From: Chlamydiota bacterium
GTDB lineage: Bacteria > Auribacterota > JACPWU01
DNA length: 32,000 bases
Assembly: GCA_016196885.1 (NCBI GenBank)
Contig: JACPWU010000009.1
Location: 8,400-40,399 of the forward strand
Direction of reading: 5' to 3'
Part shown: in pieces, positions 1 to 32,000 of the stretch
How positions within the stretch are numbered: position 1 is the stretch's first letter
How the letters are laid out: the number at the start of each line of letters is the position of its first letter
The notes under the pieces: generated by a model
The model's input: the letters and a program-made list of their open reading frames with translations, nothing else
Told to the model about the DNA's origin: nothing
Databases searched by the model: none
Translations under genes and position numbers: made by a program

Positions 1-73
1 GTTTGTCAGCGCCTTTGATTGTCCAGAGAATTAAAAAAGAATTTGTAAAGGCTGTTTCTTCTACTGAAAAGAT

Positions 74-160
74 AGCGTACAGCGTCTAGCGTTTAGCGTA
101 TAGAAAAAATAAATATTCCTTTCTGACCATCCGCTAACCGCTCCACGCTGTCCGCTCAGG
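74..160. repeat. Heptamer-armed palindromic intergenic element, AGCGTNN family, full copy
   Basis: Left arm is AGCGTAC AGCGTCT AGCGTTT AGCGTAT AG (74-103). Core is AAAAAATAAATATTCCTTTCTGACC (104-128). Right arm is CCGCTAA CCGCTCC ACGCTGT CCGCTCA GG (131-160), an approximate reverse complement of the left arm. The element ends 4 nt before the tlyA ATG. Confidence 0.8.
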
Positions 161-164
161 TCTC

Positions 165-902
165 ATGCCTAAAAAAATTCGTATAGATCTCCTTCTGGTT
201 GATCGCCAATTTTTCCCAAGTCGCACCGATGCTCAGAAGGCCATTCTGGCTGGTTTTGTGAAGGCGTCTTCTCAGTTGGTTCACAAATCCAATGAGCTTT
301 TCGATCCGGAGGTCCCCATTGAAATTTTGGCAAAGAGGCGTTATGTCAGCCGAGGGGGAGAAAAATTAGGAGGGGCCCTTGAATCTTTTTCCATTTCTGT
401 TGCCGGAAAGACGTGTTTGGATGTAGGGGCATCTCATGGGGGCTTTACCGATTGCCTCCTTCAGCACGGGGCCGAAAAGGTGTATGCGGCAGATGTGGGA
501 TATGGGCAGTTGGATGTTTCTTTGAGGCAAAATCCAAAAGTAATCGTTCTTGAGAAAGTGAATGCCCGTTATTTTAAGGCAACAGATTTTCCCGAGAAAA
601 TGGATTTGGCCACCGTTGATGTTTCTTTTATCTCGCTTGAAAAGATTTTGCCGGCTTTGATTCCGCTTCTTAAAGAGGAGGGCGTCGTTCTTGCCTTGGT
701 GAAACCTCAATTTGAAGTAGGAAAGGGTCGTGTAGGCAAGGGCGGTGTGGTTCGAAGTGAAAAGGACAGATTAGAAGCAGTTGAGAAGGTGAAGAATTTT
801 GGAATGGCCCTGGGGTTAAAATATTTGGGGACAGAAACTTCGACTCTCAAGGGCCCGGCGGGGAATGTGGAGTATTTTATTTATTTTCGTATTTTCATGT
901 AA
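165..902 (+). CDS. tlyA: TlyA-family rRNA 2'-O-methyltransferase (S4-like N-terminus + FtsJ-like SAM methyltransferase)
   Basis: 245-aa ORF. It has an S4-like N-terminus (RIDLLLVDRQFFPSRTDAQKAI), a YVSRGGEKL motif and a SAM-binding CLDVGASHGGFTDCLL motif, all typical of TlyA. Confidence 0.85.
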   Translation: MPKKIRIDLLLVDRQFFPSRTDAQKAILAGFVKASSQLVHKSNELFDPEVPIEILAKRRYVSRGGEKLGGALESFSISVAGKTCLDVGASHGGFTDCLLQHGAEKVYAADVGYGQLDVSLRQNPKVIVLEKVNARYFKATDFPEKMDLATVDVSFISLEKILPALIPLLKEEGVVLALVKPQFEVGKGRVGKGGVVRSEKDRLEAVEKVKNFGMALGLKYLGTETSTLKGPAGNVEYFIYFRIFM

Positions 903-1155
903 TACGTCTACGTCTTTTGGGCAAATTTTGGTAAAAGTGAAATTTAGCCAATTCGAGTTGCGCGGTAACAACAGGACGATTCAGTTGCCAATCTCCTAAA
1001 AACAAAAATTTCTTTGCCTCAGACTTGGTTTCATTTAGAAATCGGACATCATCCAGCAAAAAGAAAACTCAACTATAAAAAGCTCACTTATTTCTGAAAA
1101 ATCTTATGTCACATCTGCCCCAGTATTGTATGATATCCCCTTGGAGATGCTCTCA

Positions 1156-1773
1156 ATGGGTAGAATGAAGTTGATTCTTTTGGGTATGGGATTTGTTCTA
1201 TTTTTGGGTTTTTTCCCAAATCAGGTTTTCCCAGAAAAGGAAAGAATGATGAAAAAAGCGACATTTGCAGCCGGGTGTTTTTGGGGGGTGGAGAAGATTT
1301 TCGCGCAGTTGCCGGGCGTGGTTTCGACACGCGTCGGGTATTCGGGGGGAAATAAGCCTAACCCCACCTATGAACAAGTATGCATGGGAAACACAGGGCA
1401 TGCGGAGGCGATGGAAGTTACTTATGACCCTTCAAAGATTTCTTATGAGGAACTTCTCATCACTTTTTGGCAATATCACGATCCGACCACGCTCAATCGG
1501 CAGGGACCTGATCGGGGAAGCCAATACCGCTCCGTCATTTTTTATCACGATGAAGACCAAAAGGCAGCCGCCCAAAAATCCAAAGAGATTTTAGAGAGAG
1601 AAAAGGTTTTCAAGAATTCCATCGTGACGGAGATTGTTCCCGAGCAGCCTTTTTATCAAGCGGAAGAATATCACCAACAATATCTGAAGAAAAATCCGGG
1701 AGGGTATTGCTCTGGCCATCTACAGTCAGACCGGATTGAAGAGGTGTTAAAAGTCGTGGTTCGTCGTTCGTGA
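1156..1773 (+). CDS. msrA: Peptide-methionine (S)-S-oxide reductase MsrA, possibly with N-terminal signal/anchor
   Basis: Catalytic GCFWGVE motif and [19 protein letters not shown]. The track ORF starts at TTG 1126. ATG 1156 has GGAG 9 nt upstream and gives a hydrophobic N-terminus ([20 protein letters not shown]). ATG 1246 (MMKKATF), preceded by AAGGAAAG, would give a cytoplasmic form. The last residues (VVVRRS) are read from a heptamer array. Confidence 0.88.
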
Positions 1774-1838
1774 AACGTATTTCGTTAAAGGAATTTTGCT
1801 TATAAACGAGTGACGGTTCGCGAAATACGAACGACGGC
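1753..1838. repeat. Heptamer-armed palindromic element, TTCGTCG family, between convergent genes; likely bidirectional terminator
   Basis: Left arm is GTCGTGG TTCGTCG TTCGTGA AACGTAT TTCG. Core is TTAAAGGAATTTTGCTTATAAAC. Right arm is GAGTGAC GGTTCGC GAAATAC GAACGAC GGC. CGTCGTTCG (1762-1770) pairs with CGAACGACG (1828-1836), and GTATTTCG (1777-1784) pairs with CGAAATAC (1821-1828). The element is followed by CTTTTAAG. It overlaps the msrA 3' end and abuts the anti-sigma stop codon. Confidence 0.75.
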
Positions 1839-1840
1839 TT

Positions 1841-2665
1841 TTAAGAAATGACTTCATTCCCAGCCAGAGTTGCCAAATCCTCCACTTCATTTTGTTTCAT
1901 GCGGCCCACGAAGACGCAGAGGTTCTGACCGTTTCTAAAAATGATGATTTTATAAGGCGGAACTCTGTAAAAATAATAATAAACATGTCTTCCCCGAACC
2001 ACTCTTTTTAAATTTTCTGGAAAATCGATGGCCGGATCTTTCAGAATAAAATGAGATAGTTGATGAGAGCCTCTGAAATAAAGAATCGTGGCAATAGGTT
2101 GTCCAGAGATGCGTTCGCCAGAGGCAAGACAAATGCTTCGAGGTGCATATCCTAATTTTTCCAAATTGTAATGAGAGATGTAAATGCCGGATTTCTGTGA
2201 GAAAAAAGCGCGTGCCCTTTCAAGATTTTCGTTGAACCCTCTTGGCATTTGCGAAGAAATTCCGCCATTTAAAAATTGTTTGTGGAGCTCAACAGATTGA
2301 TTGACCAGGGTATCGGCATTGAGCTTCTGAGGCCAGATGAAATAATAAGAGAGGGTGGCAACCAAGGTTAAGGTGGCTGCAATGGCAGAGCCCCAGATGA
2401 CAAGGTGTCTTCTCAAATCAAAGAAGTGAAGGATTTTCGCTCGAGGTGTGAGAAGGGGAGGTCTTATCTTTTCCCAAAGAACTTCAGGGACACTTGATTT
2501 CTTTAATTTTTCTTTGAAGAATTCTTGTAATTGTTTCTCGCCTTCAAAGAATTCGCTGCACGACGGACATAAGTCTAAATGGGTCAGGATTTCAAGATTT
2601 TCTTGAACGCCCAGCTCATTGTCTAAAAAGAGATAGAGTTGAAGTTTTGCCTCAGGACATTTCAT
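1841..2665 (-). CDS. Anti-sigma factor (zf-HC2 type) with one TM helix and an uncharacterised extracytoplasmic domain
   Basis: N-terminal H-x3-C-x2-C motif (HLDLCPSC). One TM segment (VIWGSAIAATLTLVATLSYYFIW). ATGA start/stop overlap with the upstream ECF sigma gene. Confidence 0.75.
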   Translation of the reverse strand: MKCPEAKLQLYLFLDNELGVQENLEILTHLDLCPSCSEFFEGEKQLQEFFKEKLKKSSVPEVLWEKIRPPLLTPRAKILHFFDLRRHLVIWGSAIAATLTLVATLSYYFIWPQKLNADTLVNQSVELHKQFLNGGISSQMPRGFNENLERARAFFSQKSGIYISHYNLEKLGYAPRSICLASGERISGQPIATILYFRGSHQLSHFILKDPAIDFPENLKRVVRGRHVYYYFYRVPPYKIIIFRNGQNLCVFVGRMKQNEVEDLATLAGNEVIS

Positions 2666-3225
2666 GGCTTCACCTTGCCCTCCTGGGGGCGAACGATGCC
2701 TCTTTCCTTTGCATAAGAGAAAAGTTCTTCTTTTAAGAATTTTCGGGCCCTGAAAAGTCGAGACATCACGGTCCCGATGGGGCAGCCTACCACTTCGGAG
2801 ATTTCTTGATATGAAAAATCTTCTACCGTTGCCAAAAGAAAAACGAGACGATATTCTGGAGGCAAATGATCCAGGGCAACGCTTACTTCGTCTTCTACTT
2901 GGTCACGCAAAAGTTCAATTTGGTCCAATGAGAAAGAAGGCTGTTCTTTGACAATTTCTTCATAAATGGGTTCCACCGTCGAGAAATCGGTGAGGGGTGG
3001 CTCTTTCGATTTTTTGCGGTATTGGTTGATATAGGTATGGGTCATGATTTTAAAGATCCACGCCTTAAAATTTGTTCCTTTCTCAAATTTGTCGTAGTTG
3101 CGAAAGGCCTTCAAAATAGCCTCTTGAACGAGGTCTTTAGCATCAGCCTCATTGCGAGTCATTCGTAAGGCTGTGTGATACAATGGATTAAAATGTTCTT
3201 GGATCAGTGTCTCAAATTCTTGCAT
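2662..3225 (-). CDS. ECF-type RNA polymerase sigma-70 family factor
   Basis: Region 2 (DLVQEAILKAFRNYDKF) and region 4 HTH (SYQEISEVVGCPIGTVMSRLFRARKFL). The track start is GTG 3237. ATG 3225 has GGAG 6 nt upstream and is preferred. Confidence 0.9.
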   Translation of the reverse strand: MQEFETLIQEHFNPLYHTALRMTRNEADAKDLVQEAILKAFRNYDKFEKGTNFKAWIFKIMTHTYINQYRKKSKEPPLTDFSTVEPIYEEIVKEQPSFSLDQIELLRDQVEDEVSVALDHLPPEYRLVFLLATVEDFSYQEISEVVGCPIGTVMSRLFRARKFLKEELFSYAKERGIVRPQEGKVKP

Positions 3226-3284
3226 GGAAATCTCCACTTAATGAAACAAAAAAAGAAGGGGATTTATTTCTCATAGTTTAATGG

Positions 3285-3351
3285 GTTTTAAGGTTTTTAT
3301 CTCTTGTTTTTTACAATTGACTTACGACTCATAACGATCGACTCACGACTG
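3285..3351. repeat. Partial heptamer element: inverted-type core plus single arm (GACTNAC family) immediately upstream of mfd
   Basis: Core GTTTTAAGGTTTTTATCT (3285-3302) closely matches the core at 30500-30520 (GTTTTAAGCGGTTTTTTATCT). The arm is GACTTAC GACTCAT AACGATC GACTCAC GACTG (3319-3351). Its reverse complement matches the left arm at 7541-7572 at about 26/32 positions. Confidence 0.7.
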
Positions 3352-3356
3352 TTTTT

Positions 3357-6300
3357 ATGACACATCCGATTCTTAAAAATCTTCATTTTTTCGAAGAGGT
3401 CTTGAAAAAGGTCCACGAGGGTTCTCGCATTCAGATGAGTGGCCTTTGGGATTCTTCCAAGGCGGCCTTGGCAGCTTGTCTTGCGGATCATTTCCAAAAA
3501 CGGATTCTGGTGGTGACTCCAGGATTGGGAGAAGCCGAGAGATTCTATCGGGATTTTTCTTTTTTTTCTGGAATCTCATGCCACCTTTTCCCCGCTTGGG
3601 AAACCTTGCCGCATGAGAATGTGACCCCTCATGTGGATATTGTAGGAGAGCGCTTTGGGACCCTGATGACCCTTTTAGAATCCGAAAGACCTGAATGCGT
3701 CATCGCCCCTGTCGAGACGCTGCTCTGGAAAATTCCTAGCCCAGAGTCATTTAAAAAAATGATTTTAAATTTATCTTGCGGGGATGAAATTCCTTTGCGC
3801 TTTTTAATGGAGCGTCTTGTAGAGCTGGGTTATTCCAGAGGGGCTGTGGTGGAAGAGAAGGGCCGTTTTGCAGTGAGGGGTGGCATTCTCGATTTTTATT
3901 CTCTGCAAGAGGATTTTCCCTACCGGGTGGAATTCGAGGCTGATCGCATTGTTTCTTTGAGGGTTTTTGATCCTCAGAGTCAGGTTTCTTTGAAACAAGT
4001 AGAACGGGCCAAGATTTTGCCTGCCTTTGAGTTGGAATTAAGACAAAAGAAAAATTTATCATGGGGAAATCTTTCGGATTTTTTTTCAAGTGATTTTTTG
4101 CTCGTCTTGGATGAGGCCGCAAATATTTTTGAAAAGGCGCAATCTCTGGAGAGGGCAAGCGATTTTGGGGTTAAGGTGTTGAAAAATCCCAGAGGTCTTG
4201 AGTTTTATCTTTCTGAGATGGAAGGGCCAGGGGGTGATGAAAAGATGGAGCGAATGGCTTTTTCTATCCAGAGGTCTTGTTCTTGGGAAGATTTGAGAGT
4301 AGAAAATTTGAACGAGGAATGGGGTGATCATCCTCTGCGAATTTTTTCAAAAATCGGCGAGAAGACGCGAGAGGGATTTCACATTTATTTTGTGGTGAAG
4401 AAAGAGGCAGAAGGAGAGAGGCTGAAGGAACTTCTTCAGGAGAAGAAGATGTGGAAAGAAGCCGTGCACCATGTTGTGGTCGGGGACCTTTCAAGGGGCT
4501 TTGTACTTCCCCTTGAAAAAAAGGCCATTCTTACCGACGAAGAAATTTTTGGGAGATTGAGGGTGCGTCCCGTTCGGACAAAGGTTCGTAAAAGTCTTCC
4601 CGTCCAGGAATATTCCCAGTTTGAGGTGGGAGACTGTGTGGTGCATGGGGTGCATGGGATTGCAAGATATCGGGGGGTGAGTCGTAACAGTCAGGGGAAG
4701 CGGGGAGAATATTTAACTTTGGAATATGCGAATCAGGCCAAGCTTTATGTTCCGGTGGATCAAATTGAACTGGTGGAGCGTTACATTGGGATCAAGGGGC
4801 AGGTCCCGCGGTTGAGCCGCTTGGGTCGGGGGGAGTGGGAACGCTCGAAGAAAAAGGCCGAAGGGGCGATTCACGATTTTGCGGCGGAGCTTCTGGATCT
4901 CCAGGCCAAACGCGAGGCTTTGGGGGGCTACGCCTTTGGGCGTGATACGCCATGGCAGAACGAGTTTGAGGCTTCCTTTATTTATGAAGAGACACCGGAC
5001 CAATGGCAGGCGATTGAGGAGGTGAAGCGGGATCTGGAATCTCCTCAACCCATGGACCGCTTGGTTTGCGGCGATGTGGGGTATGGGAAAACGGAGGTGG
5101 CCATTCGGGCGGCTTTTAAGGTGGTGATGGAGGGAAAACAAGTCGCCATCCTTGTTCCGACAACGGTTTTAGCGCAGCAGCATCTTTACACATTTCAGGA
5201 GCGATTTTCGGGATATCCGATTCAGGTGGAAATGCTCTCGCGGTTTCGCAGCGAGTCTGAGCAGGGGAAAATCTTAAAGGACTTGAAAGAAGGAAAATTA
5301 GATGTGGTGATTGGGACGCATCGCCTTTTAAATCAAGATGTGGTTTTTAAAGATTTGGGGTTGCTGGTGATTGATGAAGAACAGCGCTTCGGTGTTTTCG
5401 CCAAAGAAAAATTAAAGAAGATGAGGATTTCGGTGGATGTTTTAACGCTGAGTGCAACCCCCATCCCTCGGACCCTCTATTTGTCTTTGATGGAGGCCAA
5501 AGACATGAGCCTCATCATGACCGCACCTCAAAATCGCTTGCCCATAGAAACAGTTCTGGCGGCCTATGATGACCAGATGGTTCGAGATGCCATTGTTCGG
5601 GAAGTGGCGAGGGAAGGGCAGGTGTTTTTCATCCACAATCGTGTGGGAAGCATTTATCGCATGAAGGAAAGGCTCGAAAAATGGGTTCCGGGTGTTCATT
5701 TTGAAGTGGCGCATGGCCAAATGCCAGAGGATGAATTGGAAGAGGTGATGAAAAATTTTATAGAGGGGAAAATTCAGGTATTGGTTTCAACCAATATTGT
5801 AGAGTCGGGTCTTGATATCCCGAATGCGAATACCATTATCATAGATCGCTCAGAACATTTTGGGTTGGCGGATCTTTATCAATTGAGGGGACGGGTGGGG
5901 CGTCTCCATCGCAGGGCCTATGCCTATTTGCTTTATTCTCGAAATGGGATTTTGACGAAGGATGCCAAGCTCCGGCTAAAAACCATTGAGGACTTTAAGG
6001 AGCTGGGCTCTGGATTTAAGGTGGCCATGCGGGATTTGGAGATTCGAGGAGCTGGAAATATTCTGGGGCGAGCGCAGCATGGGCAAATTTCGGCCGTTGG
6101 ATTTGGACTTTATTGCCGGTTGCTGCAGGCTTCCATTCGTCGGATCAAAAAAGAGGAAGTGAAGGAACGCCACCCCGTGGGCTTGCAATTGGGGTTGGAC
6201 CTCACTTTGCCGCCAGAGTATATTCCAGATGATTCTTTGAGACTGCAAATGTATCGCAAGATTTTTGAAGTGGACTCTTCGCAAAAATTGGTCCAGGTGT

Positions 6301-6572
6301 CTCAGGAATTGATAGATCGCTTTGGTCCACTTTCCGCACAAGTACTTTTGTTGATCGAGGCAGCTTCTTTGAAAAACTTGGCGCGGTCTTTGGGGATCAC
6401 CCTGATTCAAATTTATCAGGGTAAGGTTTATTTTAAGAGGGGGTCCGCTATTTTAAGGATGGAGATATGTCCCCCTGCAAAGGATTCATTGTCTTTGGTT
6501 CGAGATTTACGAAAGTTATTGAAAGGGTCTAAGGTGTATGGTAGCTTGAGGTTAAGGAGGGGAAAGACATGA
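3357..6572 (+). CDS. mfd: Transcription-repair coupling factor Mfd
   Basis: 1071 aa. CarD-like RNAP-interacting domain (FEVGDCVVHGVHGIARYRG). Superfamily-2 helicase motifs (GDVGYGKTEVA, DEEQRFG, LSATPIPRT, QLRGRVGR). TRG-like segment. Confidence 0.95.
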   Translation: MTHPILKNLHFFEEVLKKVHEGSRIQMSGLWDSSKAALAACLADHFQKRILVVTPGLGEAERFYRDFSFFSGISCHLFPAWETLPHENVTPHVDIVGERFGTLMTLLESERPECVIAPVETLLWKIPSPESFKKMILNLSCGDEIPLRFLMERLVELGYSRGAVVEEKGRFAVRGGILDFYSLQEDFPYRVEFEADRIVSLRVFDPQSQVSLKQVERAKILPAFELELRQKKNLSWGNLSDFFSSDFLLVLDEAANIFEKAQSLERASDFGVKVLKNPRGLEFYLSEMEGPGGDEKMERMAFSIQRSCSWEDLRVENLNEEWGDHPLRIFSKIGEKTREGFHIYFVVKKEAEGERLKELLQEKKMWKEAVHHVVVGDLSRGFVLPLEKKAILTDEEIFGRLRVRPVRTKVRKSLPVQEYSQFEVGDCVVHGVHGIARYRGVSRNSQGKRGEYLTLEYANQAKLYVPVDQIELVERYIGIKGQVPRLSRLGRGEWERSKKKAEGAIHDFAAELLDLQAKREALGGYAFGRDTPWQNEFEASFIYEETPDQWQAIEEVKRDLESPQPMDRLVCGDVGYGKTEVAIRAAFKVVMEGKQVAILVPTTVLAQQHLYTFQERFSGYPIQVEMLSRFRSESEQGKILKDLKEGKLDVVIGTHRLLNQDVVFKDLGLLVIDEEQRFGVFAKEKLKKMRISVDVLTLSATPIPRTLYLSLMEAKDMSLIMTAPQNRLPIETVLAAYDDQMVRDAIVREVAREGQVFFIHNRVGSIYRMKERLEKWVPGVHFEVAHGQMPEDELEEVMKNFIEGKIQVLVSTNIVESGLDIPNANTIIIDRSEHFGLADLYQLRGRVGRLHRRAYAYLLYSRNGILTKDAKLRLKTIEDFKELGSGFKVAMRDLEIRGAGNILGRAQHGQISAVGFGLYCRLLQASIRRIKKEEVKERHPVGLQLGLDLTLPPEYIPDDSLRLQMYRKIFEVDSSQKLVQVSQELIDRFGPLSAQVLLLIEAASLKNLARSLGITLIQIYQGKVYFKRGSAILRMEICPPAKDSLSLVRDLRKLLKGSKVYGSLRLRRGKT

Positions 6573-7537
6573 ATGGAAGAAGCAAGGAGAGATTATCCAA
6601 TTCATTTTTTGTTCTCTTTCTTTCCCTTTTCCTTTCATGCCTTTCTCTTTCCCACTCTGCTGTTGTCTCTCGCGTGGTTGCAGAAGTCAATGGAGAAATC
6701 ATCACTTCTCAAGAGTTGGATCAAGTGCTTCGGCCTCTTTACGCAAAATACAAAAGGGCCTATTCGGGAGAAGAACTGAATAAACATATGGAGGAGGCCA
6801 GGCGAGACGCCCTTTCTCAATTGATTGAGCGCAAATTGGTTCTTCAAGAAGCTAAAAAGCAAAACATTCAAATTGAAGACAAGAAAGTGGAGGAGCGTTT
6901 TCAGGCTGTTAAATCCAAGTTTGATTCGGACGATGAATTTTATTATGCCTTGGAGAAAGAGGGGATGACAACGGACCAGTTGAGAGAAAATATTCGAGAG
7001 CAGCTTTTGGTCAAGACGCTTTCTCGGCAAGAGATCTTGAGGTCTATCCATGTTCGTCCCAAGGAGGTCAGCGATTATTACAGTCAAAATACTCAAAGAT
7101 TTTCAGAACCTGAAATGGTTCAAATGGGCCAGATCTTGGTCAAAAAAGGAGATCATGCCGAGGCCGCCAAGCAAAAAATAGAGGAGGCTCAAAAAAAGTT
7201 GAAAGGGGGGACTTCTTTTGAGGCGGTGGCCAAAGAATATTCTGAAGATCCTTACGCGAAGGAGGGAGGAGACATGCCCTTTTTCGCCAAAGGCAATTTG
7301 ATGAAGGAAATTGAAGATGAGGCCTTTTCAATGGAGGTGGGCCAAACGAGTGAAACCATCGAAAGCGATCTAGGGTATCATATTTTAACTTTGAAAGCCC
7401 GTAAGCAGGATCGGGTGAAGCCCCTTTCTGAAGTTTATTCTGAGATTGAGGAAGAACTTTATCAGCAGAAGGTCGAAGCATTCCACGAGAAATGGGTGGA
7501 GAAATTGAAGAAAAAGGCCCATGTGGTGGTGTATTAA
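6569..7537 (+). CDS. SurA/PrsA-like periplasmic peptidyl-prolyl isomerase (SurA N-domain + one parvulin domain)
   Basis: Signal peptide-like N-terminus (FFVLFLSLFLSCLSLSHS). Parvulin/PpiC rotamase motifs (GGDMPFF...ESDLGYHIL). ATGA overlap with the mfd stop and AAGGAGG upstream. Confidence 0.8.
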   Translation: MNGRSKERLSNSFFVLFLSLFLSCLSLSHSAVVSRVVAEVNGEIITSQELDQVLRPLYAKYKRAYSGEELNKHMEEARRDALSQLIERKLVLQEAKKQNIQIEDKKVEERFQAVKSKFDSDDEFYYALEKEGMTTDQLRENIREQLLVKTLSRQEILRSIHVRPKEVSDYYSQNTQRFSEPEMVQMGQILVKKGDHAEAAKQKIEEAQKKLKGGTSFEAVAKEYSEDPYAKEGGDMPFFAKGNLMKEIEDEAFSMEVGQTSETIESDLGYHILTLKARKQDRVKPLSEVYSEIEEELYQQKVEAFHEKWVEKLKKKAHVVVY

Positions 7538-7540
7538 AAA

Positions 7541-7616
7541 CAGTCGTGAGTCGTGAGGGATGAGTCGTGAGTAAAAAATAACTCCTTTAAAACTCACGAC
7601 CCACGACCCACAACTG
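7541..7616. repeat. Heptamer-armed palindromic element, GTCGTGA family, full copy
   Basis: Left arm is CA GTCGTGA GTCGTGA GGGATGA GTCGTGA GT (7541-7572). Core is AAAAAATAACTCCTTTAAAAC (7573-7593). Right arm is TCACGAC CCACGAC CCACAACTG (7594-7616). It lies between the surA-like stop and the pdxA ATG. Confidence 0.8.
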
Positions 7617-7621
7617 TCTTT

Positions 7622-8617
7622 ATGAAACCCATCATTGCAATCACCCTGGGGGATGTGGCAGGTATTGGCCCTGAAGTTGTAGCCAAGGCCCTCGCTCGGG
7701 ACGAGATTTGGAAGGTTTGTCAGCCTTGGGTGTATGGCCCGCCAGGTGTTTTGGAACACACTTCAAAGTTTCTAGAGAAATCCCTTCGGGAAATTTTCTT
7801 TGGCAAATCCATCAAAGGGAAAATTTTAATTCGTCCTGTTGGAAAAATTTCTCTCGATTTAGTAGGTTCAGGCCAAATGAGTCAAGAAGTTGCCAAGGCA
7901 GCGTTAGATGCAGTCCATGCTGCGGCAAGAGATGCACTTGAAGGAAAGGTGCAGGCCTTGGTGACGGCCCCGCTTCATAAAAAAAACGTTCGTCAGGTAA
8001 ATCCTCAATTTTTAGGACATACAGAATTTTTAGCAGATCTGACTCAAACTCGCAGTGTTGTGATGATGATGGCAAGTCCTCGTTTGAAAGTGGCGCTTGT
8101 GACCACCCATGTTCCTTTGAAAGAGGTTTCAAAAAATGTGACACGAGAGAAGATATTCAATGTTATTTCCATTTTTCATGAGGCGTTGGAAAGCGCGGGA
8201 CTCAAAAAACCCAAAATCGGTGTGTGTGCTCTTAATCCTCATGGCGGAGAAGATGGAGGAGAAGAGGAGAAAAAAAAGATTGGACCCGCAGTGAGATTAG
8301 CTCAGAAAAAAGGGATGAATGTCGAAGGCCCTTTTTCAGCAGATACCTTGTTTTATAAGGCATGGCAGGGGAAATACGATGGCGTTGTCTCAATGTATCA
8401 TGATCAGGGTTTGGCCCCTCTTAAAATGATGGCTTTTGATGAAGCCGTGAATGTGACGTTGGGGCTTCCCTTTGTGAGAACTTCTCCCGATCACGGGACG
8501 GCTTATCCTATCGCAGGGCGTGGCATTGCAAGCCCAGAAAGCATGGTTTCAGCGATTCAGATGGCTGCACGGCTTGTAAAAAGGGAGATCCGGCAAATTT
8601 ACAGGTCAGTTCATTAA
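7622..8617 (+). CDS. pdxA: 4-hydroxythreonine-4-phosphate dehydrogenase PdxA
   Basis: 331 aa with PdxA-family motifs (ITLGDVAGIGPE, GHTEFLA, LNPHGGE, SPDHGTA). Confidence 0.9.
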   Translation: MKPIIAITLGDVAGIGPEVVAKALARDEIWKVCQPWVYGPPGVLEHTSKFLEKSLREIFFGKSIKGKILIRPVGKISLDLVGSGQMSQEVAKAALDAVHAAARDALEGKVQALVTAPLHKKNVRQVNPQFLGHTEFLADLTQTRSVVMMMASPRLKVALVTTHVPLKEVSKNVTREKIFNVISIFHEALESAGLKKPKIGVCALNPHGGEDGGEEEKKKIGPAVRLAQKKGMNVEGPFSADTLFYKAWQGKYDGVVSMYHDQGLAPLKMMAFDEAVNVTLGLPFVRTSPDHGTAYPIAGRGIASPESMVSAIQMAARLVKREIRQIYRSVH

Positions 8618-8712
8618 GTTCTATTCATAAATTCTGACAGTACTAAGGATAAAAAGGTTAAAAACCATAACCAGAAATATTATTCATGTAGGGTGGGATA
8701 TGGCCTCCTTAG

Positions 8713-8727
8713 TAAATACTACTTTAC
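8713..8727 (+). repeat. 15-bp direct repeat TAAATACTACTTTAC, copy 1
   Basis: Exact copy of 8866-8880. It lies inside a GTAGGGTGGG ... CCCACC interrupted palindrome (8688-8733). Confidence 0.6.
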
Positions 8728-8865
8728 CCACCTTCGCAATAAACTTTGAGGTTTTTGATAGAAAGATAGGCGTTGCTGGGTATGAAATTCTGTGATCAAG
8801 CAAAGTGGGGCTTCGGTGGGTTATGCTTGGGATGGTGCCTGAGTGTTTTAAGAATGCTCCAAATA

Positions 8866-8880
8866 TAAATACTACTTTAC
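8866..8880 (+). repeat. 15-bp direct repeat TAAATACTACTTTAC, copy 2
   Basis: Exact copy of 8713-8727. It abuts the palindrome at 8879-8898. Confidence 0.6.
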
Positions 8881-8898
8881 ATTTGGTACACCAAATGT
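8879..8898. promoter_or_regulatory. Operator-like palindrome ACATTTGGT-AC-ACCAAATGT, 12 nt upstream of the ATPase ATG
   Basis: Perfect 9-2-9 inverted repeat read directly. Its position just upstream of the start codon at 8911 suggests a dimeric regulator site. No binding protein is identified. Confidence 0.3.
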
Positions 8899-8910
8899 TA
8901 AGTTACGTTT

Positions 8911-10068
8911 ATGTTTGGTGGAGTTCGAAACCTTGAAGAAGTTATTCTCTCTGACTTAGAGAAGAAGTTTGTTTTTCTCTCCGGACCTCGGCAGGTCGGA
9001 AAAACCACGCTTGCCAAGAGAATAGTGAGGGAAAAAAAAGGGATTTATCTTCTCTACGACGATGAGGAAGATCGCCAGAAAATTCTGGCCAAGTCCTACG
9101 TGTCTCAATCTTGGGTCTGTCTCGATGAATTCCATAAATTCCCCCGATGGAAAAGTCAGATCAAGGGGGTCTACGACAAATATCATGAGTCCCTTCATCT
9201 TTTGCTAACGGGCAGTGCTCGGCTTGATGTGTTTCAAAAGTCAGGCGATAGCCTTTTCGGGCGATATTATTTACATCATCTGCATCCTTTGACCTGTGGG
9301 GAACTACGCTCTTCACATTTACCCCCTCTTTTGACAGATGTCGGCATGTTGCATGAGGGAGTAGACAGCGTGAAGCCTCTTTTAAAATTTGGAGGTTTTC
9401 CAGAACCCTTTTATACACATTCAGAGAAGGAACATCGTCGCTGGTCTAACGCGAGGCGGCATCTTTTGATTCAGGAAGAATTGAGAGAAATGACACAAGT
9501 CCATCTCATCGGTTTGGTTGAACAATTGATGCTGCTTTTGCCGGATCGCATCGGTTCTTTGTTTAGTTACCATTCACTTTCGGAAGATATTCGAGTCAGT
9601 GTTCCGACCATTCAGAACTGGATGGAGATTTTTCAGAGATTGTTTATCGTTTTTAAAATCACGCCCTATTTTAGAAAAATTGCGCGTTCGATTCAAAAGC
9701 GGCCCAAATATTATTTTTATGATTGGTCCCAAATTCCAGATGAAGGGGCTCGATTTGAAAATCTTGTCGCAAGCCATCTTTGGAAAGCGGCTCAGGTATG
9801 GACAGATGTAGGTGAGGGAGATCTAGGGCTTTGTTTTATTCGGGACCGAGACCAGAGAGAAGTGGATTTTTTAATCACAAAAGACCGTAAACCTTGGTTT
9901 TTGCTGGAAGCCAAGTTATCTGAAACTCAAATTTCAGAAAATTTGAAGTATTTTTCCAGACGTCTCAATGTTCCGGCAATTCAATTGGTATTAAAGGAAG
10001 ATGTTGAACGCAGGGAAGGAAATATTTCTGTGGTCAGTGCCGACCGCTGGCTAGCTCATTTGCCGTGA
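8911..10068 (+). CDS. AAA+ ATPase fused to a PD-(D/E)xK-like nuclease domain (AAA_14/DUF4143-type architecture)
   Basis: Walker A (GPRQVGKTTL), Walker B (WVCLDEF), and a C-terminal EVDF...LLEAK pattern that fits a D...ExK nuclease core. It lies between pdxA and ksgA. Confidence 0.8.
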   Translation: MFGGVRNLEEVILSDLEKKFVFLSGPRQVGKTTLAKRIVREKKGIYLLYDDEEDRQKILAKSYVSQSWVCLDEFHKFPRWKSQIKGVYDKYHESLHLLLTGSARLDVFQKSGDSLFGRYYLHHLHPLTCGELRSSHLPPLLTDVGMLHEGVDSVKPLLKFGGFPEPFYTHSEKEHRRWSNARRHLLIQEELREMTQVHLIGLVEQLMLLLPDRIGSLFSYHSLSEDIRVSVPTIQNWMEIFQRLFIVFKITPYFRKIARSIQKRPKYYFYDWSQIPDEGARFENLVASHLWKAAQVWTDVGEGDLGLCFIRDRDQREVDFLITKDRKPWFLLEAKLSETQISENLKYFSRRLNVPAIQLVLKEDVERREGNISVVSADRWLAHLP

Positions 10069-10093
10069 AATTAAGTTTCAGGAAATTCTTTAG

Positions 10094-10969
10094 ATGGAAT
10101 CGATAAAAATAGATTCTTTTCTAAGTCTGCAGTCAGTCAAAAAAATCCTTTCGGATGAGGATGTTTTTCCCCGTCGGAGATTTGGACAGAATTTTTTGGT
10201 GGATCGTCATGCGCTTGAAAAAATTGCTCAGGCTGCGCAATTAGGGACCGAAGACAATGTTCTGGAGGTAGGGCCGGGTTTGGGGGCTTTAACAGGACTT
10301 CTTGTGAAACAGGCAAAAAAAGTTTTGGCGGTTGAAATTGATGAGAAACTTGCATCATTCTTAAAAAATAGATTTCAGGTGAGGAAAAATTTCTCACTGC
10401 TTCAAGCCGATATCTTGGAAGCAGATCTGCCTAAGCTTTTGAAAGAATCTTTTGGATCCGCTCCTTTTACGGTGATGGGCAATCTGCCTTATCGCATTTC
10501 AACCCAAATTCTATTTCGGTTTTTGGAGTGTTCGGTTCAACCCAGAAGCATGATTTTTGCTTTTCAATGGGAAGTGGCCGAGCGGCTTTGGGCTAGTCCT
10601 GGTACTAAAGATTATGGGGCTATGACTTTGACAGCCCAGTTTTATGCCCAGGTTGAGAAAGTGCTTAAGATTAAAAAGGCCTCTTTTTATCCTGCGCCTG
10701 AAATAGATACGGGTGTTGTGAAGTTCATTCCTCGAAAATTAGATTTGAAACTGACTTCAGAGGAGGAACAAAAACTCTTGCAATGGATTCGTTTTGGGTT
10801 TGCACAGAGGCGTAAAACGCTTAAAAACGCGTTGACAAATTCTTCCAGCCTCCCCTACACTGGGGAAGATTTTGATCGGGCTTTGAACAAAATTGGACTC
10901 CCCGTGAATGTGCGGGCTGAGAATTTGAAGCTGGTCGATTTTGCGAATTTGGTGAAAATTTTTAGGTGA
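10094..10969 (+). CDS. rsmA: 16S rRNA (adenine1518/1519-N6)-dimethyltransferase RsmA/KsgA
   Basis: RFGQNFL motif, SAM-binding VLEVGPGLGALT, and GNLPY motif. Confidence 0.9.
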   Translation: MESIKIDSFLSLQSVKKILSDEDVFPRRRFGQNFLVDRHALEKIAQAAQLGTEDNVLEVGPGLGALTGLLVKQAKKVLAVEIDEKLASFLKNRFQVRKNFSLLQADILEADLPKLLKESFGSAPFTVMGNLPYRISTQILFRFLECSVQPRSMIFAFQWEVAERLWASPGTKDYGAMTLTAQFYAQVEKVLKIKKASFYPAPEIDTGVVKFIPRKLDLKLTSEEEQKLLQWIRFGFAQRRKTLKNALTNSSSLPYTGEDFDRALNKIGLPVNVRAENLKLVDFANLVKIFR

Positions 10970-10980
10970 GAGGTATTGAT

Positions 10981-11265
10981 ATGAAAGTTGAAATGAACAT
11001 TGATGATGTGGCAAAGCTTGCCCGCTTAAAATTAAGCGCTGAAGAACGGGAAAAATTTTCATCTCAAATGTCCGATATTCTTTCCTACGTTCAGAAATTG
11101 AATGCCGTAGATACGACGCATGTTCAGGCGGCTGATCATGTTGAAGCGGTTCAAAATGTCACGCGACCAGATGAGGTAAAACCCTCTCTGGATCCAGACT
11201 CTTTTTTGAAACATGCACCTCTCGGCCGGGATCAATTTTTCATTGTCCCTCAGGTGATTGAGTGA
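10981..11265 (+). CDS. gatC: Glu/Asp-tRNA amidotransferase subunit C
   Basis: GatC-like N-terminus (DDVAKLARLKLSAEEREKFSSQMSDILSYVQKLN). The track start is GTG 10966, which overlaps ksgA. ATG 10981 is preceded by GAGAGG. Confidence 0.85.
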   Translation: MKVEMNIDDVAKLARLKLSAEEREKFSSQMSDILSYVQKLNAVDTTHVQAADHVEAVQNVTRPDEVKPSLDPDSFLKHAPLGRDQFFIVPQVIE

Positions 11266-11283
11266 TTTTTTAAGGAAAAGCGA

Positions 11284-12744
11284 ATGAGTGAATCGTTGAT
11301 GGATTTAACATTGCATGAATTGTCTGAGCTAATGCGCGCTCGAAAAATTTCCTCTCTGGAGGTCATGCAGGCAAAGCTTGCGCGTTTAAAAGAGAGAGAA
11401 CCTCAAATTCATGCCTATATTCGCTGGGATGAAAAAGCTGCAATAGAAGAGGCGCGCCAACGGGACAATGTCCAAGATCATCAAGGATCTTTATGGGGGC
11501 TTCCTATTGCCAATAAAGACATTATTTGTGTCGAAGGGGTTGAGACTTCTTGCGCTTCTAAAATTCTTTCAGGATATATTCCTCCCTACAATGCGACAGT
11601 GGTTGAACGGTTGCGGGGAGAAGGGGCTATTTTATTTGGCAATACGAATATGGATGAGTTTGCCATGGGGTCTTCGACAGAGACGTCCCACTTTGGGGTG
11701 ACCCGAAATCCCTGGGATTTAACTCGGACGCCCGGAGGATCGAGCGGGGGTTCTGCGGCTGCAGTGGCCGGAGGGCTTGCAATTGCTGCTTTGGGAACAG
11801 ACACGGGGGGCTCCATTCGTCAGCCGGCGGCTCTTTGTGGTTGTGTCGGACTCAAGCCGACTTATGGACGTGTGTCTCGCTATGGATTGATTGCCTTTGC
11901 CTCGAGTTTGGATCAAATTGGACCCATCACTCAAGATGTGGAAGATGCGGCTCTTCTTTTAGAGATTTTAGCGGGACATGATTCTAAGGATTCGACCTCT
12001 CTCAAAGTGGAAGTGCCTCGATACCGAGAGCATTTAAAAAAGGGAATTCGAGACATGAAGCTTGGCCTTCCCAAAGAATATTTTATTTCGGGTTTAGATC
12101 CTCAGGTGAAGGTGGCGATTGATGAAGCGATAAAAGTTTATACAAATTTGGGGGTGGAAGTTGTGGAATGTCAGTTGCCTTATACCGAATATGCGGTGGC
12201 CACTTATTATGTTTTGGCGACGGCTCAAGCCAGCTCAAATTTAGCTCGTTATGATGGCGTTCAATATGGTTATCGTGCTCCAAACTTTTCTAATCTGGTT
12301 GACATGTATTTTGAAACACGCTCGCTTGGATTTGGGCCTGAAGTCAAACGCAGAATTATTTTGGGAACGTATGCTTTAAGTTCGGGTTATTATGATGCCT
12401 ATTATTTAAAAGCCCAAAAAATGAGAACGCTCATTCGGCAAGATTTTGAAGAGGCTTTTAAAAAATGCGATGCGATTTTGACACCGACTTCTCCTTCGTG
12501 TGCTTTTAAAATTGGGGAAAGAATGAATGATCCTTTGACCATGTATCTTTCCGATATTTTTACGATTTCGGCTAATTTGGCGGGGATTCCTGGGATTTCG
12601 ATTCCTTGCGGTTTTTCGAAAGAGGGTTTGCCTGTAGGGCTTCAGATTTTGGGAAAACATTTTGATGAGGCGACGCTTCTAAGGACTGCCTATGCATTTG
12701 AACAGGCGACAGATCATCATAAAAGAAAGCCCGTTGTAAGATAG
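11284..12744 (+). CDS. gatA: Glu/Asp-tRNA amidotransferase subunit A
   Basis: Amidase signature [12 protein letters not shown] and [12 protein letters not shown]. 486 aa. Confidence 0.95.
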
Positions 12745-12756
12745 AAAAGGTATTTT

Positions 12757-14181
12757 ATGGATTACGAACCCGTCATAGGTCTAGAAGTTCATGTTCAGCT
12801 CAAAACAGCGTCCAAGCTTTTTTGCGGCTGTTCGACGAAGTTTGGAGCGCTTCCTAACGCGCAGGTGTGTCCGGTCTGTTTAGGCTATCCCGGGGTGTTG
12901 CCTGTTTTAAATGAGAAGGCTCTGACCCTTGCGGTTATGGCGGGTCTAGCTATGGGGTCGACGGTTGCTCTCTACAGTAAATTTGATCGTAAAAATTATT
13001 TTTATCCCGATTTACCCAAGGCTTATCAAGTTTCACAATATGATGAGCCTATTTGTCTCGGAGGAAAAATTGACATTGAGGTAGAAGGGACACGCAAAGA
13101 GATTCGTTTGACGCGCATTCATTTAGAAGAGGATGCGGGGAAATCCATGCATTTCAAAGGCGACACAGGTGTGGATTACAATCGTACTGGAATCCCTTTG
13201 ATTGAAATTGTATCAGAGCCCGATTTAAGGTCTCCTCAGGAGGCCTATCAATACTTAAAAGAGCTGAAAACGATTTTAGAATATTTGGATGTGAGTGATT
13301 GCAACATGGAAGAGGGGAGTCTTCGCTGTGATGCGAATGTTTCTTTGAGGCCGGTAGGTGAGAAAAAAATGGGGACGCGAGCGGAAATCAAAAATCTGAA
13401 TTCTTTTCACAATGTTGAAAAAGCAATTACATATGAAATTGAACGCCAAAAAGAACTTTTGTCTCGGGGTGAGCGTATTGTTCAGGAGACTCGGCTTTGG
13501 AATGCGGATGAAAGCTTTACGCGTTCGATGCGAAGCAAAGAAGCCGCCCATGATTATCGTTATTTCCCTGAACCCGATTTAGTTCCGATCGTCTTTTCTG
13601 CTAAAGAGATTGAATCCGTTCGAGTGAGTTTACCAGAGCTTGCCCAGAGGCGCAAAGAGCGCTTTATGAAGGATTTTGCTTTGACGGCCTATGACGCGGA
13701 GGTTTTGACGGCCCAAAAAGACCTTGCCGATTTTTTTGAGCGCTGCCTAAAATATTCTAAAAATGCAAAGGCGATTAGCAATTGGATGATGGGCGATTTA
13801 ATGAGAGAATTGAAGTTGAAAGATTTGGGAATAGCCCAGTCTCCTATGTCCCCGGAGCATATTGCAGGATTGATTGAACTGATGGATCAAGGAAAAATCA
13901 GCGGAAAAATGGCCAAAGATGTTTTTCTTGAAATGTTTGGCACAGGAAAATCTGCGCAAGAGATTGTGAGCGCGAAGGGATTGAGTCAGCTTTCAGATTC
14001 CTCTCAAATTGAGGGTGTGGTCAAAAAAGTGATTCAGGAAAATCCACCTTCGGTTCAGGATTACCGAAATGGAAAGAAGAATGCTCTGAGTTATTTGGTA
14101 GGACAAGTGATGAAGGCCACTCAGGGTCGTGCAAATCCGAAGATGGTGAATGAGTTGTTGGTGAAAGAATTGGAAAAATAG
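12757..14181 (+). CDS. gatB: Glu/Asp-tRNA amidotransferase subunit B
   Basis: YEPVIGLEVHVQL N-terminus, CPVCLGYPGVLP, and a C-terminal GatB/YqeY domain. The TAG stop is the first nucleotides of the downstream heptamer array. Confidence 0.95.
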   Translation: MDYEPVIGLEVHVQLKTASKLFCGCSTKFGALPNAQVCPVCLGYPGVLPVLNEKALTLAVMAGLAMGSTVALYSKFDRKNYFYPDLPKAYQVSQYDEPICLGGKIDIEVEGTRKEIRLTRIHLEEDAGKSMHFKGDTGVDYNRTGIPLIEIVSEPDLRSPQEAYQYLKELKTILEYLDVSDCNMEEGSLRCDANVSLRPVGEKKMGTRAEIKNLNSFHNVEKAITYEIERQKELLSRGERIVQETRLWNADESFTRSMRSKEAAHDYRYFPEPDLVPIVFSAKEIESVRVSLPELAQRRKERFMKDFALTAYDAEVLTAQKDLADFFERCLKYSKNAKAISNWMMGDLMRELKLKDLGIAQSPMSPEHIAGLIELMDQGKISGKMAKDVFLEMFGTGKSAQEIVSAKGLSQLSDSSQIEGVVKKVIQENPPSVQDYRNGKKNALSYLVGQVMKATQGRANPKMVNELLVKELEK

Positions 14182-14261
14182 CGTACAGCGGATAGCGTTC
14201 AGCGTACAGGAAAAACACAATTCCTGATAAACTGAACGCTGTACGCTGATCGCTGAACGCT
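14180..14261. repeat. Heptamer-armed palindromic element, AGCGTNN family, full copy (type specimen)
   Basis: Left arm is AGCGTAC AGCGGAT AGCGTTC AGCGTAC AG (14180-14209). Core is GAAAAACACAATTCCTGATAAA (14210-14231). Right arm is CTGAACG CTGTACG CTGATCG CTGAACG CT (14232-14261). It is followed by AGGAG and the accD ATG. Confidence 0.85.
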
Positions 14262-14273
14262 AGGAGTTTTATC

Positions 14274-15125
14274 ATGGCTCTTTTTAAACGACCGAATTTT
14301 CTTCTGACCCAAAGCAAGAAGCGCGGTGTTCCAGGCGGGCTTTGGACCAAATGTGAAAGCTGTCAAGAGTTGATTTACAACAAGGAATGGGAAAATTCAC
14401 TCAAGGTTTGTCCAAAGTGTAAACATCATTGTAGTTTGTCGGCTCCTGAACGTATTCGTCTTTTGGTGGACGAGGGCACTTTTGAAGAATTTGATCCCAA
14501 CTTGATTCCGTCGGATCCCTTAAAATTTAGAGGGCCTAAATCTTATCCTGAAAAAGTGCTTCAGGATCAAGCGATGACAGGTCTTAAAGAGGCGGTGATG
14601 ACAGGGAGGGGAAAGATAGAAGGTATTTCAACTGTTTTAGCCGTGACGGATTCTCGTTTTATCATGGGATCGATGGGCAGTGTGGTGGGGGAAAAAATCA
14701 CGCGAGCCATTGAGAAGGCGATTGAAGAGGGACTTCATGTCATCATTGTCTCGGGCTCGGGTGGGGGGGCTCGCATGTATGAAGGGTGTCTTTCTCTCAT
14801 GCAAATGGCGAAAACCAGCGCGGCCTTGGCCAAATTGAGCGAAGCGGGTTTATTTTTTATTTCGGTTCTCACGCATCCAACCATGGCGGGGATTATGGCG
14901 AGCTTTGCCTCTCTTGGAGATGTGATTGTAGCGGAACCGCGGGCCCTTTTGGGTTTCACAGGCCCGCGTGTGATTAAGCAAACGATACAACAGGAATTGC
15001 CTCCCGGATTTCAGACCTCTGAATTTCTGCTCGCCCACGGCATGATTGATGGCATTGTCGAGCGCCCTGAATTGAAAAAGACGATTGCGAAGTTTTTGAA
15101 TTATTTTTCGTGGGGGAGAAGGTAA
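14274..15125 (+). CDS. accD: Acetyl-CoA carboxylase carboxyltransferase beta subunit
   Basis: N-terminal Zn-ribbon C-x2-C...C-x2-C (CESCQE...CPKCKHH) and a carboxyltransferase domain (GGARMYEG). Confidence 0.95.
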   Translation: MALFKRPNFLLTQSKKRGVPGGLWTKCESCQELIYNKEWENSLKVCPKCKHHCSLSAPERIRLLVDEGTFEEFDPNLIPSDPLKFRGPKSYPEKVLQDQAMTGLKEAVMTGRGKIEGISTVLAVTDSRFIMGSMGSVVGEKITRAIEKAIEEGLHVIIVSGSGGGARMYEGCLSLMQMAKTSAALAKLSEAGLFFISVLTHPTMAGIMASFASLGDVIVAEPRALLGFTGPRVIKQTIQQELPPGFQTSEFLLAHGMIDGIVERPELKKTIAKFLNYFSWGRR

Positions 15126-15128
15126 AAT

Positions 15129-15171
15129 TTAGAATTAACAATTAAAAATTAAGAATTGAAAAAAGTAAAAC
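15129..15171. repeat. Half heptamer element (TAANAAT arm + core), no right arm
   Basis: Arm is TTAGAAT TAACAAT TAAAAAT TAAGAAT TG, followed by AAAAAAGTAAAAC, which resembles the shared core. Confidence 0.6.
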
Positions 15172-15190
15172 CTACCCCCTGTTTTTCAGA

Positions 15191-16507
15191 ATGAATACGA
15201 ATATCGAATATCAAAAGACTCTCTCCTGGCTAGACACCCGATCCCGCTTCGGGATGAAATTGGACCTTGAGAATATTCGAGAGTTACTCGAGGCCTTGGG
15301 AAATCCTCATTCCAAGCTCAATGTTGTTCATGTGGCCGGGACCAATGGCAAAGGCTCCACTTGTGCCATGATGGTTTCTATTCTCAGAGAGGCGGGTTAC
15401 TCGGTAGGGCTTTACACATCTCCCCATTTAATTTCTCCTCGAGAAAGAATTCAAAAAAATGGGGAGTGGATTTCAGAAGGGCATTTTGTGAAGGGGATTT
15501 TGGAGATTAGATGTATCACTGAAAATTTGGAGGCGAAAAATATTTTCCCCACTTATTTTGAATTGATCACTGCCTTGGCCTTTTGGTTTTTTGCCCAAAA
15601 GAAGGTAGATTGGGTGGTTTTAGAAACGGGGATGGGGGGGCGTTTGGATGCGACCAATATTGTGAATTCTAAAACGCAAGTGATTACGAATATAGATTTA
15701 GAACACACGCAGTATTTGGGGAAAACCATAGGAGAAATTGCATCTGAGAAGGCGGGCATTATTAAATCAGGCTCTCATGTGGTCACAGCGGCTCAGGGAG
15801 AGGCACTGGAAGTCATTGAGGCAAGGGCGGATCTTTTAGGGGCTCGGGTATTGCGTCTGGGTCATGAACTTTCTTTTGAGAAAATAAACGCAGATTTAGA
15901 AGCTCAGAGATTTAAAATTCATACAACGCGCGATCATTATGATGTTTGTTTAAAACTTTTGGGTTCTCATCAGATGGAAAATGCTGTTTTGGCGGTAGCG
16001 GCTGTAGAGTGTTTGAGAGAAGGAGGCGCTTTAATCTCAAACGAAGCCGTTTTGTCCGGTTTAGAAAAGGCTTGTTGGCCGGGACGTTTTGAGGTGATTC
16101 AACGGGATCCTTTGGTCATTTTGGATGCGGCTCATAATCCAGCGGGGGCTCAGGTTCTAGCTAGAACCTGGAAAAAATATTTGAAGAATGAAAAAGCCTT
16201 GCTCATATTCAGTGCCTTGAAAGACAAAGATGTAGAGGGAATGGTTCAGGAATTATCAAATATTGTGAGAGAGGTAAGATTAGTCCAAGTTCATCATGAA
16301 AGAGGGTTATCACTGGGAGAGCTTGAGGACGCTTGGGAAAAAGTTCTTCCCCCTTCTCAGATTCACGCGTCTTCTCTCGAGGAGATGTTAGAATTTATTC
16401 ACGACGACAATCGAAAGGCACCTCTTTTAATTACAGGTTCTATTTATTTGTTGGGGGAGGTGCTTGAGAAAATGTGCCAACGTCATAATGTGCCAATGTG
16501 CCAATGA
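15191..16507 (+). CDS. folC: Bifunctional folylpolyglutamate synthase / dihydrofolate synthase
   Basis: Mur-ligase P-loop (VAGTNGKGST) and DAAHNP motif. It follows accD, as in the E. coli accD-folC arrangement. The last ~12 codons (MCQRHNVPMCQ) are read from the ATGTGCCA repeat array. Confidence 0.9.
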   Translation: MNTNIEYQKTLSWLDTRSRFGMKLDLENIRELLEALGNPHSKLNVVHVAGTNGKGSTCAMMVSILREAGYSVGLYTSPHLISPRERIQKNGEWISEGHFVKGILEIRCITENLEAKNIFPTYFELITALAFWFFAQKKVDWVVLETGMGGRLDATNIVNSKTQVITNIDLEHTQYLGKTIGEIASEKAGIIKSGSHVVTAAQGEALEVIEARADLLGARVLRLGHELSFEKINADLEAQRFKIHTTRDHYDVCLKLLGSHQMENAVLAVAAVECLREGGALISNEAVLSGLEKACWPGRFEVIQRDPLVILDAAHNPAGAQVLARTWKKYLKNEKALLIFSALKDKDVEGMVQELSNIVREVRLVQVHHERGLSLGELEDAWEKVLPPSQIHASSLEEMLEFIHDDNRKAPLLITGSIYLLGEVLEKMCQRHNVPMCQ

Positions 16508-16550
16508 CAAATGAATGATTTATGACATCGGCACATCGTTTTCGGCACAT
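16472..16550. repeat. Octamer/heptamer-armed palindrome (ATGTGCCA family) between convergent folC and rnc; likely bidirectional terminator
   Basis: Left arm is ATGTGCCA ACGTCATA ATGTGCCA ATGTGCCA ATGAC. The loop is A/T-rich. Right arm is ATCGGCACATCG TTTTCGGCACAT, followed by TTTTTATTT. ATGTGCC pairs with GGCACAT. Confidence 0.7.
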
Positions 16551-16552
16551 TT

Positions 16553-17266
16553 TTATTTCTCTTCCAAAATTTTTTCATACGCTGCCTTCGCGGCATTCTT
16601 CTCTGCTTCTTTCTTGCTGGGGCCAGAACCGTGGCCGTACACCTCTCCCTTGATGGTGACCGTGGCCTCAAAATGTTTTTTATGATCCGGGCCTGTTTCA
16701 GAGATGATGGCGTAAACAGGATTGCTTTTGTGCTTGATATGAGAGACTTCCTGCAAAAGATTTTTGTATTCCTTCGTGTGGATTTCATGCGGAAGTTTTT
16801 TGAGCAATCCTTTGAATTGTGAGAGGATAAATTTTCGAGCAGAGCGTATTCCGCCGTCCAGATAAATCGCCCCCATCAGGCTTTCAAAGGCATTCGCCAA
16901 GATCGAATCACGGCTGCGCCCTCCAGAGGCTTCTTCTCCTTTGCTTAAGAATAAATATTTGCCCAGGTCGATGTCTCGAGCCAGGATGGCCAAGGTTTCT
17001 CTTCGGATGAGCATGGATTTAATGATCGAGAGCTCACCCTCCTGATAGGTTTCAAACTTTCTGAAGAGAACGTCGGTGATCACCAATCCTAGAACAGAAT
17101 CTCCCAAGAACTCGAGCCGCTCGTTGTCTTTGACATCCATTTTTTGGCCATCATAGACAAAGGATTTGTGGCAAAGGGCCTCGTAGGCAAGATGTTTATG
17201 CTTGAAGGGATGACGAATCAATTTTTCAAGTTTGGCGAGCAATTTTTCTTCGCTTTTTGTTTTCAC
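16553..17266 (-). CDS. rnc: Ribonuclease III
   Basis: RNase III signature ERLEFLGDSVLGLVITD and a C-terminal dsRBD (GPDHKKHFEATVTIKG...PSKKEAEKNAAKAAY). The only in-frame ATG (17461) adds 65 non-conserved residues and overlaps the tolC-like start. GTG 17266 gives a canonical 237-aa protein. The start is uncertain. Confidence 0.88.
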   Translation of the reverse strand: MKTKSEEKLLAKLEKLIRHPFKHKHLAYEALCHKSFVYDGQKMDVKDNERLEFLGDSVLGLVITDVLFRKFETYQEGELSIIKSMLIRRETLAILARDIDLGKYLFLSKGEEASGGRSRDSILANAFESLMGAIYLDGGIRSARKFILSQFKGLLKKLPHEIHTKEYKNLLQEVSHIKHKSNPVYAIISETGPDHKKHFEATVTIKGEVYGHGSGPSKKEAEKNAAKAAYEKILEEK

Positions 17267-17375
17267 GCTAAAGTACTTTACCAAATTGAAGGGGGTGGAT
17301 TCAAGAGATGGTGAAATATTGTGTGTTCCCTCCCAAATTTGATACACTTCACATGATTGTGAGAATGAGGAAGCT

Positions 17376-18659
17376 ATGTTTTCAAAAAGCCTCTTGATAG
17401 GGTTGATTTCCTTCTTTGCTATTACCTCCCTTTTTTCAGAGTCGCCTCTTGTGTATCGCATGGAAGACTTGGTCCAGCGGGCGCTTGAGAATTCCCAGGA
17501 ACTGAAGCTTTTGGACGAGGATATTCAGCGTTCTGAAAAGGAATTGAAAGTGACCAGAACCTCTTATTGGCCGCATTTGACGCTTCAGGGAAATTTGGGG
17601 GTGGATCTTTTTTCTCTGGAGGATTTTGACCCGAATCGCAACATGGGATCGGATCTTATTTTAGATTGGAATTTTTTTCAAAATGGACTGGTTTTTTATC
17701 GGGTCGAGCAGGCCAAGGCCCAGGTGGAATTAGCCCGTCTCCAAAAGAAGGCAAAAGAGATTGAACTGGCGCATCACATTCGAATTTTGATTTGTGATCT
17801 TTTGGAGAAACAAGAATCTTTGAAATTGCAAGAGGCCGAGCAGGATTTTACTCAAAAGGGGTTTGAAAAACTTCGGTTGGAATTTGATCAGGGCAATGTG
17901 CGCAGGAATGATCTTTTGAAGCACCGGATTGAAATGTATGAGAAACAAAATCTTTTGGATCAGGCTCGAAGAGAGTATGAAGCAAACTTTCAAAAGATTA
18001 AAAATGAGGCGGATGTGATTTCTGTGGAAAATATTGCTCCACCTGAAATTGAAACGGAGACTTTGCCTTATGAAAAATGTGTCCAGATGGTTTTGAAGTG
18101 TCGTGTGGAGATTCGACAGGCTGAGATTCAGTCTCAATTGACTGAGCGGGCCCTTCGGGTCTCCAAACTGGGTTTGTTGCCTCGCTTGGACCTTTTTGCT
18201 GGAAATGCGTTTGCCCTGGATGATGTGGGCCAGAATTCAGATCCCTTTCAATTTCGCACGGGGGTCATTGCCCGTTACCCCTTGTACGATGGGGGCGAGG
18301 CCCGTCTTCAAATTGTGCTTGCCCAAATGGCGGTCCGAAAGGCCCATTTTCAATTAGAGGAGGCTAAGAAAAAAGTTTTGGGGGAGTTAGAAAGTGCCTA
18401 TGGAGATTGGGAAGATGCAAAGAGGTTTTTCCAAACGGGAGAGCTTCAATATGAGGGTGTGATGCAGGAATTTGAAAAAACGCAGGGTGAGTTTAAACAG
18501 GGCCAACTTTCTCCTTATGAATGGGAGGAAAGCGAATTGAGTCTGAGAAGAGCCCAAGCGCATGCCTTAGGTTTGAGGCTAGCCGTGATTCGCAGAGAGG
18601 CTGCCTTGGCAAAAGTGATGGGACTGAAAAGTTTGGAAGAGATGGCGGATCCGCAATGA
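17376..18659 (+). CDS. TolC-like outer-membrane efflux protein
   Basis: Signal peptide (MFSKSLLIGLISFFAITSLFS), GAGGAAG Shine-Dalgarno, and a coiled-coil-rich two-repeat OEP-family composition. ATGA overlap with the next gene. Confidence 0.8.
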   Translation: MFSKSLLIGLISFFAITSLFSESPLVYRMEDLVQRALENSQELKLLDEDIQRSEKELKVTRTSYWPHLTLQGNLGVDLFSLEDFDPNRNMGSDLILDWNFFQNGLVFYRVEQAKAQVELARLQKKAKEIELAHHIRILICDLLEKQESLKLQEAEQDFTQKGFEKLRLEFDQGNVRRNDLLKHRIEMYEKQNLLDQARREYEANFQKIKNEADVISVENIAPPEIETETLPYEKCVQMVLKCRVEIRQAEIQSQLTERALRVSKLGLLPRLDLFAGNAFALDDVGQNSDPFQFRTGVIARYPLYDGGEARLQIVLAQMAVRKAHFQLEEAKKKVLGELESAYGDWEDAKRFFQTGELQYEGVMQEFEKTQGEFKQGQLSPYEWEESELSLRRAQAHALGLRLAVIRREAALAKVMGLKSLEEMADPQ

Positions 18660-19870
18660 CATTTCAGAAAAAATCTTGGTTTTTATGGGGGGGCATTCCT
18701 ACCTTGCTTCTCTTTTTTTCTGTGGGGGCTTGGGTGCGCTCATTCCGTGAGTCTGTGGCCCCGGAGCTAAAGGCCGTGGTCTCTCGTGGAAGTATTCGTC
18801 AGGTGATTCAGGGGGGAGGCACCTTAGAGGCAGATGAAATCAAATCCGTCCAATCGCCGCTGGAGGGAACGCTCAAAAATATTTTCGTTCACAGCGGAGA
18901 TAGAATTAGAAAGGGAAAAATTATTTTCGAAATTGGAAACGATCATTTTAAACAAGATCTCGCATTGGCTCGAGCTCAGTACGATCAAGCACTTTTGGAA
19001 TGGAAGAAAATGAAAAATCTTCCGAACGAGGCAGCGATGCTGGAGGCCAAAAATACCTTGGAGAAGGCCAAACAGGTGCTCCAAGAAACAGAAAAGGAGG
19101 TTCGAGATAAAAAAGACCTCTGTGAAAAGGGCTTTATTTCTCAAAAGGAATTAGAAGATGCGCAAAATTATTTGAGCACGGCCAAGACGGAAAAAGACAT
19201 TGCCTTTTCGCGGTGGAGCGAAGTTTCAAAACCTTCCTCACAAGAGGATCGCAGCCTTAAGAAGGCAGAGCTTTCCAAGAAAAAAATGGAATTGAAAAAT
19301 CTGAAGGCTCAGTGGAAGGGCCGTCGTTTCAAATCCCCGTTTAAGGCCTGGGTGGTGGATATTTCAAAGAAGGTGAATGAAGAGGTGGGTCGAGAGGATC
19401 CGATTCTAAGCTTGGTCAATTTGGAAAAACCCTTTGTGGTCAAGGGGGCACTTTACGAATCGGACGTGCATGAGGTGAGAGAAGGAGAGAAGGCCTGGAT
19501 TAAAATGACGGGATCCCGTCAGAGGTTAAAGGCAGAAGTGACAGAGGTCTCCCCGATGGCGCAAAGCGTCGGGGGTGGAAGAAAATTCCCCATGAAATTG
19601 CGTGTTGATGGAAAAATTCGGGGCGTGCCTCGATTGGGTGTTGCGGTGGATTATGAAATTTTTGTTCAGGAGAAACAAAATGTTTTAACACTGCCGCTTC
19701 CTTTTGTGGTGCATGAAGAAAGTCAAAGAGGTGCCTGGGTTTTAAAGGGAGGAAAGGCTCGGTTCGTTCCTTTGGGATTGGGTCTGAGCGATGATGCAAA
19801 AATTGAGGTGATGGGGGGAGTCAAAGAGGGAGAGGAAGTGATTTTGCCGCGAGCGAGGGTTGAGTCTTGA
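18656..19870 (+). CDS. HlyD/MacA-like periplasmic adaptor (membrane fusion protein)
   Basis: N-terminal TM anchor (WFLWGGIPTLLLFFSVGAW), a lipoyl/barrel-sandwich segment (PLEGTLKNIFVHSGDRIRKGKIIFEI) and a long coiled coil. Start taken at ATG 18656, which overlaps the tolC-like TGA. Confidence 0.8.
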   Translation: MTFQKKSWFLWGGIPTLLLFFSVGAWVRSFRESVAPELKAVVSRGSIRQVIQGGGTLEADEIKSVQSPLEGTLKNIFVHSGDRIRKGKIIFEIGNDHFKQDLALARAQYDQALLEWKKMKNLPNEAAMLEAKNTLEKAKQVLQETEKEVRDKKDLCEKGFISQKELEDAQNYLSTAKTEKDIAFSRWSEVSKPSSQEDRSLKKAELSKKKMELKNLKAQWKGRRFKSPFKAWVVDISKKVNEEVGREDPILSLVNLEKPFVVKGALYESDVHEVREGEKAWIKMTGSRQRLKAEVTEVSPMAQSVGGGRKFPMKLRVDGKIRGVPRLGVAVDYEIFVQEKQNVLTLPLPFVVHEESQRGAWVLKGGKARFVPLGLGLSDDAKIEVMGGVKEGEEVILPRARVES

Positions 19871-19882
19871 AGAAGTAACCCC

Positions 19883-19943
19883 CCTAGCCCAGCAAGGAAG
19901 GCTGCACTGCCACTGGCAGTGCAGCCTTCCTTGCTGGGCTAGG
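19883..19943. repeat. 61-bp perfect palindrome (30-nt arms) in the macA-macB intercistronic gap
   Basis: CCTAGCCCAGCAAGGAAGGCTGCACTGCCA-C-TGGCAGTGCAGCCTTCCTTGCTGGGCTAGG. The arms are exact reverse complements, checked base by base. Confidence 0.9.
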
Positions 19944-19949
19944 TAAAAA

Positions 19950-20018
19950 AACATCTACTACCGCGGTCGGCTTTGCATTGCCACTGGCAATGCAGCCTCC
20001 CTTGCTGGGTTGGGGGAG
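19950..20018 (+). repeat. Left ~68-bp inverted repeat flanking the macB genes
   Basis: AACATCTACTACCGCGGTCGGCT | TTGCATTGCCACTGGCAATGCA | GCCTCCCTTGCTGGGTTGGGGGAG. The 23-nt outer block is an exact reverse complement of 22066-22088. Confidence 0.85.
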
Positions 20019-20041
20019 TTATTTCATTATCCTTGTCATTT

Positions 20042-20797
20042 ATGTCTGAAACCATAATCTTAAATTCCATTGAAAAAAAACTTGAGAGACCTCAAATCTC
20101 TTCCCCTATTCTCTGTGAATTAATCGCTGTTTCAAAAGAGTATTCACTCGATTCTGGAAATGTGATGGCTCTCAAAGACATCCATTTTCGCCTTTACGAA
20201 AAAGATTTTTTATCCATTTTAGGACCGAGTGGCTCTGGGAAAAGTACCTTGCTTCACATCCTGGGTCTTTTGTCAAATCCATCCAAAGGAAGAATTTTCT
20301 TTAAGGGACAGGATGTTTCTTGTTTGAGCGAATGGGCTTTGGCCCGATTGAGAGGCCAAAAAATCGGTTTCGTTTTCCAGGCCTTTCATTTGCTTCCCTC
20401 TCTCAATGCCTTGGAAAATGTAGCGCTTCCTCTCATCTATCAACGGGTCAGTGGGGGCCAGAGGAAGAGAAAGGCACTCGAGGCTCTTGAAAAAGTGGGG
20501 CTTGCAAGGCGTTCGCACCATTTTCCCAGGCAGTTATCAGGGGGAGAGTCTCAGCGAGTGGCAATTGCGAGGGCCTTGGTGAGTCAACCTTCTTTAATTT
20601 TGGCGGATGAGCCCACTGGAAATTTAGACACTCAGATGGGAAAAGAAATTTTGGGAATGCTCAAAATGTTGAATGAAGAAGGCAAAACGGTCGTGGTTGT
20701 GACACATGATGTTCGGATTGCGAATGAAGCCAATCGGATTCTCTTTTTGAAAGATGGGAAAGTAGAGAGTTTGAGTTCTAGAGGTGAGGCGAGATGA
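20042..20797 (+). CDS. MacB/LolD-type ABC transporter ATP-binding protein
   Basis: Walker A (GPSGSGKSTLL), signature (LSGGESQRVAIARAL), Walker B (ILADEPTGNLD). The track start 19973 lies inside the inverted repeat, so ATG 20042 is used. Confidence 0.9.
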   Translation: MSETIILNSIEKKLERPQISSPILCELIAVSKEYSLDSGNVMALKDIHFRLYEKDFLSILGPSGSGKSTLLHILGLLSNPSKGRIFFKGQDVSCLSEWALARLRGQKIGFVFQAFHLLPSLNALENVALPLIYQRVSGGQRKRKALEALEKVGLARRSHHFPRQLSGGESQRVAIARALVSQPSLILADEPTGNLDTQMGKEILGMLKMLNEEGKTVVVVTHDVRIANEANRILFLKDGKVESLSSRGEAR

Positions 20798-22005
20798 AAT
20801 CCCACCTGATTTTTTACGATCATTTAAAAACGGCTTTTCAAATGGTTTCGACGCATCGGCTGAGATCCCTTTTGAGTGTGGTGGGGATTGTCTTTGGGGT
20901 TTTGACCTTGATGGTGACGCTGTCTATTGGAGAGGGGACACGTCGAAAAATCATGAAGACGATTGAGGCGATGGGATCCAATTTAATTTACGTCTCTTCG
21001 CATGCAGGGATGAGTCAGGACGCGGGTTTCGAATACATTCCATTGACTGAAGCAGAATGTCAGCGTTTCAAAGAGGTGAAAGGAATAGAGGCCTATGCCC
21101 CCATTTTAAGCTCTGCCTTTTTGATGCAGGCCTCCACCTTTCAGCAGGTCATTCCCGTGGAGGGGACGACGCCTTCTTATCAAAGGGTGAGGGATTTGGC
21201 TCTCGATCAAGGCCGGTTTCTCGCGGATGAGGATGTGTTAAAGGAATCACGCGGGGTGGTGATTGGAAAAGATCTCGCCCAATTTCTTTTTCCTTTTCAG
21301 AATCCCTTGAACCAAAAAGTTCACCTTTGGGATGAAAGTTTTAAAGTGGTCGGCGTCCTTCAGAAAAAGGGGCGGACTTTTGGAGTGGATTTTGACCGCG
21401 AGGTTTTAATGCCTCTTTCGACTCTACAGCAAATTCAGGGAAAAAGAGGGGAGGTGCAGGGGGCTTGGATTCGGACCCCCCGCGGGGATTTGACGAAGCA
21501 GGTGATGAGACAGATGGAAATTTTACTTTCCCGTAAAGATGTAGAGATTTGGGATCAGGAGGCACTTCTTTCGAAGAAGGATCGCATCACGCGGGCCTTT
21601 AAATGGTCTTTGGGATCCATTGCCTTGGTGAGTTTATTGATAGGAGGCATCGGGGTCATGAATGTCCTTTTGGTCTCTGTGGCAGAGCGGATTCGTGAAA
21701 TGGGGCTTCGAAAGGCTGTGGGTGCGACCTCCAGAGATATTCTTTTTCAATTGATATTTGAGTCTGTCTTTTTAACTCTGACCGGGTCTTGTGTGGGCAT
21801 CTTGTTGGGGCTTGTCACGGGAGATTTCATCGCCTGGCTTTTGAATACCCTGCTTCCGAGCACAGAAAAGTGGGAAGCGGTTTTTTCTTGGAGTTCAATC
21901 GGGGTTGCATTTCATTTTTCTCTATGGGTGGGACTTCTTTTTGGTCTTTATCCTGCCTGGAAGGCGTCCAGGCTGGATCCGTGTGAGGCGTTGACGTATT
22001 TTTAA
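20794..22005 (+). CDS. MacB-type ABC transporter permease (periplasmic MacB_PCD-like domain + FtsX domain)
   Basis: 403 aa. N-terminal TM, a ~230-aa periplasmic domain and a C-terminal FtsX-like 3-TM bundle (ERIREMGLRKAVGAT). ATGA overlap with the ATPase gene. Confidence 0.9.
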   Translation: MKSHLIFYDHLKTAFQMVSTHRLRSLLSVVGIVFGVLTLMVTLSIGEGTRRKIMKTIEAMGSNLIYVSSHAGMSQDAGFEYIPLTEAECQRFKEVKGIEAYAPILSSAFLMQASTFQQVIPVEGTTPSYQRVRDLALDQGRFLADEDVLKESRGVVIGKDLAQFLFPFQNPLNQKVHLWDESFKVVGVLQKKGRTFGVDFDREVLMPLSTLQQIQGKRGEVQGAWIRTPRGDLTKQVMRQMEILLSRKDVEIWDQEALLSKKDRITRAFKWSLGSIALVSLLIGGIGVMNVLLVSVAERIREMGLRKAVGATSRDILFQLIFESVFLTLTGSCVGILLGLVTGDFIAWLLNTLLPSTEKWEAVFSWSSIGVAFHFSLWVGLLFGLYPAWKASRLDPCEALTYF

Positions 22006-22020
22006 AGTAATGGGTCCTGT

Positions 22021-22088
22021 CCCTCCTCACCCAGCAAGGAAGGCGTTTCTTCCAGTGGAAGAAACAGCCGACCGCGGTAGTAGATGTT
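22021..22088 (-). repeat. Right ~68-bp inverted repeat flanking the macB genes
   Basis: The reverse complement reads AACATCTACTACCGCGGTCGGCT | GTTTCTTCCACTGGAAGAAAC | GCCTTCCTTGCTGGGTGAGGAGGG. It has the same three-part layout as 19950-20018, with a different but still self-complementary middle hairpin. Confidence 0.85.
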
Positions 22089-22212
22089 GTTTTCCATTTA
22101 ACGGTCGACGGCATCGGTCTCGAAATAGTTTTTGATCATGATTCTTGGCGTAAGTCTCGACCTGCTGGCGCTCGATGGGGGACCCCCAGTCGGGCCACCC
22201 ACTACTTTTCAT
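22027..22212 (-). CDS. Small hypothetical ORF (61 aa), possibly a truncated gene; C-terminal third is translated repeat
   Basis: Its ATG overlaps the TGA of the upstream DUF1570-like gene (ATGA on the minus strand), which suggests translational coupling. From about residue 40 onward the frame runs through the inverted repeat at 22021-22088. I recognise no family. Confidence 0.25.
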   Translation of the reverse strand: MKSSGWPDWGSPIERQQVETYAKNHDQKLFRDRCRRPLNGKQHLLPRSAVSSTGRNAFLAG

Positions 22213-23276
22213 CGTTTCGCCATTTGCCTTCTAAAATTTTGAAAGTCCTTCTCCAGTTGCTCAGGGGTTGTCCTTAAATTTCTCGCCAAGATTGCGATTT
22301 GAGTGCTTTCCTCTGGGTGGTTCTGGACCTGTTTCAAAAATTGATAGAAGCCGGTTTGTCGGGGCGATTGCATGAGATAATAAATGAGACACCAGGAGGT
22401 GGCATAGGCATCGAGGGCCTGGTTTTCATTCAGACCGAGGAAACTTCGAATGCTCATCAATTCTGAAACCTTCATGGGTGGAAGGTAGGCCAGGAGAAGC
22501 ATGTACTGGCGATGGGGAAGACCGATTTGCGCCTTTTCACAATAGACCGCCCAGCCTTCCAGAAGCCAGCTCGCCACATTTTTCGGGAGGATGTTGTATT
22601 GTGCCGAAAGTTGATGGGTCGCTTCATGGCGCATGAGGCTGAGGGTCTGGTCCATTTGGCCTGTCAAAGTCGGCAGGAGAATTTCTTGGTAGCGAAAAGG
22701 GATTTTGACATGGGCGAGGGGAGAGGTGCTTTTCGTGATGTCGAGCGCATTGTAGAGATAAAGCCGGTGGTCTTTGAAGTTGTAGAAACCGCAGACCCAC
22801 TCAGGGACACGGTTTTTTCGGCGGAATTCCTGAAAGGTTTTTTCAGAATCAAAAAAAACCACTTGAAGACCCAACCCGCGTTGGCCAGAAAGAAGCATGG
22901 AAAAGGTGCCTCGAAATTGAGTTTCAAAGGAGAGTAAGGTTTGAAGTGCATTCTGAAAGGCGAAGGATTTTTTTTCCGTGAGAATGGAATAAACAGGAGT
23001 TTTTACAAAAGTGAAGGATGGAAAGTCTTGTTTAAATTCAACATCTTCTAGGGAGATAAATTTTTCAGCTACCTGGGCCTCCATCGCCAATCCATGGCGC
23101 AGTTGAAGTGTCTTTTCATCCCAGGTTTGGGAGGTAGGATGGGAGGGGATGACAGATTTTTTGAAAGCGACTTGTAAGCTACGTGTGGAAGATTCTTCTT
23201 TTTTTCTGTTTTCGAAGAAGAGGCCTGTTCCTACGATAACAGCTATTAAAGTGGTTAGCCTCAATAAAGTTTTCAC
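22209..23276 (-). CDS. Secreted/anchored hypothetical protein with HExxH-like motif (DUF1570-like putative metallopeptidase fold)
   Basis: GTG start. N-terminal hydrophobic anchor (LLRLTTLIAVIVGTGLFF). MRHEATHQL ... LLEGWAVYCE pattern. The family assignment is from memory and not verified. Confidence 0.65.
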   Translation of the reverse strand: MKTLLRLTTLIAVIVGTGLFFENRKKEESSTRSLQVAFKKSVIPSHPTSQTWDEKTLQLRHGLAMEAQVAEKFISLEDVEFKQDFPSFTFVKTPVYSILTEKKSFAFQNALQTLLSFETQFRGTFSMLLSGQRGLGLQVVFFDSEKTFQEFRRKNRVPEWVCGFYNFKDHRLYLYNALDITKSTSPLAHVKIPFRYQEILLPTLTGQMDQTLSLMRHEATHQLSAQYNILPKNVASWLLEGWAVYCEKAQIGLPHRQYMLLLAYLPPMKVSELMSIRSFLGLNENQALDAYATSWCLIYYLMQSPRQTGFYQFLKQVQNHPEESTQIAILARNLRTTPEQLEKDFQNFRRQMAKR

Positions 23277-23351
23277 TTTAATTTCATTTTAGCACATTTT
23301 TTTTGATAAAATTGAAAACAGACAGAAATATTCATAACCTTATGATGTTTT

Positions 23352-23424
23352 CATCCTGAGGAGTGGAACGACGAAGGGTCTTGATTGAAAAACAAGATCC
23401 TTCGTCGCTGCGGCTCTCAGGATG
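23352..23424 (+). promoter_or_regulatory. Long two-tier hairpin in the gdh 5' leader
   Basis: Outer stem: CATCCTGAG(G)AG pairs with CTCTCAGGATG (11 bp, one bulge). Internal loop: TGGAA / CTGCGG. Inner stem: 15 bp, CGACGAAGGGTCTTG pairs with CAAGATCCTTCGTCG (one G:U). Loop: ATTGAAAAA. The hairpin ends 2 nt before the AGGAG preceding ATG 23443. Confidence 0.4.
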
Positions 23425-23442
23425 ACAGGAGACGGGCGGAAC

Positions 23443-24672
23443 ATGGACGCTTTTGAAACGACAAATATTTATTTCCACCGTGCTGCAGATCTTTTGGGTT
23501 TGAATGAAAGGGTTCGTACCCTCCTTCTCAATCCTTCCCGTGAGGTGAAGGTTTCCATTCCCATTGAGCGCGAGGACGGGACCCTGGCCCATTTTGTGGG
23601 TTATCGAATTCAACACAACAATGCGCGAGGCCCCTTTAAAGGGGGGTTGCGTTACCATCATCAAGTGAATGCTGAAGAGGTGAAGGGCTTGGCCTCTCTG
23701 ATGACTTGGAAAACGGGGGTGGTGGATGTTCCCTTCGGAGGAGCGAAGGGTGGCATTGCCTGTCATCCCCAAGATTTGAGCGAACATGATTTGGAAATTT
23801 TGACACGGCGATTCGTTCAGCAGATTCATGAATTCATAGGACCCACAGTGGATATTCCGGCGCCCGATGTGAATACCAACGCCCAGATCATGGCCTGGAT
23901 CATGGATGAATATTCGCGCATGAAGGGATATGCCCCGGCGGTGGTGACGGGAAAACCTTTAGCGCTCGGGGGCTCGGCGGGGCGTGAGGATGCCACGGGA
24001 CGGGGTTGTGCGATTGTGATTGAAAATTTTTTCAAGAGTCAGGGAAAAACTTTGAAGGGATTAAGATTTGCCCTTCAGGGATTTGGCAATGTCGGCTCTC
24101 ATCTGGCTCATTTCCTGGATGAAAAAGGGGCCCTTGTCATTGGGGTCTCAGACTCTCATGGGGGGGTGATGCGAGGGGAGGGGCTTGACATTCCCCGCTT
24201 GATAGAATATCAAAGGCGCGAGAAAACCGTGGTGGGTTTTCCACAGGGAAATTCTATCAGCAATGAAGAACTTTTGGTGATGGATTGTGATTGCCTGGCG
24301 CCTGCCGCGTTGGGGGAGGTGTTGACGCGAGAAAATGCAAGGCATGTGAAGGCGCGGGTGATTTTGGAGGCAGCCAATGCGCCGACCACCCCGGAGGCCG
24401 ATGAGGTTTTTGAAAAAAAAGGCAGGGTGGTCATCCCTGATATTTTGGCGAATGCCGGCGGCGTGGTGGTTTCTTATTTTGAGTGGGTTCAGAATCTTCA
24501 GAGTTTTAAATGGACTTTGGAACAAGTGGTGGAGGAACTCACGCGCGTGATGACGAAGGCTTATGAGTCCGTGGTGAACATTGCGACGACCAAAAAGGTA
24601 CCCTTGAGAACGGCGGCGTTTGCATTGGGTGTGGGAAGAGTCGCAAAGGCGATGACTTTGAGGGGATTGTAA
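23443..24672 (+). CDS. gdhA: Glutamate dehydrogenase (Glu/Leu/Phe/Val dehydrogenase family)
   Basis: Catalytic VPFGGAKGGI motif and a GFGNVG Rossmann dinucleotide motif. The start is taken at ATG 23443 (AGGAG upstream) rather than 23422, which lies inside the leader hairpin. Confidence 0.92.
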   Translation: MDAFETTNIYFHRAADLLGLNERVRTLLLNPSREVKVSIPIEREDGTLAHFVGYRIQHNNARGPFKGGLRYHHQVNAEEVKGLASLMTWKTGVVDVPFGGAKGGIACHPQDLSEHDLEILTRRFVQQIHEFIGPTVDIPAPDVNTNAQIMAWIMDEYSRMKGYAPAVVTGKPLALGGSAGREDATGRGCAIVIENFFKSQGKTLKGLRFALQGFGNVGSHLAHFLDEKGALVIGVSDSHGGVMRGEGLDIPRLIEYQRREKTVVGFPQGNSISNEELLVMDCDCLAPAALGEVLTRENARHVKARVILEAANAPTTPEADEVFEKKGRVVIPDILANAGGVVVSYFEWVQNLQSFKWTLEQVVEELTRVMTKAYESVVNIATTKKVPLRTAAFALGVGRVAKAMTLRGL

Positions 24673-24673
24673 A

Positions 24674-24753
24674 GACAGTCCACAGTCCAGGGTCGGCAGT
24701 CCACAGAAAAAAATTCCTTATAAACTGTTGACTATGGACTATCAACTATGGAC
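24674..24753. repeat. Heptamer-armed palindromic element, CAGTCCA/CTATGGA family, full copy
   Basis: Left arm is GA CAGTCCA CAGTCCA GGGTCGG CAGTCCA CAG. Core is AAAAAAATTCCTTATAAA. Right arm is CTGTTGA CTATGGA CTATCAA CTATGGA C. It lies between gdh and the cNMP-binding gene. Confidence 0.85.
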
Positions 24754-24770
24754 TTCTTTTAGAGGAGATC

Positions 24771-25280
24771 ATGGATGTATTCACATATCTAAAGCGTTCT
24801 GACTTATGCAAGGGTTTTTCAGATCCAGAAATTCTGGAATTGAAAGGTTATGTAGAAATGATGAAAGTCTCTCAAGGACATGTCCTTTTCAAAAAAGGGG
24901 ATTGGTCGGATGCCCTTTACATCATTTGTAAAGGGGGGGTTGAGATTTGCATGGTGGAAGAGGGGCGCGAAGAGAAAATTACTCAACTTGAAGAAAATGC
25001 CGTTTTGGGAGAGGTGGGCCTTTTGACGGATCAGGTGAGGTCTACCACTGCGAGGGCTTTGAGGGATTCGACCCTCCTTAAAATAACGCGCGCGGTTTTT
25101 GAAAGGCTTTTGGCCGAGGGGCGTCTTGTCGCATTTAAACTGGTTTATCAGATTGCAAAAATTTTAAGTTTTCGTTTGCGCCAAATGGATCAAGCCATGG
25201 TGAAAATGATGAATCACTCACATCCTCCGCATGAAATCAATCAATTGAGGGCGAGGCTTCAGGAGGAATGGCCGTTTTAA
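24771..25280 (+). CDS. Stand-alone cyclic-nucleotide-binding domain protein
   Basis: 169 aa with a cNMP-binding fold pattern (FKKGDWSDALYIICKGGVEI ... GEVGLL ... RSTTARA). No DNA-binding HTH follows. Confidence 0.8.
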   Translation: MDVFTYLKRSDLCKGFSDPEILELKGYVEMMKVSQGHVLFKKGDWSDALYIICKGGVEICMVEEGREEKITQLEENAVLGEVGLLTDQVRSTTARALRDSTLLKITRAVFERLLAEGRLVAFKLVYQIAKILSFRLRQMDQAMVKMMNHSHPPHEINQLRARLQEEWPF

Positions 25281-25290
25281 ATAAAGCATA

Positions 25291-25370
25291 AAAATTGAGA
25301 ATGAATGATTGAAAATTGATAATGAAAGTGAAATGTCAATTTTCCATTCTCAATTATCAACTCTTTTTTT
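25291..25370. repeat. Heptamer-armed palindrome (ATTGANA/TCAATTN family) with T7 tail; terminator-like
   Basis: ATTGAGAATG (25294-25303) pairs with CATTCTCAAT (25345-25354). GAAAATTGA (25311-25319) pairs with TCAATTTTC (25336-25344), leaving one unpaired heptamer. The right arm is followed by TTTTTTT (25364-25370). Confidence 0.7.
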
Positions 25371-25390
25371 ATGACGTTAGAGACTTCGTG

Positions 25391-26233
25391 ATGGATAGAA
25401 AAATTCCTTTAAACATTTATAAAATATCCAGTCCCTGTGTGGGGACCGTGCTGGAGAACAAGAAACTCACGCAGCCGTCCAGCCCCAATGACACGCACCA
25501 TGTGGTGGTGGGCTTGGAAGGAAGCTCCTATACCTATTTAGAGGGGCAGAGTGCAGGGGTTCTTCCGGCTGGAATGGATGAAAAGGGAAAACCGCATGCG
25601 GTTCGTCTTTACTCCATTGCTTCTCATCGCAGCGGAGAAAAAGGGTATCCCTTTTCCCTCTCTTTGTGTGTGAAGCGGGTGGTCTATCAAAATCCTCAAA
25701 CGGGCCAGGAGAAAAGGGGCGTGGGTTCGAATTATACTTGCGATTTAAAGACAGGGGACTCTGTCAAACTCACGGGGCCTGTCGGAAATCGTTTTCTTTT
25801 ACCGGAGAATTTTCAAGAACATCATTTTATTTTTTTGGCCACGGGGACGGGGATTGCCCCTTTTCGAGGGATGCTCGCACATCTTTTTCAAAACCATTTC
25901 AAAAATGAAATTTGGCTTATTTTTGGAACTCCTTATAAGACGGACGTGTTGTATGAAGAGGAGTTTGGGCAATATCGATCCCATCCAAATTTTCATTTTG
26001 TGACTGCGATCAGTCGGGAAGAGAAAAATAAAGATGGTTCAAAGGTTTACGTGCAGCATCGTATCCTTGAACATCAAGCAAAATTAATTCCCTTGCTCAG
26101 AGAGACAAACACCCTCCTTTACATCTGTGGGCTGAAAGGGATGGAAAAAGGGATTCACGAGGCGATGCAAGTGATGTGCCCTCAAGAACTTTATGAGCAA
26201 GTGAGGAAGAGGATTTTGATCGAAGTCTATTAA
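25391..26233 (+). CDS. Plant-type ferredoxin-NADP+ reductase
   Basis: FAD-binding RLYSIAS, NADP-binding ATGTGIAPF, and a C-terminal aromatic residue (...IEVY stop). The track start 25316 reads through the repeat, so ATG 25391 is used. Confidence 0.88.
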   Translation: MDRKIPLNIYKISSPCVGTVLENKKLTQPSSPNDTHHVVVGLEGSSYTYLEGQSAGVLPAGMDEKGKPHAVRLYSIASHRSGEKGYPFSLSLCVKRVVYQNPQTGQEKRGVGSNYTCDLKTGDSVKLTGPVGNRFLLPENFQEHHFIFLATGTGIAPFRGMLAHLFQNHFKNEIWLIFGTPYKTDVLYEEEFGQYRSHPNFHFVTAISREEKNKDGSKVYVQHRILEHQAKLIPLLRETNTLLYICGLKGMEKGIHEAMQVMCPQELYEQVRKRILIEVY

Positions 26234-26254
26234 TTTGTTTCGAATTTCGGATTA

Positions 26255-26383
26255 GGCATATGCACTTGATTCCCCTCAGATAGCAAGAATTTGTAGTCGC
26301 CCCATTTATGGGGCAGCCTTGTGCCCCTTGCATGGATTGCCCGATGAATCGGGCGACTACTAGGGGAATCAAGTGCATATGCC
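26255..26383. mobile_element. MITE-like 129-bp element with perfect 22-bp terminal inverted repeats
   Basis: GGCATATGCACTTGATTCCCCT (26255-26276) is the exact reverse complement of AGGGGAATCAAGTGCATATGCC (26362-26383). One nucleotide outside each TIR lies a 10-bp direct repeat, ATTTCGGATT (26244-26253 and 26385-26394). There is no coding capacity. Confidence 0.7.
26293..26360 (+). repeat. REP doublet (REPIN/BIME-like), GTAG-type, with 24-nt spacer, nested in the MITE-like element
   Basis: GTAGTCGCCCCATTTATGGGGC (26293-26314), a 24-nt spacer AGCCTTGTGCCCCTTGCATGGATT, then GCCCGATGAATCGGGCGACTAC (26339-26360), which is the reverse complement of GTAGTCGCCCGATTCATCGGGC. Confidence 0.75.
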
Positions 26384-26437
26384 CATTTCGGATTTCGAGT
26401 TTCGTGTTTTTTTTGAACGTATAGCAGAAATGAATTT

Positions 26438-27082
26438 ATGCCATCCCCTTTAGGACATGCTTTGGCGAGTGCTATTTTACACAAGAAAAAGGTGCCGGGA
26501 TCTTGGTCGGGTGATTGGAAACGACTTCTTTTTCACATGTTCTGCGGCATGTCGCCCGATTTAGATTTTTTACCGGGCCTTTTTTTAGGAAATATAAGTC
26601 TTTATCATCATGGTTTTACACATAGTATTTTAGGTGCAGGCCTGATGGGCGCTTTTTTTTGGGTGGTTTATGGGTTGTGGCGGCGGGTTTGGAAGGTGAA
26701 CGATTTATTTTTTCTCATGGGGCTTGTCTCCCTGCATCCCCTCATGGATGTTTTGGCGCTGGATACAGCCTCTCCCTATGGTTGCCCTTTGGGATATCCT
26801 TTTTCCAAGGTTTCTGTGATGAGCCCCTATGTTTTTTTTCAGGATATTCATCGGGCTGGTTTGCGTAATTTTTTATTTGGAAAAAATAATCTTTTGGCTT
26901 TTGGAATTGAAGCAATTTTTTTTCTGCCCCTGATGATGGCACTTTCTTATCGAGAGGGACGAAGTCGAGGGGCATGGTTTATAGCAGTATTGATTTCTTT
27001 CTTTGTGACGGCTACGGCTTTGCGTGTGGTTAAGTGGGTGGATGGACGGGCATTGTTTATGAGCGTGTGGAGTCAAATGTGA
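26438..27082 (+). CDS. Membrane-bound metal-dependent hydrolase (YdjM/DUF457-like)
   Basis: 214 aa. N-terminal PLGHALAS histidine motif, several TM segments, and further conserved His residues (HHGFTHS). Its stop overlaps the probable prpD GTG start. Confidence 0.65.
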   Translation: MPSPLGHALASAILHKKKVPGSWSGDWKRLLFHMFCGMSPDLDFLPGLFLGNISLYHHGFTHSILGAGLMGAFFWVVYGLWRRVWKVNDLFFLMGLVSLHPLMDVLALDTASPYGCPLGYPFSKVSVMSPYVFFQDIHRAGLRNFLFGKNNLLAFGIEAIFFLPLMMALSYREGRSRGAWFIAVLISFFVTATALRVVKWVDGRALFMSVWSQM

Positions 27083-28443
27083 AACCAAATCTTGCACAAA
27101 AATTAAGTCACTACGCCTTTCGGCTTTCTTTTAATCATCTTCCCGAAGAGGTGATTCATGAGGTCAAGCGACGGCTGATGGATTCTTTGGGTTGTGCGTT
27201 GGGGGCTTTGTCCAGTGAACCGGCGAGGCGTGCTTTAAAGGTGGTGAGTCGGATTCAAGATCCTGATGGGGCGACGCTTTTGGGGACCCGACATCAGGTG
27301 AGTCCTGATTTGGCCGTTTTTTACAATGGTCTTTTGATTCGCTATTTGGATTACAACGATACCTATTTATCAAAAGAGCCAGCCCATCCGAGTGACAATT
27401 TTTCAGCGGCTCTTGCCTTGGGGGAAGGCCTTCATCGGTCGGGAAGAGATTTTATCACGGCGGTTGTCTTAGGCTATGAAATCCAGTGTCGGCTTTGTGA
27501 TGCGGCCTCCATTCGTTCTCGGGGATGGGATCATGTAACGTATGGTGCTTTCTCGAGCGCCCTCGTCGCTTCAAAACTTTTGAAGTTGAAAGAGCATCAA
27601 ATTTATCATGCTTTAAATCTTGCAGGAGTCGCCAATGTGGCACTTCGCCAAACCCGCGTCGGAGAGCTTTCGATGTGGAAGGGCTTTGCCTTTGCCAATG
27701 CCGCAAGAAATGGGGTTTTCGCGGCGCTCCTGGCCCAAGCGGGCATCACAGGGCCAGCGCCCATTTTTGAAGGTGATTTAGGTTTTTTTAAATTGGTTTC
27801 GGGGCCTTTTCAGATTCAACGCTTGGGCCATCGTCGCATCCCGTTTAAAATTCTAGACACATTCATCAAATATTTTCCTGCCGAATATCATGCCCAGAGT
27901 GCCATTGAGGCGGCTTTGGAGATTCGAAAGAAAATTTCGGATATCCATAAAATTCAGGCGATTCGTGTCAAGACTTTTCGCACAGCCATTGAAATCATTG
28001 GGGGAGAAAAAGAAAAATGGCATCCCGTATCCCGGGAAACGGCGGATCACAGCCTCCCCTTTTGTGTGGCGGTGGCCTTGATGGATGGAGAAGTGACTTT
28101 GAAGCAATTCTCCCAAAGGCGTATTCAAGATCCAGTGCTTTGCCGCCTGGTCCAAAAAGTAACCGTTGAAGAAGACATTCGTTGGACGCGTCTGTATCCA
28201 AAGGCCAATGCCGTGAGTTTGGAAGTGAAAACCAAACGGGGCATTTTTAACAGGGAATTGCTCAATGCCAAGGGGCATGCGGCCCGTCCCTTGAGTGATG
28301 ATGAAGTGGAAGAGAAATTTCGTCGCCTTTCTTCGCGTCTTCTTTTACCCAGGCAGCAGAATGCAATTCTTGATAAGATATGGGACCTTGATCAACTCAA
28401 GGATGTAGGCATTATTTTAAAGTTATTAGGAATGAAAGGATAA
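27079..28443 (+). CDS. prpD: 2-methylcitrate dehydratase (MmgE/PrpD family)
   Basis: PrpD-family sequence throughout (DSLGCALGA, YLDYNDTY, HPSDN, DHS). GTG 27079 has GGAG 6 nt upstream and forms a GTGA overlap with the upstream stop. The track ATG 27034 would overlap the hydrolase gene by 49 nt. Confidence 0.85.
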   Translation: MKPNLAQKLSHYAFRLSFNHLPEEVIHEVKRRLMDSLGCALGALSSEPARRALKVVSRIQDPDGATLLGTRHQVSPDLAVFYNGLLIRYLDYNDTYLSKEPAHPSDNFSAALALGEGLHRSGRDFITAVVLGYEIQCRLCDAASIRSRGWDHVTYGAFSSALVASKLLKLKEHQIYHALNLAGVANVALRQTRVGELSMWKGFAFANAARNGVFAALLAQAGITGPAPIFEGDLGFFKLVSGPFQIQRLGHRRIPFKILDTFIKYFPAEYHAQSAIEAALEIRKKISDIHKIQAIRVKTFRTAIEIIGGEKEKWHPVSRETADHSLPFCVAVALMDGEVTLKQFSQRRIQDPVLCRLVQKVTVEEDIRWTRLYPKANAVSLEVKTKRGIFNRELLNAKGHAARPLSDDEVEEKFRRLSSRLLLPRQQNAILDKIWDLDQLKDVGIILKLLGMKG

Positions 28444-28445
28444 AG

Positions 28446-29291
28446 ATGGAAGTTTCTTTAAAGAATCTTATTAAAAAAGAAAAAATTCTCGTTGTCCCTG
28501 GCGTCTTTAATGCTGTGACTGCCCTCATCGCTCAAAAGGCAGGCTTCCGGGCCCTTTATTTGTCGGGGGCAGGCCTTGCCAATGGCGTGCTGGGTCGTCC
28601 GGATATTGGCCTCGTGACTTTGACGGAGCTCTGTGAACAGGTCCGTTATGTCACCGATGGCGTGACCCTGCCTCTCATGGTGGATGTGGATACAGGGTTT
28701 GGAGGTCTTGAGAATATCGCCAGGATGGTGAGAGAATTAGAGCGTGCGGGCGCCTCTACCCTCCAAATGGAAGATCAAGTGGTTTCTAAAAAATGCGGGC
28801 ATTTACCCGGGAAGGAATTGATTTCAAGCGAAGAGATGGTCGAAAAAATTCGAAAAATTGTCGAGACCCGGCAGAATAAAAATTTTTCCATTGTGGCTCG
28901 AACCGATGCAAGAAGTGTAGAGGGTTTGGAGGAGGTGATCCGAAGGGCGAGGGCCTATTTGAAAGCAGGAGCCGATGCTGTTTTTCCGGAGGCCTTGGAA
29001 TCGCGGGAGGAATTTCGCCAATTTGCCAAAAAGGTGAAGGGCCTTCGCATGGCCAATATGACAGAATTTGGCAAAACCCCTTATATTTCTGTTCCAGAAT
29101 TTCAAGAATTGGGTTATCATCTCGTAATTTTTCCCATGACAGCTTTTCGAGTCATGGCCAAGGCGGTAGAGGATTGTTTCAAGATTCTAGCAAAAGAAGG
29201 TTCTCAAAAACGGCTTTTGCACAAGATGCAGACGCGCCAAGAGCTTTATGATTTGATCGGTTATCAAGATTTTGGTCATGACACACATTGA
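28446..29291 (+). CDS. prpB: Methylisocitrate lyase (isocitrate lyase/PEP mutase family)
   Basis: KKCGH active-site motif, DTGFGG, EDQV and ARTDA motifs. Confidence 0.9.
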   Translation: MEVSLKNLIKKEKILVVPGVFNAVTALIAQKAGFRALYLSGAGLANGVLGRPDIGLVTLTELCEQVRYVTDGVTLPLMVDVDTGFGGLENIARMVRELERAGASTLQMEDQVVSKKCGHLPGKELISSEEMVEKIRKIVETRQNKNFSIVARTDARSVEGLEEVIRRARAYLKAGADAVFPEALESREEFRQFAKKVKGLRMANMTEFGKTPYISVPEFQELGYHLVIFPMTAFRVMAKAVEDCFKILAKEGSQKRLLHKMQTRQELYDLIGYQDFGHDTH

Positions 29292-29318
29292 TGAGAAATC
29301 CATGTTAGGATAGATTTT

Positions 29319-30464
29319 ATGAGCGAAATCGCATTGAAATCACAGAGGTCTTACAGCCCTGGTTTGGAGGGCATTGTGGCGGGTCTTTCCGCCATTTCAG
29401 AAATTGAACCGAAAGACGAACGGCTCACGTATCGCGGCTATGATGTTCATGAGCTAAGCCAATTTTCAACTTATGAGGAAGTCGCCTATCTTTTATTGAT
29501 GGGGACTTTGCCCAATCAAAGTCAATTGCAAGTATTTTCCAAAGAGCTTGTCAAAAACCGTGAGATTCCCAAGCCCCTTCTGGAGAGCTTAAAATATTTT
29601 CCAAAGGATGCCCACCCCATGGACATGCTCCGCACCTCGGTTTCCCTTTTGAGCCTGTTTGATCCGGACCGGGAAGGGCATTCTCACGAGGCCAATTTGA
29701 AAAAGGCCATGCGCCTGATTGCAAAAATTCCTACCTTGATTGCAGCCAGTTACAGAATGTCAAAGGGGGAAATTCCTCTGGAGCCTTCCACCGATTCCTC
29801 GCATGCTCAAAATTTTCTTTACCTTCTCAAAGGCGAAAAGCCGGATCTGGACACCTCGCGTGTCTTTGACCGAACCTTGATTCTTTATGCGGAGCACGGC
29901 TTCAATGCCTCTACCTTTTCGGCTCGGGTGACGGCCTCCACGCTTTCGGATCTTTATTCTGCAGTCACCGCGGCCCTCGGGACTTTAAAGGGGTCTCTCC
30001 ATGGTGGAGCCAATGAACACGCGATGAAAATGTTGCAGGAAATTGGAGAGGTGAGTCGCGCGAAGAATTGGATCCAGGATGCACTTATCCAAAAGAAAAA
30101 AATCATGGGCTTTGGCCATCGCGAATATAAAAATGGAGACCCGCGGGCCAAGATTTTAAAACCCTTGGCCAGATCCTTGGCTGAGAAATTCAAGCAAGTG
30201 AAATGGGCCGACATCTCTGATATCTTGGAAGAAATCATGCTCAGAGAGAAAAAGCTTTATCCCAATGTAGATTTTCCGGCTGCAGTGGTCTATTATGTCT
30301 TAGGTCTTCCGATCGAAATTTACACCCCCATTTTTGCCTTGGCCCGCATCGCGGGCTGGTCCGCCCATGTGATTGAACAATTGGATCAGAATCGCTTGAT
30401 CCGGCCGGAGTGTGAATACACGGGTCCCCGGGATTTGAAATATATTCCGGTGGAGGCGAGATAG
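29319..30464 (+). CDS. prpC: 2-methylcitrate synthase / citrate synthase family
   Basis: Citrate synthase signature GFGHREYKNGDPRA and HGGANE. It is clustered with prpD and prpB. Confidence 0.9.
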   Translation: MSEIALKSQRSYSPGLEGIVAGLSAISEIEPKDERLTYRGYDVHELSQFSTYEEVAYLLLMGTLPNQSQLQVFSKELVKNREIPKPLLESLKYFPKDAHPMDMLRTSVSLLSLFDPDREGHSHEANLKKAMRLIAKIPTLIAASYRMSKGEIPLEPSTDSSHAQNFLYLLKGEKPDLDTSRVFDRTLILYAEHGFNASTFSARVTASTLSDLYSAVTAALGTLKGSLHGGANEHAMKMLQEIGEVSRAKNWIQDALIQKKKIMGFGHREYKNGDPRAKILKPLARSLAEKFKQVKWADISDILEEIMLREKKLYPNVDFPAAVVYYVLGLPIEIYTPIFALARIAGWSAHVIEQLDQNRLIRPECEYTGPRDLKYIPVEAR

Positions 30465-30469
30465 AAAAA

Positions 30470-30547
30470 CAATCGATAGTCCATAGTCGACAGTCGATCG
30501 TTTTAAGCGGTTTTTTATCTATGGACTGTGGACCATTGACTGTTGAC
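30470..30547. repeat. Heptamer-armed palindromic element, TAGTCNA/CTNTGGA family, core in inverted orientation
   Basis: Left arm is CAATCGA TAGTCCA TAGTCGA CAGTCGA TCG. Core is TTTTAAGCGGTTTTTTAT, whose reverse complement is ATAAAAAACCGCTTAAAA. Right arm is CTATGGA CTGTGGA CCATTGA CTGTTGA C. It shares the exact heptamers CTATGGA and CTGTTGA with 24674-24753. Confidence 0.85.
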
Positions 30548-30564
30548 TTTCAATTGTTATCACC

Positions 30565-31458
30565 ATGAAAATTCTCCTCAGCGGTTCCAGCGGTTTTATC
30601 GGATCTCGCTTGGTGGCTGATCTCTCAAGAGCGAATCATGCGGTTTCATGTTTGGTTCGTCATAGACCAGGCCCAGACCAAATTTTTTGGAATCCCCCTT
30701 CTTATCAACTCAATGCCTCTCATATCGAGGGCTTCGATGCGGTGATTCACCTGGCCGGTGAAAACATTGCTACCCAGAGATGGACGGCCGAGAAGAAAAA
30801 GAGAATTCGAGAGAGCCGTGTGGAAGGGACGCACTTTCTTTGCGAAACACTCCAGAAACTTTCGAAGCCTCCTCAAGTTCTCATCTCGGCTTCAGCGATT
30901 GGTTTTTATGGTGATCGAGGGAGTGAAATTTTAAAGGAAGAAAGTTCGGTGGGGAGAGGCTTCCTATCTGAAGTTTGTCAGGCCTGGGAACAGGCGGCAG
31001 ATCCTGCGAGAAAAAAGGGCATTCGGGTTGTCCATTTGAGATTCGCAGTGGTGCTCGATATTCACGGGGGTGCGCTCGTCAAAATGCTTCTTCCGTTTCG
31101 TTTGGGTCTGGGTGGGAAAGTGGGAAGGGGTGATCAATACATGAGTTGGATTTCTCTGAAGGATTTGGCGGCCGTCGTTCTTTATGTTTTAAACCACGAT
31201 TCCCTGAAAGGCCCTGTCAATGTGGTTTCTCCCTTGGCTGTCACCCATCTTGAATTCACGAAAACCTTGGGAAAAGTGCTTCATCGTCCCACTGTTTTTC
31301 CGATGCCTGCTTTTCTGGCCCGACTGATTTTTGGAGAATTGGCGGATGCACTGCTTTTGGCGAGCACACGCGTGATCCCAGAAAAACTCCTCGCCAACGG
31401 TTTTCAATTTCAATATCCCCAGCTTGAAATGGCCCTGAAGGATTTGCTGCAATCATGA
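30565..31458 (+). CDS. TIGR01777-family NAD-dependent epimerase/dehydratase-like protein (SDR fold + DUF1731 C-terminus)
   Basis: N-terminal Rossmann GSSGFIGSRL. Length and C-terminal pattern (GFQFQYPQLEMAL) are typical of YfcH-like proteins. Confidence 0.8.
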   Translation: MKILLSGSSGFIGSRLVADLSRANHAVSCLVRHRPGPDQIFWNPPSYQLNASHIEGFDAVIHLAGENIATQRWTAEKKKRIRESRVEGTHFLCETLQKLSKPPQVLISASAIGFYGDRGSEILKEESSVGRGFLSEVCQAWEQAADPARKKGIRVVHLRFAVVLDIHGGALVKMLLPFRLGLGGKVGRGDQYMSWISLKDLAAVVLYVLNHDSLKGPVNVVSPLAVTHLEFTKTLGKVLHRPTVFPMPAFLARLIFGELADALLLASTRVIPEKLLANGFQFQYPQLEMALKDLLQS

Positions 31459-31847
31459 TCGGCATTGACATTATTGACATGTCTCGAGCGAAATCTATTT
31501 ACGAAACTTACGAGAGTCGTCTCTCTCGATATCTTTCCCCTGGGGAACTTCATTATATTCGCCGCAGTCGCTCTAGACCCAGGGCCCTGGGCGAAATCCT
31601 GGCCCTGAAAGAGGCGGTTTTCAAAGCCTTGGAGATACCCTGGTTTGGCTTGGCCGGATGGAAAAAAATCGCCTTAAAAGCCCAGGGCAAAGGTCGCTTC
31701 GCCGCCTGCTTACAGGGGAGCTTGGCAAGAAGTTCTTCAGGAAAGAAGATTTTCCTGAATGTTGCTGCTACTCCAGAATTCATTTTGGCCAGGGCCATGC
31801 TCGTAAGCTCTGGTAGGGACGAAACGGGGGTCCAGGCCGCGATGTGA
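31455..31847 (+). CDS. 4'-phosphopantetheinyl transferase (AcpS-like holo-ACP synthase)
   Basis: IGIDIIDM N-terminus and LALKEAVFKAL motif, typical of the AcpS family. ATGA overlap with the preceding gene. Confidence 0.7.
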   Translation: MIGIDIIDMSRAKSIYETYESRLSRYLSPGELHYIRRSRSRPRALGEILALKEAVFKALEIPWFGLAGWKKIALKAQGKGRFAACLQGSLARSSSGKKIFLNVAATPEFILARAMLVSSGRDETGVQAAM

Positions 31848-31917
31848 TTTTGCATTAATCCGCATTTCATCTGAAAATAGTCTTTACTCATTCTTATACA
31901 ATAAGTTATGATGAATT

Positions 31918-31962
31918 GTAGTCGCCCGATTCATCGGGCAGCCCCATAAATGGGGCGACTAC
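31918..31962 (-). repeat. REP doublet (REPIN-like), GTAG-type, 1-nt spacer; inverted relative to the 26.3-kb copy
   Basis: GTAGTCGCCCGATTCATCGGGC-A-GCCCCATAAATGGGGCGACTAC. Its reverse complement equals 26293-26360 minus 23 nt of spacer. Confidence 0.8.
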
Positions 31963-32000
31963 AAGGGTGATTTTCATCCCCCTTTGTGACTGAAAGTCAT

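Follow-up and report, generated by a model that had tools for sequence, protein, structure and literature searches.

What kind of element fills the spacer between gatB and accD in a metagenome-assembled genome (MAG), and why do similar elements recur at other gene ends nearby? The analysis covered the window, the whole stretch of DNA (32 kb), and roughly 2 kb of flanking sequence upstream of it, taken from the same assembly run. An earlier note had described an imperfect palindrome between these two genes (the type specimen), with arms of tandem heptamers around a core, and its sequence matches that description exactly. We consider it probable that the type specimen belongs to a REP/MITE-like dispersed family of imperfect palindromes of about 75 to 95 nt, whose arms are usually four heterogeneous STRR-type heptamers, and that the family is selfish, with a predicted role as a leaky terminator or mRNA-end hairpin.

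Heptamer palindromes in the intergenic spacers

The window contains 10 to 11 intergenic palindromes with arms of three to five tandem heptamers, at the loci where the earlier note had placed them (Table 1); the recurring layout is real and is that of a family. TRF reports 10 period-7 rows at these loci and a period-8 array at 16471 to 16506, and our own run detector counts seven period-7 runs compared with zero to two at periods 5, 6, and 8 to 10. All seven strict runs fall in noncoding sequence, which makes up 7.8% of the window, and 60 dinucleotide shuffles yield a mean of 0.28 runs with a maximum of 2; the 7-nt periodicity stands above background. As in heptanucleotide SSR and STRR sequences, the 7-nt units are tandem, in at least three copies, and above chance, and they are dispersed over many intergenic sites of one genome (11 sites in 32 kb). 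The inverted arms are 73 to 86% complementary. RNA fold z scores are -3.0 to -7.6 in the seven full copies and -1.9 in the copy with 8-nt units, and neither of the half copies (3285 and 15129) gives a fold signal.

Of the 17 spacers longer than 60 nt, 10 contain an element, whether full, half, or split, and the count becomes 11 of 18 once the 45-nt folC/rnc spacer is included. As proposed, the elements also adjoin stop codons and reach almost to the following SD or ATG: stop codons are located at the first unit or inside it, and 1 to 20 nt separate the right arm from the SD or ATG. The gap that they occupy is the one between a stop codon and the next SD or, alternatively, that between convergent genes. 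The flanks are biased, with 4.3 A residues in the 8 nt before the elements (background, 2.1) and 5.4 T residues in the 8 nt after them (background, 2.3); these A-run and T-run flanks are mutually complementary, and both are therefore part of the palindrome. Gene ends elsewhere in the window have palindromes of other kinds. Rfam 15 at the gathering threshold gives no matches in the window.

Table 1. Heptamer-armed elements of the window and the gene for RNase III (positions are those of the window)
Feature	Positions	Strand	Arms and core	Shared core	Fold z	Surroundings or interior
Full element, AGCG type	74-160	+	Four heptamers (AGCGTAC..), A-run/TTCCTT core, four CGCT heptamers	Yes	-5.7	dxs reading frame closed by in-phase TAG within left arm (87-89); tlyA ATG at 165
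Full element, TTCGT type	1753-1838	+	Core GCTTATAAAC	Yes	-5.1	Convergent msrA (stop codon within left arm) and anti-sigma gene; bracketed by TAAAA and TTTTA
Half copy	3285-3351	-	Core and single GAGTCGT-type arm, core reversed; sibling of 7541	Yes	No signal	Divergent sigma/mfd spacer
Full element, GAGTCGT type	7541-7616	+	Core AAAAAATAACTCCTTTAAAAC	Yes	-4.0	surA-like stop codon at 7535-7537 on left, pdxA ATG at 7622 on right
Type specimen, AGCG type	14180-14261	+	Four plus four heptamers, core GAAAAACACAATTCCTGATAAA; arm complementarity 83%	Yes	-7.6	gatB stop TAG (14179-14181) overlaps first unit; accD SD AGGAG directly after (14262), ATG at 14274
Direct AT-rich heptamer array, AAAATTA type	15124-15171	+	5.6 copies, then AAAAAAGTAAAAC; no right arm		0.15	accD-folC spacer
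Palindrome with 8-nt units	16472-16550	+	Units AATGTGCC	No	-1.9	Convergent folC (stop codon within left arm) and rnc
Full element, CAGTCCA type	24674-24753	+	Core AAAAAAATTCCTTATAAAC	Yes	-3.2	Glu/Leu/Phe/Val-dehydrogenase gene stop at 24670-24672; cNMP-binding protein gene SD/ATG (24771)
AT-rich heptamer palindrome, AATTGAG type	25291-25365	+	Followed by T7 run	No	-3.0	Start of downstream gene most likely at 25391
Split TTTCGGA-type heptamer arms	26238-26409	+	Arms at 26238-26253 and 26385-26409	No		Nested composite palindrome interrupts arms and holds GTAG-tagged REP-like doublet (26293-26360)
Full element, AGTCAAC/AGTCCAT type	30470-30547	-	Minus-strand core ATAAAAAACCGCTTAAAAC	Yes	-4.7	prpC stop codon at 30462-30464; epimerase ATG at 30565
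RNase III gene (rnc), coding positions	16553-17266

Full-length relationships among the copies

The arm sequences had been taken to be locus specific, which is contradicted by sibling pairs that share their arms. Pairwise alignment shows that the elements starting at 74 and 14180 (e74 and e14180) are 78% identical, that e24674 and the reverse complement of e30470 are 81% identical (z = 13.5) and lie in opposite orientations, and that e7541 aligns with the reverse complement of e3285 at a z of 10. The full-length multiple alignment further reveals a deviant third unit, GGG/TGG, that is common to several subfamilies. Arms and core were inherited together, because the sibling pairs share both the arms and this deviant unit. 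On these alignments the elements are shown to be a dispersed repeat family, with common ancestry over arms and core and with copies in both orientations. Within-genome copies that are related over their whole length have therefore probably spread as units; no two copies are more than 81% identical, and recent mobility is thus not indicated. No target-site duplication was seen at the sibling boundaries, such that the elements lack the MITE combination of terminal inverted repeats with target-site duplication, and no transposase, Y1 included, was seen among the window genes.

The same gene junctions in related genomes

The closest relatives have GatB proteins that are only 70 to 74% identical, and they carry different elements or none. 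The gatB-accD spacer measures 92 nt in the window and 142 nt in a sister MAG (L085); its length is 10 nt in L087 and only 2 nt in both L059 and L089. In L085 it holds a different, coreless AGTCAAC palindrome, and the accD-folC spacer of the same MAG holds a full AAAAATC-type palindrome. Corresponding genes in L059, L089, and L087 are 2 to 23 nt apart or overlapping, and at the folC/rnc junction the genes overlap in relatives. These compact junctions speak against the suggestion that the elements insulate operons, and their placement at "almost every operon boundary" was overstated: the boundaries are those of genes, several of them within clusters that are compact in relatives. The elements are lineage-specific additions within such clusters and not conserved operon punctuation.

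The architecture in other phyla, metagenomes, and phages

The design of four plus four heptamers is also found in Elusimicrobia, Omnitrophota, Thermodesulfovibrionales, Desulfobacterales, and Hydrogenedentota loci. AGCG-type palindromes occur at no fewer than 120 metagenome loci and at 12 viral loci, and AGTC-type palindromes at 27 viral loci. Phasing is specifically at 7 nt, with 12 loci found at period 7 compared with none at period 6 and one at period 8, and the modal arm has four units (139 metagenome and viral elements). Contexts in the metagenome set are tandem (54), convergent (18), and divergent (6), with a median start 6 nt after the upstream stop codon. An in-phase TAG closes the upstream ORF in 23 of the 54 tandem cases, which supports only indirectly the notion that the heptamers exist to supply stops in all three frames. 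One phage contig carries four siblings that share a loop of their own, each directly ahead of an SD and ATG; loop sequence differs genome by genome, each genome having its own.

Arm complementarity at variable positions is 76% and 62%, compared with 43% and 39% for shuffled partners. A mirror-register test gives equal complementarity at all unit shifts, with no preferred register, and the arms are thus not strict mirror images. Seven of 22 AGTC-type elements keep the phased tetranucleotide and not the arm complementarity. Long, homogeneous direct heptamer arrays are common: viral contigs contain 101 that are in phase, and a Caballeronia replicon has several; the direct-direct control pattern retrieved mostly long contiguous arrays and is an unclean control for the inverted arrangement. 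When the type specimen is compared by BLAST with annotated phages and plasmids, only arm-length matches to direct heptamer arrays are recovered, in Ralstonia phage RSL1 (with a "hypothetical protein" under the match) and in a Caballeronia replicon (where the match is unannotated).

The abundance of these long arrays would fit growth in place, in which each spacer develops its own heptamer microsatellite by slippage and becomes palindromic via template switching, with no copying between loci and with similarities due to mutational or compositional convergence. Polymerase slippage is known to favor 7 nt, and the survey of Mrazek (2007), as relayed in PMC4679880, is reported to have found that heptanucleotides outnumber the other classes of long SSR in most genomes. 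That many different units stand side by side in the window, and that arm complementarity has no preferred register, is also consistent with such growth. We nonetheless regard it as improbable, as the siblings agree at 78 to 81% identity in unit order, deviant unit, asymmetric core, and flanks, in both orientations, and the 2-nt spacers of the relatives offer no seed; heterogeneous units with a mode of four are also unlike long homogeneous slippage arrays.

The window family is a local version of a widespread, little-studied bacterial and phage repeat and not a new kind of regulatory element. A bolder proposal, which we find doubtful but worth stating, is that palindromes of four plus four heptamers form a single class across bacterial phyla and phages, either a new small mobile element or a conserved intercistronic module. 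Such a class would be defined by strict 7-nt phasing, by AGCG and AGTC as recurrent unit cores, and by its location between a stop codon and the next RBS, and its general signature would be variable arms with a family-specific core, a design seen here and in a GC-rich phage contig. In a mobile element the phased tetranucleotides would be subterminal binding sites for an unknown enzyme; an intercistronic module would be read by shared host machinery.

The core as an inherited loop

The claim of a shared core holds for six to seven elements (Table 1), in which an A-run is followed by YTCCTK..AAAC, and fails for those at 25291, 16472, and 26238, from which the core is absent. An arm-less core-like string reported at 8649 is indistinguishable from chance; a better match at 25399 is likewise attributable to chance and falls in coding sequence (MDRKIPLN). 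We rejected the core as a cross-genome motif, as a relaxed pattern has 24 matches in 2.37 Mb of other loci, none of them within a heptamer palindrome. In the window, the motif is present at six loci per 32 kb, compared with about 0.3 expected from the 2.37-Mb rate. The "conserved core" is the family's inherited loop, asymmetric and 18 to 28 nt long.

The same enrichment would be expected of a dedicated regulatory module, in which the A-run/TTCCTTATAAAC core either binds a protein (nucleoid associated or RNA binding) or pairs as an anti-SD loop with the downstream AGGAG, and in which the variable heptamer stems present the core and the neighboring genes are insulated or tuned. The loop UUCCU could pair with the AGGAG after e14180 and e24674, the AGTC-type elements that keep the phased tetranucleotide alone are reminiscent of a phased protein site, and heptamer-binding proteins have been speculated on by authors studying Nostoc and Beggiatoaceae. 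However, common descent of whole elements fully explains the conservation of the core. Moreover, the copy at 30470 has an orientation opposite to transcription, no SD is available for pairing at two of the four copies in sense orientation (7541 and 74), and the same junctions in relatives lack elements. The core is found in this genome only, being absent from the elements of the sister MAG, including its gatB-accD palindrome, and from all other heptamer palindromes examined, and the view of it as a functional platform is not upheld. We therefore give a dedicated module little credence.

Terminator features and a proposed explanation

Generic promoter and terminator scans of the window give nothing above shuffles and detect none of the elements. 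Eight of 10 elements have a U-run of at least four within 8 nt, with stems of about 30 bp that have periodic mismatches and with loops of 18 to 28 nt. The antisense strand gives the better fold in e74, e7541 (-46 kcal/mol, compared with -30 for the sense strand), e24674, and e16472, and the sense strand does so in e1753, e30470, e14180, and e25291, such that no consistent sense-strand stability advantage is found among the eight. Wobble asymmetry on the sense strand is not significant in 51 tandem-context AGCG elements (17 G:T and 11 A:C), and loop orientation relative to the coding strand shows no bias (29 A-rich and 22 T-rich). With no sense-fold advantage, wobble asymmetry, or loop bias, nothing indicates selection at the RNA level.

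It is conceivable that the elements are the factor-independent terminators of this lineage, bidirectional structures of A-run, stem, and U-run that are selected as such, with the repeat structure being incidental. The enriched A-run and T-run brackets point this way, as do the elements at both short convergent junctions (1753 and 16472), the predominance of convergent over divergent contexts and the short distance from the stop codon in the metagenome set, and the finding that canonical terminators are not above chance in the window. Several elements, however, lie between genes that are 2 to 23 nt apart in relatives. Known intrinsic terminators do not have such long loops and mismatched stems, an immediate U-run is lacking at e74 and e14180, T-run enrichment is slight at AGCG elements of other genomes, and other gene ends in the window have different palindromes. 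On balance, we consider dedicated terminators unlikely.

The explanation that we prefer is a selfish, dispersed family. Its palindromes, with an A-run at the 5' outer end, a T-run at the 3' outer end, and an asymmetric loop of 18 to 28 nt in the center, would be copied whole to new sites, with a hairpin-recognizing transposase or repair-mediated copying as candidate routes. Copies would persist only at gene 3' ends, where in-phase heptamer stops cap the upstream frame harmlessly; as 7 = 1 mod 3, three units close all three frames. The arms may drift by 7-nt slippage, so that the hairpin can form in several registers. When transcribed, the long mismatched hairpin with its U-run would most likely act as a terminator that is leaky and works in both directions, as a hairpin protecting 3' or 5' ends, or as both, and it is a possible substrate for the RNase III encoded in the window (Table 1). 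The element would thus be a tolerated or mildly useful passenger rather than a dedicated regulator. Two further points weigh against this explanation: selfish spread alone does not account for the recurrence of the unit cores AGCG, AGTC, and AAAATC across phyla, and a strong terminator between gatB, accD, and folC would split genes whose co-transcription is apparent in relatives.

Significance

To our knowledge, heptanucleotide repeats (STRR) have been known since 1990, and neither their function nor their origin has been established. Among the long microsatellites of bacteria they are reported to be the commonest (Mrazek 2007, as relayed in PMC4679880 and PMC4692102). The analysis adds that the palindromic form with four plus four units extends well beyond Xanthomonas and cyanobacteria, phage contigs included, that its 7-nt phasing is specific and its four-unit preference independent of G-quadruplexes, that within-genome copies are related end to end, and that the stop codon of the upstream gene is often supplied by the element. 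If mobility or a function is established for the class, uncultured bacteria would have in it a common intergenic feature that goes unannotated, relevant to gene calling, operon prediction, and terminator prediction.

Comparison with known systems

Intercistronic RNase III or stabilizer hairpins include the R sites of the phage T7 early region, the malE-malF REP, and those of the puf operon, and protective 3' and 5' hairpins remain after processing. The elements described here, as predicted hairpins, resemble them in being long, imperfect, located between cistrons, and also present in phages, but the known hairpins are not built from tandem repeats.

The kinship with STRR-type heptamer repeats and REP/BIME-like palindromes that the earlier note proposed is supported. 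The STRR heptanucleotide sequences of heterocystous cyanobacteria were reportedly described by Mazel et al. in 1990, and the shared features are tandem heptamers scattered over intergenic sites, with several types of unit in each genome. AGTCAAC, a unit found at 30470 in the window and in L085, can be derived from CAACAGT by cyclic permutation, and TTGGTCA is present in L063 and L070; we take both CAACAGT and TTGGTCA to be STRR units. STRR sequences are usually described as direct arrays, whereas the arrays here are short (about four units), heterogeneous, and palindrome-paired around a core. The host is also not a heterocystous cyanobacterium, the source MAG being labeled "Chlamydiae bacterium" by NCBI and its gene content not being cyanobacterial. 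In Nostoc, heptamers lie near start codons (bioRxiv 10.1101/2022.06.06.494920).

REP, BIME, and REPIN sequences are likewise short imperfect extragenic palindromes of high copy number, in both orientations and of lineage-specific sequence, with a bias to gene 3' ends and convergent junctions, and their proposed roles are termination and mRNA stabilization (PMC3733652, PMC3116915). The elements here share the many related copies, both orientations, extragenic location, and 3'-end bias. They differ in that REP arms are not tandem repeats, no RAYT is seen among the window genes, and there is no GTAG/CGTC tag, the heptamer elements opening with an A-run and AGCG, CAGTC, or GTCGT. We note that a true GTAG-tagged REP-like doublet is present in the window (26293 to 26360 and 31916 to 31964) and constitutes a separate family.

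Marine Beggiatoaceae have TAACTGA direct repeats of two to six copies a few nucleotides upstream of start codons, with no known function and with a patchy occurrence across phyla that points to horizontal spread (MacGregor 2015, PMC4679880). These have a single unit, occur as 169 direct sets and one inverted set, and overlap the ribosome-binding site (PMC4679880), whereas the elements here are palindromic and their hairpin sits upstream of the RBS.

A published precedent, which speaks against the view that no such element had been described, is in Xanthomonas campestris and X. axonopodis, in which inverted (GGGANTN)n heptamers with heterogeneous units (four to five conserved positions), in arrays of mostly four units, form 70 to 75 convergent, stem-loop-capable pairs (Rehm et al. 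2015, PMC4692102). They lie just downstream of ORFs, 89 to 93% being intergenic and on average 28 nt behind the upstream ORF, are underrepresented between divergent genes, and are transcribed, with no function found (PMC4692102). The elements here share the two close convergent arrays of heterogeneous heptamers, with about four units each. Xanthomonas has one G-rich unit per genome, read as a G-quadruplex former (PMC4692102), whereas several non-G-rich units are present here (AGCG, AGTC, TTCGT, and AT-rich), and AGCGTAC, GAGTCGT, CAGTCCA, TTCGTCG, and AATTGAG are without tracts of three to four G residues; a four-unit preference in units that are not G-rich cannot be a G-quadruplex requirement. 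The elements are further set apart by a long, shared asymmetric loop, which is not described for the Xanthomonas repeats (PMC4692102).

A related family of palindromes

The intergenic palindromes are specific to a 7-nt period. The type specimen, e14180 (elements are named by start coordinate), reads as the earlier note gave it, with a 22-nt centre between four AGCGnnn units and four nnnCGCT-type units, and the periodicity described there is indeed above background: a strict detector finds 7 period-7 runs in the window, compared with 0.28 on average and at most 2 in dinucleotide shuffles (n=60) and 0-2 runs at each of periods 5, 6, and 8-10. All seven lie within the noncoding 7.8% of the window, and TRF lists ten arrays of period 7 at the element loci and a period-8 array at 16471. 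Arms are 73-86% complementary in an inverted-repeat search; RNA folds give z = -3.0 to -7.6 for the seven full copies and -1.9 for the copy with 8-nt units, and RNA folding shows no signal in either half copy. Every element has a run of A at its left edge and a run of T at its right edge (4.3 A and 5.4 T per 8 nt; background, 2.1 and 2.3), and these lengthen the palindrome.

Full-length alignment places the core-bearing elements in a single family, with members in both orientations. Pairwise identity is 78% for e74 with e14180 (z 17) and 81% for e24674 with the reverse complement of e30470 (z 13.5), and e7541 aligns with the reverse complement of e3285 at z 10; weaker yet significant links join the subfamilies. 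A deviant third unit is common to e7541 (GAGGGAT), e24674 (CAGGGTC), and e30470 (AATGGTC), so unit order is inherited rather than made afresh at each locus. The arms had been called locus specific, but sibling pairs share both arms and unit order, and with this full-length kinship the description does not hold. Heptanucleotide repeats are reported to be the most abundant class of long SSRs, with polymerase slippage the proposed cause (Mrazek 2007, as cited in PMC4679880 and PMC4692102); given the inherited unit order, we think it unlikely that these elements grew independently in place by slippage. They are probably a REP/MITE-like dispersed palindrome family built of STRR-type heptamers.

The core (an A-run and YTCCTK..AAAC between the arms) is the asymmetric loop that copies of a dispersed repeat, present in both orientations, have inherited. 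Its reported conservation is real within the window, where a relaxed pattern matches six loci versus 0.9 in shuffles, but the core is confined to this genome and is missing from 25291, 16472, and 26238; the same pattern gave 24 matches, none inside a heptamer palindrome, across 2.37 Mb of other loci. A dedicated regulatory module that binds the core could draw on the first observation and would have to accommodate the second, and we consider it improbable. One of the six window matches, at 25399, falls in coding sequence (MDRKIPLN) and is due to chance.

Features of the window and of comparison loci (L-numbers)
Feature	Position	Description
Type specimen, left end	14179-14181	Starts within gatB stop codon TAG
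Type specimen, right end	14261	One base short of accD AGGAG; accD ATG at 14274
Window, gatB-accD spacer		92 nt; AGCG-type element with core
L085 (sister MAG), gatB-accD spacer		142 nt; AGTCAAC-type palindrome, 7-nt loop, without core
L087, gatB-accD spacer		10 nt; no element
L059, gatB-accD spacer		2 nt; no element
L089, gatB-accD spacer		2 nt; no element
L023, Elusimicrobia		AGCGTGA.. palindrome
L068, Omnitrophota		TAGCGTT.. palindrome
L019, Thermodesulfovibrionales		Heptamer palindrome, same layout
L032, L063, L070, Desulfobacterales		Heptamer palindromes, same layout
L039, Hydrogenedentota		Heptamer palindrome, same layout
IMGVR_UViG_3300031949_000144	L212 3313-3386, 11474-11542; L217 475-536, 4438-4506	Viral sibling elements
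L223, viral	7358-7413	AGTC-type element
L250, Caballeronia sp. M1242 (NZ_CP071130.1)	990-2270	~1.3 kb; six different long direct heptamer arrays back to back, unannotated
L085, group II intron reverse transcriptase	17074-18243	RVT_1 + GIIM, near syntenic region
GTAG-tagged REP-like doublets	26293-26360; 31916-31964	GTAGTCGCCCC-ATTTAT-GGGGC paired with GCCCGATGAATCGGGCGACTAC
Third palindromic family	19872-20025; 22030-22070	Common sequence CCCAGCAAGGAAGGC
Third family, perfect 30+30 palindrome	19883-19943	Between yknX-like and ABC ATPase genes
Imperfect 36+36 palindrome	23351-23425	78% complementary; right upstream of dehydrogenase start codon, divergent spacer with DUF1570 gene
161-nt segment	24261-24421	Missing in public copy of contig (L082)
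Glu/Leu/Phe/Val dehydrogenase gene	23422-24672	Contains the 161-nt segment; intact in window, uncalled in public record
pdxA-ksgA interval	8618-10093	AAA_14/DUF4143 ATPase gene at 8911-10068, 293-nt upstream spacer
29+29 palindrome	8859-8918	By AAA_14/DUF4143 ATPase gene

Placement and turnover

The window carries housekeeping genes (dxs, tlyA, msrA, a sigma/anti-sigma pair, mfd, a surA-like gene, pdxA, ksgA, gatCAB, accD, folC, and rnc, together with those for a MacAB-TolC-like pump, prpDBC, and others). The claim that elements fill most spacers longer than 60 bp is borne out to the extent that 10 of 17 spacers over 60 nt hold a full, half, or split element. Elements lie between a stop codon and the SD that follows, or between convergent genes. 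An in-phase TAG ends the upstream ORF at gatB (offset -1) and dxs (offset -15).

The nearest available genomes have GatB identities of at most 74%, and the five nearest, which we compared, all retain the gatCAB-accD-folC-rnc(-)-pump synteny. The surA-pdxA spacer has an AGCG-type half arm in L087 and a GAGTCGT element in the window; in the accD-folC spacer, the sister MAG carries a full AAAAATC palindrome and the window only a direct AAAATTA array; folC and rnc overlap in relatives and are separated by a 79-nt palindrome in the window. Because the same spacers hold different elements or none, the elements are lineage-specific additions with fast turnover. They were proposed to mark operon boundaries, but they sit inside clusters that look cotranscribed in relatives, a placement that speaks against conserved operon punctuation.

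The reverse transcriptase of the sister MAG has no evident tie to the repeats. The AAA_14/DUF4143 ATPase gene looks like an inserted gene, since pdxA and ksgA are adjacent in L087. The 161-nt difference stems either from assembly or from variation within the population. The GTAG-tagged doublets form a second, unrelated family; one copy is nested in a larger palindrome (26254-26384) inside the loop of the 26238-26409 heptamer element, so hairpin loops may be targets for insertion. In the third family, 19865-20045 folds at -103 kcal/mol, and a related hairpin follows ftsX.

Wide distribution

Among 80 GatB loci of other phyla, period-7 arrays are prominent in several, and about one-third of those are inverted pairs, which follow one layout: a stop codon, three to four heptamers, an A-rich loop, complementary heptamers, and a ribosome-binding site (SD) with ATG. 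A scan for AGCGnnn x3 + AG, a 10- to 35-nt gap, and CGCT x3 (26 fixed bases; ~0.01 chance matches estimated) at period 7 matches at least 120 metagenome loci and 12 viral loci, with 0 viral matches at period 6 and 1 at period 8; the AGTC version at period 7 matches 27 viral loci. From the metagenome and viral matches listed, 139 AGCG elements were parsed; their arms most often have four units, and the median loop is 17 nt, with many loops minimal (AG-AAAAA-CT). Among these listed matches, crude ORF calling gives 54 tandem, 18 convergent, and 6 divergent contexts; elements begin a median of 6 nt past the upstream stop codon and finish 27 nt ahead of the next start, and an array-phased TAG closes the upstream ORF in 23 of the 54 tandem cases (offsets +6, -1, -8, and -15).

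The GC-rich viral contig IMGVR_UViG_3300031949_000144 has 22 period-7 runs in ~18 kb and four sibling AGCGCAn palindromes, each right before an SD and ATG. These share their own loop, GATCCGGACGCC, and thus heptamer arms with a genome-specific core recur elsewhere. Direct arrays in Caballeronia sp. M1242 include ACGCCAA x67, AACCAAG x41, and AAAGGCA x23, and as this strain is cultured they could serve for the study of heptamer slippage.

Arm pairing and possible function

At the three variable unit positions, arms are 76% (AGCG) and 62% (AGTC) complementary, compared with 43% and 39% for shuffled partners. Complementarity is ~0.60 at every unit shift from -2 to +2; each element has its own unit common to both arms, and several registers are open to the hairpin. 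Seven of 22 AGTC elements retain the phased tetranucleotide without arm complementarity. Viral AGTC-type elements in L223, L228, L244, and L248 pair a left (AGTCGAT)n with a right (GACTGCT)n and cannot form a good hairpin, since only the phased tetranucleotide is common to both; in some members the phased motif rather than pairing may be conserved.

RNA-level and DNA-level readings are not distinguished by these data: sense and antisense fold equally well on average, sense-strand mismatches are 17 G:T versus 11 A:C, loop orientation is unbiased, Rfam gives no match, and generic terminator and promoter scans do not discriminate. Plain lineage-specific terminators are an unlikely explanation. 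For a dispersed palindrome family, we suggest that whole elements would be copied by a putative enzyme and persist only where in-phase stop codons and a pre-SD position make them harmless, their arms drifting through 7-nt slippage. Transcribed elements may serve as leaky terminators working in both directions, as hairpins that protect transcript ends, or as both, and RNase III, encoded at 16553-17266, may cleave them.

Relation to known heptamer repeats

The elements first noticed here are real and were well described, but they are not a new category. They are of value mainly as a way into a widespread class of unannotated repeats marked by 7-nt phasing, a size of four units, and registration with stop codons. 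STRR sequences have reportedly been described in cyanobacteria (Mazel, 1990). Rotating AGTCAAC gives CAACAGT, and L063 and L070 contain TTGGTCA; we take CAACAGT and TTGGTCA to be cyanobacterial STRR units. A Nostoc preprint places heptamer arrays close to start codons and leaves their effect on regulation unclear (bioRxiv 10.1101/2022.06.06.494920), and TAACTGA arrays lie directly upstream of start codons, with patchy cross-phylum occurrence (MacGregor, PMC4679880). The (GGGANTN)n arrays of Xanthomonas, for which Rehm et al. found no function, are transcribed, depleted between divergent genes, and 89-93% intergenic, ~28 nt behind the upstream ORF; they mostly have four units and include 70-75 convergent inverted pairs (PMC4692102).

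Follow-up and report, generated by a model that had tools for sequence, protein, structure and literature searches.

In the genome of an uncultured member of the Chlamydiota, two genes of an efflux operon, which encode an ABC ATPase and a MacB-type permease, lie between long inverted repeats with internal hairpins. Such an arrangement raises the question of whether the repeats are the ends of a mobile or invertible unit, or whether they have another origin and the genes between them belong where they are found. The locus was analysed in a stretch of 32,000 nucleotides (the window); in all, about 38.6 kb of the genome of the source MAG (GCA_016178005.1) was covered. The features of the locus, with positions in the window, are as follows.

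17376-18659, plus strand: outer-membrane efflux protein (TolC-like, PF02321), first gene of the operon.
18656-19870, plus strand: periplasmic adaptor (MacA/HlyD/YknX-type; MFP), 404 amino acids.
19883-19943, no strand assigned: element P, a perfect palindrome of 61 nt (30+1+30), consisting of CCTAG, the inner box in reverse complement, TGCACTGCCACTGGCAGTGCA, the inner box and CTAGG.
19944-20030, plus strand: element L, the left repeat copy, consisting of an A-run, the 23-mer Z (19950-19972), a palindrome (19974-19994), the box Y (19995-20010), the G-rich extension TGGGGGAG (20011-20018) and then TTATTTCATTAT.
20042-20797, plus strand: ABC ATPase (PF00005), 251 amino acids, starting at the ATG at 20042 and not at the TTG at 19973.
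20794-22005, plus strand: MacB-type permease (MacB_PCD and FtsX), 403 amino acids.
22008-22094, minus strand: element R, the inverted right copy, with Y at 22029-22044, a palindrome with a different stem at 22045-22065 and Z at 22066-22088.
22027-22212, minus strand: open reading frame of 61 codons, running from the DUF1570 stop codon into element R.
22209-23276, minus strand: DUF1570 / peptidase-MA-like gene, convergent with the permease gene and found as the same neighbour in the relative L009.

The outer 23-mer, AACATCTACTACCGCGGTCGGCT, has exact matches at 19950-19972 on the plus strand and at 22066-22088 on the minus strand, with none expected by chance, and the inverted 23-mers extend to 28 nt at 96% identity. 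The inner box, GCCTYCCTTGCTGGG, is present at four sites, 19924-19938 and 19995-20009 on the plus strand and 19888-19902 and 22030-22044 on the minus strand; shuffled sequence yields 0.09 matches. A reading made from the sequence only had described an identical outer 23-mer and a near-identical inner 16-mer, and both descriptions are accurate (23/23 and 15/16 positions). The repeats are longer than the ~68 bp given there, as complementarity reaches about 87 nt per copy, over approximately 19944-20030 and 22008-22094.

Between Z and Y, each copy carries a 21-nt palindrome that is perfect (10+1+10): TGCATTGCCACTGGCAATGCA at 19974-19994 on the left and GTTTCTTCCAGTGGAAGAAAC at 22045-22065 on the right. 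The two palindromes share the apex CCA-S-TGG, but their stems have only one of seven positions in common, the other six differing on both arms. The probability of a chance 7+7 complementarity is 6e-5 for each, and the window holds five stems of at least 10 bp compared with 0.13 in shuffles. The sequence-only reading had proposed that the middle segments differ and yet are self-complementary, and that hairpin structure is kept through sequence change. Both points are borne out by palindromes that are perfect despite near-complete divergence of the stems. The feet of the hairpins read GGCT(T) before the stem and GCCT after it, and the nearest GTAG is 11 nt away, within the complement of the 23-mer.

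A third hairpin, TGCACTGCCACTGGCAGTGCA, is one compensatory pair apart from the left hairpin. It had been regarded as a nearby palindrome copy, and while the compensatory pair is real, the hairpin is the core of the much longer palindrome P, in which the inner box is found on both arms. P begins 13 nt past the MFP stop codon; its arms are identical to each other at 30 of 30 positions, its left arm and flank repeat the right half of L in inverted orientation at 85%, and GTAA is present at either side. In L, a small hairpin that resembles a terminator (19997-20018) is made of box Y and the G-rich extension; it lies about 24 nt ahead of the ABC start codon. R occupies the spacer in which the permease and DUF1570 genes converge. 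The module edges show weak inverted similarity (GAAATGTAA ... TTATTTC; TTAAATGG ... CCATTACTTTAA), and no clear target-site duplication was found around L, around R or around the whole L-to-R unit. Simple intrinsic terminators were considered and rejected, as the main hairpins have no T-run and a weak one is seen only at the small hairpin of Y and the extension.

The 61-codon open reading frame that overlaps R had been thought to be a truncated gene. It has no family match, it is absent from the NCBI annotation, and the orthologous spacer in L009 is too short to hold it. It is probably spurious.

Related genomes bear directly on the status of the enclosed genes. In the relatives, the genes follow each other as OEP-MFP-ABC-permease(-DUF1570-GDH), in unchanged orientation, and MFP and ABC are 6-12 bp apart. 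In L008 the order is accD-folC-rnc-OEP-MFP-ABC-permease, with 12 bp from MFP to ABC. In L009 it is OEP-MFP-ABC-permease-DUF1570(-)-GDH-cNMP, with a 6-bp MFP-ABC gap and a convergent spacer of 100 bp. Neither the core of the 23-mer nor the Y box was found in L008, L009 or L006, and the macA-repeat-macB layout is not one that the relatives share. Since they keep the same operon without repeats, the ABC and permease genes are resident and not cargo. The comparison shows that both are ordinary members of a tolC-macA-macB operon in their ancestral position, and that P, L and R are lineage-specific additions to its spacers.

Orientation was assessed from assemblies that cross the junctions. All of them, i.e., two MAG assemblies and the Logan contigs L003, L001 and L018 (from SRR12113387 and SRR12113417), show the reference orientation, and this agrees with the ancestral orientation found in relatives; assemblies report the majority orientation only, and an inversion at low frequency would not be visible in them. 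A Logan contig break, or graph branch, lies at 19993/19994 in SRR12113387, away from any 23-mer boundary. In a different sample, contig L018 matches the window at 100% identity over 1400 nt from 19943 onwards and has a different upstream flank (GGGAGGGGAATTGTTTGGTTTTCGGACAGCCTGAAAT). The flank translates to an MFP-like C-terminus (EGNCLVFGQPEM*) and, judged by this translation, is most simply taken as an allelic macA end. An MFP protein search for this type of macA allele returned only itself and a 43% homologue, at a cut-off of 1e-40 that is probably too strict for fragments. P is thus polymorphic, being present in the window and absent from L018, but the 'empty' L018 allele is too diverged upstream to establish a target duplication at P. 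The break at 19993/19994 and the L018 flank show either unsettled variation or further copies at exactly this place.

The module has three copies, all inside 2.2 kb (19872-22094), and none in the other ~36.5 kb, which includes 6.6 kb further upstream. Among the explanations offered earlier, two dispersed repeats that happen to be inverted is the closest to the evidence, although 'dispersed' does not describe three copies confined to one locus. Copies elsewhere in the genome may exist as an abundant dispersed family. A pattern of hairpin apex plus Y box had no match in public genome, metagenome and viral contigs, nor had the 23-mer in viral contigs or its 20-nt core in genome and metagenome contigs; these collections evidently do not contain the source MAG. 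No plasmid or phage sequence matched 19872-20030 in a blastn search. Six-frame translations of the module found nothing in a protein database at E<=10, the peptides being too short for significance. Rfam gave no match at gathering score and only sub-threshold generic miRNA-hairpin matches, on P. No recombinase, transposase, RAYT or tnpA gene is present among the genes of the 38.6 kb, and the earlier statement that the window has no recombinase or transposase holds over this longer part of the contig.

The reading favoured here, with about even confidence, is that a hairpin repeat of low copy number was duplicated locally (in inverted orientation) and that its palindromes stay perfect through events at the level of DNA; the copies are not taken as the ends of a mobile or invertible cassette. 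L and R would represent one ~87-bp spacer repeat in two opposite orientations; it is non-coding and made up of an A-run, the 23-mer, a perfect 21-nt palindrome, the 15-mer box and a G-rich tail. P would be a third, partial copy that was made into a perfect 61-nt palindrome. We infer that the copies most likely originated by local inverted duplication, through template switching or fold-back copying at palindromes; a low-copy MITE- or REP-like element, moved by an enzyme encoded elsewhere, is a less likely origin. Changes in one arm would subsequently be copied into the other arm at the DNA level (palindrome correction), and the palindromes would in this way stay perfect. Alternatively, a structure-reading protein might accept any stem. 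The operon transcript would carry very stable stem-loops in two places, in the macA-macB spacer and where the convergent genes end.

Folding energies of the plus and minus strands show no bias, and the differences between L and R are not wobble-biased. The palindromes keep their perfect symmetry up to a single central nucleotide, and with no strand bias this points to a DNA-level cause rather than to selection on an RNA fold. Quasipalindrome correction, together with fold-back inverted duplication by template switching, reportedly generates (Ripley 1982; Dutra and Lovett) compensatory changes on two arms without selection, as well as perfect palindromes and local inverted duplications. The likeness is seen in P and in the P/L pair. 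It is, however, a mutational process and not an element family, and alone it fails to give the near-complete stem replacement between L and R. Neutral divergence after duplication also fails, with flanks identical at 23 of 23 and 15 of 16 positions and yet stems that differ at six of seven. An extra ingredient would be needed, such as a constraint on the flanks, gene conversion that repeatedly halts at the palindrome, or replacement of the stem.

A second possibility, considered unlikely, is that copies of a small, truly mobile REP/REPIN- or MITE-like element inserted in separate events to the left and right of macB, with a RAYT/HUH or other transposase supplied by a gene elsewhere. The presence/absence polymorphism of P, with GTAA on both sides, fits such an element. 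A hairpin-reading enzyme may also exist in this genome, as there are GTAG-tagged REP-like dimers at 26291-26360, at 31916-31964 and at 4180-4225 of contig L019. Complementary stem changes and heterodimers are known among the members of REP families (PMC3733652). The macB module resembles REPs and REPINs (PMC3733652, PMC3116915), which are short extragenic spacer palindromes, often in inverted pairs that fold into one long hairpin (compare P), with complementary stem changes among members and heterodimers with different stems. It differs from them in that the long asymmetric flanks (23-mer and 15-mer) are conserved and the stem is not, and in that neither GTAG nor CGTC tags the foot of the hairpin. 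There are three copies at one locus in ~38.6 kb, compared with tens to hundreds of dispersed REP copies, and no RAYT gene was seen there.

Bacterial MITEs such as the Neisseria Correia elements or ERIC/IRU, and composites bounded by MITEs (integron mobilisation units), provide another comparison. MITEs are likewise non-coding, ~60-150 bp long, with long hairpins, and are located at gene ends or inside operons; like P, they can be present in one strain and absent from another, and two copies can flank genes. For L and R, however, neither terminal inverted repeats nor a target duplication are clear, no dispersed copies were found in the 38.6 kb, and the genes that they flank are resident. The lack of any copy beyond the 2.2-kb locus in 38.6 kb, of a visible transposase, of a clear target-site duplication around L or R, and of any match in the genome, metagenome, viral, plasmid and phage collections (the source MAG not being in the contig sets) argues against mobility. 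Two other known types were rejected. An IS200/IS605-type or PATE element needs direct modules where these are inverted, and there is no tnpA in the 38.6 kb; integron attC sites need direct orientation and an integrase.

This genome has many other lineage-specific hairpin repeats in its spacers, both heptad-periodic hairpins and the GTAG-tagged REP-like dimers, unlike L008 and L009. Heptad-periodic hairpins with a conserved loop (AAAAA..TTCCTKATAAAC) are present in most gene-end spacers, and no match to a described family was found for them.

It is also conceivable, but distinctly unlikely, that the repeats act in RNA. In this model L, 5′ of macB, would pair with R, 3′ of it, in the transcript through the helices Z:Z′ and Y:Y′, and with the two self-folding hairpins would form a four-way junction that loops out the ABC-permease message. 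The flanks would for this reason stay complementary while each hairpin pairs only with itself. RNase III could cut the structure, which would uncouple macB levels from tolC-macA. The cofold of L and R is exactly a four-way junction, at -118.3 kcal/mol, and the gain over separate folds is -64.5 compared with -9.2 +/- 3.2 for a shuffled partner. Such cofolding, however, follows by construction from any inverted duplication. No plus-strand promoter-like site was found in the MFP-ABC spacer, and L and R would thus share one transcript. The P palindrome on the left, on the other hand, competes for the Y box. Strand asymmetry is absent, the few L/R differences are not G-U-biased, and RNA hairpins have no need of palindromes that are perfect to a 1-nt centre.

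In rRNA operons, the 5′ and 3′ flanks pair to form a stalk, and RNase III cuts the stem. The macB pair resembles such processing stalks in that complementary sequences directly border the transcribed unit on its 5′ and 3′ sides, with a long loop-out duplex possible, and rnc is present in this genome. It differs in that the RNA is a messenger and the predicted duplex is broken by the four-way junction.

Two other inverted pairs would suit the RNA model. One (3317-3363 / 7529-7575) surrounds Mfd-SurA and reaches the start and stop codons, and the other (24724-24743 / 30475-30494) surrounds the genes from cNMP to citrate synthase. These brackets are trivial, however, as neighbours share heptad types and only ~2-3 types exist. 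An all-against-all screen for duplexes between spacers re-found the repeat pairs only, with energies dominated by length. It is very doubtful that this chlamydial lineage has a genome-wide design in which matched border elements pair in RNA to close, process or stabilise the message of each unit. As part of this doubtful design, each unit would have its own 'address': Z/Y for macB, AGTCGTG heptads for Mfd-SurA and CAGTCCA heptads for the segment from cNMP to citrate synthase.

Phase variation had been suggested as well. A recombinase encoded elsewhere would flip the 2.1-kb ABC-permease segment by way of the exact inverted repeats of 23-28 bp, and inversion would shift the two genes from the tolC-macA transcript to that of DUF1570; when flipped, they would be downstream of DUF1570 and co-directional with it. 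As in known invertons (the fim switch, the invertible promoters of Bacteroides), an exact inverted repeat, here of 23 bp, surrounds a discrete segment and would permit inversion, and the graph branch in SRR12113387 is unexplained. The branch is off the 23-mer boundary, however, no recombinase is found in 38.6 kb, and the segment consists of two whole genes seen in one orientation, the ancestral one, in all assemblies that span a junction. An invertible module is therefore very improbable.

The proposal that L and R are the terminal inverted repeats of a composite transposon that delivered the ABC ATPase and permease genes as cargo is largely refuted by synteny and is extremely improbable: although the long repeats enclose exactly two genes and the L018 identity starts sharply at the outer edge of L beside a different flank (most simply the allelic macA end), L008 and L009 hold both genes in the same four-gene operon, neighbourhood and orientation, repeat-free, the homologues look vertically inherited (those nearest to the permease are Chlamydiota proteins of ~62% identity), the GC content is unremarkable and no target-site duplication surrounds the unit.

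The locus represents a well-documented case of invasion by lineage-specific hairpin repeats, here into the spacers of an efflux operon from an uncultured member of the Chlamydiota. It also gives reason for caution, as long inverted repeats around genes do not by themselves signify that the genes are mobile or invertible. If the module were a new low-copy mobile element, recognition would be by conserved asymmetric flanks and the apex, with a free stem; this would set the module apart from REPs and suggest a new enzyme that reads structure. If L and R were to act as a 5′/3′ bracket, they would represent a new means of setting expression within part of an operon. The richer lead is provided by the heptad-periodic spacer hairpins of the surrounding genome.

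The repeats beside macB are best read as a hairpin repeat specific to this lineage, either duplicated locally or present in low copy, around genes that are resident. The gene identities proposed in the sequence-only reading hold, and the features concerned are listed below.

Features of the macA-macB region, in window positions
17376-18659, OEP/TolC-like gene
18656-19870, MacA/HlyD-type adaptor gene (macA)
19883-19943, P, a 61-nt perfect palindrome
19950-19972 (+), 23-mer of the left repeat (L)
19974-19994, left palindrome, TGCATTG...
20042-20797, ABC ATPase gene
20794-22005, MacB_PCD+FtsX permease gene
22045-22065, right palindrome, GTTTCTT...
22066-22088 (-), 23-mer of the right, inverted repeat (R)
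22209-23276, DUF1570 gene, convergent

The 23-mer AACATCTACTACCGCGGTCGGCT is found in two exact copies (0 expected by chance), as had been claimed for the outer ends of the repeats, and the inner box GCCTYCCTTGCTGGG in four, all inside 19888-22044 (0.09 expected). Between 23-mer and box, L and R each carry a perfect 21-nt palindrome with 10-bp arms, a 1-nt centre and the apex CCA-S-TGG. The two stems are alike at 1/7 positions, yet each is fully self-complementary around the shared apex (chance 6e-5 each), which bears out the earlier observation. The inverted repeats are thus real, but the proposed length of ~68 bp is too short; by alignment and cofolding, the complementary stretch extends over about 19944-20030 and 22008-22094. 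The window has five stems of 10 bp or more vs 0.13 in shuffles, and the left, right and TGCACTG... hairpins are its sole perfect palindromes of 21 nt. The 23-mer also contains an 8-bp perfect palindrome, ACCGCGGT (19957-19964); a SacII site forms its core, and a dimeric protein could bind the palindrome. At the 3' end of the DXP synthase gene, window 50-72 (GGCTGTTTCTTCTACTGAAAAGA) matches GGCTGTTTCTTCCACTGGAAGAA, the 23-mer end plus right-copy hairpin, at 19/22 positions and may be a decayed fourth module copy or a chance match.

The flanks of L and R show 1 change in 39 positions vs 6 changes in the 7 paired positions of the stems, which rules out neutral drift after duplication. Complementary stem change is not in itself unusual for bacterial palindromic repeats, as stem variation of this kind, together with heterodimers, is documented in REP families (Di Nocera et al., PMC3733652). 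One option is that flanks and apex would be read sequence-specifically and the stem merely as structure. Enzymes that read DNA hairpins, and some RNA-binding systems, act in this mode. Alternatively, gene conversion would homogenise the flanks while the palindrome blocks or escapes conversion, and DNA-level palindrome correction would hold each stem perfect.

The main rival of interest is that L and R pair as RNA on one transcript and form a four-way junction around macB. The predicted cofold is a clean four-way junction of paired 23-mers, paired boxes and two hairpins (-118.3 kcal/mol), with a cofolding gain of -64.5 vs -9.2 +/- 3.2 for shuffled controls. Such a geometry, which as predicted is similar to that of an rRNA processing stalk, would account for the conservation pattern. 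In addition, macB probably depends on read-through, as no plus-strand promoter-like site is found in the spacer. Cofolding of this sort is, however, common to any inverted repeat, and none of the tests singles out selection at the RNA level. RNA hairpins do not need perfection through a 1-nt centre. Because the palindromes are perfect through such a centre, and neither a strand bias in folding energies nor a wobble bias among the L/R differences is seen, a DNA-level process is favoured over selection on an RNA fold.

Palindrome P, beside L, has the inner box on both arms. Its core is the TGCACTG... hairpin, one compensatory pair away from the left hairpin, in agreement with the compensatory change first noticed in the sequence. 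The two arms of P are identical at 30/30 positions, and the left one, taken with its flank (19872-19923), aligns in inverted orientation at 85% with the right half of L and its flank (19974-20025). From these similarities, P would be an inverted partial copy of L whose perfect symmetry was then produced or maintained. P is polymorphic: it is present in the window and absent from Logan contig L018 (SRR12113417_740959), which is 100% identical to the window over 1400 nt from 19943. L018 departs from the window exactly where P ends on the right, and GTAA flanks P on both sides. The first 37 nt of L018 are unrelated to the window, and their translation, EGNCLVFGQPEM*, is like the C-terminal motif of the relatives' adaptors. 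Most simply, L018 comes from a strain that has a different macA allele and the L copy but lacks P. In L005, a contig of that run, the sequence breaks off 60 nt inside macA, and this break and the adaptor-like end of L018 suggest that a divergent macA allele sits between identical flanks. The outer flanks of L018 and R are ~65% alike over 17 nt. The duplicated unit probably reached slightly past the 23-mer.

An invertible, phase-variable module, as had been considered, is unsupported. Every junction-crossing assembly (both MAG contigs and three Logan contigs) has the reference orientation, itself the ancestral one; assemblies show majority states only, so a rare inversion could go unseen. L003 (SRR12113387) starts in macA, passes P and the 23-mer and ends at 19993, L001 (SRR12113387) begins at 19964, includes the right repeat and ends at 22182, and L018 (SRR12113417) crosses the left 23-mer. 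At window 19964-19994, where L003 ends and L001 starts, the two contigs share exactly k-1 = 30 nt, which places a graph branch at 19993/19994. This is the 3' foot (last base) of the left hairpin and not the 23-mer boundary, where an inversion junction is expected; the branch may stem from a variant or a further copy. As stated earlier, no recombinase or transposase gene is present in the window, nor in 6.6 kb further upstream.

The proposal that the ABC and permease genes are cargo of a TIR element is refuted, as relatives have this operon with its orientation and neighbours unchanged and lack the repeats. Locus L008 reads accD-folC-rnc(-)-OEP-MFP-ABC-permease (MFP being the adaptor) and L009 reads OEP-MFP-ABC-permease-DUF1570(-)-GDH-cNMP-binding-FAD, so that jointly they match both window flanks. 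Comparison of the macA-macB junctions, which the sequence-only reading had called for, gives MFP-ABC gaps of 12 bp in L008 and 6 bp in L009, with 100 bp before DUF1570 in L009; neither the 23-mer core nor the inner box is found in these loci. The corresponding window junctions are 171 bp and, before DUF1570, 203 bp. On this comparison, the genes are resident and the repeats a lineage-specific addition to the spacers on either side of them. The permease has its closest homologues among other Chlamydiota proteins (~62% identity), and the GC content of the region is unremarkable. The 61-codon open reading frame that enters the right repeat, earlier thought truncated, is regarded as spurious, since it has no family match, no annotation and no counterpart in the L009 spacer. 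The window sequence is also present in Chlamydiota MAG GCA_016178005.1 (contig JACOUD010000075.1) and a near-identical sister contig. In the GCA_016178005.1 contig, 161 bp (window 24259-24419) are missing inside the glutamate dehydrogenase gene, where no gene is called; this is either an assembly or a strain difference, and the window copy is intact.

The module is present in three copies within 2.2 kb and nowhere else in 38.6 kb of this genome, unlike a GTAG-tagged REP-like dimer with 3 to 4 occurrences across the same DNA. This clustering speaks more for local duplication or an element of low copy number than for a dispersed family with many copies. The apex-plus-box pattern has no match in genome, metagenome and viral contig collections, nor the 20-nt core of the 23-mer in genomes and metagenomes, the source MAG not being among them in either search. 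No match was found for the 23-mer in viral contigs or by blastn against plasmids and phages.

Other palindromes are abundant here. In this genome, long hairpins occupy most gene-end spacers; their arms consist of tandem heptads, with six paired positions and one mismatch per seven (period 7 confirmed by TRF), and their Z-scores reach -7.7. They share a conserved A-rich loop (AAAAA..TTCCTKATAAAC), and the stem heptad varies by copy (TAGCGTN, GTCGTGA, CAGTCCA). They are located at window 60-164, 7529-7621, 14171-14273, 24673-24770 and 30465-30564, with a half element at 3306-3356, and outside the window at 2829-2936 of L019 (further upstream DNA) and 7165-7262 of L009. The latter, in the orthologous permease/DUF1570 spacer, has the loop TTTCCATAAAC, with an echo, TTTTCCATTTAAC, just outside R. 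A literature search found no published counterpart; the nearest analogue is presumably the heptamer STRR repeats of cyanobacteria. Spacer elements of the same type bracket transcription units, every repeat type occurring exactly twice along the window. A 47-nt, 81% inverted repeat (3317-3363 / 7529-7575) encloses Mfd-SurA and reaches the Mfd start and SurA stop codons, and a 20-nt, 95% inverted repeat (24724-24743 / 30475-30494) encloses the block from the cNMP-binding gene to citrate synthase. At the convergent folC/rnc ends (16471-16506), AATGTGCC is repeated in tandem with period 8 (4.5 copies).

The GTAG-tagged REP/REPIN-like dimer has the form GTAGTC + GCCCGATTCATCGGGC + GCCCCATAAATGGGGC + GACTAC, its hairpins differing by a compensatory G/C pair. 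It is found at window 26291-26360, nested in a 37-nt inverted repeat (26240-26276 / 26362-26398), and 31916-31964, in L019 at 4095-4110 and 4180-4225, and in L006 at 3258-3548. The same dimer type occurs in another Chlamydiota MAG, GCA_016196915.1, a hint that these genomes have a RAYT-type system. Apart from the heptad hairpin in the L009 spacer, the repeat families of the window are absent from L008 and L009. Judged from these spacers, the macB repeats are one item in a genome that gathered several kinds of spacer palindrome. Their points of interest are an architecture in which flanks and apex are conserved and the stem is free, and a possible RNA bracket.

Follow-up and report, generated by a model that had tools for sequence, protein, structure and literature searches.

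A probable IS1595-family MITE with a REP doublet at its core, inserted in a heptamer array between an FNR-like gene and ydjM

How does a small palindromic repeat come to lie inside an inverted repeat that itself interrupts a tandem array? The question is raised by the spacer between an FNR-like oxidoreductase gene and ydjM in the 32,000-nucleotide stretch of DNA analysed here (the window, to which all positions refer), where an array of TTTCGNN heptamers is split by an element with inverted termini and a REP doublet in its middle (Table 1). The first-pass annotation of this DNA had read the arrangement as three successive local nestings and had proposed that heptamer arrays serve as landing pads for small mobile repeats. 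Read from the stop codon of the FNR-like gene onwards, the order is TAA-tttg-TTTCGAA-TTTCGGA-T / TA-GGCATATGCACTTGATTCCCCT ... AGGGGAATCAAGTGCATATGCC-CA / TTTCGGA-T-TTCGAG-TTTCGTG-T8, with slashes at the ends of the element. The junction of element and insertion site is seen in an NCBI MAG contig (JACOUD010000075.1, GCA_016178005.1), the last 32 kb of which correspond to the window, as well as in Logan contigs from three sequencing runs, and an assembly artefact was rejected on these grounds.

Table 1. Features of the FNR-like/ydjM spacer and related features of the window.
Feature	Position	Strand	Remarks
FNR-like oxidoreductase gene	25322–26233	+	
Left part of heptamer array: TTTCGAA, TTTCGGA, T	26238–26252	+	starts 5 nt past the FNR-like stop codon (26231–26233)
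Left copy of 8-bp target-site duplication, TTTCGGAT	26245–26252	strandless	
Complete MITE	26253–26385	strandless	133 bp with 24-nt termini; 129 bp by the 22-nt definition; non-coding
Left TIR, TAGGCATATGCACTTGATTCCCCT	26253–26276	+	equals an IS1595-family insertion-sequence end
Left internal spacer, CAGATAGCAAGAATTT	26277–26292	+	GCAAGAA in common with the L003 copy
REP unit, GTAGTCGCCCCATTTATGGGGC	26293–26314	+	GTAG head and hairpin
Linker between REP units, 24 nt	26315–26338	+	contains a degenerate half-REP, TGCCCCTTGCATGG
REP unit, GTAGTCGCCCGATTCATCGGGC	26339–26360	-	inverted relative to the first unit
Right TIR	26362–26385	-	inner 22 nt perfect; outermost dinucleotide CA on the + strand, not TA
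Right copy of 8-bp target-site duplication, TTTCGGAT	26386–26393	strandless	
Right part of heptamer array: TTTCGGA TTTCGAG TTTCGTG, then eight T (26407–26414)	26386–26414	+	
ydjM	26438–27082	+	
Solo REP doublet (REPIN-like)	31918–31962	strandless	opposite orientation to the nested doublet; 1-nt linker

The perfect 22-nt inverted repeat that had been claimed for the element (GGCATATGCACTTGATTCCCCT, at 26255–26276 on the plus and 26362–26383 on the minus strand) is indeed present, and a match arose in none of 100 shuffles. While these inner 22 nt stand as described, the length had to be corrected, as comparison with other copies adds an outer TA and gives a true terminus of 24 nt that begins TA+GGCAT. 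The 22-mer was found in six metagenome contigs; an exact search of the species-representative genomes, a set that does not include this MAG, returned no match, nor did viral contigs match the terminus or the plasmid collection match the MITE.

The origin of these termini is disclosed by a 1,014-bp insertion sequence on one metagenome contig (L005, positions 424–1437), which is bounded by TAGGC[G/A]TATGCACTTGATTCCCCT. Its 304-aa open reading frame matches PF12760 (E = 6e-12), PF12762 (5e-29) and the NCBIfam IS1595 model (5e-58), and thereby comprises the Zn_ribbon_IS1595 and DDE_Tnp_IS1595 domains. Further copies of 1,017 bp (L123–L128) encode one transposase with 83 % identity to that of L005 and carry the exact right terminus. 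The inner 22 nt of the window element equal the right ends of L005 and L123–L128 exactly and differ at one or two positions from their left ends, so that the arms agree with the IS terminus at 22/22 inner positions and at 23/24 when the outer TA is counted. The closest annotated transposases are IS1595-family proteins on Methylocella and Legionella plasmids (57 %) and that of ISRama1 (50 %); judged from its sequence, the partner IS is a new member of the IS1595 family, sharing no more than 57 % of its amino acids with annotated IS1595 transposases from plasmids. Metagenomes are extremely rich in homologues of the L005-type transposase, most of them on contigs of about 1.0–1.3 kb. The autonomous IS itself could not be traced to the source samples, as the closest transposase cluster belongs to an unrelated run. 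Alignment of IS and MITE revealed no parent-IS sequence in the interior of the MITE, and the left internal spacer (26277–26292) has no similarity to IS subterminal sequence. As the homology is restricted to the termini, descent of the MITE from the IS by deletion is unsupported. What a true deletion derivative looks like is shown not by the MITE but by a 309-bp element (L007, positions 1389–1697), which is an internal-deletion derivative of a related IS. An IS-derived interior, however, is not required for MITE status.

Directly abutting the termini lies an 8-bp target-site duplication, TTTCGGAT. The 10-bp direct repeat that had been placed one nucleotide outside each TIR therefore is a true duplication, but its length and position required correction: it is the 8-mer extended by a single base at each end, of which one belongs to the TIR and the other to the array. 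It had also been cautioned that the periodicity of the array might mimic such a repeat. This worry is answered by the two 8-mers, which shift the 7-nt phase by +1, a break that a 7-bp periodicity cannot produce. When the element and one 8-mer are deleted, the sequence closes to TTTCGAA TTTCGGA TTTCGAG TTTCGTG, all in phase. At the same offset from the terminus, a perfect 8-bp duplication (TTAGTAAA) flanks the MITE copy on contig L003 and a 7/8 duplication (TTTGATAA/TTTGATCA) the deletion derivative on L007. This is in line with the IS1595 family, the members of which usually have 8-bp duplications at their flanks (PMC8101967), and with the A/T-rich duplications of ISApl4 (PMC12561309). Most full-length IS copies on metagenome contigs (L005, L123–L125) have no clean 8-bp duplication, which may be due to chimeric repeat assembly. 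No empty-site allele was found via contigs encoding the FNR-like or the YdjM protein, all of which enter the MITE.

Besides the window copy, a complete copy of 135 bp (L003) and two partial copies at contig ends (L004 and L008) were recovered, and the four have four different flanks. The element is non-coding, being crossed only by spurious ORFs that stem from flanking sequence. A further hint at copy number is given by the assembly graph. In three runs, the Logan contigs that come from the left enter the terminus on that side and break off at 26279/26280. On the ydjM side, the contig starts at 26354, that is, at 26384 minus 30, position 26384 being the one copy-specific base of the right terminus. 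Given the k-mer length of the Logan assemblies, which we take to be 31, these breaks imply that a repeat of at least 31 nt was collapsed in the graph. From them we infer that the MITE is multi-copy in the source community, with the other copies possibly residing in other organisms. On the one contig of the MAG that was covered, neither a second MITE copy nor a gene for an IS1595 transposase or a RAYT was seen.

Taken together, the designation as a MITE-like element was borne out by termini that are IS1595-family ends, by a true target duplication and by copies at unrelated loci. We hold, with a probability of about 0.85, that 26253–26385 is a MITE, namely a non-autonomous derivative of the IS1595 family with a REP doublet as its core, that the doublet was captured in a founder and that a single insertion occurred here. 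In mechanistic terms, an IS1595 transposase supplied in trans would bind both termini, make a staggered target cut of 8 bp and join the element, and gap repair would then yield the TTTCGGAT duplication. The REP doublet would have been captured only once, in the founder of the MITE family, and have travelled with the MITE ever since, so that only one insertion event would have taken place at the FNR–ydjM locus. The perfect inner termini and the perfect duplication point to a recent insertion. In short, the element is a new IS1595-family MITE with a REPIN core, recently inserted by a conventional mechanism, and as such fairly ordinary mobile DNA.

The alternative that survives best is the stepwise scenario of the first-pass annotation, in which an array first received a REP-less MITE, into which a RAYT subsequently moved a REP doublet. 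It can draw on the solo doublet at 31918–31962, the two arms of which are identical to those of the nested one at all 44 positions, on the GTAGTC/GACTAC variant that nested and solo doublets carry in place of the GTAGTT/AACTAC of L003, L004 and L008, and on the plausible mobility of the REP family. Against it speaks that the doublet occupies the same internal position and orientation in every recovered copy: across at least two communities, the copies share the two REP unit types, their order, their orientation and their place relative to an asymmetric landmark, GCAAGAA, and independent insertion at one spot is unlikely. The doublet was thus part of the MITE before the MITE spread. Copies devoid of the REP doublet, for which the first-pass annotation had left room, did not emerge, all four (window, L003, L004 and L008) having it, and we therefore consider local stepwise nesting improbable. 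The window copy is distinguished from L003-type copies by three indels and by one base pair of the outer REP stem, at which T/A and C/G replace each other in a compensated manner. The linker between the REP units measures 24 nt in the window MITE, as compared to 12 nt in that of L003 and a single nucleotide in the solo doublet. The hosts of the MITE copies have GC contents of 45–55 %. As to the identity of nested and solo arms, it points either to gene conversion inside this genome or to a recent common ancestor of the two doublets.

That the core of the MITE is a genuine GTAG-type REP doublet, as had been stated, was confirmed from several sides. GTAG-headed units of the form GTAGTCGCCC occur four times against 0.42 expected, and two doublets are found within 32 kb, both of them intergenic, the solo one with the two 22-nt arms of the nested doublet and at a distance of 38 nt from the contig end. 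In both doublets, the two inverted units fold into one hairpin. The degenerate unit GTAGTYGCCCSATTYATSGGGC matched more than 113 stretches in representative genomes, among others of Poribacteria (many per genome), Nitrospirae, Nitrospinota, Elusimicrobia, Chloroflexi and Ignavibacteria, and furthermore of Stahlbacteria, Omnitrophota, Actinomycetota and Brocadiales; 46 of 126 REP-family matches in other genomes are doublets. Each unit consists of GTAG, two nucleotides and a stem of 6–7 bp with an invariant AT-T-N-AT apex. Head and loop-proximal AT/AT are invariant in 20 REP variants, and the stem covaries, with 96 % of cells paired and compensatory changes in five of seven pairs, a score reached by none of 500 shuffles.

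A first regular expression for a RAYT motif gave no match. Searching by phmmer with an E. coli RayT sequence then led to L037 and L091. In L037, three tandem REPs lie 17 nt upstream of the start of a RAYT with a Y1_Tnp ORF, the homologues of which form a clade of proteins of 137–149 aa that were named RayT by JGI. At all loci of such homologues that were inspected, the RAYT gene (PF01797) has clusters of these REPs on both sides, including exact 22-mers; they stem from a Planctomycetes MAG (L131–133), the LacPavin MAG (L134), an Actinobacteria MAG (L135) and a 5.8-Mb genome (L136). The REP family has the defining features of REPs and REPtrons, with RAYT genes flanked by its units in relatives. 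The LacPavin MAG also gave several REP matches. A supposed RAYT beside inverted REP pairs in L024 was rejected, as the gene there codes for a PhyH-like dioxygenase, and a literature sequence search produced only the terminator of Prochlorococcus Yfr1, with which a 16-nt hairpin is shared by coincidence.

One might also regard the whole 133-bp palindrome as an extended REPIN that a RAYT mobilised via a single-stranded hairpin, with outer arms that merely resemble IS ends. The whole element does fold into a single long hairpin, with the two REP units paired to each other, and in other phyla, too, REP doublets of this family are enclosed by further inverted repeats (Poribacteria, AGGACTTACGCACT; Chloroflexi, GAAAATAGCC; and a wrapper in Elusimicrobia). 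Transposition of the IS200/IS605 Y1 type, however, is not known to make a target duplication, and the exact 8-bp duplications at two independent sites and the 7/8 duplication at a third speak against this view, as does the agreement of the outer arms with the termini of full-length insertion sequences that encode a DDE transposase. An extended REPIN is accordingly regarded as highly improbable.

As DNA, the MITE is predicted to form one long hairpin (-44.6 kcal/mol, z = -10.8), the reconstructed empty site having no significant structure (z = 0.13). A locus-specific structural or regulatory palindrome, such as a terminator of the FNR-like gene or a stabiliser of its mRNA, rather than mobile DNA, might be suspected from its position 19 nt past the FNR-like stop codon, the very stable RNA hairpin predicted with flanks (-95.4 kcal/mol, z = -10.1) and the run of eight T after the array, yet it has next to no probability in view of the same element beside unrelated genes in other organisms, a T-run that begins only 21 nt beyond the right end, which speaks against an intrinsic terminator, the lack of any terminator-like or promoter-like site called in 26000–26600, and Rfam searches of the whole window at the gathering threshold and of the locus at E <= 1 that gave only a chance match to a miRNA hairpin. 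A MITE by origin may nevertheless acquire local effects. If the FNR-like gene and ydjM are co-transcribed, the insertion would place a very stable hairpin between them, and by analogy with REP/BIME sequences this hairpin may affect the stability of the FNR-like mRNA 3' end or read-through into ydjM.

The heptamer context invoked by the first-pass annotation is real, tandem TTTCGNN pairs occurring three times against 0.19 expected, with units that start at 26238, 26245, 26386, 26393 and 26400. It is also part of a wider pattern, for ten period-7 arrays were detected in the window by TRF. Five or six spacers are made up of an inverted pair of heptamer arrays that encloses an A-rich loop (AAAAAA..TTCCT.ATAAA type), and such pairs fold into hairpins in which every 7 nt comprise 6 bp and a single mismatch (z from -4 to -7). 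Each array in the window has its own heptamer; most are inverted pairs, and the TTTCGNN array hit by the MITE is solo. The intergenic spacers of the host are largely built of inverted heptamer arrays that form periodically mismatched hairpins.

A role of these arrays as landing pads found no support. Arrays make up about 13–20 % of the approximately 2.3 kb of intergenic DNA in the window, so that a random intergenic insertion would meet one in about one of six cases, and chance suffices at this share. The other three MITE sites all lie outside arrays, and so do the IS ends examined, one of which (L006) is separated from an array-like run by about 30 nt. A link between REPs and heptamer arrays across phyla was likewise dropped: 7 of 130 REP units lie within 100 nt of a heptamer array, where random positions gave 2.3 on average and 7 at most, so that the 126–130 REP sites are only marginally above random. 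The MITE would hence have met its array through the large share of arrays in intergenic DNA and not through a preference for them.

The gene order had been described as proteobacteria-like. The homologues of Mfd instead place the organism in the PVC superphylum, near Chlamydiota, with a Chlamydiota MAG (48 %), Candidatus Theseobacter exili (46 %) and a Verrucomicrobiae MAG (46 %) as nearest named matches and with closest relatives at 55–58 % identity. Comparison of the window proteins with all fetched loci revealed no close relative.

The locus represents a clean and datable case of the combination of small repeats, namely a DDE-transposon MITE with REPIN cargo, and it illustrates that an apparent nesting at several levels can be one insertion of a pre-assembled chimera. 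Whether the principle extends further is a matter of speculation. REP doublets, which are regarded as partners of a single-copy RAYT with strictly vertical inheritance, might repeatedly become the cores of cut- or copy-and-paste MITEs or of other inverted-repeat wrappers and hitch-hike with them between genomes, a generalisation that we consider rather unlikely at present. If it were true, it would help to explain why one 22-nt REP consensus, along with its RAYT clade, is nearly unchanged across Planctomycetota, Chloroflexota, Actinomycetota, Poribacteria, Elusimicrobiota, Nitrospirota and a PVC bacterium. It would also help to explain why the solo doublet is identical, arm for arm, to the MITE-borne one, and it would make the element a dual-substrate chimera that links the DDE and the HUH/Y1 transposition systems. 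In any case, such a cross-phylum REP/RAYT family sits uneasily with the notion of a purely vertical inheritance of REPIN–RAYT systems. On the practical side, the 24-nt terminus and the 22-nt REP consensus can be used to mask or classify repeats that break contigs in metagenome-assembled genomes.

Among known systems, the closest parallel is found in MITEs of the IS1595 family, which was defined by Siguier, Gagnevin and Chandler in 2009, as cited in PMC12561309 and PMC8101967. With these, the element has in common that it is short and non-coding, with termini identical to those of an IS that encodes a single transposase with Zn-ribbon and DDE_Tnp_IS1595 domains, as well as the 8-bp, A/T-leaning target duplication and the intergenic site. 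It departs from them in that only the termini are shared with the IS, while the core is a REP doublet and not a set of IS remnants.

The core itself resembles REP/REPIN–RAYT systems, or REPtrons, on which Nunvar is said to have reported in 2010. The likeness extends to the 5' GTAG head, the compensated hairpin of 6–7 bp, the inverted doublets that fold as one hairpin and the way in which the REP family clusters to either side of small, single Y1 transposase genes. In contrast to the systems of the REPIN–RAYT literature (Bertels and Rainey 2011, PMC3116915; Bertels 2017, PMC5581495; Quentin 2018, PMC6006769), the doublet described here is enclosed by the termini of a DDE transposon and may thus move as the cargo of another system. 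Moreover, whereas REPIN–RAYT systems have been described as inherited for the most part vertically and as specific to lineages, a near-identical 22-nt REP consensus is shared here by many phyla. A physical association of DDE-type elements with REP sequences is also known from insertion sequences that target REP/BIME (Tobes and Pareja 2006, PMC1525189, as cited in PMC3116915). Going by that citation, the topology is reversed, in that there the IS lies inside a REP cluster and here the REP doublet lies inside transposon termini; unlike in the IS so described, the MITE-borne doublet is duplicated together with these termini.

With regard to nesting as such, Elhai et al. reportedly described in 2008 that small dispersed repeats of Nostoc punctiforme are nested in tandem heptamers and in MITEs. 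Small palindromes, MITEs and heptamer arrays inside one another in intergenic DNA would thus be common to both cases. The present case differs in that a preference for arrays as targets is unsupported, that the host is a PVC bacterium and that what is nested is not a small dispersed repeat of 21–27 nt but a REP doublet of the RAYT type, 45–68 nt in length. The arrays, finally, are known outside cyanobacteria as well, since intergenic arrays of TAACTGA-type heptamers have been described in Beggiatoaceae, cyanobacteria and Bacteroidetes (PMC4679880). Those arrays, too, are intergenic, lie near the ends of genes and comprise two to six 7-nt units in tandem; the arrays of the window differ in that each has its own heptamer and that most are inverted pairs which form periodically mismatched hairpins.

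REP doublets of the same family as the one inside the MITE are found elsewhere enclosed by different outer inverted repeats, each specific to its lineage (AGGACTTACGCACT..., GAAAATAGCC... and AATGCGGTTTAGATAAGC...), and 10 of the 46 doublets scored lie within a larger inverted-repeat element. Since such wrapped doublets occur in Poribacteria, Chloroflexi and Elusimicrobia alike (see the table), the enclosure of a REP doublet by a bigger inverted-repeat element is a recurring pattern. Within the window, the nested doublet (26293-26360) and the solo doublet (31918-31962) are identical in both arms (44/44), including a compensated GTAGTC/GACTAC variant, whereas the sister MITE copies (L003, L004 and L008) carry GTAGTT/AACTAC at this site. 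Judged from these sequences, the arm identity together with the difference from the sister copies points to an event within the source genome, either gene conversion or the recent descent of both doublets from one ancestor.

Internal deletion in a related IS1595 element has left a derivative of 309 bp (L007:1389-1697), which retains approximately 50 N-terminal and 40 C-terminal transposase codons and is flanked by a target duplication matching at 7/8 positions. It represents a second way, independent of the first, in which non-autonomous elements form within the IS clade. The sequence directly outside the right end is alike in several IS copies (TTTTATCTTTCA, TTTGATAGTTCA, CTTTGTTTTTCA and TTTGATCATTCA; L123-L126, L007 and L005), most of which lack a clean 8-bp duplication, and in L126 the left and right flanks are inverted repeats of one another. 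The similar right flanks and the inverted-repeat flanks of L126 suggest that T-rich targets are preferred or that the IS terminus is longer and degenerate.

Most spacers separating co-directional genes in the window are made up of two inverted heptamer arrays. The 7-mer differs from spacer to spacer (AGCGTNN, AGTCGTG, CAGTCNN or TTCGTNN), and the loops share an A-run and TTCCT.ATAAA. Complementarity of the arms is kept within each locus, but their sequence varies among loci. The paired arrays are predicted to form hairpins of 6 bp followed by one mismatch per 7 nt, with z values of -4.1 to -7.2 and a weaker one (z = -2.3) for 1760-1845. To our knowledge, no described family has this architecture. 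Composite repeats, each about 100 nt long, stand in inverted orientation at 19871-20041 and 22006-22100, on both sides of two ABC-transporter genes. An apparent spacer of 314 nt holds a small unlisted ORF (10980-11270), presumably a gatC-like candidate as judged by eye from its translation; were the ORF a true gene, the apparent spacer would not be intergenic.

Positions of repeats and genes in the window, and loci of wrapped REP doublets
Feature	Position or locus	Remark
Wrapped REP doublets, Poribacteria	L025, L070, L086, L108, L122	
Wrapped REP doublets, Chloroflexi	L028, L105	
Wrapped REP doublets, Elusimicrobia	L051, L092, L114, L119	
Inverted-heptamer-array spacers	60-164, 1760-1845, 7536-7621, 14170-14273, 24670-24765, 30465-30560	
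ORFs downstream of the 314-nt spacer	11284-12744; 12757-14181	486 aa; 474 aa
Perfect 30+30-nt palindrome	19883-19943	composite repeat
Diverged second palindrome copy	19974-20014	composite repeat
Third palindrome copy	22021-22061	composite repeat
28-nt segment	19945-19972 vs 22066-22093	96% complementary; composite repeats
Two ABC-transporter genes	20042-22005	ABC_tran and MacB/FtsX

Logan or NCBI contigs end at window positions 7572, 24735, 26280, 26354 and 32000. The public assemblies of the source organism break at heptamer arrays, in the MITE interior and beside the solo REP doublet, the contiguity of the MAG being limited by these small repeats.

Three viral or proviral IMG/VR contigs (L142, L143 and L144) also contain the REP unit, with one copy each, and all three lack the MITE terminus. 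A single 22-nt REP consensus, GTAGTTGCCCGATTYATCGGGC, is common to many phyla (genome-contig matches L010-L122, and the RAYT-bearing loci L131-L136 and L037), as is a clade of RAYTs of 137-149 aa with 55-70% identity to that of L037. Such sharing across phyla, which would not be expected if the inheritance of REPIN-RAYT systems is mainly vertical, suggests a horizontal spread of both the REP consensus and its RAYT clade.
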